The notes below the pieces were generated by a model. It had not been told where the DNA came from and did not search any database. It saw only the letters and a program-made list of their open reading frames with translations. DNA of 61,512 nucleotides, the filler included, from Nitrospinae bacterium RIFCSPLOWO2_12_FULL_45_22 (lineage in GTDB: Bacteria > 2-12-FULL-45-22): NCBI GenBank assembly GCA_001803565.1. It is 5 parts of 5 records of this genome, joined end to end, with 100 filler letters (N's around TTAATTAATTAA, not from the genome) between each part and the next. Parts side by side here need not be neighbours in the genome. Positions count along the whole stretch, not along the records: positions 20,836 to 45,999 come from MHDQ01000251.1; 4 more parts are not named here. The stretch is one strand, 5' to 3'. This document shows, piece after piece, positions 1 to 61,512 of this stretch. The first letter of the stretch is position 1. Every line of letters starts with the position of its first letter. The translations under genes and the position numbers were made by a program.

Positions 1-250
1 CGGCAAAGCAGACATCCTGTGGAGAAACGACACAACCGGCGAGGTATCTATCTGGTTGATGGATGGAACGAGCAGAGTGTCAGGGGGATCACCGGGAACC
101 GTTACCTTAGGCTGGCAGATAAAAAATACAGGCGATTTTGATGGAGACGGCAAAGCAGATATCCTGTGGAGAAACGACACAACTGGAGAGGTATATATCT
201 GGTTGATGAGCGGAACGAGCAGAGTGTCAGGAGGATCACCGGGAACCGTT
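1..250 (+). repeat. 147-bp (49-aa) intragenic tandem repeat of FG-GAP unit
   Basis: CGGCAAAGCAGAYATCCTGTGGAGAAACGACACAAC at 1 and 148, near-identical for ~100 bp. Confidence 0.9.
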
Positions 251-907
251 CCTGATTTAAACTGGGAGATAATCTCAAATAATCCCCCAATAGCTAAAGC
301 TGGCGAAGATCAAACTGTTACTGTAGGCTCAACCGTTACATTAGATGGCTCAGACAGCTATGACCCTGATAGTGATACTATAACATATACCTGGTCATTC
401 TTTTCAAAGCCTTCTGGCAGTATGACAGAGGTATCCTATACTGCTGCTATCAATCCCACCTTTATACCAGACTTAGAAGGCATCTATATTGTTGAATTGG
501 TTGTATACGATGGAAGAGTATATAGTAATGCAGACACAGTTAAAATTATTGCTGAAGAACCTACCAATAACCCACCTGTAGCCAATGCTGGGCAAGACCA
601 AAATGTAAGTACTGGAGATACCGTTACTCTTGATGGTTCAGGTAGTTACGATCCTGATGGAGATACCCTTACATATAACTGGTCGTTCATATCTAAACCT
701 TATGGTAGCAATGCTACCCTATCTGATAGCTCTAGTATAAAGCCGATTTTTGTTCCAGACCTTGAAGGTACATATATTGTTCAATTAATAATAAATGACG
801 GACAAGTAAACAGTACACCGGATACAATAACTATTACCGTTTTAGGAACTGCGTGGTTAAGGCATTTTCTAGATCTTCTTCTAGATCCTTCTATGGATTC
901 GAAGTAA
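2..907 (+). CDS. FG-GAP/VCBS-repeat + two PKD/K319L-like Ig domains, surface protein (5' partial; 3' end runs into IS630 remnant)
   Basis: GDFDGDGKADILWRN repeat; two NxPPxAxAGxDQ...VTLDGSxSYDPD domains; frame open to window start; last ~19 aa lie in IS sequence. Confidence 0.85.
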   Translation, partial: GKADILWRNDTTGEVSIWLMDGTSRVSGGSPGTVTLGWQIKNTGDFDGDGKADILWRNDTTGEVYIWLMSGTSRVSGGSPGTVPDLNWEIISNNPPIAKAGEDQTVTVGSTVTLDGSDSYDPDSDTITYTWSFFSKPSGSMTEVSYTAAINPTFIPDLEGIYIVELVVYDGRVYSNADTVKIIAEEPTNNPPVANAGQDQNVSTGDTVTLDGSGSYDPDGDTLTYNWSFISKPYGSNATLSDSSSIKPIFVPDLEGTYIVQLIINDGQVNSTPDTITITVLGTAWLRHFLDLLLDPSMDSK

Positions 908-1872
908 CGATTGTGTGTTATCTGTCGTCGAGTAATTCTCCAAACTCGTTCGATAGGATTGAGTTTGGGAGAGTACGGAGGAAGAAAAATACGGATAAGG
1001 CGATGTTGATTCTCTACAAAAAATGTTTTCAGGTCCCATGCTTTGTGCCAGGATGCATTGTCCAGAATAAGAAATATTTTCCCTTGGGTACGCTGAAGAA
1101 GGTAGTGAAGAAAATTTCCAAAGGTATTGGCGTTGAATGTAGAAGCCTTTTGGGTCAAGAGAGAGAGCCTGTCTTTAGATTGATTGCACCAAAGAACCCT
1201 ATTTTTTGGCGAGTTGAAGCAGAAATTACATGAGGTTGTTGACCTCTGGGAGCCCACTCCGCGTCAAGGTGGTATGTATCTGAAAAGGAACTTCGTCTTC
1301 TGCCCAAAGTTGGATATTTGGATCCCTCATCCATTCTTGGAATTTTTTTTAAAATTTGCTTGCTGTAAAGGGTCTGCTTCATGGGGCTGGCGACGAGGCA
1401 TTTGGAGTGTAAATCCAAGTTTATGGAAAAGTCTTTGACATTGACGGACACTAAGTGTGGCGTCATAATGTTCTTTGATATGATGGGAGAGTGAGGGGCC
1501 ATCCCACAAATTTTGGTCGTAACCAAGTTCTCTGGGAGAACGTCGTAATTCATTGCGTAATTTTTGCTCATCTGACTGTAATAATTGAGAGGGGCGGCCA
1601 GGGTGTTCTCTATCCCATAGCCCTGCAAGACCATGAGAGAGAAGTCGGTAAACCCAATATTGGATAGTTCTTGGCGAATGCCCGAAAATACGAGCCGCTT
1701 CATAAGTACTATTCCCTTGAAGGACATAAAGGATAACGTGAAGTCTATGGAAGTATCGACCTTCTGGGGTTCGAGATATCTCATCCTGAAGGGCAGCAAC
1801 AAAAGTTTCTGCATCTGGGATTGTAAACCTTCTCACAGGGAACAAACCTTCTATAAAATAGGTTTGTTCCCC
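845..1872 (-). mobile_element. IS630-family transposase remnant (HTH orfA + DDE_3 orfB), frameshifted; ends approximate
   Basis: orfA 1327..1845 helix-turn-helix domains; A8 slippery run at 1343-1350; DDE motifs WAEDE, WAPRG, LILDNASWH, LPPYSPKLNPIERVW spread over different frames. Confidence 0.88.
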
Positions 1873-2122
1873 TTATATCATGAAATTAAATGGGACACAG
1901 ATAAGACGGATTTAACGGATAGATTCGTTTCGCTCACTACAGGTTTGCTTAAATTTTTTGTCTGTGTTAATCCCAACTACCCGTTCTATCCGTGTTCTAA
2001 ATGAATGGACAATGGTTAATTATAAAGACTCTGAGCCTCAGAGGCTCAGCGGTTCAATAGTATTTTCCACAACTTATTGAGTAATTACGGTTATCCTAAA
2101 ATAAGCGGAGAAGCGGGAGATT

Positions 2123-2842
2123 ATGCTAAGTCCAGGGATTTTATGGCTAGCCCAAAGAGTTTTACCTGAGTTTGTCATTGAACGGATTGACCCCTTTAAT
2201 CATAGTATAAAGGCCTTTGTCCGACAGGCCGCGCAAGAGGCATTAGAAGATTGCTGGGTACTCGATGCCGGGGCCGGCGAGGGTATATACCGGAGGTTTT
2301 TCTCTCAAGCCCGTTATATTGCCCTGGATAATGGCATAGGGGATAAAAGCTGGGATTATTCTGGCCTGAATGTACTGGCAGACCTAGCCTTTTTGCCCTT
2401 CAAGGATAAATCCTTCCATACTGTCCTTAATATCGTGGTACTGGAACATCTATCAGAACCGCAAAAGGCCCTCAGAGAACTTTTCCGGGTTCTTAAAGCC
2501 CCTGGTAAGCTCTATATTGTTGTGCCTCAGGGCTGGGAGTTACACCAAAAGCCCTATGACTATCAGAGATTCACCTGTTATGGGCTAGAAAAGGTATTGC
2601 TGGGTAGTGGTTTTGTGGTAGAACGTCTGGAACCTATCGGTGGCTATTTCTGGTATTTGGGCCGGCGCCTGATGCACATTCTCTATTTTTGCCAGAGGGG
2701 TTGGAAGATCATTTTTCTACTGCTCCTGGCCCCTATCTTCGGCCTTATTATTCCCCTGCTCTGTTTCTATTTGGACCGATGGGACAAGGAGAAAGATCAT
2801 ACCCTGGGCTATCTCTGTGTAGCCCGCAAAGGTGAGGGGTAA
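2123..2842 (+). CDS. class I SAM-dependent methyltransferase
   Basis: VLDAGAGEG motif I; VLEHL..P; LKAPGKL. Confidence 0.85.
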   Translation: MLSPGILWLAQRVLPEFVIERIDPFNHSIKAFVRQAAQEALEDCWVLDAGAGEGIYRRFFSQARYIALDNGIGDKSWDYSGLNVLADLAFLPFKDKSFHTVLNIVVLEHLSEPQKALRELFRVLKAPGKLYIVVPQGWELHQKPYDYQRFTCYGLEKVLLGSGFVVERLEPIGGYFWYLGRRLMHILYFCQRGWKIIFLLLLAPIFGLIIPLLCFYLDRWDKEKDHTLGYLCVARKGEG

Positions 2843-2912
2843 CTCAAAGCGACTCACCGTTTACTCCTTACTACTCACTCCTCACCACTCACTGTAATTA
2901 AGGAGGAGATGC

Positions 2913-3587
2913 TTGTACAAAGAATACCGAATTACCATTGTTATCCCTTGCCTCAATGAAGAGGAAGGTATTAAGAAGGTATTAGCCGAGGTACCGCCTC
3001 TGGTTGATGAAGTAATTGTAGTAGATAATAATTCTACTGACCGTACCGGCCAGGTAGCCCAGGAGATGCAGGCGAAGGTAATCTTTGAACAAGAGCGGGG
3101 TTATGGCCGGGCATACAAAACCGGGCTGTTCCAGGCCCAGGGTGATATTATCCTCACATTAGATGGAGACCATTCTTACCCGATAAACGCCATCGCCAAT
3201 CTGCTGGATAGCCTTATTGATCAGAAGATAGATTTCCTCTCGGCTTCCCGGTTCCCGATAAAGCGGAAAGGCGCCATGTCCTTCAAGCATTATATCGGCA
3301 ATAAGCTCCTCTCTCTTACTATGTCGCTATTGTATGGCCAATGGATAAGGGATTCCCAGTCAGGCATGTGGGTTTTCAGAAAAGAAGTCCTGTCCAGGAT
3401 GAAGCTAGAAAGCAATGGTATGGCCTTTTCCGAAGAAATCAAGATAGAAGCTATAATCAATAAGGATATAAAGTTTAAAGAAGTTCCCATAGATTACTCC
3501 CAGCGGGCAGGGGAGGCCAAGTTAAAACCCTGGAAGGATGGGTTTAAGAATATCCTTTTTCTTTTCAGAAAACGCTTCTTTCGCTAA
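2913..3587 (+). CDS. GT2 glycosyltransferase (DPM1-like)
   Basis: VIPCLNEE, VVDNNSTD, LDGDHSY, DSQSG, R.GE.K. Confidence 0.9.
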   Translation: MYKEYRITIVIPCLNEEEGIKKVLAEVPPLVDEVIVVDNNSTDRTGQVAQEMQAKVIFEQERGYGRAYKTGLFQAQGDIILTLDGDHSYPINAIANLLDSLIDQKIDFLSASRFPIKRKGAMSFKHYIGNKLLSLTMSLLYGQWIRDSQSGMWVFRKEVLSRMKLESNGMAFSEEIKIEAIINKDIKFKEVPIDYSQRAGEAKLKPWKDGFKNILFLFRKRFFR

Positions 3588-4603
3588 TGAAAATCTCGGT
3601 CATTATCCCTAATTGGAACGGATTGGTCTATTTAGGAACCTGCCTGGAATCCCTCAAAAAGCAGACCTACCCTGATTTTGAAGTGATAGTGGTGGATAAT
3701 GGTTCTACCGATGGCTCGGTCTCTTTTATTAAAGCAAGATACTCTTCTTTTGTCCGTTTAATAGAGCTACCGGAAAATACTGGTTTTGACCGCGCTACCA
3801 ATATAGGCATCGCTCAGGCTAGCGGAGAATTTATTGCCACCTTGAACAACGATACCGAGGCCGATCCCCGATGGCTGCAGGAATTGATCAAAGGTATGGA
3901 CCATCAGGAGCAGGTAGGGATGTGTGCCTCCAAGATCCTATTCTTTCACCAACGCCATATTATTGATAAAGTCGGCCACTTGTTCTATCCCGATGGACAG
4001 AACCGGGGTAGGGGCTGTATGGAAGAAGACCGGGGACAATATAATGAGATAGAGGAGGTATTCTTCCCCGATGCCTGTGCCGCCCTTTATCGCAAAGAGA
4101 TGCTAGAGGAGGTGGGCTTGTTTGACGAGGACTTCTTCGCCTATGGCGATGATGCCGAGCTAGGGTTCCGGGCCCGGCTATTTGGCTGGAAATGCATCTA
4201 TATACCTACGGCTATAGTCTATCATATCCATTCCGGCAGCAGCGGTCCCTATGCCCCGGACAAGATATTTTTGGTCGAGCGGAATCGCCTATGGCTGGCA
4301 TTAAAACTGCTCCCCTGGCCCCTATTGCTACTGAACCCATACTATACCGCTATAAGATACTTCTGGCATATCTATAGCGGCCTCTTTGGTGTAGGTTCTG
4401 TAGGGAGGTTTGTCGAGCAATATTCTACCTATCAGGTCATAAAAACCTTGATCAAGGCCTATATTTCTACTGTCCAGGGGTTGAGAAATATCTTAAGGAA
4501 GAGGTGGGAGGTCCAGAAAAAAAAGAAGGTGTTGGATAGAGAAATTTACCAATGGATAAGGAAATACCGGATTAAGGCCCGGGAGCTGGCCCTGCGGGAT
4601 TAG
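3587..4603 (+). CDS. GT2 glycosyltransferase
   Basis: VIIPNWNG, VVDNGSTDGS, LNNDT, FDEDFFAYGDD. Confidence 0.9.
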   Translation: MKISVIIPNWNGLVYLGTCLESLKKQTYPDFEVIVVDNGSTDGSVSFIKARYSSFVRLIELPENTGFDRATNIGIAQASGEFIATLNNDTEADPRWLQELIKGMDHQEQVGMCASKILFFHQRHIIDKVGHLFYPDGQNRGRGCMEEDRGQYNEIEEVFFPDACAALYRKEMLEEVGLFDEDFFAYGDDAELGFRARLFGWKCIYIPTAIVYHIHSGSSGPYAPDKIFLVERNRLWLALKLLPWPLLLLNPYYTAIRYFWHIYSGLFGVGSVGRFVEQYSTYQVIKTLIKAYISTVQGLRNILRKRWEVQKKKKVLDREIYQWIRKYRIKARELALRD

Positions 4604-5535
4604 GTACTGCGGGCCGTTAAGGTAATAGTAGCTCCGCCACCCGCTAAGCTTTCTAGGGTAGTAAAGGGCACCAGAGAAAGGGCCAGCACAAAATCAAATA
4701 TCCAGCTCATATCTGGGCTGTGGGGCAGGCGGTGGTAATTTTGGCGAGGGAAAAGGGTGAAAGCCAGGATCAGGGGGTTATTGCGGATAGAAAAATGCCT
4801 GATCCGTAAAGGCTCAAAGCCGGTATTCTTTAAGAGCAACTCTAGAGTCGTGGGCGAAAAATGGTATAAGTGCCGGGGTAGCTCCAGGGCAAACCAACGT
4901 TGTTTAAATATCCTGAACTGGTAACTGGCTATATTGGGTACTTGCAGGAGCAAAAAACCCCCTTTCTTCAAAACCCTTTTAGCTTCTGCTAGACCCAGGT
5001 CAGGTTCAGGCAGGTGCTCCAGGACATGATAAAAGATGACCAGATCAAAATAGTCCGCCGGATAACCGCTAGCCAAAAAATCCCCTTGCCGTACTTCCAA
5101 ACCAAACCTCTCCCGCGCTAAACGGGCTAACTCTGGGAGCACTTCTACGCCATATACCTCATAGCCTTTGGCTTTAAAGAGGGCTAGTAGCTCCCCACTA
5201 CCACAACCTACATCCAATATCCTACCACCCTTATTTATCAATTTTTGTATATGCCTGATCTCCCGCTGGAGCAGGAAATTCCGTAGATCCTTTTCTAGTT
5301 GCTTTATCCAGGCAAAAAGGTTATGGGTGGAAACGGGGTTTTTGGGGTTTTCTCGGCTGCAATAATATTCAGGATAATATCCCTTAATCTGCTCTGAGGA
5401 AGGTAAAGGATGCAGAAATACTAAGCCACAATTCTGACAAATTACCAGGTTGAATCTGCCCGGGACAATCTTCAGGTTATCCTCGGCAGAAAGGAGGGGA
5501 CGCAAATCCTGGCATTGGCACAGTAAACAGGACAT
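4600..5535 (-). CDS. class I SAM-dependent methyltransferase with N-terminal Zn ribbon
   Basis: CLLC...CQNCG; ILDVGCGSG; HVLEHL; PRHLYHFS. Confidence 0.85.
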   Translation of the reverse strand: MSCLLCQCQDLRPLLSAEDNLKIVPGRFNLVICQNCGLVFLHPLPSSEQIKGYYPEYYCSRENPKNPVSTHNLFAWIKQLEKDLRNFLLQREIRHIQKLINKGGRILDVGCGSGELLALFKAKGYEVYGVEVLPELARLARERFGLEVRQGDFLASGYPADYFDLVIFYHVLEHLPEPDLGLAEAKRVLKKGGFLLLQVPNIASYQFRIFKQRWFALELPRHLYHFSPTTLELLLKNTGFEPLRIRHFSIRNNPLILAFTLFPRQNYHRLPHSPDMSWIFDFVLALSLVPFTTLESLAGGGATITLTARST

Positions 5536-5685
5536 TTAATTAAGGACAGAAACCACAGATTGCACAGATTTCACTGATTACATTCCAAAAATAATAAACC
5601 AGGGAAAAATCTTCTAAAAATCTGTGTCATCTGTGAAATCTGTGGCTCCAAAAGAAAATTCCTATGCTATTTAATTAACCGTTTG

Positions 5686-5782
5686 TGGCGGAAGCGCGTG
5701 GGAGTCGAACCCACCACGAACTTTACTAGAGCCCGTCACTGGATTTGAAGTCCAGGAGAGACACCGGCCCCTATGCGCTTCC
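5686..5782 (-). tRNA. selC: tRNA-Sec (UCA)
   Basis: 97 nt; 8-bp acceptor stem GGAAGCGC/GCGCTTCC + GCCA; anticodon arm CTGGACT-TCA-AATCCAG; long variable arm; GGTTCGACTCC T-loop. Confidence 0.95.
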
Positions 5783-5820
5783 GCTTTCTCATTTTCGATT
5801 ATTCTGCTTTTACTGAATTT

Positions 5821-5849
5821 ACTTTAAAGATTTTTACGGTTGCTGTCAA
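5821..5849 (-). promoter_or_regulatory. sigma70 promoter of selC
   Basis: TTGACA-17bp-TAAAGT on minus strand, ~40 bp upstream of tRNA 5' end. Confidence 0.65.
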
Positions 5850-6133
5850 GCATAGATACCTAATGTTCAGAAGTGCTATTCTGGAAAGGTTTAGTCCCAT
5901 GGGGCCTTCATCTTGTAAAATTAAATAGAATCCATTAAGATATAGCTGTCAGGGGTCAGTTATCAGGGGTCAGCCGCTCCCCGCCCCTGAGCCCTAAAAT
6001 AGTTATCTGCGAAAACCTGCTTAGATTGATTCGCTCCGCTCGCAATGACAAAATCAGTCTCTCAATATTCATTAGTCATTGCGAGAAGCATTAGCGACGA
6101 AGCAATCTAAATTTAAAAGGCATAGATTAAGAA

Positions 6134-7066
6134 ATGGATAATAGTTGTCTCCACGGTTTAAAAGAGAATATAGAAAAGGTATTGATAGGTAAGGGAGAAG
6201 AGGTCAAGCTGGTGCTGGTAGGGCTGCTGGCTCAAGGGCATATCCTTATCGAGGATGTGCCGGGGGTAGGCAAGACGGTGCTGGCCCGGGCATTGGCTAA
6301 GTCTATAGCTTGTACCTTCCAACGAATACAATTTACTCCCGATCTGCTACCGTCTGATATTCTTGGGGTCTCTCTCCCTAATCCCAAGAAAGGAGATTTC
6401 GAATTTAAGCCCGGCCCTATCTTTGCCAACATTATCCTGGCTGATGAGGTTAACCGCGCTACCCCTAGAACCCAGAGCAGCCTCCTGGAAGCAATGAATG
6501 ATTTTCAAGTAACGATAGACGGTTTTACTCATCCCTTACCCAAACCCTTTATGGTTTTAGCAACACAGAATCCCATTGAATACCAGGGAACTTATCCCTT
6601 ACCAGAATCGCAACTGGATCGGTTCATGCTAAAGCTCCAGATTGGCTATCCTGAACCAGCGGATGAGAAACTGATACTAGCTGCCCAGAAGATAACCCAT
6701 CCCCTGGAAAACCTACAACCAGTCATTACCGCCGATAAGATACTATCACTCCAGGAGCAGGCGAAAAAAGTGCGGGTAGATGATGCCATAATAGAATATC
6801 TGTTGCAGATGGTTAATCATACTCGCCATTCCGACAAACTAATGTTAGGGATAAGTCCCCGGGGTAGTATATACCTCTTCCGGGCAGCCCAGGCCCTGGC
6901 CTTTATTGAAGATCGGCATTATTGTATCCCTGACGACATAAAGCGGCTGGTCAAGCCAGTATTCTCTCATCGGCTTATACCCAGGGAACAACCCCGAAGC
7001 GGTATCAGTAAAATTACCGATACCATATTAGAAGGAATTATGGAACAGGCGCCAGTACCTCTTTAG
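6134..7066 (+). CDS. moxR: MoxR-family AAA+ ATPase
   Basis: EDVPGVGKT, RIQFTPDLLPSD, ADEVNRATPRTQSSLLEAM, ATQNPIE..GTYPLPESQLDRF. Confidence 0.93.
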   Translation: MDNSCLHGLKENIEKVLIGKGEEVKLVLVGLLAQGHILIEDVPGVGKTVLARALAKSIACTFQRIQFTPDLLPSDILGVSLPNPKKGDFEFKPGPIFANIILADEVNRATPRTQSSLLEAMNDFQVTIDGFTHPLPKPFMVLATQNPIEYQGTYPLPESQLDRFMLKLQIGYPEPADEKLILAAQKITHPLENLQPVITADKILSLQEQAKKVRVDDAIIEYLLQMVNHTRHSDKLMLGISPRGSIYLFRAAQALAFIEDRHYCIPDDIKRLVKPVFSHRLIPREQPRSGISKITDTILEGIMEQAPVPL

Positions 7067-7095
7067 TAAAATAGAATATGTAGGGATAAGTTTTT

Positions 7096-7195
7096 NNNNN
7101 NNNNNNNNNNNNNNNNNNNNNNNNNNNNNNNNNNNNNNNTTAATTAATTAANNNNNNNNNNNNNNNNNNNNNNNNNNNNNNNNNNNNNNNNNNNN
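7096..7195. other. artificial contig linker
   Basis: N44-TTAATTAATTAA-N44 (stops in all frames). Confidence 0.97.
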
Positions 7196-8099
7196 TAGCT
7201 ATTCCCTGGATAGGCTGACCAGTTTTAGGGTCCAGGATATGGCTATAGCGTTTACCATTTAAGACAAAAAAATTCTCATAGTTGCCTGAGGTAGCTACTG
7301 CCTGGTCTCTTACCTGTAGGGTACTGACAACCCGGTCCGGGACAAAAGGGTGCCGGATACCAAGATGCCAAAATTTTCTTGTGGGAGGATGTCCCAGGGC
7401 AAACAGGTCTCCACCGGCATTAACCAGGGCCCGCTGTATGCCATTATTTTTCAGAACCTCAATAGCCCTGTCTACTGCATACCCTTTAGCTATACCACCC
7501 AGGTCAATCGCCATCCCAGGTAACTTCAATTTAACCCGGTTCTTTTCCTGGTCAATAAGGATGTTTTTGTAATTGACCAGGGGTAAAAGCTTGTGGATTT
7601 CTTCTTCCGGAGGCATATGGCCGCTTTTCTTGTGAAAGCCCCATAATTGCACCAGGGGAGCTACCGTGATGTCAAAAGCGCCTCCACTGAGTTCTGCTAT
7701 CCCTATGGCCATATTAATAACCTTCAATACCTCTGGCGCTACCCTAACATAATCCCTCCCAGCTTGCTGATTGATTAAGGATAATTGGCTATCAGCTTTA
7801 TAATTACTCATCAATCCATCTACCCGGCTAATTGCCTGAAAAGCCAATTCTATAGCCTCTTCTTCGGGTTCCCGGCCCGCCTTGATCTCTTTGGGGGAAG
7901 AGGTATCTCTAAAGACAGTAATCTCGACCATAGTACCCATCATGGGCCTAGCCCTTTCTACCTTTGACTCCTGGCTATAACCCAGAGAAAAAGGGAGTAT
8001 GGCCAGGCATAGAAGCCATACTCCCGCTCCCTGCCTAAATCGGCTTAGGACGGTTAAATAGATTAATACTAAGCGGATCACTATAAGACTCTTCTCCAT
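7196..8099 (-). CDS. apbE: FAD:protein FMN transferase ApbE (3' truncated at contig end)
   Basis: MGT, S.Y...S.LS.IN, GAFDITV.PL..LWGF, DLGGIAKGYAVD, NAGGD, ATSGNYE, HILDPKTG. Confidence 0.95.
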
Positions 8100-8192
8100 A
8101 TCTAGCTAAATGTCTACAACCAATTTAGAAAATAAAATATGATAGCAAAGCTTGCCTTGGAGGTTTTTTAAGGGACCAGGAGTCGAATCCAG

Positions 8193-8315
8193 GTAACAGT
8201 TCAGCCCCTATCGAAAATGAATGTCATTCCGACCGAAGGGAGGAATCTTTATTTACCTCCGGTCTGGGAAAGATTTCTCGCTATGCTCGAAATGACAAAG
8301 AACCTGAACGGTTAC
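8193..8315. mobile_element. MITE, GTAAC-ended family, carrying a GTCATT-type REP pair
   Basis: ends GTAACAGTTCAG / CTGAACGGTTAC; flanks GAATCCAG / GAATCTAC; internal GTCATTCCGA...TCGAAATGAC. Confidence 0.65.
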
Positions 8316-8362
8316 GAATCTACTTTTTGTTACCAATCAAATCTTACCCTCTTTTTTTGGAC

Positions 8363-8415
8363 TTGACAACGTTGATCATCCCATATAAAATAGATGCAAT
8401 TGATTTTTTATCGCA
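8363..8415 (+). promoter_or_regulatory. sigma70 promoter followed by Fur-family-like operator
   Basis: TTGACA(8363)-17bp-TAAAAT(8386); TGCAATTGATTTTTTATCGCA at 8395-8415 (imperfect 21-bp dyad). Confidence 0.55.
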
Positions 8416-9013
8416 AATAGGTGGGTATCAGCCATGATAGAACAACGCTTTGCCACCCTTCACCAGGCCAGTTACCCTGATCTATTCGCTCTATTCAGGA
8501 TATACTCCACGAAGGGTCTCAAAGGAGAAAGATTCTTCGGCTGCCCCTTCGCCTGGCTCAGGGCTTAGGCTCAGAATGACCGTACCAGATGGGATAAATG
8601 GGTAAACGGTTACAAAGTTTTTATCTCTCTTGCCCTGGGGAAGGGAGATAGGGAAGCAATAGGTGGTGATGTTTATGGTCGTGAAGGTCTATATTATTGC
8701 TGAGGGTGATTTTTAGCATAAATTTTACCTACTGATTGAGATTGAATAAAAATTAAATCTGCTTGCTATATTGAAGGGCAAGGGGCATGACCTCCAGCCA
8801 CAATAGGTAATAATCAGGATGAAGAAAAGGTAGGAGCGGGTAGTTAATTTAGGTCTGGCATTTTATTGGGAAGGGGGGTGATATCAGTATGAGGAAGTAT
8901 TGGTTCAGGTTAACCCTTGAAAGGGCCTCACCGACTTTTCTAGATAATAGGGGTAGTTTTTGTATAAAGGTGAGGATATAGGAAAATACGATATACAAAA
9001 ATAGACTAACATT

Positions 9014-9166
9014 GATGAAGTCGTAAAAAGTCAAAAATCAGACGGCACAGTAAAAAGCTCCAGATGCAAGGCGCGCAAATCCTGAGGAGTGAGGCGTACT
9101 TAGAGGTACGCCGCAACGACGAAGGATGCAACGTAACGCCGCAGATGGACTTTTTGCGAAGCCGTC
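9014..9166. mobile_element. 153-bp MITE with perfect 6-bp flanking direct repeat
   Basis: imperfect TIRs GATGAAGTCGTAAAAAGTC / GACTTTTTGCGAAGCCGTC; AACATT at 9008-9013 and 9167-9172. Confidence 0.8.
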
Positions 9167-9187
9167 AACATTAAGGAGGGAAAAGAG

Positions 9188-10603
9188 ATGCGTAGGTGGA
9201 TAAGCCTGGTGATAATCTTCTTGATATTAAACCTTTCTTCAGTAATGGCTCAGGAGCTTGGGGATAAGGCTGCCAAGTTAGAACAGAATATTGAAGAGCT
9301 AAGGAAGGAGTTGGAGTCTTTAAGAGTAGAGCAGAAGGCATTGAAGGAACTGCAGGGACAACAGACCGGTGGGTTGGCAGAAGAATTGAGAAAGTTAAAG
9401 CTCGAAATATTTGCCCCCGAGGCAGAGTATAAGAGCTATACCGGATTGGGGCCGGCTGCCTCTAAGGTCTATTTTAAGGATCGAGGTCTTTCTATTGGGG
9501 GCTATGGTGAGCTTAATTATGAGGGGTATCAACACAAGAGCAAGAAGGACCGGGCTGATGCCTCGAGGTTTGTGCTTTACACTGGCTATAAGTTTACTGA
9601 TAGGATATTGATGAATGCTGAGTTTGAATATGAACATGCTGGTATTAATAACGTAGGAGGGAGTACTGGTGGTGTTACTCCCTCGGTTTCCAGCAGTCGG
9701 AATCCTGAGGTTTATCTTGAGTTCGGTTACTTGGATTTCCTCTTACATCCTAGGTTTAACCTGAGGAGTGGCTTACTCCTTACCCCTATCGGTTTAATTA
9801 ACGAGTATCATGAGCCTACAATCTTTCATGGGGTACTGAGACCGGATGTAGAAAGGATACTTATCCCCTCCACCTGGCGGGATTTAGGGGTGATGGGTTA
9901 TGGTGGAATGGGAGATTTTGAGTATAAGGTGGGGCTGCTTAATGGACTCCGGTCTGATAGACTTAGCTCTTCTGACTGGATAAGAGGGGGGAGACAGCAA
10001 GGTGCAGGGGCAAGTGCTGAGGGTCTTGCTGGCGTAGGGAGGCTTGATTACAAAGGAATCCCCGGACTAACATTAGGTGGGAGCTATTATTTTGGACAGG
10101 CAGATTTTGGGCGCGGTGCGGATACGGATCCAATTGGCCCAGGAGAAAAGAAGGCCGATATAAACCTATGGGAGTTGCATGCGGATTATAAGTTTAAGGG
10201 TTTAGAGCTCAGGGGGCTCTTTACCCGGGGTTCTCTGGATGGGAATCGGGCTTTTGATCTCTCCCCTCCAGGAGGTGTTGGAGAGGAGGTTCAAGGATGG
10301 TATCTGGAAACGGCTTATGATCTGATGCCCCTAATCCGTGCCGGTTTAGCAATGTCTTTAACCCCTTTTATGAGATATGAAAACTATGACACCCATGAGC
10401 AAGTTTTTTCGGGAAGAAAAAACCCCACCCTTGACCGTGAGGTCATAACCCTTGGTTTGGGCTTCAAACCTCATCCTAATGTGGTGATCAAGGCAGATTA
10501 TCAATGGAGGGGTACGGACTCTAGACTTCCGGTTGGCAAGGGAGCCGGTAGGGACGAGGGTAAGATTGATCAATTTAATGTTGGTATAGGGTTTATCTTT
10601 TAA
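9188..10603 (+). CDS. outer-membrane porin-like beta-barrel with N-terminal coiled coil
   Basis: signal peptide, coiled coil, SIGGYGELNY, RFVLYTGYKF, EFEYEH, C-terminal GIGFIF; RBS AAGGAGG. Confidence 0.85.
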   Translation: MRRWISLVIIFLILNLSSVMAQELGDKAAKLEQNIEELRKELESLRVEQKALKELQGQQTGGLAEELRKLKLEIFAPEAEYKSYTGLGPAASKVYFKDRGLSIGGYGELNYEGYQHKSKKDRADASRFVLYTGYKFTDRILMNAEFEYEHAGINNVGGSTGGVTPSVSSSRNPEVYLEFGYLDFLLHPRFNLRSGLLLTPIGLINEYHEPTIFHGVLRPDVERILIPSTWRDLGVMGYGGMGDFEYKVGLLNGLRSDRLSSSDWIRGGRQQGAGASAEGLAGVGRLDYKGIPGLTLGGSYYFGQADFGRGADTDPIGPGEKKADINLWELHADYKFKGLELRGLFTRGSLDGNRAFDLSPPGGVGEEVQGWYLETAYDLMPLIRAGLAMSLTPFMRYENYDTHEQVFSGRKNPTLDREVITLGLGFKPHPNVVIKADYQWRGTDSRLPVGKGAGRDEGKIDQFNVGIGFIF

Positions 10604-10618
10604 ACTAATGATGGCTTA

Positions 10619-10652
10619 ATCTGCCTGGGTAGAAGAATCTGCCCAGGCAGAT
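10619..10652 (+). other. intergenic 15-bp stem-loop (mRNA stability/attenuation candidate)
   Basis: ATCTGCCTGGGTAGA-agaa-TCTGCCCAGGCAGAT, no U-tract. Confidence 0.6.
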
Positions 10653-11214
10653 GGAAGAGGAGGAGGGCTTAGTGAAAGGCATTAGCTTTATCTTCTTTTT
10701 GGTTCTTCTGACACCTATTACTTCATCCTGGGCGGCGGTTTTTAAGTTACCCATGGAGGCAGTAAAAGAAGTCTTTCCTGAGGCCAGGGAAGTAGAAATT
10801 AAAAACATTATTTTGACTCCGGAGCAGGTGCTCAAGATAGAGAAAATTTCAAAATTAAAGATAAATGATCGGCTGGTAAGTTTCTACCTGGGAAAGAAAG
10901 GGGGCGATGTCCTTGGTTTTGCCGTCATTGATACCCATATAGTCAGGACCCAACCAGAGACCTTCCTCCTGATCATGGATAAGAGAGGAGAGGTGAAGCA
11001 CGTAGAGGTGATTGCCTTTTACGAACCCTTAGAGTATCTGCTCTCCCAGAAATGGTTAAATTTATTGATCGGTAAGGGGCTAAACGACAAACTTAGGGTT
11101 AAGGTGGACCTGCCTCATGTTACCGGGGCTACCATGTCAGCAAGAGCTATAATAGAAGCAGTGAGGAAGAATCTTGCTATCTATCAAGTAGTTTTTGGAA
11201 AGGATAAACCATGA
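10651..11214 (+). CDS. exported FMN-binding (flavinylation substrate) protein; start probably GTG 10672
   Basis: signal peptide ending SWA; VTGATMS matches [S/T]GA[S/T] flavinylation motif; W...F.GK-like context. Confidence 0.85.
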   Translation: MEEEEGLVKGISFIFFLVLLTPITSSWAAVFKLPMEAVKEVFPEAREVEIKNIILTPEQVLKIEKISKLKINDRLVSFYLGKKGGDVLGFAVIDTHIVRTQPETFLLIMDKRGEVKHVEVIAFYEPLEYLLSQKWLNLLIGKGLNDKLRVKVDLPHVTGATMSARAIIEAVRKNLAIYQVVFGKDKP

Positions 11215-11693
11215 AGTTTTTTCTCTCTCATAATTTGAAAAATAACTCCCATATTAAGCTCGTAATCCCCTTTTTTATCTCGTTTATAGTTCTCTTTCTG
11301 ATAGGGGACTGCTTATATTCCATTAATAATCTTGGCCTGACTCCTGTATCTATAACAGACTACTATAGGGGAAATGAAGAGAAGCTTTTGGAACCAAGGG
11401 GGATAGTGTTAATCCTTGAGGAAGTCCATATAAGGTCATTCCTCTTTGGATTTATGCTACTTTCCTTGTCCAGTCTTATATTGCAGACCAATATAAGCCC
11501 CATAAGTAAAAAGATATTAATTATTACCTCCTTTACTAGTGCCCTGATGGATTCGGTAGGAGGAATATTTATCGCCTACCTCAATTCCATCTTTGCTTAC
11601 CTGAAGATATTATCTCTTCTGGGCCTATACATTTCCTTAACCATAATGATCCTGATCATAATGGCCTACCTCTGGGGAGAAGAGGAGGGATAG
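11211..11693 (+). CDS. 4-TM membrane protein, paralog 1
   Basis: four hydrophobic segments; loop G.TP..I.DYYRGNEE...P....LEEVH; ATGA overlap with upstream gene. Confidence 0.75.
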   Translation: MKFFLSHNLKNNSHIKLVIPFFISFIVLFLIGDCLYSINNLGLTPVSITDYYRGNEEKLLEPRGIVLILEEVHIRSFLFGFMLLSLSSLILQTNISPISKKILIITSFTSALMDSVGGIFIAYLNSIFAYLKILSLLGLYISLTIMILIIMAYLWGEEEG

Positions 11694-11696
11694 AGA

Positions 11697-12155
11697 ATGA
11701 CTAAAGAGTCCTTACGGATAATATTGTTCTTTTTCACCATTTTCTTGATAGTTCAAGCCCTGAGTGGCATATCTCTTTTTGTGGTCAAGATAGGGTATAA
11801 TCCTGCGCATATAGCAGAGTATTTCCTGGGATCAGAAGATGAATTTATCAAGGCCAAGAGCTTTTGGGGACTTCTGGAGGTCGCTGTTCCGCACCTAGTT
11901 GGGATAAGTATTTATATCCTGGTTATGGGGCATTTCCTTTTTCTCTTTCCCCTCAAGAAAGGACTTATCGTCAGTGTCACTTATTTGGCTTCCTTAGGTG
12001 ATGTGCTAAGTGGTTTCTTAATAAGATATGGCGGGGCTTTTTTTTCTCCTTTTAAGATTTTATTCTTTGTCCTCTTTGAGCTAACAATTTGTTATTTCAT
12101 CGGGATGTTAGTGATCGCACTTTTTCAAGATAAGTTTTTCCCCGATAGGGTTTAA
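11697..12155 (+). CDS. 4-TM membrane protein, paralog 2
   Basis: four hydrophobic segments; loop G.NP..I.EYFLGSED.......LEVAVPH...MGHF. Confidence 0.75.
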   Translation: MTKESLRIILFFFTIFLIVQALSGISLFVVKIGYNPAHIAEYFLGSEDEFIKAKSFWGLLEVAVPHLVGISIYILVMGHFLFLFPLKKGLIVSVTYLASLGDVLSGFLIRYGGAFFSPFKILFFVLFELTICYFIGMLVIALFQDKFFPDRV

Positions 12156-12168
12156 TCATTTCGTTACT

Positions 12169-12591
12169 TCAGCGGCATTTGGTGCAATAGCCGAAAATCT
12201 GCAAGCAGTGGGAATCAGGGGTAAAATCATAATCTGTGCAGACTCGTTCTTGGATCTCTTCTATGGTAGGGTTGCTAAATTCCAGCACACTACCGCATTT
12301 AAGGCAGACCAGATGGTCATGGTGTTTATGACCATAGGTATGTTCGTAGTGGGTATGCTCTTCCCCGAAGCTAATCTTTCTTACCAGTTGGCTATTTACT
12401 AAGAGCTCCAGGGTGCGATAGATAGTAGCCCGCGATACCCGGATGTCTTTTTTCTTTAACCGGAAGAGGAGGTCATCGGCTTCAAAATGATCATGGGAGG
12501 CAAATACTTCCTCTAATATGGCCTTCCTCTCCGGAGTCCATTTCATCTTCTTCTCTGCCAGGAACTTATGGAAGAGCTCAATGTTTTCCAA
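12169..12591 (-). CDS. fur: Fur-family metalloregulator
   Basis: T.ER..IL, VSRATIYRTL, HHDHLVCLKCG, CTKC. Confidence 0.93.
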   Translation of the reverse strand: MENIELFHKFLAEKKMKWTPERKAILEEVFASHDHFEADDLLFRLKKKDIRVSRATIYRTLELLVNSQLVRKISFGEEHTHYEHTYGHKHHDHLVCLKCGSVLEFSNPTIEEIQERVCTDYDFTPDSHCLQIFGYCTKCR

Positions 12592-12596
12592 AAAGA

Positions 12597-13382
12597 TTAG
12601 CCCCCAAGTTCTTGTTGGGCAAAGAGGGCCGCCCCTAAGGCGCCAAATAGTTGAGGATCGGTGGTGTAGGTAGGAATCTTGGTCTTTATCTTGTCCTCAA
12701 TCATCTTAACTACCCCGATATTCTTGGCTACCCCACCCGAGATCACTACGTCTTCTTCAATCCCTATTCGATAAAGCATAGATACCAGCCGGTTAGCTAC
12801 AGAATGGTTTATACCAGCCAGGATATCTATCGGGTCTTTCTTCTCGGCAATGAGGGAGATAACCTCTGACTCGGCAAAGACACTGCATTGGCTGCTGATC
12901 TCAACTATCTCTTTGGCTTTGAGAGAAATCTTACCCATTTCTTCCAGCTTTACATCTAAGATGCGAGCCATAGTCTCCAGGAACTTGCCGGTGCCAGCCG
13001 CACACTTATCATTCAGGACAAAGTCTTTTACTACGCCATGCTTATCTATCTTGATTACCTTGGCATCCTGACCGCCGATATCAATCACGGTGCGGGCTTT
13101 ATTATTGTTCCAGAAGGCCCCTTTACCGTGGCAAGCGATCTCAGTAACTATCTTTTTTGCAAAAGGTATATCTACCCTCCCATAGCCGGTACCAATTGTT
13201 AGATTGATATCGTTCATGGTAACGTTTTTCCCTTTCAGAGCCTTTTCCATGGCATTCTTAGCCGTCACATCTGACAGTGGGTCATTAGGAACGATACTGT
13301 GGGCAACAATCTTGCCATCCTGCAAAATGACTACTTTTCCTGAGGTTGAGCCTACATCACAGCCTGCAACTAACATTCTCAC
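12597..13382 (-). CDS. acyl-CoA dehydratase activase (HgdC/BadF/BcrAD ATPase family)
   Basis: GCDVGSTSGK, TGYGR, EIACH, IDIGGQDAK, NDKCAAGTG, CSVFAESE, SGGVAKN, GALGAA. Confidence 0.92.
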   Translation of the reverse strand: MRMLVAGCDVGSTSGKVVILQDGKIVAHSIVPNDPLSDVTAKNAMEKALKGKNVTMNDINLTIGTGYGRVDIPFAKKIVTEIACHGKGAFWNNNKARTVIDIGGQDAKVIKIDKHGVVKDFVLNDKCAAGTGKFLETMARILDVKLEEMGKISLKAKEIVEISSQCSVFAESEVISLIAEKKDPIDILAGINHSVANRLVSMLYRIGIEEDVVISGGVAKNIGVVKMIEDKIKTKIPTYTTDPQLFGALGAALFAQQELGG

Positions 13383-13515
13383 TTCCTCCTATAAAGACTG
13401 GATTCTAAATCATTGATAAATTAGCGTTTAGGGAAATTCCCTCCTTTAAGATAATTTTTTATCTTAATAACAAAAGCTAATGGGAATGTCAAGGAGAAAA
13501 GGCACAAAAAAAACC

Positions 13516-13633
13516 ACGGTAACGTCAAAGTGATCCTGAGCATCCCCTGTAACTCAACCCTTCAGGGTTGATCTGTCAAGGCTAAAGCCTTGAGTTACCC
13601 AATCGACTTCTAAGATGACTTCGACGTGGCCCT
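13516..13633. mobile_element. MITE with 14-bp flanking direct repeat and internal REP hairpin pair
   Basis: GCACAAAAAAAACC at 13502-13515 and 13634-13647; imperfect TIR ACGGTAACGTCAAAGTGATC / GATGACTTCGACGTGGCCCT; internal GTAACTCAACCCTTCAGGGTTG...CAAGGCTAAAGCCTTGAGTTAC. Confidence 0.75.
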
Positions 13634-13676
13634 GCACAAAAAAAACCATTGACAAGCAGTTTCAAGTCGGTAAATA

Positions 13677-14756
13677 ATGGCCCATCAAGGAGGAGATAGC
13701 TCTACCAGTGGGGGTGTTATGTCTCAATCTAGTTATTCCGGTGAGTCCTTAAGGAATTTTAGTTGGTCTCTATTACATAAAGGGAGATGGGCCCAGGCGG
13801 ACGTCTATCTGATCCCATTTAACGGTAGACTAGCGGTGGTAAAAGATTATCGTTCCCGTCGCCGCCTGATAAGGTTTATGGCAAGGGTTATTTTGATCGA
13901 GAGGGAAATAGCTATTTATAAGCGATTAGAGGGGATTTTAGGAGTTCCGGAGGTTTATGGCAAGTTGGGTAAATATGACTTTATCCTGGAGTATAAAGAA
14001 GGTAAGACCCTTTCTAAATTCCAGCCCGGCCAATTGCCGGCCCAGTTTTTTGATCAGTTAGAGGGTATAATTGGACAGATGCACCAGCGAGGGGTAGTTC
14101 ATTGTGATATTAGGCGGAAAAATGTACTGGTATCGTCAGAATATATGCCCTGGGTGATAGATTTTAATACTGGTTTTTATAAAAAGAAGGGCTATAATCT
14201 TATCAACCGGCTATTTTTCCCTATATTTTGTCGCCTGGATCGGCAGGCCTTTTTGAAGTTAAAAAGTTCTTTAGCCTCCCAACTCATTACTGACAAAGAG
14301 CGAGTTTGTTTAGAAAAGGAGATTTTTTTACATCAGTTAGGCAGGTGGCTCAGGAAAAGGGTCTATCGGAAGGTAAAACGACAATGGAAAAAGAGAAACT
14401 CCCTCTGTCCCCCAGCTATTCATGCCTGGGAAAAGGGGTATACTTCTGATCCGTATAATATCTTGTTAAACCTGGTAAGGGGTCTAATGTTACGGGGATA
14501 TATCTTAGAAAAGATCATAAAAATTGGTATGAGCCTGAATATCAATCATGGGGTAATAATAAGAGACGAAAAGGGCTTGATAGATTATATAAAGGCTTGC
14601 TACCGACAGGTATTAGGAGAGTATAAAGAAAAAACCTGTGCTGACTATTTTTGCTTATTTCTAAAGGAACAAGCTTTCTGTAAACGAGAACTTTGTCATT
14701 GTGGATGGAGAGAGTCCTTCCAAGATTCCTTTCGCCCTATTAGGGACGACTATTAA
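13677..14756 (+). CDS. Kdo/RIO-like kinase with Cys-rich C-terminal domain
   Basis: VVKDY, RE...Y, HQRGVVHCDI..KNVL, IDF; tail CPP...C.4.C.8.C.4.CHC. Confidence 0.75.
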   Translation: MAHQGGDSSTSGGVMSQSSYSGESLRNFSWSLLHKGRWAQADVYLIPFNGRLAVVKDYRSRRRLIRFMARVILIEREIAIYKRLEGILGVPEVYGKLGKYDFILEYKEGKTLSKFQPGQLPAQFFDQLEGIIGQMHQRGVVHCDIRRKNVLVSSEYMPWVIDFNTGFYKKKGYNLINRLFFPIFCRLDRQAFLKLKSSLASQLITDKERVCLEKEIFLHQLGRWLRKRVYRKVKRQWKKRNSLCPPAIHAWEKGYTSDPYNILLNLVRGLMLRGYILEKIIKIGMSLNINHGVIIRDEKGLIDYIKACYRQVLGEYKEKTCADYFCLFLKEQAFCKRELCHCGWRESFQDSFRPIRDDY

Positions 14757-14864
14757 TTTGACATTGTCACATTACTATACTTTCGCACTTTTTGATTTCT
14801 GACACTTAATTATGCATTAAATTATTGAAATATTTATGGAAAGAAGATATCTTACCTCCAGATA

Positions 14865-14964
14865 NNNNNNNNNNNNNNNNNNNNNNNNNNNNNNNNNNNN
14901 NNNNNNNNTTAATTAATTAANNNNNNNNNNNNNNNNNNNNNNNNNNNNNNNNNNNNNNNNNNNN
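14865..14964. other. artificial contig linker
   Basis: N44-TTAATTAATTAA-N44. Confidence 0.97.
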
Positions 14965-14965
14965 C

Positions 14966-16195
14966 CTGATAAAAGAGCATGGTAGTAAAGTCATATCACA
15001 GGTAACAGTAGAACAGGCCTATGGTGGGATGCGAGGGGTAAAAGGTCTAGTTTGTGATACTTCTTTGGTAGAGCCTGACACCGGACTGGTTATTCGTGGT
15101 ATCCCCATCCTAGAACTAACCGACAAGTTACCCGAAGAGATATTATATCTATTATTAACTGGTGAGCTCCCGGACAGGGCAGCCCTCAACTCGCTCCAGT
15201 CCGAACTTAAGGAAAGGTCAGAGGTACCAGCCTATGTCTGGGATGTATTGAAGGCCATGCCGCCAGACTCACATCCTATGGCCATGTTGAATACAGCCAT
15301 CCTGGTAATGGAGAGAGAGTCTATCTTTCGGAAGCGATATACCGAAGGAATAAGGCGTGAAGAGTATTGGGAAGTTATGTTAGAAGATTGTCTAACACTT
15401 ATTGCCCGGCTCCCCGCCGTCGCAGCCGCCATCTATCGGCAGCGATACAATAAAGGGCCACGCATTCCTTCGGATAAAAAACTGGATTGGGGAGCAGATT
15501 ATGCCCATATGACCGGTATCCCTGACCCAACGGGCAACTTTGCCAGGCTGATGCAGTTATATCTTACCCTGCATAGCGACCATGAGAGCGGCAATGTCAG
15601 CGCCTTTACTACCCATACCGTAGGCTCTGCCCTATCAGATGCCTATTATGCCCTCTCAGCAGGCCTGAATGGCTTAGCTGGCCCCTTGCATGGTCTGGCT
15701 AACCAGGAATGCCTGGGCTGGATCATCATGGTCAAAGAGAAATTTGGGAGGGTGCCAACCAATGAGCAACTGGAAAAGTTTGCCTGGGAGACACTGAACT
15801 CGGGTAAGGTAGTCCCGGGTTATGGTCACGCCGTTTTGAGGATTACGGACCCGCGCTTTGATGCCTTCATGGCCTTTGGCAAGAAGTATTGCGCTGATGA
15901 CCCGGTATTCCAGCTTGTGGCAAAAGTATTCGATGTAGTGCCAGAGGTTCTTAAGCAGGTACAGAAGATCAAAGACCCCTGGCCCAATGTGGACGCTATC
16001 TCTGGCTCACTCCTGCATCACTTTGGCATGACCGAGTTTGATTACTATACGGTCTTGTTCAGTATCTCCCGGGCCCTGGGTGTATGCTCCCAACTGGTAA
16101 TCAGCCGGGGTATTCAATCGGCCATTGTGCGGCCCAAGTCCGTCACCACAGAATGGATAAAAAAGACAGTTGGGGAGCAGATTATGCCCATATGA
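14966..16195 (+). CDS. gltA: citrate (Si)-synthase, eukaryote-like type (5' partial; last residues altered by duplication junction)
   Basis: YGGMRG, LHSDHESGNVSA, GLNGLAGPLHGLANQE, VPGYGHAVLR.TDPR, PWPNVDA.SG. Confidence 0.93.
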   Translation: MIKEHGSKVISQVTVEQAYGGMRGVKGLVCDTSLVEPDTGLVIRGIPILELTDKLPEEILYLLLTGELPDRAALNSLQSELKERSEVPAYVWDVLKAMPPDSHPMAMLNTAILVMERESIFRKRYTEGIRREEYWEVMLEDCLTLIARLPAVAAAIYRQRYNKGPRIPSDKKLDWGADYAHMTGIPDPTGNFARLMQLYLTLHSDHESGNVSAFTTHTVGSALSDAYYALSAGLNGLAGPLHGLANQECLGWIIMVKEKFGRVPTNEQLEKFAWETLNSGKVVPGYGHAVLRITDPRFDAFMAFGKKYCADDPVFQLVAKVFDVVPEVLKQVQKIKDPWPNVDAISGSLLHHFGMTEFDYYTVLFSISRALGVCSQLVISRGIQSAIVRPKSVTTEWIKKTVGEQIMPI

Positions 16196-16853
16196 CCGGT
16201 ATCCCTGACCCAACGGGCAACTTTGCCAGGCTGATGCAGTTATATCTTACCCTGCATAGCGACCATGAGAGCGGCAATGTCAGCGCCTTTACTACCCATA
16301 CCGTAGGCTCTGCCCTATCAGATGCCTATTATGCCCTCTCAGCAGGCCTGAATGGCTTAGCTGGCCCCTTGCATGGTCTGGCTAACCAGGAATGCCTGGG
16401 CTGGATCATCATGGTCAAAGAGAAATTTGGGAGGGTGCCAACCAATGAGCAACTGGAAAAGTTTGCCTGGGAGACACTGAACTCGGGTAAGGTAGTCCCG
16501 GGTTATGGTCACGCCGTTTTGAGGATTACGGACCCGCGCTTTGATGCCTTCATGGCCTTTGGCAAGAAGTATTGCGCTGATGACCCGGTATTCCAGCTTG
16601 TGGCAAAAGTATTCGATGTAGTGCCAGAGGTTCTTAAGCAGGTACAGAAGATCAAAGACCCCTGGCCCAATGTGGACGCTATCTCTGGCTCACTCCTGCA
16701 TCACTTTGGCATGACCGAGTTTGATTACTATACGGTCTTGTTCAGTATCTCCCGGGCCCTGGGTGTATGCTCCCAACTGGTAATCAGCCGGGGTATTCAA
16801 TCGGCCATTGTGCGGCCCAAGTCCGTCACCACAGAATGGATAAAAAAGACAGT
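15487..16853 (+). repeat. exact 683-bp tandem duplication of gltA 3' half
   Basis: 15487-16169 repeated at 16170-16852; second copy ends with native KKTVGAA* (16866). Confidence 0.95.
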
Positions 16854-16929
16854 AGGAGCAGCATAGTAGTATATCGTTCTATAAATAACGTTGCATAACT
16901 CAAAATTGGTACATAAATCATTGCCACGT

Positions 16930-17060
16930 TAATGAGTTCCCACTGAAAAATGATATGTCGAGCAAGCTCGACCACTACATACATTGGGGAAATCAGTCTA
17001 ATACAACGATATGTAGTGGCAAAGCTTGCTTTGCAAGGATTTTTCAGTGACGACTAATTA
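16930..17060. mobile_element. MITE-like element enclosing GTAG-type REPs
   Basis: ends TAATGAGTTCCCACTGAAAAAT / ATTTTTCAGTGACGACTAATTA; internal TCGAGCAAGCTCGACCACTAC and GTAGTGGCAAAGCTTGCTTTGC. Confidence 0.6.
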
Positions 17061-17083
17061 GGAAACGATCAAGGGGGTTATGG

Positions 17084-18286
17084 ATGAATATTGAAGCGAT
17101 CAAAAAGGCGAAGGAGCATTTTGGCGGACTTCTTGAGGAACAACTGAGGCGGGTGGAGCAGATAAAGGCTGCGGGAGACTGGATTGACTATCAGACCCTT
17201 AAGCCGATCATTATCGGTATCCTCGGCGGGGACGGCATCGGGCCATACATAGCTAACGAGGCCCAGCGGGTCCTGGAGTTCTTGTTAAAGGATGAACAAA
17301 AGAGTGGTAAGGTTGAGTTTAGAATCATAGAAGGGCTAACTATTGAGAATCGAGCCGCGAAAATGAAGCCCATTCCGGACGATGTTCTGAAGGAGATCAG
17401 GAAGTGCCACGTCACCCTGAAGGGGCCCACAACTACCCCCAGAAAAGGAGACCCCTGGCCTAATATTGAGAGTTGTAATGTGGCAATGCGTAAGGAGCTT
17501 GATCTATTTGCCAATGTCCGGCCAGTAAGGATCCCCAGGGAAGGTGTTGATTGGATGTTTTTCAGAGAGAATACTGAGGATCTCTATGCTCTTGGCAGCC
17601 AGGGGATCAATGTGACCGATGACCTTGCGGTAGATTTCAAGGTCATCACCACCCAGGGGTCGGAACGGATTATAAGGATGGCCTTCGAATACGCAAAGAG
17701 AAGGGGGATCAACCAGGTAACCATTGTGACCAAGGCAAACGTGATAAAGACCACTGATGGCAAGTTCCTCAGCGTTGGTCAGCAGGTTGCCAGGGAATAC
17801 CCTGAAATCAATTGCGATGACTGGTATATTGACATCATGACGGCCAAGCTGATTGATCCCAAGCGGCGGAATCAATTTAAGGTCATTGTCCTACCGAACC
17901 TTTATGGCGATATAATTACTGATGAGGCAGCGGAGATGCAAGGTGGAGTGGGGACTGCGGGCGCCGCCAATATTGGGAAACGCTATGCCATGTTTGAAGC
18001 TATTCATGGAAGCGCCCCACGTATGGTGGAGGAGGGTCGCGCACAATATGCAGACCCTGCCAGCATGATCAGAGGTAGTGCCATGTTACTCAGCCATATC
18101 GGCTATGAGGAGCGGGCCAATAAGTTAGAAATGGCCCTTGATATCTGTGGCCAATACGAAAAAAAGTTAGTCATGACCGGTAGACCCGGGGGTGCAACCG
18201 GAAGGGAATTTTGTGATTATCTGATGGGAACCCTGCAAGACCCTGAGCTAAAGAGCAAGTGGCAGGGTTTTGTGACCGGCAATTGA
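17084..18286 (+). CDS. icd: isocitrate/isopropylmalate dehydrogenase family; probably isocitrate dehydrogenase by context
   Basis: GDGIGP, KGPTTTP, DLFANVRP, RENTE, KANVIK, NLYGDIITD, FEAIHGSAP; between gltA and mdh. Confidence 0.75.
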   Translation: MNIEAIKKAKEHFGGLLEEQLRRVEQIKAAGDWIDYQTLKPIIIGILGGDGIGPYIANEAQRVLEFLLKDEQKSGKVEFRIIEGLTIENRAAKMKPIPDDVLKEIRKCHVTLKGPTTTPRKGDPWPNIESCNVAMRKELDLFANVRPVRIPREGVDWMFFRENTEDLYALGSQGINVTDDLAVDFKVITTQGSERIIRMAFEYAKRRGINQVTIVTKANVIKTTDGKFLSVGQQVAREYPEINCDDWYIDIMTAKLIDPKRRNQFKVIVLPNLYGDIITDEAAEMQGGVGTAGAANIGKRYAMFEAIHGSAPRMVEEGRAQYADPASMIRGSAMLLSHIGYEERANKLEMALDICGQYEKKLVMTGRPGGATGREFCDYLMGTLQDPELKSKWQGFVTGN

Positions 18287-18309
18287 CCAACCCACCATAG
18301 GAGGTCATT

Positions 18310-19236
18310 ATGGAAAAAAAGATAACTGTAGTAGGAGCTGGGCAGGTAGGTGGTACTACAGCCCTAATGTTAGCCCAGGAAGAGCTTGGTGATGTAGTTT
18401 TAGTTGATGTCGTAGAAGGCTTATCAGAAGGTAAGGCCCTGGATATTATGGAAGGACGGCCTATTTGGGGTAGTGATGTAAAGTTGATTGGCACCGCAGA
18501 TTATGCTGCTACGGCTGGCTCAGACCTGGTTATTATTACCTCAGGCATGGCCCGCAAGCCCGGTATGAGCCGGGAAGACCTCATAGATGCCAATAAAAAG
18601 ATCGTCGAAGGAGTAACCAAAGAAATTGCTAAACACTCCCCCAATTGTATCATCATTATGGTGGCTAACCCATTAGATACTATGACTTATCTGGCTAAGA
18701 AGATAAGTGGCTTCCCGAAGAATCAAGTCTTTGGCCAGGCAGGTATACTGGATACTGCAAGGTTTAGGACATTTCTGGCTATGGAGCTTAAGGTATCAGT
18801 AGAGGATATCCAGGCCCTGGTATTGGGTGGCCATGGTGACGAAATGGTGCCTCTAATTAGCTATACCACGGTCGCAGGCATCCCTATCACATTCTTTCTC
18901 TCCCAGGAACAGATCCAAAAGATCGCCCAGCGTACCCAAAAAGCTGGTGGTGAGATAGTAGCCCTATTGAAGACCGGTAGCGCTTATTATTCACCAGCAG
19001 CCGCTGCCGTACAGATGGCCGAGGCTATCCTAAAAGATAAGAAACGGATCCTTCCTTGTTCTGCTTATCTGGAAGGGGAATATGGCCTCAATGATATATA
19101 TTTCGGGGTGCCAGTCAAGCTAGGCTCAAGGGGTGCAGAACAAGTAATTGAGGTAAAGTTAACCCCCGAAGAGCAAGAAGCAGTCAAGCGGTCAGCCGAA
19201 TCGGTTCGGAGTAGTATAGCAAGCTTAAAGCTTTGA
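18310..19236 (+). CDS. mdh: malate dehydrogenase (LDH-like)
   Basis: [44 protein letters not shown]. Confidence 0.95.
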
Positions 19237-19379
19237 GCAGCAACTATAATAACTAACGTCATTAGTCATTGACCAGGGTAGGTTATAGGGCTTTAAACTA
19301 GTGACTAATGACCAGTGACCAATGATGTTCCCTATAATTGGGAATTTCTTTAACATTCTGGAGAGAAGGGAGAAAATAA

Positions 19380-20720
19380 ATGGAGAAGGTTACCGAGGAA
19401 GAGTTATTAGCTAAGGCTTATAAACCGGGTCAGGATGCCCTGAAATTCCATCCCTTTTACCAGGGGAAGATCGAGATAGCCCTTAAATGCACCGTCAGGA
19501 GCTTTGAGGACTTTGCTATCTGGTATACCCCTGGGGTAGCAGAATCCTGCAAGGTTATCCACAAGAATAAAGAGGCTGTGTATGATCAGACCAATAAATG
19601 GAATACCGTAGCCGTAATTTCCGATGGGACGCGGGTGCTGGGCTTAGGGGATATTGGCCCAGAAGCGGGTCTGCCGGTGATGGAAGGTAAGGCCTTATTA
19701 TACAAGTACTTAGGGGGGGTAGATGCCTTTCCTCTATGCCTGGCCACCAAAGATCCTGACGAGATAATTAAGGCAGTAAAATGGCTGCAACCCAGCTTGG
19801 GGGGTGTCAACCTGGAAGATATCAGCCACCCTAAATGCTTCTATATCCTGGATACCCTCCGTAAAGAAACGGAGATCCCGGTCTGGCATGATGATCAGCA
19901 AGGGACTGCTACTGTGACGCTGGCTGGATTAATCAATGCCCTTAAGATTGTGGGTAAAAAAATCGGTGATGTAAGAATAGCTATGATCGGGGCGGGCGCA
20001 TCTAATATCCGTATTGCCCATCTCCTGTTTGCGGCTGGGGCCGACCCTAAGAAGATTATCATGGTAGACTCCAAAGGAATATTACATCCAGGCAGGACCG
20101 AGCTAAAAGAGAAGTTCAAAGAAAAATGGGAGATGTGCAATAAGACCAACGGAGAAAAGAAGACTGGGGGTATTGCAGAGGCCCTGAAAGGTATGGAGGT
20201 ATGCATAGCCCTGTCTACTCCAGGACCAAATACTATTAAGAAAGAATGGATCAGGGCTATGGCGCCAGACCCCATTGTCTTTGTTTGCGCTAACCCCATA
20301 CCAGAGATCTGGCCCTGGGAAGTTAAAGAAGCGGGGGCAGCTATAATAGCTACCGGCAGGTCAGATTTTCCTAATCAAGTTAATAATTCCCTCGGCTTCC
20401 CCGGGATATTCCGGGGCACCCTGGATGTAAGGGCCAAGACTATTACTGATGAGATGTGTATTGCTGCGGCCAATGAGCTGGCCAAATGTGCAGAGGATAA
20501 GGGTCTCAACCCTGAGTATATCATACCTAATATGGATGAATGGGAGGTCTTCCCACGGGAGGCCACCGCTGTAGGGCTCAAGGCCATTGAACAGGGTGTT
20601 GCCCGCATAAAGCTCACCCGGGATCAGATATATCAAAGGGCCAGTACTATTATTAAATCTGCCCGGGCTAAGACCCAGCTTTTAATGAAAGAGGGCTTCA
20701 TTGCCCCACCCCCGGAATAA
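19380..20720 (+). CDS. NAD(P)-dependent malic enzyme
   Basis: YTPGVA, DGTRVLGLGDIG, EGKA, NLEDI, HDDQQGT, ANPIPEI, TGRSDFPNQVNN. Confidence 0.93.
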   Translation: MEKVTEEELLAKAYKPGQDALKFHPFYQGKIEIALKCTVRSFEDFAIWYTPGVAESCKVIHKNKEAVYDQTNKWNTVAVISDGTRVLGLGDIGPEAGLPVMEGKALLYKYLGGVDAFPLCLATKDPDEIIKAVKWLQPSLGGVNLEDISHPKCFYILDTLRKETEIPVWHDDQQGTATVTLAGLINALKIVGKKIGDVRIAMIGAGASNIRIAHLLFAAGADPKKIIMVDSKGILHPGRTELKEKFKEKWEMCNKTNGEKKTGGIAEALKGMEVCIALSTPGPNTIKKEWIRAMAPDPIVFVCANPIPEIWPWEVKEAGAAIIATGRSDFPNQVNNSLGFPGIFRGTLDVRAKTITDEMCIAAANELAKCAEDKGLNPEYIIPNMDEWEVFPREATAVGLKAIEQGVARIKLTRDQIYQRASTIIKSARAKTQLLMKEGFIAPPPE

Positions 20721-20735
20721 AAACGTAAAGCTCAA

Positions 20736-20835
20736 NNNNNNNNNNNNNNNNNNNNNNNNNNNNNNNNNNNNNNNNNNNNTTAATTAATTAANNNNNNNNN
20801 NNNNNNNNNNNNNNNNNNNNNNNNNNNNNNNNNNN
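20736..20835. other. artificial contig linker
   Basis: N44-TTAATTAATTAA-N44. Confidence 0.97.
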
Positions 20836-22029
20836 CCTTTGTCGGAATTATTCAAGCAAGGCAAGCAAGAGGACCCAGCGGAATTTGGACGCACAGTAGA
20901 CCATACCTTTCATACAATAGCGGTTCTTAACCAGATATCTCAACAGTGCTTTACTGAAAGCGGGTTGAATCAGGATGAACTACAACCGGTATACACTTTA
21001 ACCGACTCTATGACGAGTAACAGTCCTTTAATTATGCCCCTGATACTATGGCTGCATGATATAGGCAAGATACGGGATAAACGTCACCACACGGAAAAGG
21101 GTGCCGAACTACTTTCCTCAATGGAATTAATGAAGGGCTGGGGGATGGATCAGGCATTGGTCTTGCTGATTACCAAAGTAATCCAATATCATCTGCTGGT
21201 AGGAACTTTGTATTCGGGAGAGATATCCTATTTATCGTTTCGGATCATGATCGAGGACCATGAATTTATTCCTATCTTACAAGATTCCAGGCTGCGGGAG
21301 TTATTTATTGATGCCTTAATCCTCTTCACGATGATTGATATCTGGGGTTATCCCTATAATTCTCAAGCCATTTCGGCGGCCATGATCAGAAATTATCTCA
21401 GTATTGCCCAAGAGTTGCGTTATGTTTTAGGACGGGGCGAGGATAAAAAGGAAACTAATGGCCGGTTGGTAAGTATTGCTCAACAATCAACAGACTGGAG
21501 GCTGGCCTGCTATCTCAGGGCCTTTTCTCATCTGGGCACCAAACCTTATCTGACGCCCGAGTTCTATCAGGAGAAATTGATTCAGGGGGCAGGCGTATTT
21601 TTGGGCACATCCCTGAGCCGTAATGCCTGGTTGGTTTTTAAAAATGAGCGCCTGGATAAGTTCTATCAAATTCAGTTTAAATATGCCCTGGGGCTGCTAT
21701 GTCTTCTTTCCTTTGAAAGCTTAGAAAATTTTCGCCAGGGCTGTATCCCTGAAACCCAGGTGAATCCCAATCTATTTAAGCTTTTGGTCCTTTTAAACGA
21801 TATACTAAAAACCCAGGAAAGGGTCTATGGCTTACCGGGAGATTGCCTCTGGGAGGTCTATTTTACTGGTACCCCCATCTGGACCCGTAAGTCTAATATT
21901 TTTGAGCAGCTCAATAGGCCTGGAATCCTGGAAGAAATAGTGTCCCAGGCCAAGATAAAGGGAGGGGAGAACCACTTGGCCTGGTCCTTTTATTTAGATT
22001 TCCAACCTTATTGGAAATTCGCTGACTAA
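20836..22029 (+). CDS. HD-domain protein (5' partial), function unknown
   Basis: DHT...LHDIGK...HH..KG...YHL...D pattern. Confidence 0.7.
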   Translation, partial: PLSELFKQGKQEDPAEFGRTVDHTFHTIAVLNQISQQCFTESGLNQDELQPVYTLTDSMTSNSPLIMPLILWLHDIGKIRDKRHHTEKGAELLSSMELMKGWGMDQALVLLITKVIQYHLLVGTLYSGEISYLSFRIMIEDHEFIPILQDSRLRELFIDALILFTMIDIWGYPYNSQAISAAMIRNYLSIAQELRYVLGRGEDKKETNGRLVSIAQQSTDWRLACYLRAFSHLGTKPYLTPEFYQEKLIQGAGVFLGTSLSRNAWLVFKNERLDKFYQIQFKYALGLLCLLSFESLENFRQGCIPETQVNPNLFKLLVLLNDILKTQERVYGLPGDCLWEVYFTGTPIWTRKSNIFEQLNRPGILEEIVSQAKIKGGENHLAWSFYLDFQPYWKFAD

Positions 22030-22068
22030 TCCTCACACAAAAATTTTTTTGGGTCTGCCCTAAGGCTA

Positions 22069-22440
22069 CTATTCTTTTACCCCAAAGACCCGATGGTAGA
22101 AGACTGTATTGCACATATCATCGGTACATTTCTGCAGGGCTTCCTTGGTGATAGGATCTACCTGCATAAAGAGCTCACCATCATATGTCATCTGGACGAT
22201 ATGCCTACCAGCGATTTCTGGACAAGACACCCCACAGGCTATGCCACATTCTGCAAATGCCTTCTTTAACGCATCAACATACGGAAGCTCGCACTTATCC
22301 AGGTTTTTGCATCCCTTACATATCTCTGGTTGAAGCTGGACAGCCCCTCTCTTGATCCCCTCGATGGTATTAGTAACCGTCTCGTACAACTTAGCATGTA
22401 ATTCCTCCATATCTGTATCTGTGGTCTCTGTCTTTTCCAT
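22069..22440 (-). CDS. small Cys-rich hypothetical protein
   Basis: 123 aa, 8 Cys; RBS AGGAGGT; directly downstream of CoA-transferase. Confidence 0.7.
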   Translation of the reverse strand: MEKTETTDTDMEELHAKLYETVTNTIEGIKRGAVQLQPEICKGCKNLDKCELPYVDALKKAFAECGIACGVSCPEIAGRHIVQMTYDGELFMQVDPITKEALQKCTDDMCNTVFYHRVFGVKE

Positions 22441-22473
22441 GATTTACCTCCTTGTTAATTGCTAACCAAAAGA

Positions 22474-23673
22474 CTACTCCACCACCCCGTCTCTTCGGAG
22501 TTCATTAATTTCTTCTTTACTATAGCCCAACTGGGTTAATATTTCCACAGTATGTTCCCCGGGGAGGGGGGCCAGGCTCCTGATTTTTACCGGTGTCTCT
22601 GAAAGTTTTATAGAGGTCCCTAATTGCTTAACCACCCCTAGGTCAGGATGATTGAGCTCTAGCATCATCTGGCGGTGAAGGACCTGGGGATCAGAGAAGA
22701 CTTCATCCAAATTGCGATGTACAGGTGCGGATTGGGTTTCTGGGTCACCCTGTAAAATCCGCAACCATTCATCCCGGTCTTTGGTTAAAAATATCTTCTG
22801 GACCTCGTGGTACATCTCTTCCCGCTTTGCTACATCATACTGGTGGGAGATAAAATCTTCCCGGCCTATAACCCGGCAAAAGTTAGCCCAGTGGTGGGCT
22901 TCCATGTTGGTAGTACAAATAAACTTACCATCTTTGGTTTCCCATATTCCACTAGAAGGATTCTTTCGGTTTATTTTTGATATAACACCTTTACGAAAAT
23001 ATGGCTGGGAGGCCAGGCACAGCAGATCAAGGGCACTGTCTGTCATGCTAATATCAATATATTGCCCCTTACCCGTTATATCTCTGGCCCTGAGGGCCAG
23101 TAGAATACCTACGATGGCATGGAATCCAGTAAGGACATCGGCTACGGGAACGCCAAAAGGTTTTGGTTTCTCCCCTTCGGCTGTGCTAAGGCCTATAGCC
23201 CCGGTTACAGAAAGGGCACAGGGATCATGCCCGGGGAGATGATGATAAGGGCCATCCTGGCCATAGAGGGAAATAGAACAGTAAATAATCCGGGGATTTA
23301 TCCTTTTAATAATCTCATAATCTACGCCCAGCCGCTTTACCACCCCTGGCCTGAACTCTTCCAGGAAAATATCCATCTCCTGAGCTATTTGATGGACAAT
23401 AGCCTGGGCCTTTTTATTCTTAAGGTTGAGGATAATGCTTTTCTTATTACGACTAAGGCAGTCATAGGGTCTAACTTTTGCTGGCTCATCGGTAGTAAAG
23501 ACGGCCCTCCTGGTTACCCCCTGACTCAGCTCCGCCCTTCGTCCTTTCGCATCTAAAGGTTCCTCTATCCTAACAACTTCCGCACCGAAGTCTGCCAGGA
23601 CCCAGGAACAAAAGGGGCCCGGCAACAACCGGGACAGGTCTAAAACCCTGATACCTTCTAAAGGCAGTGTCAT
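22474..23673 (-). CDS. CaiB/BaiF family III CoA-transferase
   Basis: LEGIRVLDLSRLLPGP, DFGAEV, RNKKS, FRPGV, GQDGP, GHD, G.GQYIDISM. Confidence 0.93.
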   Translation of the reverse strand: MTLPLEGIRVLDLSRLLPGPFCSWVLADFGAEVVRIEEPLDAKGRRAELSQGVTRRAVFTTDEPAKVRPYDCLSRNKKSIILNLKNKKAQAIVHQIAQEMDIFLEEFRPGVVKRLGVDYEIIKRINPRIIYCSISLYGQDGPYHHLPGHDPCALSVTGAIGLSTAEGEKPKPFGVPVADVLTGFHAIVGILLALRARDITGKGQYIDISMTDSALDLLCLASQPYFRKGVISKINRKNPSSGIWETKDGKFICTTNMEAHHWANFCRVIGREDFISHQYDVAKREEMYHEVQKIFLTKDRDEWLRILQGDPETQSAPVHRNLDEVFSDPQVLHRQMMLELNHPDLGVVKQLGTSIKLSETPVKIRSLAPLPGEHTVEILTQLGYSKEEINELRRDGVVE

Positions 23674-23831
23674 GCAACCTCCCTCCAATGCCCCGATTTT
23701 ACACAATTTAAGTCAGGCAGGTCAAGTCTTGATTTTTGCTGAGCAAAAGTAACATTTAAAGGAAGGTCAATTATATAAACTGCAATAGTAAGTAAACAAA
23801 TCCCCCTTTGGTAAAGGGGGACTAAGGGGGA

Positions 23832-24200
23832 TCAATACGGCTGGTTTAAGACCTCTCTTACTAAATCCAATATCTCTTTTATACTAAAGGGTTTATAGAT
23901 GCCGGCATAGAACCCTCTGTTCTTGATTTGTTGTAGGAATGGATCACCCGGGTGATCGGCTACCGCTACGATCTTCGCCCCTGGGTGAAGGCTCTTCAAA
24001 GAATCCAGGATAGGCAACCCCTCTTTTCTTAACACCCGGCTAGCCAGAAAAACGACCCTAAAATTCTCACCCGGGGCTAGTTCTAATGCCTCTGCCCCAC
24101 TCGAAACACTGGTAGTATGATAATTGCTGGCCAGCACACGCTCCAATAAGTTCCTCATCTCTGCGGAATCATCTATAATAAGGATTCCTGGGCTTAACAC
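23832..24200 (-). CDS. single-domain response-regulator receiver (atypical)
   Basis: ILIIDD, KPF retained; phosphoacceptor position reads VVFLAS. Confidence 0.7.
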   Translation of the reverse strand: MLSPGILIIDDSAEMRNLLERVLASNYHTTSVSSGAEALELAPGENFRVVFLASRVLRKEGLPILDSLKSLHPGAKIVAVADHPGDPFLQQIKNRGFYAGIYKPFSIKEILDLVREVLNQPY

Positions 24201-24270
24201 CTCTACCCTCTTTGATATAAAGCCTATCTCCTATAATCCCAACCCCTGCCTGATAAGGCTTAAGCATGTA

Positions 24271-24398
24271 GCAACTGTTTAGCCAAATAAAGTATCCCAA
24301 ATTTCGTGATTCATATTTCACCGTTACTCCTTTTCTCGGTATCCTCAGTGCCTCTGTGGCTAAAGTGGGGCGAGGCCTTTAAGTGGCTAAACTGTTAC
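24271..24398. mobile_element. MITE, GTAAC-ended family
   Basis: GCAACTGTTTAGCC / GGCTAAACTGTTAC; flanks AGCATGTA / AGCAGGCA. Confidence 0.6.
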
Positions 24399-24569
24399 AG
24401 CAGGCATAGCTCGGTATAATTTATAAAAGAGTCTTTGGCTAGACAAGGAGAGGCCTTTTTCCCCTCCATTGGCATCCCCCACCTCTCTGCCAAAGGTAGA
24501 AGAAAGGCCCCTCCTCTTGAGGACTGCCTCAGGGTAGCCCCAGGGGGCATTGAATCGGAACCAAAAAGA

Positions 24570-24586
24570 AGCAATTTTTATGCCAA
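24570..24586 (-). promoter_or_regulatory. sigma54 -24/-12 promoter
   Basis: TTGGCATAAAAATTGCT (GG-N10-GC), downstream of a sigma54 activator gene, facing the receiver gene. Confidence 0.75.
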
Positions 24587-24623
24587 ATTATAGCGAGCGA
24601 CACAAATAATTCCGCATAATTCT

Positions 24624-24760
24624 GTAGGGTAAAAGCTTGCCTTCATTTATATTATGCGAGCAAGCTCGACCACTACAGGTATTATCAGAACAGCCCTATC
24701 ATAGAATAGGTAGTGGCAAAGCTTGCTTTGTAAAGATTTTTTCAGGGGCAACTAATTAAT
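24624..24760. repeat. GTAG-type REP cluster
   Basis: GTAGGGTAAAAGCTTGCC, CGAGCAAGCTCGACCACTAC, GTAGTGGCAAAGCTTGCTTTG, same end as the 17060 element. Confidence 0.65.
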
Positions 24761-24900
24761 CCTGTCTAAAAAGTGCCGCCGGAGTTGGTTCATTTAAGAA
24801 GGGTAGTGCGTTATAATAGTTGCAGCTAGAGGAGGGTTATAAGGTAGAATCTCGCTCTAGCTGGGATGAAGAGGGGTGCAACAATTTGATCCAGAACCGT

Positions 24901-26298
24901 TCAACTTCTGTAATCTTTAGCAGAGAGCCCATATCGGCGCATGATCCGCTGCAAGTGGGCCCTCTCTATCGCCAGGTCTTTCGCCGCCTGACTGATATTT
25001 CCACGGGTTAAACGGAGTTTTTCCTCTATGATCTTTTGATTAAATTCCTTTAATACCCAATCACGACACTCGCGGTACGGGATGTAGTTAGGGAAAGAAA
25101 GCCGCACCTCATCAGCCTCTCCTTTTTTCAAGACCGACCCCGGCAGGTCTTCTAGCCCTATGATATCTTTCTGGGAAAGGATCACCACTCGCTCTATCAG
25201 ATTCTCCAATTCCCTCACATTACCCGGCCAGTGGTGGGCCATAATGGCCTCCAGGGCATTTGTAGAAAACCCTTTGACATTTTTATTATTCTCCTGATTG
25301 AATTTATTCAAGAAGTATTGGAGTAACGGAGGCATATCATCTTTTCTTTCCCTTAGGGGTGGTATACGGATGGGGATGACCTTCAGGCGGTAATAGAGGT
25401 CTTCCCGAAACCTCTCTTCCTGTACCGCCGTTTCTAAGTCTTGATTGGTAGCGGCTATTACCCGCACATCTATCTTTATATATTCCGTACCCCCGATTCT
25501 TCTAACTTCATGCTCCTGTAGTACCCGTAGGAGTTTTGCCTGGGTACCTAAAGGCAAATCCCCTATCTCGTCCAGAAAGACGGTGCCATGATGGGCTACC
25601 TCAAAGAGTCCCTTCTTGCTCTCATGGGCACCAGTAAAGGCCCCTTTGACATGGCCAAACAGCTCATTTTCCAGGAGGCTTTCTGGCAAAGAGCTACAAT
25701 GGATAGTCATTAGGCGGTTTTCCCGCCGGGGGCTAGCGTAGTGAATAGCCCTGGCTACCAGCTCCTTGCCCGTACCACTTTCTCCAGTAACCAGGATGGT
25801 AGCATTAGTCTGCGCTACCTGGTTTATAGTAGCAAATATATTATGCATAACCTGACTACCAATCACCATATTTCCTTGCCATGATTTTTTCGATAACTCT
25901 TGCCTCAAATAACGGTTTTCTTCTATAATTCGTTGTCGCTCTAATGCCTTAGCGACTACCAACTTGAGTTCATCGGTCCTAAAGGGCTTGGTAATATAAT
26001 CGTATGCCCCGATCTTCATTGCCTCTACGGCTGATTCTACCTTAGCATAGGCCGTTATCATGATAACCATCAGGTCAGGAGAGAGTTGTTTGGTTTTTTT
26101 CAGAAGTTCTAATCCATCCATACCAGGGAGTTTGATATCGGAAATAACCAGGTCGAACTCCCTTTTCTCTAACTCCTCCAGTGCCTCTTCCCCACACAGG
26201 ACATTAAATACCTTCAAAGATTCTTTCTCCAGTACCCGCTTAAGCAACTGGCCCATACCCGGGTCATCATCCACCACTAATATCCGTTCTCCAGCCAT
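24901..26298 (-). CDS. NtrC-family sigma54-dependent response regulator
   Basis: receiver (VVDDD, SDIKLPG, KPF), GESGTGKE, GAFTGA, LDEIG, WPGNVREL, C-terminal HTH. Confidence 0.95.
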   Translation of the reverse strand: MAGERILVVDDDPGMGQLLKRVLEKESLKVFNVLCGEEALEELEKREFDLVISDIKLPGMDGLELLKKTKQLSPDLMVIMITAYAKVESAVEAMKIGAYDYITKPFRTDELKLVVAKALERQRIIEENRYLRQELSKKSWQGNMVIGSQVMHNIFATINQVAQTNATILVTGESGTGKELVARAIHYASPRRENRLMTIHCSSLPESLLENELFGHVKGAFTGAHESKKGLFEVAHHGTVFLDEIGDLPLGTQAKLLRVLQEHEVRRIGGTEYIKIDVRVIAATNQDLETAVQEERFREDLYYRLKVIPIRIPPLRERKDDMPPLLQYFLNKFNQENNKNVKGFSTNALEAIMAHHWPGNVRELENLIERVVILSQKDIIGLEDLPGSVLKKGEADEVRLSFPNYIPYRECRDWVLKEFNQKIIEEKLRLTRGNISQAAKDLAIERAHLQRIMRRYGLSAKDYRS

Positions 26299-26347
26299 CC
26301 GTCTATTCCTCTCCAGGAGTGAACAGTAAAGAGTAACAACTTACTGC

Positions 26348-27958
26348 TTACTCCTTACTGCTTACTATAGGCAGGGCGATAGTAAAGGTAGTACCCTTGC
26401 CTTCCTGGCTAGCCACAGTAATAGTTCCGTTATGTTCCTCTATGATACGATAGCTAATAGCCAATCCTAATCCCGTCCCTTCTTCGTCTTTGGTGGTGAA
26501 GAAAGGTTCAAATATCTTATCCAGTAACTGAGCTGGGATACCACATCCCGTATCGGTAATCTCTATCCTGATAGACCTATCACGCTGGCCTTCATAAGAG
26601 CCAGTGTTATCCTGAGTAGCAACGGTAAGCCCCCCGCCTTGTGGCATAGCCTGTAAGGCATTCATAATTAGATTCAAGAAGACCTGTTTCAACTGACCAG
26701 GGTCAGCTATAGTCAAGGGTAAGTTAGGCTTCAGCCTCTTATCAACGGTTATTTTCTTTTTTAGAGAGGGTTGAAAGTCTATAAAATCCAGCACCTCCTC
26801 TAATAGATGATTTATATTGACTGAAATCTTCTCCGAAGAGGGAGGGCGGGCAAAATTGAGCAGGGCCTCTATGATACTTTTACAGCGCATAGCCTCTTTC
26901 TCTATAATCCTAAGGTCTTCCCACCTGGGGTCATCCCTTTCTAATTCACTCAGAAGTACCTGGACATAGCCTAAGACGATCCCTAAAGGGGTGCTTATTT
27001 CGTGGGAAACGGCTGAGGCCAGATTGCCTATGGCAGAGAGGGTTTCAGTCCGGATCAACTTCTGGTTTAAATCCCGTAACTCGCGGGTAGCTTCTTCGAC
27101 CCTTTTTCCCAGGTTTCTATTAAGGGTATCTAGCTCGTCAGCAATCCTGGTCTTTTCCTTGATAGCCTGATCTATCTGGCTCGCCATATTATTGAAAGAA
27201 TCAGCTAGCTGGCCGATCTCGTCCTGACTCTTAATCGCTACCCGAGAAGAGTAGTTTCCCGAGCTTAAGCGCTGAGTAGCCCGCACCAATTTCCCTAAGG
27301 GAGCCAGGACCATCCGGCCCATTAGTAACCGTACGATAATTATTAAGGCCAGCAACATGATACCAAAAGAAACCGTCATACTTCTAAGCTCGTGCGAGAT
27401 CAGGTTGTTGACCTCGGTCATAGAAAAATCAGTTATTAACACTCCCAGGAGCTTCTGTTTGGGCTCATGGCAGGCATGACATGGCTCCCGGTTCTTGATA
27501 GGACTGACGCTCCGGAATACCTTCTGCCCGTTGTTATCGGGCAAAACCGCAGTACGGCTCCTATCCCTTACCTGGTATTGATGACAGATCTGGCAACTGG
27601 GGTCTTTACCGAGGAGTTTATTTCCCAGGAACTTGTTGCTAGTAGCGAATTTTACTTCCCCAGCTTTATTTACAATCAGAATCTCACCAATGATAGGATT
27701 GTAAGAGAGGTTGCGCAAGATAGTCTGGACTTCCTGGAAGTCTTTCCGAAGCATGGCCGGTTCCAGGTTTTGTTGGATCACATAAGAGAGGTGATTGCTT
27801 AGATTTTCCATATATCTTATTAGATGCTGTCTGTGAGCCAGATATTGGAGCAGGAGGAAGAGAGAGATAGTGAGGGTCAACGTACTCACCACCCCTACCA
27901 TCATCTTGAAGGGAAGGGTCTTATAAAATTTTCCTTCATGCTTCATCAAATCTATCAC
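26348..27958 (-). CDS. HAMP sensor histidine kinase with two periplasmic CXXCH motifs
   Basis: TM-CQICH...CHACH-TM-HAMP; H-box SHEISTPL; N, G1, F, G2 boxes. Confidence 0.92.
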   Translation of the reverse strand: MIDLMKHEGKFYKTLPFKMMVGVVSTLTLTISLFLLLQYLAHRQHLIRYMENLSNHLSYVIQQNLEPAMLRKDFQEVQTILRNLSYNPIIGEILIVNKAGEVKFATSNKFLGNKLLGKDPSCQICHQYQVRDRSRTAVLPDNNGQKVFRSVSPIKNREPCHACHEPKQKLLGVLITDFSMTEVNNLISHELRSMTVSFGIMLLALIIIVRLLMGRMVLAPLGKLVRATQRLSSGNYSSRVAIKSQDEIGQLADSFNNMASQIDQAIKEKTRIADELDTLNRNLGKRVEEATRELRDLNQKLIRTETLSAIGNLASAVSHEISTPLGIVLGYVQVLLSELERDDPRWEDLRIIEKEAMRCKSIIEALLNFARPPSSEKISVNINHLLEEVLDFIDFQPSLKKKITVDKRLKPNLPLTIADPGQLKQVFLNLIMNALQAMPQGGGLTVATQDNTGSYEGQRDRSIRIEITDTGCGIPAQLLDKIFEPFFTTKDEEGTGLGLAISYRIIEEHNGTITVASQEGKGTTFTIALPIVSSKE

Positions 27959-28189
27959 CCAAGACTATTCTATCCCTCCCGTAGCAAAAGGTCAATCATA
28001 ACTGTTTAGCTACGAAGCGCACAAATCAAAAAAATTTTGCCGCGAGAAACAATATATGATATATTATTTCTTCTTTGAATCCTGTAGCTAAAAATTATCA
28101 ACCATTGTAATATAGGGCCTGTGTAGTGTAGGGCCTAGCCCCAGTTTATACCGGCTGAGAGGTCAATTTTACTGCTAAAGGATTTACCG

Positions 28190-28582
28190 ATGGATACCTC
28201 CCTATCTCTTTTTGGTGACTATCAAGTTATTCATAACTATCTTCCTATCTTAGTCTTTATTATCTTTGCCTTTGCCTTTGCTATAGGGACTCTTATTTTT
28301 TCCTATCTGGTACGGCCCAATAAGCCTGATCCAGAGAAGCTATCGCCTTATGAGTGTGGTATACCACCGATGATGGATGCCCGGGAAAGGTTCTCTATAC
28401 GCTTTTTTATCATTGCCATGCTCTTTCTTTTGTTTGATGTAGAGGTGGTTTTTCTTTATCCCTGGGCAGTAGTGTATAACAAGATAGGGCTTTATGGCTT
28501 TGTAGAGATGATGCTTTTTATCGCTATCCTCCTGGTGGGATACATCTATGCCTGGCGCAAAGGGGCTTTGGAATGGGAGTAG
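28190..28582 (+). CDS. nuoA: NADH-quinone oxidoreductase subunit A
   Basis: [28 protein letters not shown]. Confidence 0.96.
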
Positions 28583-29049
28583 TCGAGAATCGTTTCGGAG
28601 AGAATATTATTACTACCACCGTTGATGCCTTAGTTAATTGGGCCCGTAAATCGGCCTTATGGTATATGACATATGGGTTGGCCTGTTGTGCGATTGAGAT
28701 GATGGCGGCTGGTGCCTCCCGGTACGATTTTGACCGATTCGGTATGATACCCCGGGCTACCCCCCGCCAATCCGATGTGATGATAGTAGCCGGGACGGTT
28801 ACCCATAAGATGGCGCCAGTCTTGAAGAGGCTTTATGACCAGATGCCGGAACCGCGCTGGGTAATTGCGATGGGCAGTTGTGCTACTTCAGGCGGGATAT
28901 TTAAGACTTATAGTGTGGTGCAGGGGGTAGATAAGATTGTCCCGGTAGATGTCTATGTACCGGGGTGCCCGCCCCGGCCAGAGGCACTGATGTATGGGGT
29001 TCTTAAGTTACAAGAAAAGATTGAGCAGATGAAATTCGTGCGAAAGTAA
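28573..29049 (+). CDS. nuoB: NADH-quinone oxidoreductase subunit B
   Basis: [21 protein letters not shown]. Confidence 0.97.
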
Positions 29050-29061
29050 GTATAGAGATCA

Positions 29062-29604
29062 ATGGATGAAGAGAAGCGAGCGGTAGAGTCGGAATTTGCT
29101 GAAGGTGACCATAGTCTCTGGGAAGATAATCCGATAGTTAAAAAACTCAGGGAGATATTTCCTGAAGCTATTATAAGCATATCCGGTTTGCAGCCCTATC
29201 CTGATGAGCTGACCATAAAAGTGAAAAAAGAGCAGATTGTCAAAGTCTGCCAGTTTCTTAAAGATGACCCCCACCTGGCTTTTAATTATCTCTCAGACCT
29301 CTGTGGGGTAGACTATCCTGAGCGTGAAGAGCGCTTCGAGATAGTTTACCATCTCTATTCTATTACCAAAAGGCACCGGCTCCGGTTAAAAGTATCGGTC
29401 AAAGATGGGGAGCCGCTCCCTTCGGTAATCGGTGTGTGGCAGACGGCTAATTGGCATGAGCGGGAGGCTTATGACCTGTTAGGGATTCCGTTTGAAGGCC
29501 ATCCTGACCTTAGGCGGATACTTTTACCCGAAGACTGGGAAGGCCACCCATTAAGAAAAGAGTACCCGTTGATGGGATATAATTCAGATACTAAACCAGA
29601 TTAG
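29062..29604 (+). CDS. nuoC: NADH-quinone oxidoreductase subunit C
   Basis: WHEREAYDL.G..F.GHPDLRRIL, GHPLRK. Confidence 0.96.
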   Translation: MDEEKRAVESEFAEGDHSLWEDNPIVKKLREIFPEAIISISGLQPYPDELTIKVKKEQIVKVCQFLKDDPHLAFNYLSDLCGVDYPEREERFEIVYHLYSITKRHRLRLKVSVKDGEPLPSVIGVWQTANWHEREAYDLLGIPFEGHPDLRRILLPEDWEGHPLRKEYPLMGYNSDTKPD

Positions 29605-29622
29605 CAAGTAAGAAATACCGAC

Positions 29623-29676
29623 TGTAGTGGCAGAGCTTGCTCTGCCGAATATGTCGGGCAAAGCTCGACCACGACA
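29623..29676. repeat. GTAG-type REP pair inside nuo operon
   Basis: GTAGTGGCAGAGCTTGCTCTGCC...GGGCAAAGCTCGACCACGAC. Confidence 0.65.
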
Positions 29677-29691
29677 AAGAAATTTAGGAAG

Positions 29692-30792
29692 ATGGTGCTG
29701 GAGACAAAAGAACTACTGTTGAATATGGGCCCCCAACACCCCAGTACCCACGGGGTATTGAGGCTACTACTTTATCTTGAGGGGGAGACCATAGTAAACT
29801 CTGACCCCATTATAGGGTACTTGCACCGGGGTATTGAAAAATTGGCGGAAGCAAAGACCTATACGCAATTTATCCCGATCACTGATCGGCTAGACTATAT
29901 TGCTGCCTTTCCTAATAACCTGGCTTATGTACAAACCGTTGAGAAGCTGATGAGCTTAGAAGTACCACTGCGGGCCCAATATATCCGGGTGATCCTTACT
30001 GAATTGAACCGGATCGCCAGCCACCTGGTCTGGCTGGGTACCCATGCTATGGACATTGGCGCTATCACGGTTTTTCTCTATTGTTTTCGGGAAAGGGAAA
30101 TAATATTAGACCTCTTTGAGATGGTTTCTGGGGCACGGATGACCGTTAATTTCTTCCGGTTCGGTGGTGTAGCAGCCGATTTGCCCGCTGAGTTTTATCC
30201 TAAGGTCAAGGAATTCCTGGATACCTTTCCTGCCAAAATAGCCGACTATGAAGCCCTCCTAACCCAAAACCGCATCTGGTTAGCCCGCACCAAGAATGTG
30301 GCGGTAATTTCTGCGGAAGATGGCATTAATTGGGGCTTGAGTGGCCCTAATTTGCGGGGCTCAGGCATCAAATGGGATATTCGTAAGGCGAATCCCTACG
30401 CAGTCTACAATAAACTAGATTTTGAGATACCTACAGGCCAAATGGGTGATGTCTATGACCGGTATATGGTCAGGATGGAGGAGATGCGGCAGAGTACCCG
30501 CATAGTCCACCAGGCCTTAGCACAGATGCCTGATGGAGAGATAAAGGGCAAAGTCCCAAAGATAATTAAACCACCGGCAGGCGAGGCCTATTCCTGTATA
30601 GAGTCGCCTAAAGGAGAACTGGGATTTTATATTGTCAGTGATGGTTCAGAAAAGCCTTATCGGGTAAAGATAAGAGCACCATCTTTCGTTAACCTGGAAG
30701 CTTTACCGCTCATGCTGAAGGGTGGTCTGATAGCCGATGTAATAGCCGCTATTGGCAGCATAGATATTGTCTTAGGGGAGGTGGACCGCTGA
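29692..30792 (+). CDS. nuoD: NADH-quinone oxidoreductase subunit D
   Basis: [28 protein letters not shown]-terminal GEVDR; no NiFe CxxC. Confidence 0.97.
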
Positions 30793-30815
30793 TTAATATT
30801 TTCTTACCACCTTTA

Positions 30816-31769
30816 TTGGTAGACCTGGGTATGGTCTTAGTAAAGATCATTATTATCCTGGGGGTGATCTTGTTAGTCGTAGCTTATCTGACTTACCTGG
30901 AACGGAAAGTTATTGCCCACCTCCAGGTACGGATAGGACCGATGCGGGTAGGCTGGCATGGCTTGCTGCAGCCTATAGCTGATGGATTAAAATTGCTGGT
31001 TAAAGAAGATATTATCCCAGAAAAAGCCGATAAATGGGTCTTTATCCTGTCCCCTATCATCTGTTTGGTGCCGGCTTTTGTGGTCTATGCGGTCATACCC
31101 TTTTCTCAGCATTTCTACCTGGCAAATATCAATATCGGTATCTTATACATCATATCCATCTCTGCCCTGGGTGTTTATGGCATAGTGCTGGCAGGCTGGT
31201 CCTCTAATAGCAAATATGCCTTACTGGGTGGGTTCAGGTCTGCCGCCCAGATGATCAGTTACGAAATATTTCTTGGCTTCTCTATCATCGGCCCCCTGAT
31301 GCTAGCCGGGTCTTTAAACACCTTGAAGATCGTGGAGGCCCAGTCTGGAGTATGGTTTATTATCTACCAACCCCTGGCCTTTGCCCTATACCTGATTGCT
31401 GGCATAGCCGAGACTAATCGGATACCTTTTGATCTGCCAGAGGCCGAGACAGAACTGGTAGCGGGCTTCCATACGGAATATAGTGGGATGAAATTTGCCT
31501 TCTTCTTCCTGGCAGAATATGCCAATATGATGGTAGTATCTTCTATGGCCGTGATCCTTTTTTTGGGCGGTTGGAAGGGGCCTTTTCTGCCGGGTATTGT
31601 ATGGTTCGCTATTAAGGTAGGAGCCTTTCTCTTCTTGTTTATCTGGCTGCGGGGTACCCTACCCCGTTACCGGTATGACCAATTGATGCGGATCGGATGG
31701 AAGATAATGTTCCCCCTTTGCTTATTAAATATTGCCCTTACCGGAATAATCTATTATCTCTTTTTGTGA
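30816..31769 (+). CDS. nuoH: NADH-quinone oxidoreductase subunit H
   Basis: ERK...[37 protein letters not shown]. Confidence 0.97.
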
Positions 31770-31779
31770 AAGGAGATAA

Positions 31780-32238
31780 ATGAAATTATCTGACCTGGCA
31801 AAAAAAATCTTTCTGATAGATATTGCGAAGGGACTCAAGACTACCTTAAAACATCTCTTCCGGAAGCCTATCACCATCCAGTATCCTAAGGAGCGCTGGA
31901 CCCCCTACCAGCGCTTCCGTGGCCTCCATGCCTTAAAGACCGAAAAGAACGAAAGCGGCGAGAAAGACCTCTGTATTGCCTGCGGGCTGTGTGCCCGGAG
32001 CTGCCCCAGTGATGTCATTGAGATAGTGACATCTGGTAAAGGTAAAGAGCGGAAGCTAGAACAGTATAAGATTGATTTGTCTCGTTGTATATATTGCGGG
32101 TTCTGTGTAGAGGTCTGTCCCCAGAATGCCCTGGAGATGACCGATTTTTACGAGCTGGCCGGTTATTGCCGGGAGGAACTTATTGCCGATAAAGTGTATC
32201 TCACCACCAAGCATTTACCTAAAAAATATAAAAAATAA
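31780..32238 (+). CDS. nuoI: NADH-quinone oxidoreductase subunit I
   Basis: TIQYP, RFRG.H, two CxxCxxCxxxCP. Confidence 0.96.
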   Translation: MKLSDLAKKIFLIDIAKGLKTTLKHLFRKPITIQYPKERWTPYQRFRGLHALKTEKNESGEKDLCIACGLCARSCPSDVIEIVTSGKGKERKLEQYKIDLSRCIYCGFCVEVCPQNALEMTDFYELAGYCREELIADKVYLTTKHLPKKYKK

Positions 32239-32249
32239 GAGGGAGAAGG

Positions 32250-32762
32250 ATGCATCAGATATTCTTTTGGGGTTTTGCTTTGCTGGCGGTATTTTCTGCC
32301 CTTATGGTTATTACCCGGCGGAATGTAGTCCATTCTGCCCTCTTTCTGATCTCCACCTTTTTCTGGGTAGCGGCTATATATATCTTGTTGGAGGCAGAGC
32401 TGCTGGCTGCTATCCAGATACTGGTATATGCCGGTGCGATAATGGTCCTGATTGTATTTACTATCTTGTTAATCCATGTGGAAGAGACAAAAATTATTAA
32501 TCCCTGGCAGCGGCAAAGGCCCATAGCCATCCTTTTAGGGGTGTTTTTATTGGGCGAGATATTTCTCATATTATCCAGGGCATTATTCCCTGAATCTATT
32601 GCCGGAACTGCTTTACAGCAAGTTGCCCAGGAAGGGAACACAGAGGCGGTGGGGAAACTTTTGTACACCAAATATCTCTTCCCTTTTGAAGTAGCTTCAA
32701 TACTATTGTTAGCCGCCATGATTGGCGCTATTGTCATGGCCAAGAGAGAAATAGAAAAATGA
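32250..32762 (+). CDS. nuoJ: NADH-quinone oxidoreductase subunit J
   Basis: [19 protein letters not shown]. Confidence 0.95.
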
Positions 32763-33061
32763 TACCCATATCCCATTACCTGACCCTGGGGGCTATCATC
32801 TTTATCATCGGTAGCATCGGGGTCCTGACCCGTAAAAATGCCATTATCATCCTGATGTCTATCGAGTTGATGTTAAATGGGGTGAATATAACGCTGGTGG
32901 CCTTTTCTTACCACCTGGCCGATCTTACTGGTCAGATATTTGCTATATTTGTCGTTGCTGTGGCAGCCGGTGAAGCAGCGGTGGGTCTGGCTATTATTAT
33001 TGCCCTTTTCCGGTGCCGGGCAACCGTCAATGTGGATGAGATCCAGCTATTAAAATGGTAA
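32759..33061 (+). CDS. nuoK: NADH-quinone oxidoreductase subunit K
   Basis: [18 protein letters not shown]. Confidence 0.96.
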
Positions 33062-33073
33062 CCAGAGGAGCTA

Positions 33074-33247
33074 AAAGTGTAAAGCGCAAAGTGTAAAGCC
33101 GAGAGATAGGGCGTAAATCGTAAGGGGTGAGGAGTAAGGTGAAATTGGTTTTGTCCATTACCACTTATGCCTCACTCCTCTCTCCTAACGCCCTTAGGTC
33201 TTACGATCTAACTTTAGTTTTGCGCTTTTCGCTTTAAACTTTGCACT
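33074..33247. repeat. nested heptamer-periodic palindromic element
   Basis: outer AAAGTGTAAAGCGCAAAG... pairs with ...TTTTGCGCTTTTCGCTTTAAACTTTGC; inner GGGCGT...GTGAGGAGTAAG pairs with CTTATGCCTCAC...ACGCCC. Confidence 0.7.
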
Positions 33248-33265
33248 GTAAGGAGGAGGTTAATA

Positions 33266-35245
33266 GTGGTTGATTATGTATGGCTGATCCCGTTCTTCCC
33301 TGCAGTAGGGTTTGTTATTAACGGTCTCTTGGGCCGCAAATATATTAAAGATAGATCCCATTACCCGGGTGTAATCAGCGTAGGGTTATCATTGCTGGTA
33401 GCGATTTTAGTCTTCTGGGAAGTCGCCTTTGGTAGGGGTGGAGGCGATGTTGTCCTGTATCAATGGATCATCGGTACGGGTCTGGAAGCCAATGTAGGTT
33501 TTCTGATAGACCCATTAAGCGCAGTAATGATAATGGTGGTCTGTGGGGTAGGCTTCTTGATCCATGTTTATTCTATTGGCTATATGCACGGTGATGGTGG
33601 CTATTATCGGTTCTTTGCCTACTTAAACCTATTTATGTTCTCGATGCTGATCCTGGTGCTGGCTGATAATTACCTCTTGATGTTTGTCGGCTGGGAAGGG
33701 GTAGGGCTCTGTTCTTACTTATTGATAGGGTTTTGGTTTCAAAAGAAGTCCGCGGCTGATGCCGGTAAGAAGGCCTTTGTCGTAAACAGAATTGGCGATG
33801 CCGGTTTTTTGCTGGGACTCTTTCTTATCTATTCCCTTTTTGGTACCTTTAATTTTATCCCGGTATTTGAAAATGCCCATATCCTTACTGCGGCTACGGC
33901 AACGATCATAACCCTGTGTCTTTTCGTTGGTGCCGTGGGCAAATCTGCCCAGATACCCCTCTATGTCTGGCTGCCAGATGCTATGGAGGGGCCAACACCG
34001 GTCAGTGCCCTGATCCATGCAGCAACCATGGTCACGGCTGGCGTATATATGGTAGCCCGTAGCCATGTCCTGTATAGCCTATCCCCGTACTCGATGGCAG
34101 TCGTAGCCTTAGTAGGGGCATTCACCGCTATATTCTCTGCTTCTATTGGCCTGACCCAGAACGATATTAAGCGGGTGCTGGCATATTCTACGGTCAGTCA
34201 ACTGGGCTATATGTTCCTGGCTTGTGGGGTAGGGGCCTTTGGTGCCGCAATATTCCATCTTATGACCCATGCCTTCTTTAAGGCCTTACTGTTTTTAGGT
34301 TCCGGGAGTGTTATCCATGCCTTACAGGGGGAGCAGGATATGCGGAAGATGGGTGCCCTGAAGCCTCACACACCCCGGACTTACTGGACTTTCCTGATAG
34401 CCAGCCTGGCTATTGCCGGGATACCACCCTTTGCCGGCTTCTTTAGTAAAGACGAGATCCTCTGGCAGGCCTTCAGCTCGCCCCATGGGAGCTTATGGCT
34501 TTGGTTGATGGGGGTAGCAGCGGCCGGGATGACGGCCTTTTATATGTTCCGTTTGATATTCCTGACTTTTCATGGTTCGTCCCGGGTTGAGCCAGAGGTA
34601 GCCCATCATATCCATGAGTCCCCTAACAATATGACTATACCCCTGATTATTCTGGCTTTCCTTTCGGTAGTAGGGGGCTGGGTAGGGATACCCGAGGCCC
34701 TGGGTGGCAGCAACCAGATCCATCATTTCCTGGCCCGGGTGCTAGAGCATGGGGCCCATCCTGATCCACCCATTCATTCTACTAGTTTAGAATTTCTCCT
34801 GATGCTAATCTCTATCCTGGTAGCCGCTACGGGTATTTTTTTGGCTTATCATATGTATATCAGGCGGCCAGAGCTGCCTGCCAGATTGGCCGGGCGATTT
34901 CCTGGTATCTATCAGGCCCTGCTCAATAAATACTGGGTAGATGAGCTCTACCAATATTTTGTTGTTAACCCCATTAAGCGCGGGATGCGCTTCCTCTGGG
35001 ACCTGGATAATTATATTGTTGATGGCGCAGTAAATGGCACGGGCTTTATCACGGTACTAAATAGCCGCCTCTCCGGGATATTTGATCTTTATACTGTGGA
35101 CGGGGCAGTCAATAGTATGTCTACCCTATTTAATAATGGGGCCCGGGGGTTCAGGCGGCTCCATACTGGCCTGGTGCATAATTATGCCCTGGCCATGGTT
35201 TTTGGCATATTTATTTTTGTGAGCCTTTATTTATTCTTTATCTAA
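33266..35245 (+). CDS. nuoL: NADH-quinone oxidoreductase subunit L
   Basis: GWEGVGLCSYLLIGFW, GKSAQIPL..WLPDAMEGPTPVSALIH, THAFFKALLF. Confidence 0.97.
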   Translation: MVDYVWLIPFFPAVGFVINGLLGRKYIKDRSHYPGVISVGLSLLVAILVFWEVAFGRGGGDVVLYQWIIGTGLEANVGFLIDPLSAVMIMVVCGVGFLIHVYSIGYMHGDGGYYRFFAYLNLFMFSMLILVLADNYLLMFVGWEGVGLCSYLLIGFWFQKKSAADAGKKAFVVNRIGDAGFLLGLFLIYSLFGTFNFIPVFENAHILTAATATIITLCLFVGAVGKSAQIPLYVWLPDAMEGPTPVSALIHAATMVTAGVYMVARSHVLYSLSPYSMAVVALVGAFTAIFSASIGLTQNDIKRVLAYSTVSQLGYMFLACGVGAFGAAIFHLMTHAFFKALLFLGSGSVIHALQGEQDMRKMGALKPHTPRTYWTFLIASLAIAGIPPFAGFFSKDEILWQAFSSPHGSLWLWLMGVAAAGMTAFYMFRLIFLTFHGSSRVEPEVAHHIHESPNNMTIPLIILAFLSVVGGWVGIPEALGGSNQIHHFLARVLEHGAHPDPPIHSTSLEFLLMLISILVAATGIFLAYHMYIRRPELPARLAGRFPGIYQALLNKYWVDELYQYFVVNPIKRGMRFLWDLDNYIVDGAVNGTGFITVLNSRLSGIFDLYTVDGAVNSMSTLFNNGARGFRRLHTGLVHNYALAMVFGIFIFVSLYLFFI

Positions 35246-35306
35246 AGCTAACCATAACTGATAACCATTAACCATTAACTATTAACCAAGCTGGAAGGAG
35301 TTAAAG

Positions 35307-36845
35307 ATGCCTGAGCTGATCAAATTTTCTATTCCCTTGCTCTCCCTTACCCTCTTTATCCCTTTGCTGGGCGCAGTAATCATAATGCTCTTTATCCCCA
35401 AGCAGCGCACTAGCCTGATAAAATGGTTCGCCTTTATTATTAGTGTAATAGACTTTCTGGTTTCATTGCCCCTGGTGAAATACTTTGACCCCAGCACTAA
35501 TGCTATGCAATTCGTTGAGCAACATTCCTGGATACCCTCTATCGGTGTAGAGTACTTTCTCGGTATAGATGGCATAAGCATCCTGCTGGTGATGTTAACT
35601 ACTTTATTGACCGCTGTTTCAGTGCTCTGTTCTTTTATGGCTATTGATTATCGAGAAAAGGAATTCTATGTCTGCCTGCTCTTGTTATCTACGGGTATGT
35701 TGGGGGTCTTTATGGCCCTTGATTTTTTCCTCTTTTATGTCTTCTGGGAAGTGATGCTGGTGCCTATGTATTTCCTTATTGGCGTATGGGGTGGTGGCCG
35801 GAAGTTGTACTCAGCCATAAAATTCTTCCTCTATACCCTCTTTGGTAGCGTGATCATGCTCTTAGGTATCCTTACCCTCTATTTCCTGACGCCCGAGCCC
35901 CATACTTTCAATATCCTAAAGATGACCTATGAACTAAACATACCCGAGGGGTTGCAGAAATGGCTTTTCCTGGCCTTCTTTATCGGGTTTGCCATTAAAG
36001 TGCCTATGTTTCCCTTCCATACCTGGTTACCCGATGCCCATACCGATGCCCCTACCGCGGGCAGTGTGATCCTGGCTGGGGTATTGTTGAAGATGGGTAC
36101 CTATGGCTTTGTACGCTTTAACTTGCCTATGTTCCCGGAAGCCAGTCATTTCTTCGTGCCCTTTATGGCAGTACTGGCTATTATCGGGATTATTTATGGT
36201 GCCTTAGTAGCCATGGCGCAGGAAGATGTGAAGAGGTTGGTAGCTTATTCCAGTGTGAGCCACCTGGGCTTTGTCATGTTGGGTATCTTTGCCTTGAACC
36301 CCCAGGGTATTGTCGGTGGCATGCTCCAGATGATCAACCATGGCCTTAGTACCGGGGGCTTGTTCTTGTTGGTAGGGATAATTTATGAGCGACGTCATAC
36401 CCGGATGATTAGCGATTTTGGTGGATTATCCCACCGGCTCCCCATCTTTTCCACCCTCTTTGCCATTACCATGCTCTCTTCCATCGGTCTACCAGGATTG
36501 AATGGCTTTGTAGGGGAATTTCTGATCCTGCTGGGGGTATTTAAGGCCACCTATATCTATGCCGTTTTTGGTGTAACCGGTATTATATTAGGGGCGGCTT
36601 ATATGCTCTGGCTGTATCAACGGATGATGTTTGGCAGTCTGGATAAGCCGGAAAACCAAAAACTGAAGGACTGTAATCTCAGAGAAATAATCTATATGGT
36701 CTCTCTGATTATCTTTATGTTCTGGATTGGGCTCTATCCCAAGCCCTATTTAAATATAATGGGGCCCACAGTAGACAAGTTAGTAGAGCGAGTCAATCCC
36801 GCTTATTTCCAAACTGCCCAACAGAGCCCCCTACCCCAAAAATGA
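35307..36845 (+). CDS. nuoM: NADH-quinone oxidoreductase subunit M
   Basis: FYVFWE, K.PMFPFHTWLPDAH, LLKMGTYG, AYSSVSH, GFVGEF. Confidence 0.97.
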   Translation: MPELIKFSIPLLSLTLFIPLLGAVIIMLFIPKQRTSLIKWFAFIISVIDFLVSLPLVKYFDPSTNAMQFVEQHSWIPSIGVEYFLGIDGISILLVMLTTLLTAVSVLCSFMAIDYREKEFYVCLLLLSTGMLGVFMALDFFLFYVFWEVMLVPMYFLIGVWGGGRKLYSAIKFFLYTLFGSVIMLLGILTLYFLTPEPHTFNILKMTYELNIPEGLQKWLFLAFFIGFAIKVPMFPFHTWLPDAHTDAPTAGSVILAGVLLKMGTYGFVRFNLPMFPEASHFFVPFMAVLAIIGIIYGALVAMAQEDVKRLVAYSSVSHLGFVMLGIFALNPQGIVGGMLQMINHGLSTGGLFLLVGIIYERRHTRMISDFGGLSHRLPIFSTLFAITMLSSIGLPGLNGFVGEFLILLGVFKATYIYAVFGVTGIILGAAYMLWLYQRMMFGSLDKPENQKLKDCNLREIIYMVSLIIFMFWIGLYPKPYLNIMGPTVDKLVERVNPAYFQTAQQSPLPQK

Positions 36846-37090
36846 TAAACACTGCTATCGGGCAGTCAGAGAGAGAGCTATAGACTGGGTATCTTTTTTA
36901 GGGTGATTCATCACTCTATGACCTCTCCAGGATCAAATTGTTTCCCACTGTCGCTTCCTTTTTGCTACAATATTTAGTACAAAATTTAGTACAAATCCCA
37001 TATCAACGCCAAAGTCAGGAAATTAGGGGAACGTTAAAAATGAAGGGAACGCCGCCGAGGCCACATTTAAATTGAAGTGAACAGGGATTT

Positions 37091-37317
37091 AACCTACATT
37101 CCGCCCAAGTTGTTGTAAGCAAAACCTAAAAAGGATCATAAAATTAAAGACTTAAACACAAATGGCACGAATGGCACAAATACTTTAGCTTACTATCTCT
37201 TTATATTAGATCCTTTCTTCATTTGTGCCATTAGTCTATTCGTGTAATTCGTGTCCCCCTTTTTCAACCCACTACAAACTATTTCTGGCCTTCGAGAAAG
37301 GGTGCGGAATCTAAGTT
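37091..37317. mobile_element. nested MITE-like element at defence-island left flank
   Basis: ends AACCTACATTCCGC / GCGGAATCTAAGTT; inner nonamer-periodic palindrome CACAAATGGCACGAATGGCACAAAT / ATTTGTGCCATT...TTCGTG. Confidence 0.6.
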
Positions 37318-37363
37318 GTGATATCTTGAGGTCACAAATTGGTACCTCAAGTTTGGAGGATCA

Positions 37364-37873
37364 ATGAAAGCACTTGTCCCTGTAGAATTGATTGAAAGAA
37401 AACTCCTGCTGATCCGAGGCAAAAAGGTTATGCTAGATGCAGACCTTGCTGGGCTTTACGGTGTGGAGGTGAAACAGCTAAAAAGGCAGGTCAGACGAAA
37501 TATAGGACGTTTTCCAGCAGATTTCATGATCCAATTATCAAAAGAAGAATATGAATCTTTAAGGCGCCATTTTGGCGCCTTAAAAAGAGGCGAGCATTCC
37601 AAATACATGCCCTATGCCTTTACCGAGCAAGGGGTCGCTATGCTTTCCTGTGTTTTGAACAGTGAAAGGGCCGTAAAGGTAAACATAGAGATTATGCGGG
37701 CATTTGTCAGACTCAGACAGATGCTTGCCTCAAATGCCGAACTGGCGTGTAAACTCGACGCTCTTGAAAAGAAATACGATATGCAGTTCAAAGTCGTCTT
37801 TGACGCAATCCGGCAATTGATGACTCCGCCGGAGACGAAGAAAAAGAAAATTCGGAGGGAAGAAGAAAAATGA
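37364..37873 (+). CDS. ORF6N-domain DNA-binding protein
   Basis: [54 protein letters not shown]. Confidence 0.9.
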
Positions 37874-37899
37874 TTTGGAGAACTTGAAGGGGTTGAGGC

Positions 37900-39160
37900 A
37901 TGGCTTTTAAAGTTAATGAACTTACATCAGGAAGGTTTAACCTTCCATCAGAATGGAGTATAGTCAAAGTTCGAGACGTAGCAAAAATCAATGGGTCAAG
38001 CATACAAAGAAACTATAATCATGAATGGATTGAATATATTGATATCGCATCCGTTGAAAAAGGAACTATCAAATCGCTTCAAGTGTTACCATTAAAAGAA
38101 GCCCCAAGTCGAGCCAGGAGAATTGTCCAAGATAATGACATATTAATTTCTTCTGTTAGGCCAAATCTTGAACATTACGTTTTCATTAAGAAGGCTAAAC
38201 CAAATACAGTCGCGTCAACTGGGTTTGCTGTTATAACTCCAAAAAATGTACAACCTCGTTTTTTGTATTACTATTTAACAACAAAACCATTCACAAATTA
38301 TTTGACGATAATTGCAGAAAGCCATACATCTGCATATCCATCATTTAATCCTGATGTAATTGAAAATTCTGAATTAATCTTACCAAGTGAAGTAGAACAA
38401 AAAGCCATTGCACACATCCTCGGCGATTTGGATGATAAGATTGAACTGAACAGAAAAATAAACGAGACCCTGGAGGCTATGGCAAGAGCAATATTCAAAT
38501 CATGGTTTGTTGATTTTGATCCCATCCCTGGCCTCGGCCCGCATAAAGAATGGCAGGACTCACCCCTTGGGAAGATCCCCAAAGGGGTGGAGGGTGGGTT
38601 CGCTCGGAGAACTATGTGAAATTGTTATGGGTCAATCGCCACCTGGTGAAACATATAATGAGATGGGCGAAGGGCTACCTTTCTATCAAGGAATTCGTGA
38701 CTTTGGTTTTCGCTTTCCTTCAAGGCGTGTTTATTGTAATGCTCCAACCAGATTAGCTAACGAGGGCGATGTGCTTCTGAGTGTTCGTGCACCGGTAGGA
38801 AGTCTAAACATTTCAAGCGAAAAATGTGCAATAGGTCGAGGTGTCGCCTCATTAAGAATAAACGGACAGCACTACGGATTCTTGTATTATCTTATGAAAG
38901 AAACCCAATGGGGATGGGAGAAATATGAGGCTGAAGGCACGGTTTTTGGCTCAGCTACTAAGAAAGACGTTCAAAATTTCTCTACTATCCTTCCACCCAC
39001 ACAGACTATTTCTCGTTTCAACGAAGCGGTTTTTTCAATAGACCAAATGATCAGTAACAATGAAATACAATCCCGTACCCTTGCTGCTATCCGTGATGCA
39101 TTACTGCCGAAGCTATTGTCAGGGGAGATAAGGGTGAAGGATACGGAGAAGTCGCTATGA
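37900..39160 (+). pseudogene. hsdS: type I RM specificity subunit, frameshifted by 1-bp insertion near 38581-38587
   Basis: TRD1 + EQKAIAHIL..LDDKIELN...FKSWFVDF; IPKG|WRVG split between frames; TRD2 ending RDALLPKLLSGEIRV. Confidence 0.9.
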
Positions 39161-39936
39161 GTATTCTGAGTTATTTCGATCATGTCAATAATGGTTGTTT
39201 TATTCTTAAATTGCAACCAAAAGAAAGGGATGCGTTTTTATCGAAACTCCCCAACAAGTATAGAAAGTGCTATATAACAGATCAAAAAATAGAGGAATTA
39301 CTTTCAAGGCATAACGGAAATATTTCTGCCAAGAAAATTATCCAAAGCAAAATTCCAGACCCAGGTAGTGTAATGGCTGGAGACTTCGGGGAAATTACAG
39401 CGTATTTCATACTTAAAGGAAAATACCTTCCAATAAAGTTGTTCGGACCTAAGAAATGGCGATGGAAGAATGATAGAAATAAGGCGCTTCTGTTCACAGA
39501 TGTAATAATGTTTGATAGAAATGATACACCCTCCGAAAAGGATTTAGTTGTGTTAGCTGAAGTAAAGACAAAATCAACGAAGAGAACTAAGAACCCAATT
39601 CAACAGGCAATAGAAGGAGTTCAAAAGGACTATGTTTCACGATTTTCTCGCACTTTAATCTGGTTAAAGGATATATACACAAGCGTCGCCCCAAATGCCG
39701 CAAGAATTGAATATCTCGACAGATTCATTAATTCTCAAGAGGATAAATACGGGAAATACACAAAGCATTTTAAAGCAGTTGCTATTATAGACAGTTCATT
39801 TCTTGATAATGATTTAGAAGAAAATATCGAAGACCTTGAAATAGAAGATGATTTTGAGGTTATCGTGATCTCTATAGATGACCTAAAAACGGCATATGAA
39901 TCCACTTATAAGACGATGCTACAAACATATGAATAG
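39157..39936 (+). CDS. hamA: Hachiman HamA-like (DUF1837) nuclease
   Basis: GDFGE, D...E.K (FTDV...LAEVKT) PD-(D/E)xK-like pattern; directly upstream of SF2 helicase. Confidence 0.75.
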   Translation: MSILSYFDHVNNGCFILKLQPKERDAFLSKLPNKYRKCYITDQKIEELLSRHNGNISAKKIIQSKIPDPGSVMAGDFGEITAYFILKGKYLPIKLFGPKKWRWKNDRNKALLFTDVIMFDRNDTPSEKDLVVLAEVKTKSTKRTKNPIQQAIEGVQKDYVSRFSRTLIWLKDIYTSVAPNAARIEYLDRFINSQEDKYGKYTKHFKAVAIIDSSFLDNDLEENIEDLEIEDDFEVIVISIDDLKTAYESTYKTMLQTYE

Positions 39937-39945
39937 GGTCAGCAT

Positions 39946-42939
39946 ATGAGAAAAAACTTAAAGCTGTGGATAGCTCAATCTGAATCCTGGCACACTTTTG
40001 TTGATTTTAGATTGCCGGAAAAGGCTATCGCAAAATATCCATTCTTGGAACGTACAGATGATTTCTACATTGCCCTCTTTGGTAAACTTTTTGACCTTCT
40101 AAATGATCCAAAATTTGAAGAAAAGAAAGATGACCTTCTTGCTATAGGGAAAGGCTTGGAAATTTATTCTCTTAAAAGTACAAGAAATAAGTTTAGAGGA
40201 GTCAATTATTCCGAGAATATCCTGTATGCTGCAAGCCTTTACTATCTGGCAGACTATTCTGCATCAGCATGGCTCTTGGCAAACCTTTTCTCTGCAAATC
40301 AATATGGTTCAGATGCCGATAAATTCATTTCATGTTTCTTGAGCCGCAACATTCAGGTAGATAATGCTTACGTCTCACAACTTCGCAAATATTTGCACAG
40401 AGGAGACATAACTATTTTAGATGAAATGCGGGAGACGTTTTCTCAAAGAACTAAAGACGCTCTCAAGGACTCACCTCATGAATATACGTTTTACAAATTA
40501 GCATCTTGTCTAATCGATCGCTTCTATACGAATAATATTTGGATTGATTTATTAGGGCAAAATCACTATGAACCACAAGTATGGAAGAAATATGTTGAAG
40601 CAAATCTAAAGCGGAAGCCGCCAGTTTGGGATTTCTTTCCTTCGCAGAAGGAGGCCATAAACAGAGGAATACTAAAAGAAAATAAATCTTTTTCTTTTCA
40701 GATGCCTACCAGTGCTGGCAAAACTGCTCTTTGCGAGTTAATCATTTATAATGAAAAGAGAATGAATCCAGATGCAAAAATATTATTCCTTGCTCCTTTT
40801 CGCGCTCTGGCATCGGAATTGAAATCTGGCTTTAGTAAAAAGATTGCTCAGTTAGGAATTAAGTCAAAAACTATTTACGGGGGCAATATAGTTACTCAGG
40901 ATGAAAAAAAAGCCATACAAAAAGTAGACCTTCTAATCTCAACCCCAGAAAAATTTATGGCAGTGGAAAGTTTTATACCTGACATTTACGAGTTGTTTCA
41001 GGTAATCATCTGTGACGAAGGACATCTACTTGACAACGAGCAAAGGGGTTTAAATTATGAGATCTTACTCTCTAAGTTTAGAAGTCCATCAGTAGGCGAA
41101 AAGAAATTCATATTTTTATCCGCCATAATTCCCAATATAGAAGAAATAAACACTTGGCTGGGTGGGGATCAAACTTCCTTAGTAAAGTCAGAATATAGGC
41201 CAACAGAGCTGAACTTTGCCTTCCTCAAACAAGGAAATGATAAAACCTATTATTTGGATGTCAATCCCACAAAAGGAAGACCTGAGAATTATCAAATATC
41301 TAAATTTTTGTCTAAAATAGATTTCCAATACATTAATCCGGCGACAAATCGGAAAAAGACATATCCTTTTAGTAGCATCAAAGCAAGAGCAGTTGCTTCT
41401 GCCCTAAAAGCTGTGCCGTCGGGGACAGTTGCACTATTTGCCCCTCAAAAAGGTCAAGGGGGCGTGTCCGGATTGGCAGAAGAAGTCATTAAGCAGGTTG
41501 ATAAATTGTCATTGCCTAATCCTGCAAATTACTCGTCAAGCTCGGTAGCATTACTAAAAGAGTACTGTGAAAAGCTTTTTGGAAAAGAATATCTGCTCAC
41601 TAGGCTGATTGATTATGGCGCTGTATTTCATCATGGGGATCTGCCACAGGATGTTCACGAAGCAATAGAGGATTCACTGCGCGATGGTAGTGTAAGACTT
41701 ATTATCTGCACAAATACCTTAGCTGAAGGAGTTAATCTGCCAATAAGAACGATAGTTGTCCATTCAGCTAAAAGATTTGATTATGAGTCGAAAAGATTAG
41801 TGGACATGGAAATAAGAGATTTAAAAAACATTACAGGCAGAGCTGGTAGAGCTGGTAAAGAAACTAAGGGATTCATAATAATTACAAATCCAACAGATTT
41901 CAATACAGCTAAGAAGGTAATAAAAGATGAGGGCGGCAACAATGTTACAGGATTTTTATACAAAATAGTCCATGCTGTGGCAAAGTTTGTTCAGGACAAA
42001 AGGCTGACCTTATCAAATGACATTTTAGATGAACAGAATGAGCGGTTTAAACAATTGATTGATTCAATAGATATCTCCCTAATTAGTTTAATGGCTGAGG
42101 AAATCGAGACCGAGAAACTTAGAGAGCATATCAACACTCTAGTAGAGCAAACATTTGCCTTTCGGCAGGCAAATGTTGATGAAAAAAAGGCTTTGCGGGA
42201 CATATTCAACCTTCGAGGTGATGTCCTAAGGCCATATGTAGAATCAAAGGAATATCGAACCATCAAAAAGAGTGGGGCATCAGTAAGACTATATAAGAGC
42301 GTTCTTGATTCGATAGACTTAGAGGATGAATTATGGCGAGCAACCAACGACCCAGTATCAGAAACATGGTTACAGGTGATAAAAGACAATGTTCTTGCGC
42401 TTCCTCAGCCAAAATTTAGCATAGAGGAATTCAACAAATATAATGGAACTAATCTCTCGTCCGACGATATTATTAAGATAATTAAACTCTGGATTAAAGG
42501 TCATGCATATAAGGATATCGCGGACAAATCACAAATAGAAGTTGATACAATTCTTAAGATATTTTCTTCATTAATTGGGTTCCATCTGCAAAGCATCATC
42601 TCAAGCATTATTAGAATAGCCGACAGCAAATTATTAGAAAAGGACAAAAATCTGTCGGAAACTTTGTCATATTGGCCACAATATTTGCTTTACGGCTTAA
42701 AAAATAGACTGGAATTAGACCTCGTAGAACTTGGATTCACCAATAGAATCGGCATTATGGCGCTGAGCGAGGCGATCAAAGACGAAGGATTTACCTATGC
42801 CGAACTCAAAAAGCTAAGAGACTACATAAAGAGAAATAGTGATCATCTTTTTGAGAGAATCGGTTCTTCGATACCTAAAATATCTTATGAAAAACTAAAG
42901 GAAACCGTCGATTATTTAAATCGGAAGAATATTCATTGA
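39946..42939 (+). CDS. hamB: Hachiman HamB-like Ski2-type SF2 helicase
   Basis: PTSAGKT, TPEK, DEGH, LSA, HHGDL, TNTLAEGVNLP, N..GRAGR; long N-terminal helical region. Confidence 0.78.
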   Translation: MRKNLKLWIAQSESWHTFVDFRLPEKAIAKYPFLERTDDFYIALFGKLFDLLNDPKFEEKKDDLLAIGKGLEIYSLKSTRNKFRGVNYSENILYAASLYYLADYSASAWLLANLFSANQYGSDADKFISCFLSRNIQVDNAYVSQLRKYLHRGDITILDEMRETFSQRTKDALKDSPHEYTFYKLASCLIDRFYTNNIWIDLLGQNHYEPQVWKKYVEANLKRKPPVWDFFPSQKEAINRGILKENKSFSFQMPTSAGKTALCELIIYNEKRMNPDAKILFLAPFRALASELKSGFSKKIAQLGIKSKTIYGGNIVTQDEKKAIQKVDLLISTPEKFMAVESFIPDIYELFQVIICDEGHLLDNEQRGLNYEILLSKFRSPSVGEKKFIFLSAIIPNIEEINTWLGGDQTSLVKSEYRPTELNFAFLKQGNDKTYYLDVNPTKGRPENYQISKFLSKIDFQYINPATNRKKTYPFSSIKARAVASALKAVPSGTVALFAPQKGQGGVSGLAEEVIKQVDKLSLPNPANYSSSSVALLKEYCEKLFGKEYLLTRLIDYGAVFHHGDLPQDVHEAIEDSLRDGSVRLIICTNTLAEGVNLPIRTIVVHSAKRFDYESKRLVDMEIRDLKNITGRAGRAGKETKGFIIITNPTDFNTAKKVIKDEGGNNVTGFLYKIVHAVAKFVQDKRLTLSNDILDEQNERFKQLIDSIDISLISLMAEEIETEKLREHINTLVEQTFAFRQANVDEKKALRDIFNLRGDVLRPYVESKEYRTIKKSGASVRLYKSVLDSIDLEDELWRATNDPVSETWLQVIKDNVLALPQPKFSIEEFNKYNGTNLSSDDIIKIIKLWIKGHAYKDIADKSQIEVDTILKIFSSLIGFHLQSIISSIIRIADSKLLEKDKNLSETLSYWPQYLLYGLKNRLELDLVELGFTNRIGIMALSEAIKDEGFTYAELKKLRDYIKRNSDHLFERIGSSIPKISYEKLKETVDYLNRKNIH

Positions 42940-43592
42940 AAATGAAAAACTCTTATCGCTACGATACATCCTCTCTCCCCGAAGCCCAGTTTGAGCCGGG
43001 CTCACATGGCCGCGTCCTCAAGAACAAGCTCGGCATAAAGAGCAAAAAGGACATGGACGAGGTTGAATCGGTTGCCCTTAAAACCGCTATAGATAATCTT
43101 CTCGGAATATACGATGAGCACCACTGTTTTACGGCAGCGGACATTAGAACAATGCATAAAGTCTGGCTTGGTGAAATTTATGAGTGGGCAGGTGAATACA
43201 GGCAGGTTAATGTGAGCAAAGGGGATTTTCCTTTTGCTGCTGCAAAGCAGATTCCATTTTTAATGGCAGAATTTGAAAAAGGTCATCTCCACAAGCATAC
43301 ACCCTGCAATTTCAAATCGTTAGAGCGAGTTATTCAGGCGCTGGCAGAGGTTCATGTTGAACTTGTCCTTATTCATCCATTCCGTGAAGGCAATGGCAGG
43401 GTTGCAAGAATACTCTCGACCATTATGGCATTTCAGGCAGGCTTGCCGATGCTGAACTTTAAAGATATTACACACAGAAAAAAGAAGGAGTATTTTACCG
43501 CAATCAACAGAGGCTTGAGCAGGGACTATAAACCAATGGAAATACTTTTTGAGAAAATCATTGAGAGGTCTATCAAATCTAAGTCCGTTTAG
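42936..43592 (+). CDS. Fic-domain AMPylase, class I (no internal inhibitory motif seen)
   Basis: HPFREGNGRVAR canonical motif; VLKNKLGI; YEWAGEYR. Confidence 0.93.
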   Translation: MKMKNSYRYDTSSLPEAQFEPGSHGRVLKNKLGIKSKKDMDEVESVALKTAIDNLLGIYDEHHCFTAADIRTMHKVWLGEIYEWAGEYRQVNVSKGDFPFAAAKQIPFLMAEFEKGHLHKHTPCNFKSLERVIQALAEVHVELVLIHPFREGNGRVARILSTIMAFQAGLPMLNFKDITHRKKKEYFTAINRGLSRDYKPMEILFEKIIERSIKSKSV

Positions 43593-43740
43593 ATTTAAGG
43601 TTCTTTTTGAGGAGTTGAGAGGGCGTTATACGAATACCTTCAACTGCAGAAGAGGTTATAACATTTGTAACTAATGAAGCCTCGTATTTTTTAGAGTCTT
43701 TCAAATACGGGTTTGTTTCTTTCAATGACTTCTTTTTCAT
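43579..43740 (-). CDS. 53-aa FicA/VbhA-like antitoxin candidate (not in ORF track)
   Basis: hand translation MKKKSLKETNPYLKDSKKYEASLVTNVITSSAVEGIRITPSQLLKKNLKSKRT*; SSAVEG = (S/T)xxxE(G/N). Confidence 0.75.
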   Translation of the reverse strand: MKKKSLKETNPYLKDSKKYEASLVTNVITSSAVEGIRITPSQLLKKNLKSKRT

Positions 43741-43746
43741 GTTTTT

Positions 43747-43775
43747 ATGATACTAAAACAAAAAGAAAAAATCAA
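43747..43775 (-). promoter_or_regulatory. sigma70 promoter for leaderless antitoxin mRNA
   Basis: TTGATT-17bp-TATCAT-AAAAAC-ATG; no Shine-Dalgarno. Confidence 0.6.
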
Positions 43776-43847
43776 AGAAAAAACTGGATTCTTGCTGGAA
43801 TCCCGCACACTGATGCGGGGCAGGAATGACAGCTAATCAATGATAAA

Positions 43848-44297
43848 ATGAACAGAAACAATATAACCGAATCAGAAATAGAACAAGCAACCATTGAGTG
43901 GTTCAAGGAACTGAGATATTCCGTTCTTTTCGGCCCTGACATTTCGCCGGGTAGGGGCGAGGTGATCTCCCCTTTACAAGAGCGGGCAAGTTACAGCGAT
44001 GTTATCCTTGAAAACAGACTCCATTCTGCACTGATCAAAATCAATCCTGACATTCCTGGGGAAGCAATAGAAGATGCCTACCGGAAATTAACAAGAGCGA
44101 TCCATGAATCGCCCCTACTGGCTGCAAACAATCACCGGTTCCACAAAATGCTTACCGAGGGGATTGATGTTGAATACCAGGATGAAACCGGCAGGATTAT
44201 TGGAGATAAAGTGTGGCTGGTAGACTTTGATAATCCTGATAACAATAGCAAACTATCGGCTCACCCCCATATACATCCAAGCCAATTTACCCATTAG
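43848..44297 (+). pseudogene. hsdR: type I RM restriction subunit N-terminal fragment
   Basis: TES.IEQA..EWF.EL.Y...GPDI.P, N..FH.ML.EG..VEY, DFDNPDNN then resemblance stops (~44247); normal HsdR is ~1000 aa. Confidence 0.88.
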
Positions 44298-44322
44298 CTG
44301 AGATAGGCATGGGAGGGAAGAC

Positions 44323-45999
44323 ATGCATAACGATTTTCCCGCTGAATATTATCAGTTGTTAAACAAGAAAGAAAACTTTGTCCTTTTAGAAACTTCTAGG
44401 TATGATAAGGAAAACTATAGGACTTTCTTATTTATTGATCCCCTCGAAACCCTTCAAGTATATTCCGCAGATGAGGCGCCTGATCTGTTTGCTAGAATCG
44501 AACAGTATTTAACCCAGGACTATTATCTGGCCGGGTATTTTGGCTATGAATGTGGCTATCATTTTGAACAGATTGCCGAAACTACAACTTCTAGTCATCC
44601 CATAGCCTGGTTTGGCGTTTATCATGAGCCAATAATCTTTAACCATTTAACTGGTACTTGGGAAAATTCTTGTCTAGAGGTTCTTAACCCCAGCTCAGAT
44701 GATAATTTTTTGTTGCACGAATACGAATTAAGCAATATCCGGCTCAATATTTCAAGGCAAGATTATTACCGGAAAATAGCCGATATAAAAAACTACATCC
44801 TTGCCGGAGATACCTATCAGGTAAATTTTACCGCTAAATATAACTTTGATTTCCAGGGCTCAGCCCTGGCTTTATATGAGACCTTAAAAAAGAAGCAAAG
44901 GATATCTTATGGCGCCTTTATAAACTCTAATGGTAAAAATATCTTGTGCTTCTCTCCTGAATTATTCTTCCGACTAAAGGACAACAAAATAATAACCAGA
45001 CCGATGAAGGGGACGGTAAAGAGAGGAAGAACCTGTGAGGAAGACCTGCTGTTACAGGATTGGTTGAGAACAGATGAGAAAAATAGAGCGGAAAATCTGA
45101 TGATTGTAGATTTACTAAGGAACGATTTGGGAAGAGTAGCCGAAGTTGGTTCAGTAAAAGTCAGGGAACTTTTTTCCGTAGAAAAATATCAGACATTATT
45201 TCAAATGACATCCACCATTGAAGGGAAGGCTCAGGAAGGATTAAGTTATTATGCCATATTCAAGAGTATTTTCCCCTCTGGTTCCGTTACTGGCGCCCCT
45301 AAGATTAGCTCCATGCAGATTATCCATGAACTAGAACCTCACAGGAGGGGCATTTATACTGGAGCGATTGGCTATTTTTCGCCGGCAAAAGAAGCCACAT
45401 TCAATGTGGCCATCCGGACCCTGGTAATTGATGAAAATAAGGGTAGAATGGGTATTGGGAGCGGGATTGTTTATGACTCGATTCCGGGGGATGAATATGC
45501 CGAGTGTGAATTAAAGGCACAATTTTTAACTGCTCCCCAGGAAGAGTTTGAATTAATAGAGACCATCTTGTGGGATAATGGTTATCGCTTACTGGAAAAA
45601 CATATAAATAGGATAAGCCAATCAGCGAAATATTTCGATTATCCTTGTGACATAAATAGCCTTATCTCTGGTCTTAGGGAAAACAGCCAGTCCTTCGTAA
45701 AAGGCAAGAGGTATAAAGTTAGGCTAAAGCTGAACCGCTATGGTGAGGCATCTTCTGAAAATATGGCAATTGATGAGGATTTAAAGTCGAATTCTGCCGT
45801 TATTATCCTGTCTAACCTGAGAACTGACTCCAATAATAAATTTCTCTACCATAAAACCACCAATAGACACCTTTATAATGAAATGTATCAGAAAGCTATA
45901 AACAATGGCTTTGCTGATATTATTTTTATGAATGAACGAGGGCAAATAACCGAAGGCGCTACCAGCAACATCTTTATAAAAAAAGATAATCACCTCATT
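44323..45999 (+). CDS. pabB: aminodeoxychorismate synthase component I fused to class IV aminotransferase/ADC lyase (3' truncated)
   Basis: GDTYQVN, SPELFF, PMKGT, ENLMIVDLLRND, FPSGSVTGAPK; then LIET, HKTTNR, ITEGATSNIF. Confidence 0.92.
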
Positions 46000-46099
46000 N
46001 NNNNNNNNNNNNNNNNNNNNNNNNNNNNNNNNNNNNNNNNNNNTTAATTAATTAANNNNNNNNNNNNNNNNNNNNNNNNNNNNNNNNNNNNNNNNNNNN
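46000..46099. other. artificial contig linker
   Basis: N44-TTAATTAATTAA-N44. Confidence 0.97.
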
Positions 46100-46100
46100 C

Positions 46101-47069
46101 ATTGCTGCTACTGCCACTGTCGCTGATATGGCATTACCCTTTGGCGCAGCCACCAATATCAAGGTTGAGATTGCGGATCTAGATGGAACCCTGGCCTCAA
46201 GCAGTGTTAATTATCAAGTAGTCAACCGGCAGCCAGTCGCTAACCCCGGTTCAAATCAGATAGTGAAAGGGAGCAGTACCGTAACCCTGGATGCTTCCAC
46301 CAGTAGTGACCCGGATGGTAACCCCCTGGCCTTTAGTTGGACCCAGACATCTGGGCCATCAGTCACATTGTCTAATGCCACCGCGCAGAAGCCCACCTTT
46401 ACTGCCCCAGAACCCAGTGACAATAATGTCCTGACCTTCCGCCTGATAGTCAATGATGGGACGGTAGACAGTAACCCCGCTAGCGTAAATATCCGCATAA
46501 ATCGCCCACCGGTAGCCGATGCTGGAGCAGACCAGAAGGTTAAGCCTTTTGATACCGTGACCCTTAACGGATCGAGCAGTAAAGACCCTGATGATGACCC
46601 TTTAACCGTAAAATGGCTCCAGACCGCTGGCCCGACTGTCACCCTCTCTCAGACTACTTCTATGAACCCAACTTTTGTCGCCCCTCGGGTAAGTGCGACA
46701 AATAATGTCTTAACGTTCCAGTTGATAGTCAATGATAGTACGGTGGATAGTGCGCCAGATACAGTAGATCTCAGTATAAATCGTTCACCTACCGCTAATG
46801 CCGGCTCAGACCAGACTGTAGAAGCATATGCATTGGTGACTCTGGATGGTTCTGGCAGTAGCGATCCAGATAGTGACCCATTGACCTATCAGTGGACCCA
46901 GATAGCCGGTACCACGGTAACTTTAGCCAATGCTACCGGGGCACTCCCCACCTTTTTTGCACCCCGGGCCAAGAGGGATGCCGTCCTGACTTTTTCATTG
47001 ATAGTAAATGATAGCTCAGCCAACAGTGAACCAGATGCGGTATCCATCACTATCCCCGGAAAGCCCTGA
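46101..47069 (+). CDS. PKD/K319L-like Ig-repeat surface protein (5' partial)
   Basis: three NRxPxAxAGxDQ..VTLD/NxSxSxDPD...WxQxxG...LTFxLIVND units. Confidence 0.85.
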   Translation: MAATATVADMALPFGAATNIKVEIADLDGTLASSSVNYQVVNRQPVANPGSNQIVKGSSTVTLDASTSSDPDGNPLAFSWTQTSGPSVTLSNATAQKPTFTAPEPSDNNVLTFRLIVNDGTVDSNPASVNIRINRPPVADAGADQKVKPFDTVTLNGSSSKDPDDDPLTVKWLQTAGPTVTLSQTTSMNPTFVAPRVSATNNVLTFQLIVNDSTVDSAPDTVDLSINRSPTANAGSDQTVEAYALVTLDGSGSSDPDSDPLTYQWTQIAGTTVTLANATGALPTFFAPRAKRDAVLTFSLIVNDSSANSEPDAVSITIPGKP

Positions 47070-47093
47070 TCCCAAAAGATATTACCCTGGAAC

Positions 47094-47283
47094 GACACAG
47101 TCTAGCCAGCTAAAGCCGTCTAAAAAATATGGCCCCGAATACCCTCCAAAAAACGCAAAGCGTAGAGGGTAAAGCTTAAAACTGAGATAATTTATTCCTT
47201 AGTTTTGCGCTTTAAGCTTTACACTTTCGGTGTCTATCCGGGTTCATCCGTGCCTAAAATCCTCATTCTGGCTAAACAGTTAC
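47094..47283. mobile_element. MITE, GTAAC-ended family, with internal heptamer palindrome
   Basis: GACACAGTCTAGCC / GGCTAAACAGTTAC; flanks CCTGGAAC / CCAGGAAC. Confidence 0.6.
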
Positions 47284-47429
47284 CCAGGAACGATGTTTCT
47301 AATGGACCCTATAAGATGTTCCAATCCCCTCTTTGTCCTAAATTGGCTCTCTAAGTTACTGCTAGAGATATGTCCCAGTGTTTGTTGAAACGTTCCATTC
47401 CCCAGAAAAGGTACAGAAATAGCAAAACC

Positions 47430-47458
47430 TTGACATATATTTCAATATATGGTATATT
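47430..47458 (+). promoter_or_regulatory. sigma70-like promoter upstream of prkA
   Basis: TTGACA-17bp-TATATT with TG extension. Confidence 0.55.
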
Positions 47459-47648
47459 TACTATGCTTTTCTGTCTAGATATAGTCCCCTTATAGAAAGG
47501 GGTAAAAATTTCCCCCAGGAGGGTTAGAGGGGGGCAACAATTCCTTTGCTCATTACTAGATAATCGAGCCAAAATTATTTTTTATTGGCCTATAGGAGCC
47601 TTAAATAAGCGAAGTAGTTGAGGTAGTAATGGTTGGGCTATTGGACAA

Positions 47649-47664
47649 TGGCATAAAATTTGCA
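47649..47664 (+). promoter_or_regulatory. sigma54 -24/-12 promoter upstream of prkA
   Basis: TGGCATAAAATTTGCA (GG-N10-GC). Confidence 0.7.
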
Positions 47665-47786
47665 TATTATATGATTGAGGAAAGGAAATTTTCTCGGGTA
47701 GCAAGAGGGTTTTTAAACCGGCAAGATAAGGGTTTATTGTTATAAAAGTAAAAAAATTGTTATAAAAGTAAAAAAAAGGAGGGGTC

Positions 47787-49850
47787 ATGATGGAACTACA
47801 GACCGTTTCCCAACCATTTATGAATCTGATAAGAGAGCTTCAGGATATAGAGAGTTATAAGCACCTGTACTGGGAGGGTAGTTTTGAAGAGTACCTGGAC
47901 CTGGTCAGAAAGAACCCCAAGGTGGCTAGAACGGCTTTTCAAAGGATTTATGATATGATCTTATCCCATGGTACCGAAGAGTATACGGATAATAAAAAGA
48001 AAGTTATCCATTATAATTTTTTTGACGACCCTTTCTCTGGCGGGATAGATGCCATTTATGGCCTAGATATCCACCTGATGAAATTGGCCAATATTTTTAA
48101 GTCCGCCGCTATGCGTTATGGCACCGAGAAGAGGGTACTGCTATTGCATGGCCCAGTGGGGAGTGCCAAGAGCACCATTGTCCGGCTTTTGAAGAAGGGC
48201 CTGGAGGAATATTCTAAGACCCCTGAAGGGGCCCTGTATTCCTTCAAGTGGATAGATATGGAAGAGATTCATAATAATGGACAGCCTATCCCCTGTCCTA
48301 TGAACGAGGAGCCCCTTCATCTAATCCCGTTGGAGATTAGAAAGCTTATCCTGGAAGATATAAATCGGGCTCTTCCCGAGAGAGAAGAGTTGATAATTGA
48401 AGGGGACCTCTGCCCCTCTTGTAGGCAAAATTATCGGGAATTGCTAAAGAAATATGGTGGGGATTGGACTAAGCTGGTAAATCATATCCGGGTACACCGG
48501 GTGATACTTTCCGAAAAAGACCGGGTAGGTATTGGTACCTTCCAGCCCAAGGATGAAAAAAATCAGGACTCTACCGAGCTTACTGGAGATATAAATTATA
48601 GAAAGATTGCCGAATATGGCACTGATTCCGACCCCCGGGCCTTCAATTTTGATGGTGAATTCAATATTGCCAACCGGGGATTGATCGAATTCATTGAGGT
48701 ATTGAAATTGGAGGTAGCTTTCTTATACGACCTGCTGGGCGCTTCTCAAGAGCATAAGATAAAGCCCAAGAAATTTGCCCAGACAGATATTGATGAGATC
48801 ATTATCGGCCATACCAATGAACCAGAATACCGGAAATTACAGAACAATGAGTTCATGGAGGCATTGAAGGACCGTACGGTCAAGATAGATATCCCATATG
48901 TCACCAAATGGAGTGAAGAGGTAAAGATATATAAAAAGGATTACAATAATACCAAGATCAGGGGAAAGCATATTGCCCCCCATACTATTGATATGGCTGC
49001 CATGTGGACGGTCCTGACTCGCCTGGAGGAACCCAAGAAGGCCCAATTGACCCTCTTGCAAAAACTTAAACTGTATGACGGTAAGACTCTACCGGGCTTT
49101 ACTGAGGACAATATTAAGGAGTTAAGGAAAGAGGCTGCCCGGGAGGGGATGGAGGGTATTTCTCCCCGCTATATTCAAGATAAAATCTCTAATGCCCTGG
49201 TAAGCGATAAGGGTGAGGGTTGCTTAAATCCCTTTATGGTGCTGAATGAGCTAGAGGCAGGCTTAAAACACCACTCCCTCATTACTTCAGAAGAACAACG
49301 GAAAAGCTGCAAAGAACTATTGGCAGTGGTTAAGGCCGAGTATGAAGACACAGTCAAAAACGAGGTTCAGCGCGCTATATCGGCCGATGAAGAGGCCCTG
49401 AAGAGATTATGCGGCAACTATATTGATAACATAAAGGCCTATACCCAGAAAGAGAAGGTAAGGAACAAATATACTGGCCAGGCAGAAGAACCCGATGAGA
49501 GGCTGATGCGCTCGATAGAGGAAAAGATCGAGATACCAGAAACCCGCAAAGACGATTTTCGCCGGGAGATCATGAACTATATCGGGGCTCTGGCCCTGGA
49601 TGGTAAGACCTTTGATTATAAGGCTAATGAGCGGCTCTTAAAGGCGCTAGAACTAAAGCTGTTTGAAGACCAGAAAGATTCTATCAAACTGACTAGCCTG
49701 ATCTCCAGTGTAGTGGATAAAGATACCCAGGAAAAGATTGACGTGGTTAAAAGCCGGCTCATTAACAACTATGGCTATTGTGATATCTGTGCTACCGATG
49801 TGCTAAGCTTTGTAGCCAGTATCTTCGCCCGGGGAGATATCAAACAGTAA
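47787..49850 (+). CDS. prkA: PrkA/YeaG serine kinase-AAA+ protein
   Basis: [37 protein letters not shown]...ANRG. Confidence 0.93.
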
Positions 49851-50953
49851 TGATTGCCAAGATAGAGAGAGATAGTGGACGATTCAGGCAGATCATCCGG
49901 GGTAAGATAAAGAAGGAGCTAAAGAAATACATTGTCCGGGGTGAGCTGATTGGCCGTAAAGGTAAAGACCTTATCAGTATCCCCTTACCTCAGCTAGATA
50001 TTCCTACCTTCCGCTATGGCCACCAGGGTAGAGCCGGCGTAGGCCAGGGCGAAGGAGAGGAAGGCACACCCTTGGCTCCTGGACCGGTTGAGCATGGTGA
50101 AGGTGCGGGCGAGATGCCTGGGGACCACATCCTGGAGGTAGATATAACCCTGGAAGAGCTGGCTAAGCTCCTGGGCGAAGAGCTTGAGCTGCCTAATATT
50201 GAACCCCGGGGGAAGAAGCATATTACCAGCCAAAAAGAGAAATATACGGGGATCAGTCATGCTGGGCCAGAGTCCTTGCGGCATTTTAAAAGGACATATA
50301 AAGAGGCCCTAAAACGCCAGTTAATCTCAGGTAGCTATGACTATAAAAACCCCCGGATTGTCCCGATAAGAGAGGATAAGCGATACCGCTCCTGGGATGT
50401 GACCAAAGAACCAGAGAGCAATGCGGTAATAATATATATGATGGACGTTTCGGGCTCTATGGGTGATGAACAGAAGGATATTGTTCGGATAGAATCCTTC
50501 TGGATTGATACCTGGCTGCGCTCGCAATATGAAGGAATTGAGACCCGCTATATTATCCACGATGCCGTAGCCAGAGAAGTAGACCGGGAGACATTTTATC
50601 ATACCCGGGAGAGTGGTGGAACCAAGATATCATCTGCTTATCAGTTGTGTAGCCAGCTCATCAACAAGGAATATTCACCTGAGGACTGGAATATCTATCC
50701 CTTCCACTTCTCTGATGGAGACAATTGGGGTGGGGGAGATACCAAGATTTGTATAGAGGTACTGGAGAAATATCTATTGCCCAAGATCAATCTCTTCTGC
50801 TATGGGCAGGTAGAAAGCCCTTATGGTAGTGGCGAATTTAAGCGGGATCTCGATTATTATTTCAGTGATTGGGAAAATCTCGTCACCTCCCATATCCCCG
50901 ACCGGGAAGGGGTTTATGATTCTATAAAGCAGTTTTTAGGAAAAGGGAAATGA
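49850..50953 (+). CDS. yeaH: YeaH/YhbH (DUF444) vWA-like protein
   Basis: Gly-rich [32 protein letters not shown]. Confidence 0.92.
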
Positions 50954-52440
50954 ACCTTACAGCAGAATTAGAGTCATTAAAGGCTGAGATAGAAGAATAT
51001 GCTGCCTCTTATGGGCTGAATTTTTTCCCCATTGTCTTTCAGATTTTGGATTTTGATCAGATGAATGAAGTAGCCAGTTATGGTGGTTTCCCTACCCGCT
51101 ACCCGCACTGGCGTTTCGGGATGGAATATGAAAACCTGCAAAAGAGCTATACCTATGGCCTACAGAAGATATATGAGATGGTAGTGAATAATGATCCTTG
51201 TTATGCTTACCTATTGGAATGTAATAATATCGTGGATCAGAAGATAGTTATGACCCATGTCTATGCCCATAGCGACTTTTTTAAGAATAATCAGTGGTTC
51301 CAGTATACTAACCGGAAGATGATGGATGAGATCGCCAATCATGCCACTCGAGTCATAAAATATATAGAAAAAGAGGGACAAGATGTAGTGGAGGACTTCA
51401 TAGACTGTTGTCTATCCCTGGAAAACCTTATTGATTATCATTCACCTTTTATTCAGCGGAAGGAAAAAAAGTCTAAATACGATTTTCAAGAAGAAGAGCC
51501 GGGAGAAACGGTAAAGAAGCTCCGGAGCAAAGACTATATGGATAGCTTCATCAACCCTAAAGAATTCTTAGAGGAGCAAAAAAAGAGATTAGAAGAAGAA
51601 AAAGTTAGAAAGAAGAAATTTCCTGACGAACCTGAGAAGTGTGTGCTCACTTTCCTGATCGAAAACGCCCCCCTGGAGAAATGGCAACAGGACATCCTCT
51701 CTATCATCAAGGAAGAGAGCTACTATTTTGCCCCTCAAGGCCAGACCAAGATAATGAATGAAGGGTGGGCTACTTATTGGCATTCTAAGATTATGACCGA
51801 GAAATGCCTGAGGGACCCAGAGCTCATAGACTATGCCGACCACCATGCAGGGACTTTAGGGATGAGACCTGGCCGGATCAACCCCTATAAGATCGGGGTA
51901 GAACTATTCCGGGATATTGAGGATAGGTGGAATAAAGGGAGGTTTGGTAAAGAGTATGAAGAGTGCGACAACCTGATCCAACGGAAAAATTGGGACAAGA
52001 AGCTGGGGCTAGGCCAGCAAAAGAGCTTTGAGGTCAGAAAAATATACAATGATATAGGATTCATTGACACCTTCCTCACAGAAGATTTCTGCCGCGACCA
52101 GAAGCTTTTTACTTACCAATATAATGAGAAGACAAATACTTATGAGATTGCCAGTCGGGACTTTAGGGAAATCAAGATACAGCTCCTCTTTAGCTTGACT
52201 AACCTGGGCCAGCCTTTTATCTATGTTATAGATGGCAACTATGAGAACCGGGGCGAGATCTATCTTAAACACAAACATGAAGGTATAGATTTAAAGCTCG
52301 ATTATGCCCAGGCTACCCTGGCCAATATCTATAAGATATGGGAGAGGCCAGTGCATATCGAGACGATAGTGGCGGAAAAAGGTAAATTATTCACCTTTGA
52401 CGGTAAAAAACATGATAAGCACGATATAAAAATTGGATAA
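50950..52440 (+). CDS. spoVR: SpoVR family protein
   Basis: [49 protein letters not shown]. Confidence 0.93.
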
Positions 52441-52542
52441 AAATAAGAGTAGTGGGACCGTTTAGGGTCGCTCAATTTGAGTTAACATTATTTAATTACT
52501 TTCCGATAAGTAATAAGGGAAGAGGAGAGAGGTAAGAGAAGC

Positions 52543-53061
52543 ATGAGAGTAGGAGAAAAGATTTTAGCAACATTAGAAAAAGACAGGACTGATCTTAATA
52601 ACGGCTCCAGCCCATATCTAGTAGAAATAAAGGAGCAAGGGTTGAAGATCGGGACTGAATTAATAGATTTGGATCGGCTGGGCTGTGTTCTTTGCCAGAT
52701 AACATTTCAAGATGAAGAGGCTGATGCGCAACCTTTGGATGCTAACCGGGGGCTAGAGCATATGGCTCGCCAGATTGGAGAGAGGATCACTTATTTATTA
52801 GAAGGCCTGGCTTTGGTTGAATGGGATAAAAACTCCTCTACCCTACTTATGCGGAGTCAGCCTCCCGAAAGCAACAGCCGCTACATCGGCTATTATGAGC
52901 TATTGCTCTCCCAGGGCCCTTATCTGGCGCTAACCAGATACCGCTATGACCGGGGAGCGGGCTGTAGGAGCCAGGAGCCTATTAATCTGACCAGGGAGGT
53001 ATTTGTCCGCTTAATAGACGACCTGGCCACCATCATAAAGACCCCGGAGCCAGAACAGTAA
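52543..53061 (+). CDS. hypothetical protein
   Basis: 172-aa ORF with RBS; TYLLE.L...E.D, MRSQPP, YYEL motifs. Confidence 0.7.
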   Translation: MRVGEKILATLEKDRTDLNNGSSPYLVEIKEQGLKIGTELIDLDRLGCVLCQITFQDEEADAQPLDANRGLEHMARQIGERITYLLEGLALVEWDKNSSTLLMRSQPPESNSRYIGYYELLLSQGPYLALTRYRYDRGAGCRSQEPINLTREVFVRLIDDLATIIKTPEPEQ

Positions 53062-53072
53062 AATAGCCCCTC

Positions 53073-53110
53073 AGACGGATTCTCTTTTTTACCGCGAAGA
53101 GAATCCGTCT
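53073..53110. terminator. hairpin between convergent genes (likely bidirectional terminator)
   Basis: perfect 14-bp stem AGACGGATTCTCTT / AAGAGAATCCGTCT. Confidence 0.65.
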
Positions 53111-53124
53111 TCTCTTACAAATTT

Positions 53125-53937
53125 TTATAATATCCTTTTAAATAGTGCTTTACCTGCCCCAGCCAATAAGAGTGCCAGTCCCAAAGTACAGATGGTAGCA
53201 GAGCCAGTAGGGAGATCCAGGAGAAAAGAAAAGTAGAGTCCCAAGATACTACTAGCCGCCCCTAATGCCCAGGCTATAGCCAGCATGGTTCCACACTGCC
53301 GAGAAAAGAGCATGGAAGTAACCGCTGGTATTATGAGCCAGGAAAAACATAGCAATACCCCGCCACTACGGATAGCTAGGGCTATCACCAACCCCAGGGA
53401 GAGATAGAAGAGAAAGTTCCACCAGGAAGCATTGCTCCTTTGACGGTAAAACTCTTCAGGATTAAGGGAAATTTGCAAGAACCGGGAAAAGAGTATGACA
53501 TGTAATATACCTACTAAGCCGAAGACAATGGCCATCTGAATAATTTGTTCAGTGGTAACTGCCAGGATATTCCCAAACAATATTTTCAATACATCCGCTT
53601 CACCATGGGGGGTCTTAGCTACCAATAGAATGGCTACTGCGGAGGCTACTGCATAAACAATTCCCATTATAGCCTCCTGAGGTATACGTTCTTCCTTTGT
53701 CCTGATGGATAAGAGGGCTGCCCCAGTAAGGGTAAAGACCAGAGATAGCACGGTAGGGTCCTGACCTAATAGAAGGGCAGCCGCTACACCTACCGCCGAG
53801 ATTTGAGCTAAGGCTAAATCTACAAAGACTATACGCCGAAGGACAACATGGATACCAAAATACGCTAGGGTAGTAGAGAGGAGAAGGGAAGCTAATAAGG
53901 CCTGGAGCATAAAAGGTAGTCTGAACATCTCTATCAT
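53125..53937 (-). CDS. metal (Zn/Mn/Fe) ABC transporter permease, ABC-3 family
   Basis: G.HVVLRR..F.DLALAQ, E...G, LFGNILAV, GVLL...LIIPA, DLPTG. Confidence 0.9.
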   Translation of the reverse strand: MIEMFRLPFMLQALLASLLLSTTLAYFGIHVVLRRIVFVDLALAQISAVGVAAALLLGQDPTVLSLVFTLTGAALLSIRTKEERIPQEAIMGIVYAVASAVAILLVAKTPHGEADVLKILFGNILAVTTEQIIQMAIVFGLVGILHVILFSRFLQISLNPEEFYRQRSNASWWNFLFYLSLGLVIALAIRSGGVLLCFSWLIIPAVTSMLFSRQCGTMLAIAWALGAASSILGLYFSFLLDLPTGSATICTLGLALLLAGAGKALFKRIL

Positions 53938-54866
53938 TCTACCCTCCCTCCCTCGCCCTCAAAAGTTTCAATGAGCTTGGAAATATTATGCTCAAAAAGG
54001 GCGATATAGCTATTTACTCCTTCTGCCCCACCCACCGAAGGAGGAAGAACTAGGACTTGAGCACCAGTCTTACTGGCTACCAGCCGGGGGGCTTGGTCAC
54101 TAAAGTAGGGTTCCATGATAATAACCTTTACCTTCTTCCTCTGCATAAGAGATATCAGGGATGCAAGGTGGGCGGGTGATGCCGGTATGCCCGGTTTAGG
54201 CTCAATATAACCCACTACCTTTAGGCCGAAGCGCTTGGCAAAATTGGGCCAGCTATTATGATAGGTAACAATCTTAGTATCGCGATAGGGTTCCATTCGC
54301 TTAATCCATTTGGCTGTTGCTTCCTGCAAATGCTGGGCATATTCCTCTTTGTTCTTTCTGAAATATTCAGCATCTTGCGGGGCAAGGTGCGTTAACCCTC
54401 TTAGGATATTCTCCATGATAGCTATCCCATTCATGGGGTCTAGCCAATAGTGAGGGTTACCAAAGATGTGAATATCCCCCAAAGAACGGTCTATCTGTCC
54501 AGTTGGAATCTCCAGGAGTTCTACCCCTTCAGAGGCATCTATATAACCATCGGCCCCCGGATAGATTTTTCTATTTCGTGACCCCTCCGTCAACACCTGA
54601 GCCCACAGTTCTAATTCCAGCCCCACTTTCACAAACATATCAGCTTTCCGGAGCTTTATCATATGGCTGGGTTTGGCTTCTACAAAATGCGGATTCTGAT
54701 ACCCTCTAGCAATACTCTCTACCTCTCCTTTTTCTCCCCCAACAGCCTCGGTCAGGGCCTTAAGGTCCGTAGTCGTGGTAACTACCTTTATCTTTGAAGC
54801 CCCTAATCCTATGGTTGGGACAAATATAAGAGAAAAAGTTAAAGAAAGGACGATAAATCTAATCAT
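53934..54866 (-). CDS. metal ABC transporter substrate-binding protein (ZnuA/TroA family)
   Basis: NPHF, GLELE.W, GDIH..GNPHYWLDP, YHNSW, EPKPGIP. Confidence 0.92.
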   Translation of the reverse strand: MIRFIVLSLTFSLIFVPTIGLGASKIKVVTTTTDLKALTEAVGGEKGEVESIARGYQNPHFVEAKPSHMIKLRKADMFVKVGLELELWAQVLTEGSRNRKIYPGADGYIDASEGVELLEIPTGQIDRSLGDIHIFGNPHYWLDPMNGIAIMENILRGLTHLAPQDAEYFRKNKEEYAQHLQEATAKWIKRMEPYRDTKIVTYHNSWPNFAKRFGLKVVGYIEPKPGIPASPAHLASLISLMQRKKVKVIIMEPYFSDQAPRLVASKTGAQVLVLPPSVGGAEGVNSYIALFEHNISKLIETFEGEGGRVE

Positions 54867-55009
54867 TTTACCTACCTCCTCTGTAAATTTTTTATTTCAC
54901 CACCGCGTACGCGGAGAGCGCAGAGAAAAATTATTACAAATTGTTTATTATCTCCGCGTCCTCTGCGCTCTCTGCAGTGAAGAAGAACCCGTATTCGTTT
55001 AAGGTTGTC

Positions 55010-56314
55010 TTAGAAAGGTTCAGGACGATGCGGACCAAGGGTAAAGGTTGCCTGGAATAGAATCTGATCCTCATCCTTCTCGTAATTCCTATCTATATGA
55101 TTATACTGGAGCCTGAACCTGGAAAACTCGCTGGGGAAAAAGGTCAGTATCCCAGAATAGCCCCACTCGTTATCTATATCGATAGAAGGAAACTCTGAAT
55201 ACTCTAACCTCCCCCCTAAATACCACCTCCGGGAGAATTGGTAATTGGCAAATGAATAAAAACCAAAACTATTAATATTTCTCGATTCAGTCTCTCGCTG
55301 ATTAAAGAGCGCCTCTGTCTGGAATATGAAAGAGCGGTAAAGGCCTTGGCCCAAGGGCCTCCATCTATACGTTAGGTCCAATCCTTCCAAGGTAGTCCGT
55401 TGGTCTCCTTCAGAATCATTAAAACCGGTCGCCCCGGTTAAGCCTAACTCAAGGCTGGACAAGTCGCTCAAATCAAAGAAGTTTTTTAGATGGGCCAGAT
55501 AAATAGGATGGTCTGACTCTTTCCCGGCAAAACTGCTCTCATTTTCCCCATTCAAGATTTCCACGCTCAGCTCCATATACTTATCCCAGGGGTTTGGAAT
55601 AAGGCTGCTCAGGGAAACCCCAGGAGAAGACAACCGCCCTTCTTCGCCAAAGAAATTCTTTATGAAGAGGGGATCATCAATATACGGCCTTTCTGGTCGA
55701 TGGATTCGATTTATCTTTCCAAAATTGGCATAAAATTTTCCCAGTTTGGCCTGGAGTCCCCAGGGCAGGGTTAACAAAGTCAGGTACCCTTCTTCTACAT
55801 CGGTCTCTATCTCACCCTCTTCGCCTTCTTCAGTCGCTACAAAAAAATCGGCCCGGGCATAAGGGTCTACCGCTGCCTGGAAGCCTAACTCGACTTCTCT
55901 AAAACCAAATCGATCCCCTTCTTCACTCCTCTCATCATCGCTCATATTTCCAGTAAAATCCCCTATGGCACTGATGTTTGGATTTAATGCTGCCAGAGAG
56001 GGTAAACCACTCTTTGATGCAGCTTGAGAATCTGGATCCCGAGGAGAAGGTTGTATTGTTGGTGTAGCAGGGGGTTGGACTAGGTCCTTCTTTAACTCAT
56101 CCAATATGGCTTGCTGGGCTTCTATAACCAATTGCATATCTTTTAGGCTCTTTTTCAAGTCAGATATCTCATGTTGGAGTATGACTATTTTATCTTGATC
56201 CTTTATAGGCTTAACTTTGCCTTGTTCACCCCAACTAAACTCTTTAAGGGGAGAAACTCCTAAGATTGAAACAAGAATAATAAAGATCATAAAGAGGTAT
56301 AAGTATATCCGCAT
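55010..56314 (-). CDS. outer-membrane beta-barrel associated with metal uptake
   Basis: signal peptide, coiled coil, NP.IS..GD, E.EL....VDPY, FGK.N..H, SEFSRFRLQY, LGPHRPEPF. Confidence 0.8.
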   Translation of the reverse strand: MRIYLYLFMIFIILVSILGVSPLKEFSWGEQGKVKPIKDQDKIVILQHEISDLKKSLKDMQLVIEAQQAILDELKKDLVQPPATPTIQPSPRDPDSQAASKSGLPSLAALNPNISAIGDFTGNMSDDERSEEGDRFGFREVELGFQAAVDPYARADFFVATEEGEEGEIETDVEEGYLTLLTLPWGLQAKLGKFYANFGKINRIHRPERPYIDDPLFIKNFFGEEGRLSSPGVSLSSLIPNPWDKYMELSVEILNGENESSFAGKESDHPIYLAHLKNFFDLSDLSSLELGLTGATGFNDSEGDQRTTLEGLDLTYRWRPLGQGLYRSFIFQTEALFNQRETESRNINSFGFYSFANYQFSRRWYLGGRLEYSEFPSIDIDNEWGYSGILTFFPSEFSRFRLQYNHIDRNYEKDEDQILFQATFTLGPHRPEPF

Positions 56315-56493
56315 CTTTTGTTCTCCTTACTTTGTATTTATCACAAAGGTCTAGGGTTAAATTATTGGCGGATGAGTTATCCTGAATCTAGTATGAATCA
56401 TACAATAGCCAGGGGAAGTAAAAATTTAGATTGCGCTAACGCTCATCGCAATGAGGGTGAGATTACTTGGCTTGCCATTGTGAGCGGAGCACT

Positions 56494-56763
56494 CTAGATA
56501 CAGGGTGGGGAGCGGCTAGGGTAAGGTAACCTGGGGGAGGAGAAAAAGGAGCCCAGAATAAATGACGGAATGAGAAAGAAAAAGATCAGAGGAGAAAACA
56601 GTATGGGAGAGGCAAGATTACCCGAGGGGAATCCTTTGATACGAGCACAAATGAAGCAGGGCTGGCTCAGATACTCAGAAGATTTTACTGAGTGGGAATG
56701 TAAACAAATTAAGGTAATGCTGAAAACTAGGCAGATAATAATAAAGACCTTTTTATAATCCAT
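56494..56763 (-). CDS. DUF2946-like leader peptide ending in RSPP
   Basis: hydrophobic N-terminus, HSH, CFIC, Pro/Phe-rich linker, PSRSPPCI*. Confidence 0.7.
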   Translation of the reverse strand: MDYKKVFIIICLVFSITLICLHSHSVKSSEYLSQPCFICARIKGFPSGNLASPILFSPLIFFFLIPSFILGSFFSSPRLPYPSRSPPCI

Positions 56764-56828
56764 TATTTCTCTTTCGCACCTGAGTGCAATCACGGTTTTG
56801 CCTGTAAAGAAAAAACATGAACTATTTT

Positions 56829-57458
56829 TTATGATCTTACCTTTTCATACCCAGCTCTGAGGGCGGCCTTGTTCAGAGAAATGAGAGACTGTTTTCCAGA
56901 ACTTTTTAACAGTTCGACCAGAGACGCTTCTATCTCCTCCAGTGGAATAGCCTCAGTTACCTTTAAATAAGCCCCAAGGAGGATCAAGTTTGAAATCCGC
57001 CTCCCTGCCTCTATCCCTATTGTCCTGGTAGGAATAAACCCACTACCGAGGTCAGTAATGGTAGTTTCGAGAGATGAGGAAGATCCTATGTCCTGGGCCA
57101 TATCCATAGCCGGCAGGTAGATAGCCCTTAAGTCCCTCCTCCTTATCTCACGGTCTATCAAGGAGCTATCCAGGATAGCGATACCTCCTTCGGTGAGCCA
57201 ATCTTCATACGTATCCAAGGCCAGACGCCCCAGGAATATCATATTCTTAGGCCGTGAAATTATGGGAGAAGCAATCTCATTCTGGGAAAGGATTACATAA
57301 CAGATAACCTCTCCACCCCTCATAAAGGTATCATAGTTGGGCAACCAGGTAACATATTTATATCTCTTCAATCCGGCCTTAGCCAACGTAAGTCCCATGG
57401 TTAAGACTCCTTGACCCCCCAATCCCGCTGCAACAAATTCGTACCTATCCTTTGGCAT
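56829..57458 (-). CDS. 2-oxoacid:ferredoxin oxidoreductase gamma subunit
   Basis: AGLGGQGV, P.Y...MRGG, N..LLGA, N..AL..GY. Confidence 0.92.
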   Translation of the reverse strand: MPKDRYEFVAAGLGGQGVLTMGLTLAKAGLKRYKYVTWLPNYDTFMRGGEVICYVILSQNEIASPIISRPKNMIFLGRLALDTYEDWLTEGGIAILDSSLIDREIRRRDLRAIYLPAMDMAQDIGSSSSLETTITDLGSGFIPTRTIGIEAGRRISNLILLGAYLKVTEAIPLEEIEASLVELLKSSGKQSLISLNKAALRAGYEKVRS

Positions 57459-57466
57459 ATGGCCTC

Positions 57467-58225
57467 CTATGGTATTGAATCTATGTCTTTAAATTCCCCT
57501 AAAGGATACTCTTCCATCATATGGCTTTCGACCCATCTTAAGGCATCTTTGGGACTCAGCTTAAGGGTGGATGGACAGGCCTCAAGAATTTCCACAAAGC
57601 CATATCCTATTCCCTCTATCTGTTTCTGGAAAGCTTTCTTCATGGCCTTGGCCGCCCTATTATATTCAGCACGACTCGTTAGGGAGCAGCGAGCTGAATA
57701 GGCTACCCCCTTAAATGTGGCTATGAGTTCGGCTACATGGACCGGATAACCTTCTAATTCAGCATTTCTCCCATAAGGTGTAGTAGTAGTCTTTTGGTCC
57801 AAAAGGGTTGTTGGTGCCAGTTGGCCCCCTGTAGTCCCATAACCGGCATTATTACAGAATATCGTGGTAAGTTTTTCTCCCCTTATCACAGCATTCATAA
57901 TTGTCCCCATCCCTATAGCTGCTAGATCACCATCACCCTGGACAGTAAAGACTATAGGCTTGCCATAAAGAGAGCGCTTGATTCCGGTCGCAACAGCCGG
58001 TGCCCGCCCATGTAAACAGGAAACCAGATCAATATCTAAAAACATAAAACCAAAGGCATGGCATCCCACACCCACACACCCAATAGTCTTATCCTGGATA
58101 CCCAATTCATCCATGGTCTCAGCAATAAGTCTAAAGACGGAGCCATGATGGCATCCAGGACAGTAGAGGTGAGGTATTGGTAAAACAGTTTTTGGGCGTC
58201 CTGCTAAGAGTTCTCTATTTTCCAT
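57467..58225 (-). CDS. 2-oxoacid:ferredoxin oxidoreductase beta subunit
   Basis: YCPGC.H, GVGC, HGRAPAVATG, GDGD, NN..YG.TGGQ, ACP. Confidence 0.93.
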   Translation of the reverse strand: MENRELLAGRPKTVLPIPHLYCPGCHHGSVFRLIAETMDELGIQDKTIGCVGVGCHAFGFMFLDIDLVSCLHGRAPAVATGIKRSLYGKPIVFTVQGDGDLAAIGMGTIMNAVIRGEKLTTIFCNNAGYGTTGGQLAPTTLLDQKTTTTPYGRNAELEGYPVHVAELIATFKGVAYSARCSLTSRAEYNRAAKAMKKAFQKQIEGIGYGFVEILEACPSTLKLSPKDALRWVESHMMEEYPLGEFKDIDSIP

Positions 58226-59291
58226 AAATCTTCTTCACCTCCTCATAAATGGTTTGGGGAAGGATGAGCCCACTGGGACCAGGAAGATGTCTTGCCAGAA
58301 TACCCAGATGGTAAACTTGAGCTTGTTCTGTGACAGCAGCCGTCACATCTTCTACCATTTGACCCAGATTATCCTCGACCACCAAGAACTTCTTAACCTT
58401 GTGAGATGTTTCCTTAATTATCTGGTATGGGAAAGGCCAGAGAGTAATGGGCCTGATCATACCGACCCTCATCCCTTCTTCTCTGGCCATCAGGAACGCT
58501 TCTAAGGCAGCCCTGGCGGTAGAGCCAAAAGAAACCAAAACGAGCTCTGCATCTTCTAATCCTCGGGTATCGTATCTAGTTTCCTTTTCTTTCATTTGCT
58601 CATACTTTTTTGAAACGGCTACCAGATATTCTCTAAGCATAGAGCCGACGACAAACCCAGGGAATATCATACGCCTCTGTCCATCTTTCCTCCCTAAGCC
58701 AACGGCCCAATCCTTTTCTGGCACAGGAGTAAACTCTAATTTCCGCATCTCAATGGACTCCATCATCTGCCCCAAAAGGGCATCGCTCAATATAATGGTG
58801 GGGTGGCGATACTTGTCTGCTAGGTAGAAAGCAAGCTGAACAAAGTCAAAGGCCTCCTGAACAAAGGAAGGGGATAGAACAATCGTGTGATAATCCCCAT
58901 GTCCACCACCTTTGGTAACCTGTAAATAGTCCATCTGGGAAGTCTGAGTGGTCCCACCCCCTGGCCCACCTCTCTGGACATTGACTATGACACATGGCAC
59001 TTGTGCTGCAGCCATAGCTGATATTGCCTCCTGCATTAGGCTAAATCCAGTACTAGAAGAAGAAGTCATAGCCCTTACTCCAGTAGAAGCCGCCCCATAA
59101 ACCATATTGGCACTAGCAGTTTCACTTTCTGTCTGAACAAAGACCCCTCCCCTCTTCGGCAGCTCTGAAGCAAAAAATTCCATAATTTCATTTTGTGGGG
59201 TTATGGGATAGGCAAAAAAATGTTTGCAGCCCGCATATAAAGCTCCATATCCGATAGCTTCATTTCCACTGATAAAGGCTTGTTCTCCCAT
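58215..59291 (-). CDS. 2-oxoacid:ferredoxin oxidoreductase alpha subunit (VorB/KorA-like)
   Basis: GNEA, YPITPQ, ESE, SSS.GFSLMQE, RGGPG, GGGHGDY; RBS AGGAGGT before ATG 59291. Confidence 0.92.
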   Translation of the reverse strand: MGEQAFISGNEAIGYGALYAGCKHFFAYPITPQNEIMEFFASELPKRGGVFVQTESETASANMVYGAASTGVRAMTSSSSTGFSLMQEAISAMAAAQVPCVIVNVQRGGPGGGTTQTSQMDYLQVTKGGGHGDYHTIVLSPSFVQEAFDFVQLAFYLADKYRHPTIILSDALLGQMMESIEMRKLEFTPVPEKDWAVGLGRKDGQRRMIFPGFVVGSMLREYLVAVSKKYEQMKEKETRYDTRGLEDAELVLVSFGSTARAALEAFLMAREEGMRVGMIRPITLWPFPYQIIKETSHKVKKFLVVEDNLGQMVEDVTAAVTEQAQVYHLGILARHLPGPSGLILPQTIYEEVKKIYGK

Positions 59292-59421
59292 CCAGACCTC
59301 CTTTCTGCGAGCAGTCATCCAGCATATCTCGGTTGAAAAGCGGGATAAGAATGCCCCCCTATGGCGTAGGAAATTACCCTATATACCGATAAGCAGGGTT
59401 TTCTAACCCCGCCAGACACAG

Positions 59422-60303
59422 CTAGCCCGTTAATCTCTTTAAAGCCTCCAGGTACTTCTCGCTGGTCTTTCTTACCACTTCCTCCGGGAGTATCGGAGCA
59501 GGGGGAGTCTTGTCCCAATCAAGACTCAGGAGATAATCCCGGACAAACTGTTTGTCGAAGCTCTTTTGGGAGCGGCCGGGTTTATAGTCCTCTTTAGGCC
59601 AGAAACGGGAGGAGTCCGGAGTAAGAAGTTCATCTATCAATAGTAGTTCCCCTTCCTGAAGGCCAAATTCAAACTTGGTATCAGCAATAATAATCCCCTT
59701 CTGCTCAGCTATATCCTGGGCCTTTTTGTATATATCGAGGCTAATGGTTGTCAACCTCTCTGCCAAATCGGCTCCAATGATCTCTTTCATCTTTTCCACC
59801 GTAATATTAATATCATGCCCTTCCTCGGCCTTAGTGGCCGGAGTAAAGATAGGTTCTTCTAACTCAGCCCCCTCTAACAGGCCGGGGGATAATTTTATCC
59901 CACAGATAGAACCCGTTTCCTGGTACTCCCTGTATCCCGAGCCTGCTAGATAACCCCGTACCACGCACTCAACTGGCAACGGTTCTGCATTCTTCACCAA
60001 CATGCTCCTACCCTCTAAAAGCCTTTTATACGGCAGACATATCTCGGGATAATCTTCTACCCGCATAGAGATAAGGTGGTTGGGGATAATGTCTTCCATC
60101 TGTTTAAACCAATAACTAGATATCTGGGTCAAGACCCTGCCTTTGTTAGGTATGCCATTGGGAAGGACTACATCAAAGGCCGAGATCCTATCAGTAGCTA
60201 TAAATAGCAGGTTATCACCGAGGGAATAAATATCCCTTACTTTACCCCGTTTAAACAACGTAATACCTTTAATATCAGTATTAATTACTAAATCATCAGG
60301 CAT
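59422..60303 (-). CDS. purC: SAICAR synthase
   Basis: [47 protein letters not shown]. Confidence 0.97.
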
Positions 60304-60982
60304 CTTTTCCCCCTTCTTCGAATTCTCTCTTTGCCTCTTCCCTCATCTTTTTAAACTTCTCATCAATCTCATGGTATTTTAGGGCCAGTATCTCAAGGGC
60401 CAGGTAGGCGGCATTTTTTGCCCCATTAATAGCCACAGTGGCAACTGGTACGCCATCAGGCATTTGCACTGTCGAAAGGAGGGCATCTATCCCTCCCAGG
60501 ACACCCGAGTTTAATGGAACACCTATGACCGGTAGTTGGGTATTAGCAGTTACCATACCCGCCAGATGGGCTGCCATCCCGGCCCCGGCAATGATCACTT
60601 CTATACCCCTTTCTGCGGCACTTCTGGCATATTCCATAACCCTATCCGGTAGCCTATGAGCGGATAGCACCTGCATATCAAAAGGAACCCCAATCTCCCT
60701 TAAAATCCCAGCCGCTTCTTCCATAACAGTTCGGTCATTTTTGCTCCCCATGAGAATTCCTATCAGAGGCATTTCCCTTCTCTCGCCCCCTTTCCATTTG
60801 AGCTCCAGTTCTAGTTCTCCACCATCCTCCTCCGTCTCCAGCTCTAGCTCTAATGTCACTTCATCAGGTAAAGAAGCTAACGTATCACCTACGGAGACCT
60901 CTCTTTGAACCTCCAGGGAAGCAACTATTTTTTTGATTTCTTCTAAAGCCTCAGAAAGTTTTACCTGCTTTTTAATCTTCAT
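60296..60982 (-). CDS. purE: N5-CAIR mutase PurE with N-terminal amphi-Trp-like domain
   Basis: [30 protein letters not shown]; ~69-aa N-extension with ELELELKW. Confidence 0.92.
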
Positions 60983-61071
60983 AATAAGCCTCCGCCTTTT
61001 ACCCCTGCTTATCTACCTTGACACAAACCAGACACCAAGCAGCCGCAGGCCCCTGCCCTGCTAACTCTTCT

Positions 61072-61512
61072 CTATTCAAAATAGAGATTTTTTATTTCAT
61101 ACTCAACCGTCCCTTTTGGCACTTCAACTTTAATCATCTCACCTACTTTACGCCCCAGCAATGCCCTGGCTACTGGTGACCTTATGGATATCTTTCCTTT
61201 CTGATGATCCGTTTCATCCTCACCCACTAACCGGAAGGTCTTCTCTTCACCAGCTTGTAAATCTTCTAATACTACGGTAGCGCCAAAGACTATCCGGTCG
61301 CTGGAAAGAGTCTTGGTATCAATAACTTGAGACCGGGCCAGCCTATCCTCCAGTTGCCTTATCTTAGCCTCAACCAATGCCTGCTGCTCCTTAGCAGCAT
61401 GATACTCAGCATTCTCGCTCAAGTCCCCATGCTCCCTGGCTATTCTAATAGCCTCTATCACCTGAGGTCTGACGCGGCTCTTTAAATCCTTTAGCTCCTT
61501 CTGGAGGACTTC
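61072..61512 (-). CDS. greA: transcription elongation factor GreA (5' partial)
   Basis: AREHGDLSENAEYHAAKE, IS..SP.ARALLG. Confidence 0.96.
   Translation of the reverse strand, partial: EVLQKELKDLKSRVRPQVIEAIRIAREHGDLSENAEYHAAKEQQALVEAKIRQLEDRLARSQVIDTKTLSSDRIVFGATVVLEDLQAGEEKTFRLVGEDETDHQKGKISIRSPVARALLGRKVGEMIKVEVPKGTVEYEIKNLYFE

Follow-up and report, generated by a model that had tools for sequence, protein, structure and literature searches.

The genes described here form one copy of a widespread and apparently undescribed bacterial module, in which a porin, an RnfG-like FMN protein, a membrane protein of the Aq_1264_TM family and the flavin transferase ApbE are conserved together. They lie in a 61,512-nucleotide stretch of DNA (the window) from Nitrospinae bacterium RIFCSPLOWO2_12_FULL_45_22, and no paper describing such a module was found in the literature. 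As a whole, the module may be an iron-regulated conduit that passes electrons from quinol to FMN and on to a substrate admitted by the porin, a reading to which we give about an even chance.

Gene organization

The window consists of five contigs joined through N44-TTAATTAATTAA-N44 linkers, and all genes of the module are located on a single contig (7196..14864), as an earlier reading of the DNA by itself (the sequence-only reading) had stated; the linker at 7096..7195 precedes the end of apbE. The gene for ApbE (FAD:protein FMN transferase; 7196..8099, minus strand) is separated by a 1088-nt spacer (8100..9187) from a plus-strand operon, and the coordinates bear out the proposed divergent arrangement. 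The operon starts with the gene for a porin-like outer-membrane beta-barrel protein (OMP, 9188..10603), followed by those for an RnfG/NqrC-like FMN-binding protein that is exported or anchored (10651..11214) and for two 4-TM Aq_1264_TM (PF27139) proteins, TM-A (11211..11693) and TM-B (11697..12155). It is tightly packed, as claimed: the start of TM-A overlaps the FMN-protein gene by 4 nt, and TM-A and TM-B are 3 nt apart. A Fur-family regulator gene (12169..12591, minus strand; Pfam FUR, 1.3e-32) ends 13 nt past TM-B and does converge on the operon; it apparently shares one transcript with the adjoining BcrAD/BadFG-type activase gene (12597..13382). In addition, a perfect 11-bp hairpin (ATCTGCCTGGG / CCCAGGCAGAT, 12-nt loop) can be read from the plus-strand sequence at 10619..10652, and its 3' arm extends into the start codon (ATG) of the FMN-protein gene.

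The apbE product matches Pfam ApbE (PF02424) with 262.4 bits against a cut-off of 25.6 bits (6.3e-78), and its translation begins with an N-terminal hydrophobic stretch, which is a signal or an anchor. The match covers profile positions 1-223 of 266; the contig edge removes the gene's 3' end and with it the C-terminal ~40 positions of the profile.

Conservation of the module across relatives

Relatives were picked by a motif of the TM protein only. A relative is encoded by 329 of the 357 matches to this motif in species genomes; the 80 best, which come from other species and all belong to the canonical single-gene subfamily, were analyzed. Homologs of the window's FMN protein were present in all 80 loci, of its porin in 74, of ApbE in 58 and of Fur in 15; these counts do not represent independent events, since the loci come from related MAGs. 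The FMN-protein gene adjoins the TM gene in every locus, and in 62 of 79 loci the TM gene starts between -4 and +6 nt from the FMN stop. The neighborhood conservation that had been proposed as a check was found, and the refuting condition that homologs of the 4-TM pair would not co-occur with apbE or FMN-binding genes did not hold; fusions of the TM protein to ApbE (see below) add to this. The order OMP>FMN>TM>ApbE was observed in 36 loci, OMP>FMN>TM in 19 and Fur>ApbE>OMP>FMN>TM in eight, plus variants. No homolog of the BcrAD activase was detected in the 80 loci, and no further gene family exceeded 14 of 80. Imelysin/DHOR genes were found in ten loci and ferritin-like genes in eight, and a di-heme CCP_MauG gene lies directly 5' of the FMN gene in five, being placed between the porin and FMN genes in all four loci where both genes are present.

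The porin-like outer-membrane protein

The OMP carries a signal peptide, and its N-terminal part includes a coiled coil. Its Pfam matches (OMP_b-brl, BBP2 and Porin_2) are all below threshold, and Porin_O_P (PF07396) gave no match to it at E values up to 10; a relative scored 15.1 bits against the same model, under the 20.9-bit cut-off. Its Atlas neighbors are 'porin family' clusters, some with Porin_O_P, which is annotated on 19% and 85% of the members in two of them. The porin assignment of the sequence-only reading is thereby kept in the weaker form 'porin-like'.

Rodionov (2004, PMC545781) predicted a hypothetical Fur-regulated porin, 'psp', in Geobacter metallireducens and Desulfuromonas. 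According to the passages on it, 'psp' has Fur boxes in front of its gene, shows weak similarity to phosphate-selective porins (PF07396) and has homologs in Aquifex aeolicus and uncultured bacteria; in these passages, it is treated as a lone gene with a possible role in ferrous iron transport. The porin similarity, the Fur boxes and the Aquifex and uncultured homologs fit the porin family of our module, the two being set side by side by description only, and the module's porin may be this 'psp'. The passages on 'psp' in that paper make no mention of FMN, TM or ApbE genes (PMC545781). PF27139 also takes its name from an Aquifex protein.

The FMN protein

The FMN protein does carry the predicted flavinylation site, in the sequence HVTGATMS, with Thr161 (codon 11131..11133) as the predicted acceptor. 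The protein matches Pfam FMN_bind at 1.4e-3 (19.7 bits, under the 22-bit cut-off), and the profile of its family matches RnfG (9eri_G) at 5.8e-9 with the flavinylation sites aligned. Moreover, when its AF2 model (pLDDT 90.0) was searched with Foldseek, the top 18 matches were all RnfG or NqrC (E 1.5e-5 to 4.6e-3, probability 1.00). Profile comparison and predicted structure together confirm an FMN_bind fold of the RnfG/NqrC type.

Of 80 family members, 77 have Thr and two have Ser at the predicted acceptor position, and the full [ST]GA[ST] motif occurs in 28. The flavinylation motif has been given as D-x-x-[S/T]-G-A-[S/T] (PMC12052999). The window protein reads P-H-V-T-G-A-T, keeping T-G-A-T and carrying Pro instead of Asp at position -6; replacement of this Asp by Ala was reported to have minor effects only (PMC12052999).

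The Aq_1264_TM proteins

TM-A and TM-B proved to be paralogs, as supposed (25% identity, E 2e-7; profile-profile E 3.6e-39). PF27139.1 is annotated on the clusters of TM-A, TM-B and all nine close matches, this membership being a precomputed cluster annotation. The Atlas clusters nearest to the window proteins are 99-100% Aq_1264_TM, with a TM-score of 0.91. The sequence-only reading had suggested a little-described or undescribed electron conduit; the family of the pair does already exist in Pfam, but PF27139 carries no known function.

The claim that the pair differs from the known partner classes was supported by each search. TM-A, TM-B and three relatives were scanned against Pfam at E values up to 10, and no match to NapH, Ferric_reduct/MsrQ, PepSY_TM, DsbD, NqrB/RnfD or DUF4405 was detected; a PDB sequence search found no solved relative. 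Foldseek returned no match to the TM model at E 0.001 or better; its cytochrome matches were not significant (best E 0.31), and chains of the FoxB, MsrQ and DUF4405 types were not among its matches. In addition, Aq_1264_TM is outside the five flavinylation-associated classes of 2021 (PMC8238504) and the additions of 2024 (PMC11334425), as far as the relevant passages of these papers name them.

In the 80 sampled relatives, there is one TM gene, and three histidines are conserved in helix 2 of its product. By the positive-inside rule, the end of this helix with the E..H.H motif lies on the periplasmic side. Over these three positions, 80 aligned members read HHH (39), -HH (31), H-- (9) or HH- (1). 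TM-A is of the degenerate 'H--' type and keeps one of the three histidines, His73 (codon 11427..11429), and TM-B is of the '-HH' type and keeps His66 (11892..11894) and His79 (11931..11933), 13 residues apart on helix 2. H66, H79 and K120 of TM-B are invariant across 31 sequences. At least 24 of 150 listed family representatives contain two matched stretches (232-600 residues); P0017 has the architecture TM-TM-ApbE, and P0018, P0024 and P0034 are TM-ApbE. The model of one fused form is a single confident 8-helix unit (pLDDT 91.2, pTM 0.87), and in 22 aligned fused forms only H72, H228, H241, K193, Y204, G207 and K283 are invariant. Sequence comparison identifies the window's two genes as a derived form of a single TM gene, which also occurs as a fused pair: the two-gene arrangement put forward previously is present in the window, but it is not the form found in the sampled relatives.

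Fur boxes and the link to iron

In the relatives, a Fur box with at most three mismatches is present 5' of 20 of 73 operons. The frequency in controls is about 1%, with 19 boxes in 1460 random segments and 35 in 3650 composition-matched shuffles. The enriched boxes fit the Fur consensus TGATAATnATTATCA with 1-3 mismatches. The fur-family genes adjoining relatives' modules have Fur (iron) models as their best NCBIfam matches, and so does the window regulator (12169..12591), whose matches are below the model cut-offs, with PerR (3.2e-22) and Zur models lower; from its sequence, it could be PerR- or Zur-like. Leads to DtxR-type repressors were also seen among the family representatives and the Atlas clusters.

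In the window, the sequence-only reading had placed a Fur-like dyad over a near-consensus promoter. The promoter-like site, TTGACA-17-TAAAAT (8363..8391, plus strand), does match the consensus at 11 of 12 positions, ~800 nt 5' of the OMP start, in a region where such sites are not enriched (10 seen, 12.3 expected). The dyad is no better than chance. A dyad search of 8340..8440, allowing no mismatch in 6-bp arms and up to one in 7-bp arms, gave nothing, and the region has no E. coli Fur box with three or fewer mismatches. With four mismatches, TGACAACGTTGATCA (8364..8378) comes closest to a 7-1-7 box, and much of its score is due to the -35 hexamer. Three weak sites with four mismatches each to the 7-1-7 box (8212, 8364 and 8808) occur in the 1088-nt spacer; shuffled spacers have at least one site with four or fewer mismatches in 56% of cases and at least three in 4.8%. 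A delta-type box at 8212 with three mismatches is likewise at chance level. The spacer also contains a MITE-like inverted repeat (8222..8297) and has no Rfam family at a credible score. The iron link is supported in the relatives by their Fur boxes, adjacent fur genes, imelysin/DHOR genes and ferritins, but the operator in the window is at chance level. The module is probably turned on by iron shortage.

Proposed mechanism and alternative explanations

We propose that ApbE puts FMN on Thr161 of the periplasmic protein and that TM-A and TM-B form a parallel heterodimer, corresponding to a presumed homodimer of one TM gene in most sampled relatives and to a single fused 8-TM chain elsewhere. The helix-2 histidines of the dimer would probably hold heme b, and the conduit is probably heme-b dependent. 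Because the conserved histidines are all on one helix of the 4-TM unit, a dimer would be needed for heme ligation. The window heterodimer keeps A-H73, B-H66 and B-H79 only, so at most one bis-His heme would be possible and B-H79 would be partnerless. The i, i+13 spacing of H66 and H79 is not known to be the commonest di-heme spacing. Electrons probably travel through the module from the membrane into the periplasm: the dimer would hand electrons of the quinol pool to the flavin, which would reduce a substrate admitted by the dedicated porin. The likeliest substrate is Fe(III), which would then be assimilated; in certain lineages, a periplasmic di-heme peroxidase-type enzyme may receive the flavin's electrons instead. 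Iron probably controls expression, via Fur in many lineages.

A different role for the membrane protein, which we consider unlikely, is that of a Fe2+ permease or metal handler: the flavoprotein would reduce porin-admitted Fe(III) with electrons from an unlinked donor, and the dimer would import the Fe(II). This would agree with the Fur boxes of the relatives, with a module that has no other conserved inner-membrane transporter, and with one representative that joins the TM domain to Fe_dep_repr_C and FeoA. The periplasm-facing E..H.H motif of helix 2, whose Glu is present in 64 of 80 members, also resembles metal-binding motifs. However, 12 of 80 members carry K, T or Q in place of the Glu, and what is invariant is not a polar pathway but histidines located towards either end of one helix. 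A permease would also leave the flavoprotein of an otherwise self-contained four-gene module without an electron source, and the CCP and DHOR insertions need electrons, not metal import. There is a small chance that the TM protein instead serves ApbE, by exporting or handing over FAD or by anchoring or organizing the enzyme at the membrane. TM-ApbE fusions occur in four representative clusters, the TM gene is followed by apbE in 42 of 80 loci, in many of which the ORFs abut or overlap, and the question of FAD delivery to ApbE was raised in a 2025 review (PMC12052999). The TM gene is nevertheless tied more closely to the FMN-protein gene, which all 80 loci have, than to apbE, which 58 have (in 16 of them upstream); apbE is divergent in the window, and at least 17 loci extend at least 1 kb 3' of the TM gene with no apbE within reach. 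A 4-TM bundle with conserved histidines would also be an improbable nucleotide exporter.

It is similarly doubtful that the module serves peroxide or oxidative-stress defense, with electrons passing from quinol through FMN to a di-heme peroxidase under a PerR-like regulator and iron assimilation not being its purpose. CCP_MauG genes in five of 80 operons and DHOR 'putative peroxidase' genes near ten point in this direction, as does a window regulator that matches PerR models and reaches the cut-off of no Fur model. But 65 of 80 loci lack peroxidase genes, as does the window's contig, the enriched boxes fit the Fur consensus, the adjacent regulators match Fur (iron) models best, and the imelysin and ferritin neighbors point to iron. 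Finally, the 4-TM genes could be unrelated to flavinylation and adjacent to it by accident. The neighboring genes of the window alone prove nothing, and the tie to flavinylation rests on sequence; yet the FMN-protein gene was found in 80 of 80 loci picked by the TM motif only, and together with the translational coupling and the TM-ApbE fusions this contradicts a fortuitous adjacency, which we regard as very improbable.

Comparison with known systems

The FMN subunits of Rnf and Na+-NQR (RnfG/NqrC) share the fold of the window FMN protein, and the RnfG site aligns with it. The partner here, however, is a small 4-TM protein; RnfD/NqrB, RnfA/E and other Rnf/Nqr subunits were found neither on the contig nor in the 80 loci. 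SdhC and SdhD are two small paralogous membrane subunits that link a flavoprotein to a quinone site and hold heme b between two histidines, one from each subunit. Their likeness to the TM pair is one of arrangement, and topology, helix number and partners differ.

In styrene oxide isomerase (SOI, 8pnu), a membrane protein of small size, heme b sits at the subunit interface and is bound via one histidine; SOI is a trimeric isomerase that uses heme as a Lewis acid (PMC11374702). Its match to half of the fused TM model is not significant (probability 0.85, target-normalized TM-score 0.44, E 0.46), and one Atlas cluster has the Aq_1264_TM label on 25% of its members and the SOI label on 13%. Unlike Aq_1264_TM, SOI as described there has no flavoprotein, ApbE or porin context, and we take this model-based likeness as a lead only.

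The flavinylation-associated membrane cytochromes described previously are PepSY-like (FoxB), MsrQ-like and DUF4405/FezC proteins (Meheust 2021, PMC8238504; Huang 2024, PMC11334425). According to the sections of these papers dealing with them, they resemble Aq_1264_TM in that their genes are coupled to those for ApbE and an FMN-binding protein, that transmembrane histidines are their most conserved residues and that ties to iron (Fur, iron-uptake genes) recur; dimers have been proposed for MsrQ and FezC, as we propose here. The Pfam scan and the Foldseek search showed no similarity between them and Aq_1264_TM, which further differs in being a 4-TM unit with its conserved histidines on one helix, and its module, unlike theirs, includes a dedicated porin in the operon.

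Organization of the predicted flavinylation gene cluster

The window consists of five contigs, and its four joins (7096..7195, 14865..14964, 20736..20835 and 46000..46099) are all identical linkers of 44 N, TTAATTAATTAA and 44 N. Because these contigs are artificially joined, gene neighbourhood across linkers is meaningless, and apbE and other edge genes are truncated. The genes to the left of 7096 (MoxR ATPase) and to the right of 14864 (TCA enzymes, complex I and others) are not known neighbours of the cluster, which lies entirely within the contig at 7196..14864, in agreement with the sequence-only reading. ORF calls and Pfam searches also confirmed the layout that this reading had described. 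An apbE gene (7196..8099, minus strand; Pfam ApbE, 6.3e-78), whose 3' end is cut by the contig edge, is separated by a 1088-nt spacer from a divergent, tightly packed plus-strand operon encoding a porin-like outer membrane protein (OMP; 9188..10603), an FMN protein (10651..11214) and two four-helix membrane proteins, TM-A (11211..11693, with an ATGA overlap with the FMN-protein gene) and TM-B (11697..12155). A Fur-family gene (12169..12591, minus strand) is convergent to this operon, 13 nt downstream of TM-B, and sits 6 nt behind a BcrAD/BadFG-type activase gene (12597..13382, minus strand).

A search of Rfam over 8000..9300 gave nothing credible (the sole match being SNORA38, E 0.37), and thus no riboswitch or sRNA accounting for the long spacer was recovered. 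The spacer contains an inverted repeat with 29-nt arms (8222..8297), and a hairpin-plus-T-run element (GGCAAAGCTTGC...TTTTT) is repeated in three intergenic places of the window (8135..8170, 17009..17044 and 24706..24741). Such small repeat elements may explain the 1.1-kb distance. In addition, a perfect 11-bp hairpin (10619..10652) is located between the porin and FMN-protein genes, with its 3' arm covering the first bases of the FMN-protein start codon; it may act as an intercistronic stabiliser or as a translational brake setting the porin:flavoprotein ratio.

Two further features were observed on other contigs. Citrate synthase is represented by two overlapping ORFs (15029..16866) with a common 300-nt direct repeat of 98% identity (15472..15771 and 16155..16454), which may reflect a partial duplication in tandem or else an artefact of assembly. 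A low-GC (37-40%) island at 37364..44297 has the look of a defence island, with type I restriction S-subunit fragments, a Hachiman-like pair of HamA and a DEAD-box helicase, Fic/DOC and an N-terminal fragment of HsdR.

The flavoprotein and the porin-like protein

The FMN protein scored 19.7 bits against Pfam FMN_bind, under the 22-bit cut-off. A profile built from 42 family members matched RnfG of a solved Rnf complex (5.8e-9) with the flavinylation site aligned, and the top 18 Foldseek matches of its AF2 model (pLDDT 90.0) were RnfG and NqrC chains only. On the basis of the RnfG profile match and Foldseek, the protein is firmly placed in the FMN_bind family. The TGAT site proposed from the sequence is indeed present (P-H-V-T-G-A-T), with Thr161 as the predicted acceptor. 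Compared with the motif D-x-x-[S/T]-G-A-[S/T], as quoted from a 2025 ApbE review (PMC12052999), the core is kept and the Asp is absent. Among 80 related loci from other species genomes, most FMN proteins depart from the canonical site and read x-G-[A/S]-T; position -3 is Ala, Met or Val and position -1 is often Ser (such as I-A-G-S-T and I-M-G-S-T), with the acceptor Thr retained. The site of a solved RnfG is likewise T-G-S-T. Motif searches demanding [ST]GA[ST] would miss 52/80 of the related FMN proteins.

The OMP has a signal peptide followed by an N-terminal coiled coil and then a barrel. Its Pfam porin matches were all below threshold (OMP_b-brl, 22.5 vs 28.7 bits; also BBP2 and Porin_2), and its neighbours in the ESM Atlas of protein clusters were 'porin family' clusters, part of them with Porin_O_P. 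A PDB sequence search with the porin returned coiled-coil noise only, and no NCBIfam model was found for the porin or for the TM proteins. Moreover, the Atlas includes models in which a porin-like part is joined to ApbE (81 members; 741 aa) or to a full DtxR-type repressor (132 members; 595 aa). These joins may be merged gene calls, and adjacency is indicated even so.

A family of four-helix membrane proteins without a solved relative

TM-A and TM-B share 25% identity (E 2e-7), and hhalign of their subfamily profiles gave a probability of 99.96% (E 3.6e-39); on this sequence evidence they are paralogues. Both are assigned to Pfam PF27139 ('Aq_1264_TM', a name obtained via the Atlas) in precomputed annotation, and the Pfam scans gave no match to it because the model is newer than the release scanned. 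A profile search against 1.84 billion representatives identified 497 relatives at E <= 0.001. Among the 150 of these that were listed, 24 are tandem two-domain forms (232-600 residues) and five are longer than 400 residues; four of the five (P0017, P0018, P0024 and P0034) have ApbE behind the TM domain(s), and the fifth bears FeoA and the C-terminal portion of an iron repressor of the DtxR type. This architecture (TM domain, Fe_dep_repr_C and FeoA; P0075) is an odd one, as is that of P0044 (TM domain and PilZ; 269 residues). Part of the odd TM and porin architectures may be merged gene calls; the PilZ fusion, if real, hints at c-di-GMP control of one member of the family.

The histidine positions of helix 2 were named H0, H2 and H15 (E-x-x-H-x-H, then a His 13 residues after the second His). 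Across 80 aligned single-domain members, 39 carry the full set, 31 combine H2 and H15 with a Pro ahead of H2, nine have H0 only and one has H0 and H2. TM-A is of the H0-only kind (His73) and TM-B of the H2+H15 kind (His66 and His79), and the same order, H0-only and then H2+H15, was found in the fused proteins (22 aligned), whose only invariant residues are the corresponding histidines (the single one of the first part and the two of the second), along with two Lys, one Tyr and one Gly. The high-confidence model of a fused member is a single 8-helix unit (pLDDT 91.2, pTM 0.87). Given the fused order and this single fold, the best reading of the window pair is a pseudo-symmetric dimer encoded in split form, and the single-gene form is presumably a homodimer. 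Charge counts over 80 sequences, interpreted by the positive-inside rule, place the N-terminus, loop 2 and the C-terminus inside; the E..H.H end of helix 2, like the long loop 1, falls on the periplasmic side, where the FMN domain is located.

Published membrane partners in flavinylation systems include NapH-, MsrQ- and PepSY-like proteins, DsbD and Nqr/Rnf-like proteins, as far as the main survey text lists them (PMC8238504), and DUF4405/FezC, from excerpts of a later study (PMC11334425). Pfam scans of the TM proteins at E values up to 10 detected none of these classes, profile searches found no solved relative, and Foldseek with the model of the fused form gave nothing at E <= 0.001, its weak matches being generic helical membrane proteins. 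The initial impression that the pair resembles no known partner was thus upheld by all three methods. Styrene oxide isomerase is among the weak matches (probability 0.85; TM-score 0.44 to the target); it is described (PMC11374702) as a small protein holding haem b at a subunit interface via one His. One Atlas cluster carries both Aq_1264_TM and styrene oxide isomerase labels, each on a minority of its members. We treat this likeness as a lead only.

Conservation of the module in other genomes

One genome per species was scanned with the motif [STA]HFHLFAM, derived from a six-sequence alignment, which yielded 357 matches, of which 329 were confirmed and the best 80 kept. The TM protein was therefore the sole selection criterion for this set, which covers the canonical single-gene subfamily, and the other module genes were sought in all ORFs of the 80 loci using the window's own proteins as queries. 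Homologues of the FMN protein were found in 80/80 loci and of ApbE in 58/80, which bears out the association with flavinylation genes anticipated from the window; the porin was found in 74/80, a Fur-family gene in 15/80 and the BcrAD activase in 0/80. No other gene family is common to more than 14 of the 80 loci. The commonest orders are OMP>FMN>TM>ApbE (36 loci), OMP>FMN>TM (19) and Fur>ApbE>OMP>FMN>TM (8), and the TM gene starts -4 to +6 nt from the FMN-protein stop in 62/79 loci. No apbE was found in 22 loci; in four of these the contig ends less than 300 nt past the TM gene, and most of the others are methanotroph-labelled. All 80 loci of this single-gene subfamily have one TM gene. By record titles, they belong to Binatia (21), Methylococcales-type (14), 'delta proteobacteria' (14), Bdellovibrionota (7), Myxococcota (4), Entotheonella (3) and others (17); they are MAGs, many of them related, and these counts are not independent events.

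In five methanotroph-labelled loci (L026, 4982..6340; L057, 5023..6234; L022, L065 and L035), a di-haem cytochrome c peroxidase (CCP_MauG) gene is located directly upstream of the FMN gene; in four of these loci, the porin gene flanks it on the other side. No apbE is within reach there.

Association with iron regulation

The sequence-only reading had placed a Fur-like dyad over a near-consensus promoter. This was not supported: no dyad with perfect 6-bp arms, or with 7-bp arms and at most one mismatch, was detected around the promoter-like site at 8363..8391, which has four mismatches to the 7-1-7 Fur box, its resemblance largely reflecting the TTGACA hexamer. The same kind of match occurs at a promoter-like site at 13649, and all three Fur consensus forms searched for in the window (the E. 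coli 19-mer, the 7-1-7 box and the delta-proteobacterial form) were at chance level. A candidate operator for the Fur-family protein is a different dyad, GATAAttttTTATC (within AAGATAAttttTTATCTT; 13450..13463), which lies upstream of the bcrAD-like activase and fur pair and is absent from the operon's spacer; patterns of this type occur four times in the window vs 0.78 expected.

In the relatives, a 7-1-7 box with at most three mismatches was identified within 250 nt of the first gene in 20/73 operons with enough upstream sequence (for example, TGATAATGATTCTCA in Binatia-labelled and TGATAATGATTTGCA in methanotroph-labelled loci), compared with 19/1460 segments drawn at random from these loci (Fisher p 8e-18, uncorrected for relatedness) and 35/3650 shuffles of the same upstream regions. 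Iron-related neighbours comprise imelysin with DHOR (10 loci), ferritin-like (8) and fur (15) genes, at least one being present in 26/80. Imelysin (Peptidase_M75) and DHOR-imelysin genes directly follow the TM gene in some loci (such as L015, 7443..8816 and 9368..11824). Larger iron clusters can thus include the module.

Proposed function and comparison with known systems

The module combines an outer-membrane entry, a periplasmic one-flavin carrier, its maturation enzyme and one small membrane protein; it lacks a cytoplasmic domain as well as any further conserved membrane component. We regard it as an ApbE-dependent extracytosolic redox system, a known type, here combined with a new membrane partner and a porin of its own; the copy in the window is a derived form with two TM genes. 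In the simplest working scheme, electrons would pass from quinol to the TM dimer, then to FMN and to the substrate. The TM histidines, the only invariant polar residues, could serve as haem b ligands, in parallel with other flavinylation-associated cytochromes. In the homodimeric form, the histidines would suffice for two haems across the membrane. In the window heterodimer, A-His73 and B-His66 would provide a single bis-His site close to the periplasm, B-His79 being left unpaired, and with this one site the heterodimer may oxidise quinol on the outer side.

Other roles have to be weighed against this scheme. The TM protein might be a metal permease; the CCP neighbours in five loci and the DHOR neighbours in ten need an electron donor, which favours a conduit over a permease. 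It could also be a helper of ApbE or FAD, or the module could serve peroxide defence. For the electron conduit, the Fur boxes and gene neighbours would make Fe(III) reduction the most likely main role. We put forward a tentative proposal, to which we give clearly less than an even chance: Aq_1264_TM proteins would be a new class of dimeric four-helix membrane redox proteins, with a fold lacking a solved relative, and would form, with a dedicated porin, an RnfG-like flavoprotein and ApbE, a self-contained, Fur-controlled, TonB-independent pathway of reductive iron acquisition. The module occurs in hundreds of species, most of them uncultured. In some lineages, this unit would be a general quinol-to-periplasm electron tap for di-haem peroxidase-like enzymes, and the window form would be a heterodimeric single-haem derivative.

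If true, this proposal would add a further class of membrane partner for ApbE-dependent extracytosolic electron transfer and provide the first functional hypothesis for PF27139. It points to a compact porin-based route of iron reduction and uptake in groups known mostly from metagenomes, which by record titles are Binatia, Bdellovibrionota, methanotrophic Methylococcales, Myxococcota and Entotheonella. As the module is small (four genes) and its predictions are clear, a direct test by heterologous expression is feasible. Literature searches on Aq_1264, flavinylation, ApbE, Fur and porin, and the consulted sections of the two surveys of flavinylation systems, gave no description of the module and no role for PF27139, and a full-text search for 'Aq_1264' returned no paper; the large supplementary tables of the 2021 survey, which lie outside such searches, could list these clusters as unassigned.

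Two likenesses to known systems emerged from the literature. For Geobacter metallireducens and Desulfuromonas, a hypothetical porin under Fur control, 'psp', was predicted by Rodionov et al. (2004; PMC545781), with weak similarity to PF07396 and homologues in Aquifex aeolicus. As described there, psp fits the porin family of the window, and the proposed pathway, if true, would explain this porin twenty years after its prediction. In the flavinylation-associated cytochromes (PMC11334425), the central histidines are also the best-conserved residues, as they are in the TM family.

Follow-up and report, generated by a model that had tools for sequence, protein, structure and literature searches.

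A convergent, overlapping small gene as the probable antitoxin of a class-I-type Fic toxin in a Nitrospinae bacterium

Canonical class I Fic toxins carry an N-terminal 'DPY' lock in cis. VbhT of Bartonella schoenbuchensis and EcFicT of Escherichia coli (fic/yhfG) are inhibited in trans by VbhA and EcFicA, respectively, through the motif (S/T)xxxE(G/N), and both pairs are operons with the antitoxin gene first, according to the available portion of PMC5033356. The class I classification (Engel et al. 2012, quoted in the same portion of PMC5033356) rests on an intact FIC motif with its second Arg, a Fic chain free of an (S/T)xxxE(G/N) helix, a separate small protein encoded beside fic that supplies the inhibitory helix, an antitoxin gene immediately upstream in a ficA-ficT operon, and arrest of growth through AMPylation of GyrB/ParE. 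The class I FicTA pair Fic-1/AntF of Pseudomonas bijieensis 2P24 (PDB 8WT0) includes a small single-domain Fic with the motif HPFx(D/E)GNGRxxR and a separate S-x3-E mini-protein. In the accessible part of PMC13327609, antF is placed directly upstream of, and codirectional with, fic-1, S24 and E28 of AntF are described as touching R146 of Fic-1, the second Arg of the motif, and the target is given as Y111 of GyrB, which the Fic-1–AntF complex de-AMPylates in a manner that requires the motif Glu.

The window examined here, i.e., the whole stretch of DNA analysed (61,512 nt, filler included), derives from Nitrospinae bacterium RIFCSPLOWO2_12_FULL_45_22. Its fic gene (42942..43592, plus strand) encodes 216 aa and was recognised by Pfam Fic PF02661 (E 4e-19). 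The ATG at 42942 was favoured by homologue N-termini over an alternative TTG at 42936, which overlaps the hamB stop, and the gene ends with a TAG at 43590-43592. The FIC active-site motif, HPFREGNGRVAR, was read from the sequence at 43374..43409 (plus strand, H145 to R156) and is intact, second Arg included; H145, P, F, R, G, N, G, R153 and R156 are invariant across 28 Fic homologues (HPFRxGNGRxxR). The best solved relatives in a sequence search were Fic-1 (8wt0_A, E 9e-25), the closest, and VbhT (3shg, 2e-21), and the alignment to Fic-1 spans residues 17-214 with no extra domain. Similarly, the AF2 model of the toxin (pLDDT 83) matched EcFicT, VbhT, Bep and Fic-1 best, with the VbhT/VbhA and EcFicT/EcFicA systems at the top (5jff, E 3e-9, and 3shg, 8e-9). 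The string [ST]xxxE[GN] is absent from the window Fic and from 26 of the 28 Fic sequences in all, window included, and the matches in the other two are non-conserved N-terminal strings. An upstream motif-bearing FicA-like ORF was absent from 29 of 30 loci, hamB being the upstream gene in the window, and the window pair lacks the ficA-ficT order of class I. Since the toxin itself lacks the motif and no FicA-like ORF lies upstream, the small ORF described below is the only candidate supplier of the inhibitory helix, and at the gene level it would be the separate small protein encoded beside fic.

The initial annotation had read a 53-aa ORF on the opposite strand, its tail overlapping the fic end, and this was borne out on re-reading the sequence. 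The ORF runs from 43740 to 43579 on the minus strand, encodes MKKKSLKETNPYLKDSKKYEASLVTNVITSSAVEGIRITPSQLLKKNLKSKRT (53 aa) and shares 14 bp with fic (43579..43592); in related loci with intact Fic the coding ends overlap by 6-73 bp. The SSAVEG string was likewise confirmed at residues 30-35 (43653-43636, minus strand), where the codons S30-S-A-V-E34-G35 form an (S/T)xxxE(G/N) inhibitory motif. A total of 122 homologues support the ORF; in an alignment of 30 sequences with 27-81% identity, L6, N10, S30 and E34 are invariant, and S-x3-E was found in 115/120 and 134/148 further homologues. After the motif Glu, 18 of the 30 family members have G, 11 have T and one has S, and the 12 members with T/S instead of G/N count against the antitoxin reading. 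A (T/S)NPYL segment is conserved at the N-terminus. The AF2 model of the small protein (pLDDT 75) shows a helix at 16-34, with the S30-E34 motif at its C-terminal end, followed by a loop and a second helix at 40-52. Both ends of the protein are of low complexity. The small-protein family had no match in Pfam, NCBIfam or PADLOC, the Pfam scans giving nothing for the small protein beyond Fic_N at E 0.069, and no PDB chain matched the family profile by sequence at E<=10.

The small ORF had been expected to be conserved near Fic homologues, and its position, strand and sequence were all found to be kept, in at least seven phyla. A convergent small ORF stands at the fic 3' end in 35 of 42 related genome loci and in 35 of the 37 with room for it; in five of the seven misses the locus runs out no more than 94 nt from fic, and the other two hold a truncated Fic. 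When loci were seeded from the small ORF in metagenomes, a Fic lay opposite in 18/22, or 18/19 excluding contig ends, the four misses being three contig ends and one orphan small ORF. Among viral contigs, all 15 loci with a Fic of at least 36% identity carry the convergent ORF and none has an upstream one, whereas 28 more distant Fic loci, the positive control of the detection procedure, show a FicA in the canonical upstream place and lack the convergent ORF. Where the antitoxin has E-T in place of E-G, its Fic falls in a single clade (11 rows, one change, support 90/98), a pattern counted in favour of co-diversification of the presumed partners. The small gene is kept beside a Fic with internal stops in two loci and beside a degraded Fic in three others. 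A search for a fused Fic-antitoxin protein found none, which counts against the pairing. Of 5426 complete E. coli genomes, 27 contain relatives, which also occur on large plasmids of Enterobacterales, and RefSeq annotators call homologues of the small ORF as genes in plasmids and E. coli chromosomes.

These distributions bear on the reading of the small ORF as a chance antisense frame or an annotation artefact, for which its 53 aa only, its low-complexity ends and its lack of a named family might speak. Variable columns in the small-ORF alignment number 26, 11 and 45 at the first, second and third codon positions, respectively (each of 49), and the coding frame contains 0 in-frame stops, where each of the five remaining frames contains 6-67. 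A chance frame was refuted by the 35/42 linkage, the invariant residues, the 18/22 reverse linkage and this codon pattern, and with homologous ORFs also called by RefSeq, we give it next to no credence. Because position, strand and sequence are conserved beside Fic homologues and a coding pattern is present, the ORF is more than chance, and sequence comparison indicates that it is a genuine protein-coding gene under protein-level selection.

Upstream of the small gene, the promoter-like TTGATT-17-TATCAT noted initially was confirmed by the sequence and by a promoter scan (43747..43775, minus strand), with the −10 box ending 6 nt before the ATG. The minus strand reads TTGATT (43775-43770), 17 nt, TATCAT (43752-43747), AAAAAC and ATG, and the 6-nt gap holds no GGAG-like element, in agreement with the absence of a Shine-Dalgarno sequence that had been claimed. 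The −10 box lies 6 nt from the start codon in 19/35 genome loci and at 5 or 7 nt in four more (23/35), while each other spacing in the range 0 to 29 occurs in 0-3 genome loci; in the metagenome set it lies at 5-7 nt in 21/21 loci. This recurring geometry supports the proposed leaderless transcript, and more distant members of the small-gene family have a short leader with a Shine-Dalgarno sequence instead. A search of raw-read RNA runs found none that contains the stretch. A hairpin with a T-run, scored as a terminator-like site, lies just upstream of the −35 (43786..43803, minus strand) and may be an insulator or terminator.

Intrinsic terminators are rare, occurring within 300 nt past the fic stop in 5/30 loci and past the small-ORF stop in 3/30, so the fic and small-gene transcripts should overlap. 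With genes that are convergent and overlap at their 3' ends, this might suggest that the minus-strand unit acts mainly on the fic 3' end as a type I-like antisense RNA, the ORF being incidental. Such an explanation is very improbable given the clear protein-level selection, with residues invariant at 27-81% identity, the 1230 cluster representatives matched by the small-protein profile at E<=1e-3, and a Marinomonas plasmid on which fic and the small gene do not overlap and are separated by a 14-nt gap. A joint reading, which we consider rather doubtful, is that the terminator-less tail-to-tail layout is a regulatory device with mutually antisense mRNAs, combined with a lock supplied in trans by NPYL. 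Under it, the leaderless antitoxin mRNA and the read-through transcript of the host operon (hsd genes or hamAB plus fic) would be antisense to each other, the supply of antitoxin may be set by collision and duplex formation with the toxin-carrying operon, and the invariant N-terminal NPYL of the antitoxin might provide the 'DPY' lock in trans, giving a double lock from 53 aa. If true, the pair would be a type I/type II TA hybrid that senses transcription of its host defence operon.

Directly upstream of fic lies a Hachiman system (39157..42939, plus strand), comprising hamA (39157-39936; PADLOC HamA1, E 2e-69) and hamB (39946-42939; HamB1, E 0). The island is hosted by a decayed type I R-M locus, with an ORF6N gene (PDC-S05) and an hsdS split into two frames upstream (37364..39160, plus strand) and a 149-aa N-terminal fragment of hsdR downstream (43848..44297, plus strand; Pfam HSDR_N, E 5e-18, profile positions 2-111 of 198); a full-length hsdR comes after the pair in three related loci. 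As fic shares the strand of hamB and its ATG is 2 nt past the hamB stop, the two could form one operon here, and the initial annotation had explained the layout by co-transcription of the toxin with hamAB and a separate supply of antitoxin, which would make the Fic effector an accessory of Hachiman. In addition to the short gap, one contig spans the junction (42907-43132), evidence that is weak given that the RNA status of the run is a guess. By tblastn, however, all 42 related genome loci lack hamA and hamB beside the pair. The neighbours change with the locus (type I R-M, DRT, RloC-like, TOTE, MFS transporters and panC): some copies of the pair are embedded in type I R-M operons, others adjoin further defence genes or lie in a housekeeping setting, and the context is one of R-M and defence in 12/42. 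A functional coupling to Hachiman is accordingly improbable. As the ham genes are absent from the related loci and the pair travels alone, co-transcription with hamB is plausible in the window only, as an accident of insertion and not the rationale of the layout, and the two genes behave as an autonomous two-gene cassette.

The Fic also matches, end to end, the PADLOC model of the single-gene phage-defence candidate PDC-S04 (PDLC04839, E 4e-75, positions 3-203 of 205). The window Fic has a conserved second gene, and since no PADLOC model matches the small protein, that gene is missing from PDC-S04 as catalogued. In the portion of bioRxiv 10.1101/2024.12.20.629700 that was available, the defence activity of PDC-S04 is called never verified; the same portion contains the only published test found, which showed no defence and which may have used another Fic subfamily or left out the small gene. 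The "single-gene" candidate being in reality a two-gene module, a Fic cloned without its convergent gene could mislead or be toxic in defence screens.

The most probable explanation, which we hold with good though not full confidence, is that the 53-aa ORF is the antitoxin of the adjacent Fic, so that the two form a FicTA pair of class I type whose gene layout is inverted and whose antitoxin belongs to a new family. The initial proposal of a class I Fic antitoxin survives in its genuine convergent, overlapping gene, its invariant S-x3-E, its standing as the only candidate for the helix and its conserved leaderless promoter geometry, and loses its hamAB rationale. By analogy with VbhA/VbhT, EcFicA/EcFicT and AntF/Fic-1, the small-protein helix would dock on the Fic and Glu34 would pair with R156, so that productive binding of ATP would be blocked. 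Unbound, the enzyme would AMPylate some target in the cell, with GyrB/ParE, as for its close relatives Fic-1 and VbhT, the likeliest. De-AMPylation may be a further activity of the complex, as described for Fic-1–AntF, and it is possible, though we lean against it, that this is its main work, the small protein being a switch subunit of a reversible target regulator. This is compatible with the antitoxin reading and agrees with Fic-1 being the closest solved relative and with the invariance of R156 in the Fic and of both motif residues, Ser and Glu; toxin decay with retention of the small gene suits an antidote better than an obligate holoenzyme. As for expression of the antitoxin, the conserved geometry suggests a leaderless mRNA from a strong promoter of its own, while the toxin would ride on whichever operon hosts it, here hamAB and elsewhere hsd genes. 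The toxin has weak or non-ATG starts, which, together with expression from the host operon, would keep the antitoxin in excess. Biologically, the pair probably halts growth when triggered by stress or phage, or else is a module that stabilises the island.

Searches for type II TA loci and the class I Fic definition assume a co-directional two-gene operon, a rule from which this Fic clade departs in a conserved manner, and the antitoxin family has consequently been left unnamed, the small protein being labelled "hypothetical protein" where annotated at all. The relatives on Enterobacterales plasmids and in E. coli make the pair testable in ordinary hosts. Its phylum-spanning promoter-to-start geometry offers a natural model for leaderless antitoxin expression, and the pair likewise models convergent transcription within operons like hsdS-...-hsdR.

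Compared with the known FicTA systems, the small protein shares the trans-acting motif of VbhA and EcFicA and its AF2 model, with the helix ending at E34, agrees with the description of FicA in the available part of PMC8401265, but its gene lies downstream of the toxin, convergent and overlapping, and not ahead of it as antF, vbhA and EcficA do. The window protein and the 30 family members did not match Pfam VbhA PF18495 or YhfG PF10832 at E<=1, whereas the canonical FicA from viral loci, used as a control, matched YhfG in 4/11 and VbhA in 3/11 cases. In hhalign, the motifs of YhfG (probability 0.6%) and of 11 canonical FicA (25.5%, E 7.5e-4, 20 columns around the motif) fell in register with S30-E34, and YhfG was the nearest named cluster in the Atlas (0.82), a lead only. 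Homology to known FicA antitoxins is not demonstrable from these comparisons, and the canonical FicA aligned here show no N-terminal (T/S)NPYL segment, unlike the small-protein family. Convergent genes with overlapping 3' ends are found in type I TA loci such as txpA/RatA and bsrG/SR4 of Bacillus subtilis, in which a non-coding RNA serves as antitoxin to a small membrane peptide. The window pair shares their tail-to-tail layout, which implies complementary transcripts, but both of its partners are proteins under selection. Leaderless antitoxin or repressor genes are represented by lambda cI, transcribed from PRM, and by leaderless TA operons of Mycobacterium tuberculosis, which lack a Shine-Dalgarno sequence and have the start codon about 6-7 nt past the −10 hexamer. 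The small gene shows the same −10 spacing and lack of a Shine-Dalgarno sequence and, unlike these cases, is a single convergent cistron whose geometry is conserved across several phyla.

In the window, fic was found on the plus strand with a TAG stop codon at 43590–43592 and two possible start codons, ATG 42942 and TTG 42936, the former fitting the N-termini of its homologues better. A 53-aa ORF lies convergent to it on the minus strand, with its ATG at 43740, its stop codon at 43581–43579, an overlap of 14 bp with fic and, as residues 30–35, SSAVEG, a copy of the Fic inhibitory motif (S/T)xxxE(G/N). It is preceded on the same strand by TTGATT, 17 nt, TATCAT, AAAAAC and the ATG, a promoter-like site also returned by a consensus scan, and no Shine-Dalgarno element is present in the 6-nt gap between TATCAT and the ATG. 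The initial annotation had described the ORF in these terms, and its description was confirmed when the sequence was re-read.

The linkage of the two genes was evaluated from both sides. Starting from Fic, 42 genome loci were fetched (Fic identity 40–84%), belonging to Nitrospirota, Planctomycetota, Pseudomonadota, Thermodesulfobacteriota, Verrucomicrobiota, Kiritimatiellota, Armatimonadota and other phyla. A homologous opposite-strand ORF was found at the fic 3′ end in 35 of these, overlapping fic by 6–73 bp where Fic was intact, so that the conserved convergent ORF predicted beside Fic homologues is indeed present. In five of the seven misses the sequence ends 0–94 nt past fic, and the remaining two carry a C-terminally truncated Fic (L024) and a 27-residue Fic fragment (L042). 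Starting from the small protein as a single query, 22 metagenome loci were fetched, of which L047 shares its contig with the genome-set locus L001. Fic was found opposite the small ORF in 18 of them, at full length in 13; three misses end 9–73 nt beyond the small ORF, and L054 holds an orphan small ORF with no Fic despite 3 kb of room. Eighty Fic loci from viral contigs were also scanned for convergent and upstream ORFs. All 15 whose Fic is at least 36% identical to that of the window were accompanied by a convergent ORF of the ASSTAIETG type, with no candidate upstream; among the more distant loci, 28 had a canonical upstream co-directional FicA (S[LM]RLEG and similar) and no convergent ORF, and no viral-contig locus had both. 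Eleven of the upstream ORFs were compared with Pfam, matching YhfG (four) and VbhA (three), which indicates that the scan does detect ordinary FicA genes. Two viral contigs (L120:1928-3162 and L121) encode a longer Fic of 346 aa with HPFEDGNGR, about 30% identical to the window's, and a convergent 65-aa ORF, containing RASFSLEGN, that has a 4-bp overlap with the Fic stop codon. The tail-to-tail layout may thus have arisen more than once, or may predate the clade studied.

The small ORF was found to belong to a large protein family. A word-indexed search returned 122 homologues of 44–78 aa, each unnamed or "hypothetical", and a 30-member profile searched against 1.84 billion cluster representatives matched 1230 of them at E ≤ 1e-3, with 328 of these reaching E ≤ 1e-10. 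Among 11 close homologues, the coding frame had no stops, compared with 6–67 in the other five frames, and the variable columns at codon positions 1, 2 and 3 numbered 26, 11 and 45, of 49 each. A chance ORF was rejected as an explanation of the gene, and so was a pure antisense RNA, the latter because of this codon-position signature. In the 30-member alignment L6, N10, S30 and E34 are invariant, and the motif Glu is followed by G in 18 members, by T in 11 and by S in one; S-x3-E was also found in 115/120 and 134/148 further homologues. No Pfam, NCBIfam or PADLOC model matched the small protein, the sole trace being Fic_N (E 0.069), in a stretch of its profile that aligns to the motif region. 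In the AF2 model (pLDDT 75), a helix spanning residues 16–34 ends at E34 and is connected by a loop to another helix. Foldseek of this 53-aa model against the PDB gave no matches at E ≤ 10, the best match by VIA-align wide (Z 4.1) lay among generic helical hairpins and was uninformative, and the antitoxin profile, searched against the sequences of solved structures, likewise gave no matches at E ≤ 10. No Fic-antitoxin fusion was found, as none of 22 longer proteins (122–272 aa) contained a Fic domain.

The Fic protein of the window matches Pfam Fic with an E value of 4e-19, and its nearest NCBIfam models, each below cut-off, are E. coli Fic, VbhT and NmFic. The first matches of the Fic profile among solved structures were Fic-1 of P. 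bijieensis (8wt0_A, E 9e-25) and VbhT (2e-21), and the AF2 model (pLDDT 83) most closely resembles EcFicT/EcFicA, BepC, VbhT/VbhA and Fic-1/AntF. HPFRxGNGRxxR, R156 included, is invariant in the homologues; [ST]xxxE[GN] is missing from 26 of 28 Fic sequences, that of the window among them, and 29 of 30 loci have no motif-bearing ORF upstream of fic. The two genes constitute a conserved protein-coding cassette, made up of an active-site-competent, class-I-like Fic and a convergent mini-protein in which the motif Ser and Glu are invariant.

The expression signals of the small gene were also compared, with a −10 box defined as TAnnnT having at least 5/6 matches to TATAAT. Among the 35 genome loci, 19 had the box ending 6 nt ahead of the start codon, three at 5 nt and one at 7 nt; the remaining spacings between 0 and 29 nt each scored 0–1, and seven loci had a Shine-Dalgarno-like element in place of the box. 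All 21 resolvable metagenome loci had the box at 5–7 nt, 12 of them at 6 nt. The earlier proposal of leaderless expression is supported by this comparison (23/35 and 21/21 loci), and leaderless expression is probable. The distant plasmid members, from pNDM-CIT and Marinomonas, have a short leader and a Shine-Dalgarno element, suggesting that the leaderless form is a property of the clade that holds the window. On the toxin side, no conserved promoter was found upstream of fic in the compared loci; it starts variously with ATG, GTG, TTG and, in one case, CTG, and it commonly abuts or overlaps the preceding co-directional gene. Intrinsic terminators were rare, being found within 300 nt past the fic stop in 5/30 loci and past the small ORF stop in 3/30, and after neither stop in the window. 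From this geometry, the antitoxin would have a promoter of its own and a leaderless mRNA, and the toxin would depend on weak expression from the host operon; a speculative addition is that the two genes act on each other as antisense or by transcriptional interference. In copies embedded in restriction-modification (R-M) loci (L001:4799-4824, L003:4814-4835), the antitoxin start codon lies about 20–25 nt from that of the next plus-strand gene, hsdR, so that the antitoxin promoter must be inside the 5′ end of hsdR and hsdR expression has to traverse the antitoxin gene head-on. GTTCAT strings in metagenome loci were noted together with this proximity.

Phyla are intermixed on the Fic tree, indicating that the pair has spread horizontally as one unit, and the antitoxins with E-T form one clade on it (11 rows, one change, support 90/98). 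The small ORF is intact beside fic genes with internal stops (L004, L032) and beside Fic fragments (L049, L050, L064). A related Fic, about 40% identical to the window's and adjoining an integrase, is carried by pNDM-CIT (L068; NC_019360.1 185578-186347), its convergent partner being a 52-aa "hypothetical protein" (ASSTAIETGAPV). Pairs of this type, next to an integrase, are carried by large plasmids of Enterobacterales and by 27 of 5426 complete E. coli genomes. A tblastn search of plasmids with the window small protein found nothing; the plasmid homologues were reached via Fic and then tied to the small-protein family by hhalign (probability 84.7% for the pNDM-CIT protein). The phage collection held distant Fic only (≤32% identity), and the second of the two genomes of the phylum in the collection gave no match.

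Type I R-M genes flank the pair in the window and in L001, L003, L008, L009, L017 and L023; other neighbours are an RloC-like PDC-S06 gene, a DRT reverse transcriptase, an HNH nuclease, a TOTE PrimPol, a type IIG enzyme or housekeeping genes, and a PADLOC-recognised immediate neighbour (E ≤ 1e-10) was found in 12 of the 42 genome loci. The initial annotation had explained the layout by co-transcription of the toxin with the Hachiman genes hamA and hamB, but these are missing from all 42 related genome loci, and a hamAB-coupled design was rejected. A 228-nt contig identical to the hamB-fic junction (42907-43132) was found in a wastewater run labelled RNA-Seq, its RNA status being guessed; if it is RNA, hamB and fic share one transcript. 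None of the contigs recovered from the runs compared informs on the small gene or on where it starts. The window organism or its cassette is present also outside groundwater and soil. The island is hosted by a decayed type I R-M locus (37364-44297), in which hsdM is absent (nuoM ends at 36845, followed by an ORF6N gene), hsdS is broken into a pair of overlapping frames (37900-38619 and 38507-39160) and hsdR (43848-44297) is reduced to 149 aa, directly next to a pabB-pabC-like fusion gene (44323 onward). The accessory genes within it (ORF6N/PDC-S05, hamAB, fic and antitoxin) appear intact. The window is not one contig (20836-45999 and 46003-46127): contig C251 covers 20836-45999 and is followed by an N run, so features either side of 46000 need not be neighbours; the assembly is 85% complete, in 321 contigs. 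The window Fic is itself PADLOC PDC-S04 (E 4e-75), catalogued there as a single-gene candidate, and the available part of a preprint (bioRxiv 10.1101/2024.12.20.629700) describes a PDC-S04 gene as never verified before and reports that it gave no defence when tested. A role of the pair in abortive defence is speculative, as is GyrB/ParE as the Fic target, suggested by analogy.

The central claim of a hidden convergent antitoxin is well supported by comparative evidence, namely the linkage to Fic in both directions and the invariant Ser and Glu. Judging from solved relatives, the mini-protein would bind Fic, and its Glu34 would disable ATP binding through R156; acting in this way, it is inferred with good support to be the antitoxin of Fic. 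Residues 14–21 of Fic in this clade (E-A-Q-F-E-P-G-S) lie where we tentatively place, by judgement rather than by a computed alignment, the position of an N-terminal lock motif, "DPY". This motif is described for canonical class I Fic toxins in the available part of PMC5033356, and the antitoxin segment (T/S)NPYL, which holds the invariant N10 and near-invariant L13 (residues 10–13, window 43701-43713), resembles it; the lock might be provided in trans by the antitoxin. In the available part of PMC13327609, S24 and E28 of AntF contact R146 of Fic-1, the equivalent of R156 in the window Fic, and, as a complex, Fic-1-AntF is reported as a de-AMPylase; by analogy, the mini-protein could possibly also be a switch to this activity. 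Profile comparison of the small-protein family with 11 canonical FicA gave an hhalign probability of 25.5%, and with YhfG of 0.6%, so that no homology of the antitoxin family to VbhA/YhfG can be demonstrated. The literature searched describes no Fic antitoxin encoded downstream of, or convergent with, its toxin; one might still be mentioned in Engel et al. 2012 or Harms et al. 2015. The antitoxin gene lies upstream of Fic in the available parts of PMC13327609, PMC5033356, PMC8401265 and PMC5651007, whereas the small gene of the window pair is downstream and convergent. Since homology to VbhA/YhfG is not demonstrable, the pair is placed as FicTA-like in its working, outside the ficA-ficT operon family.
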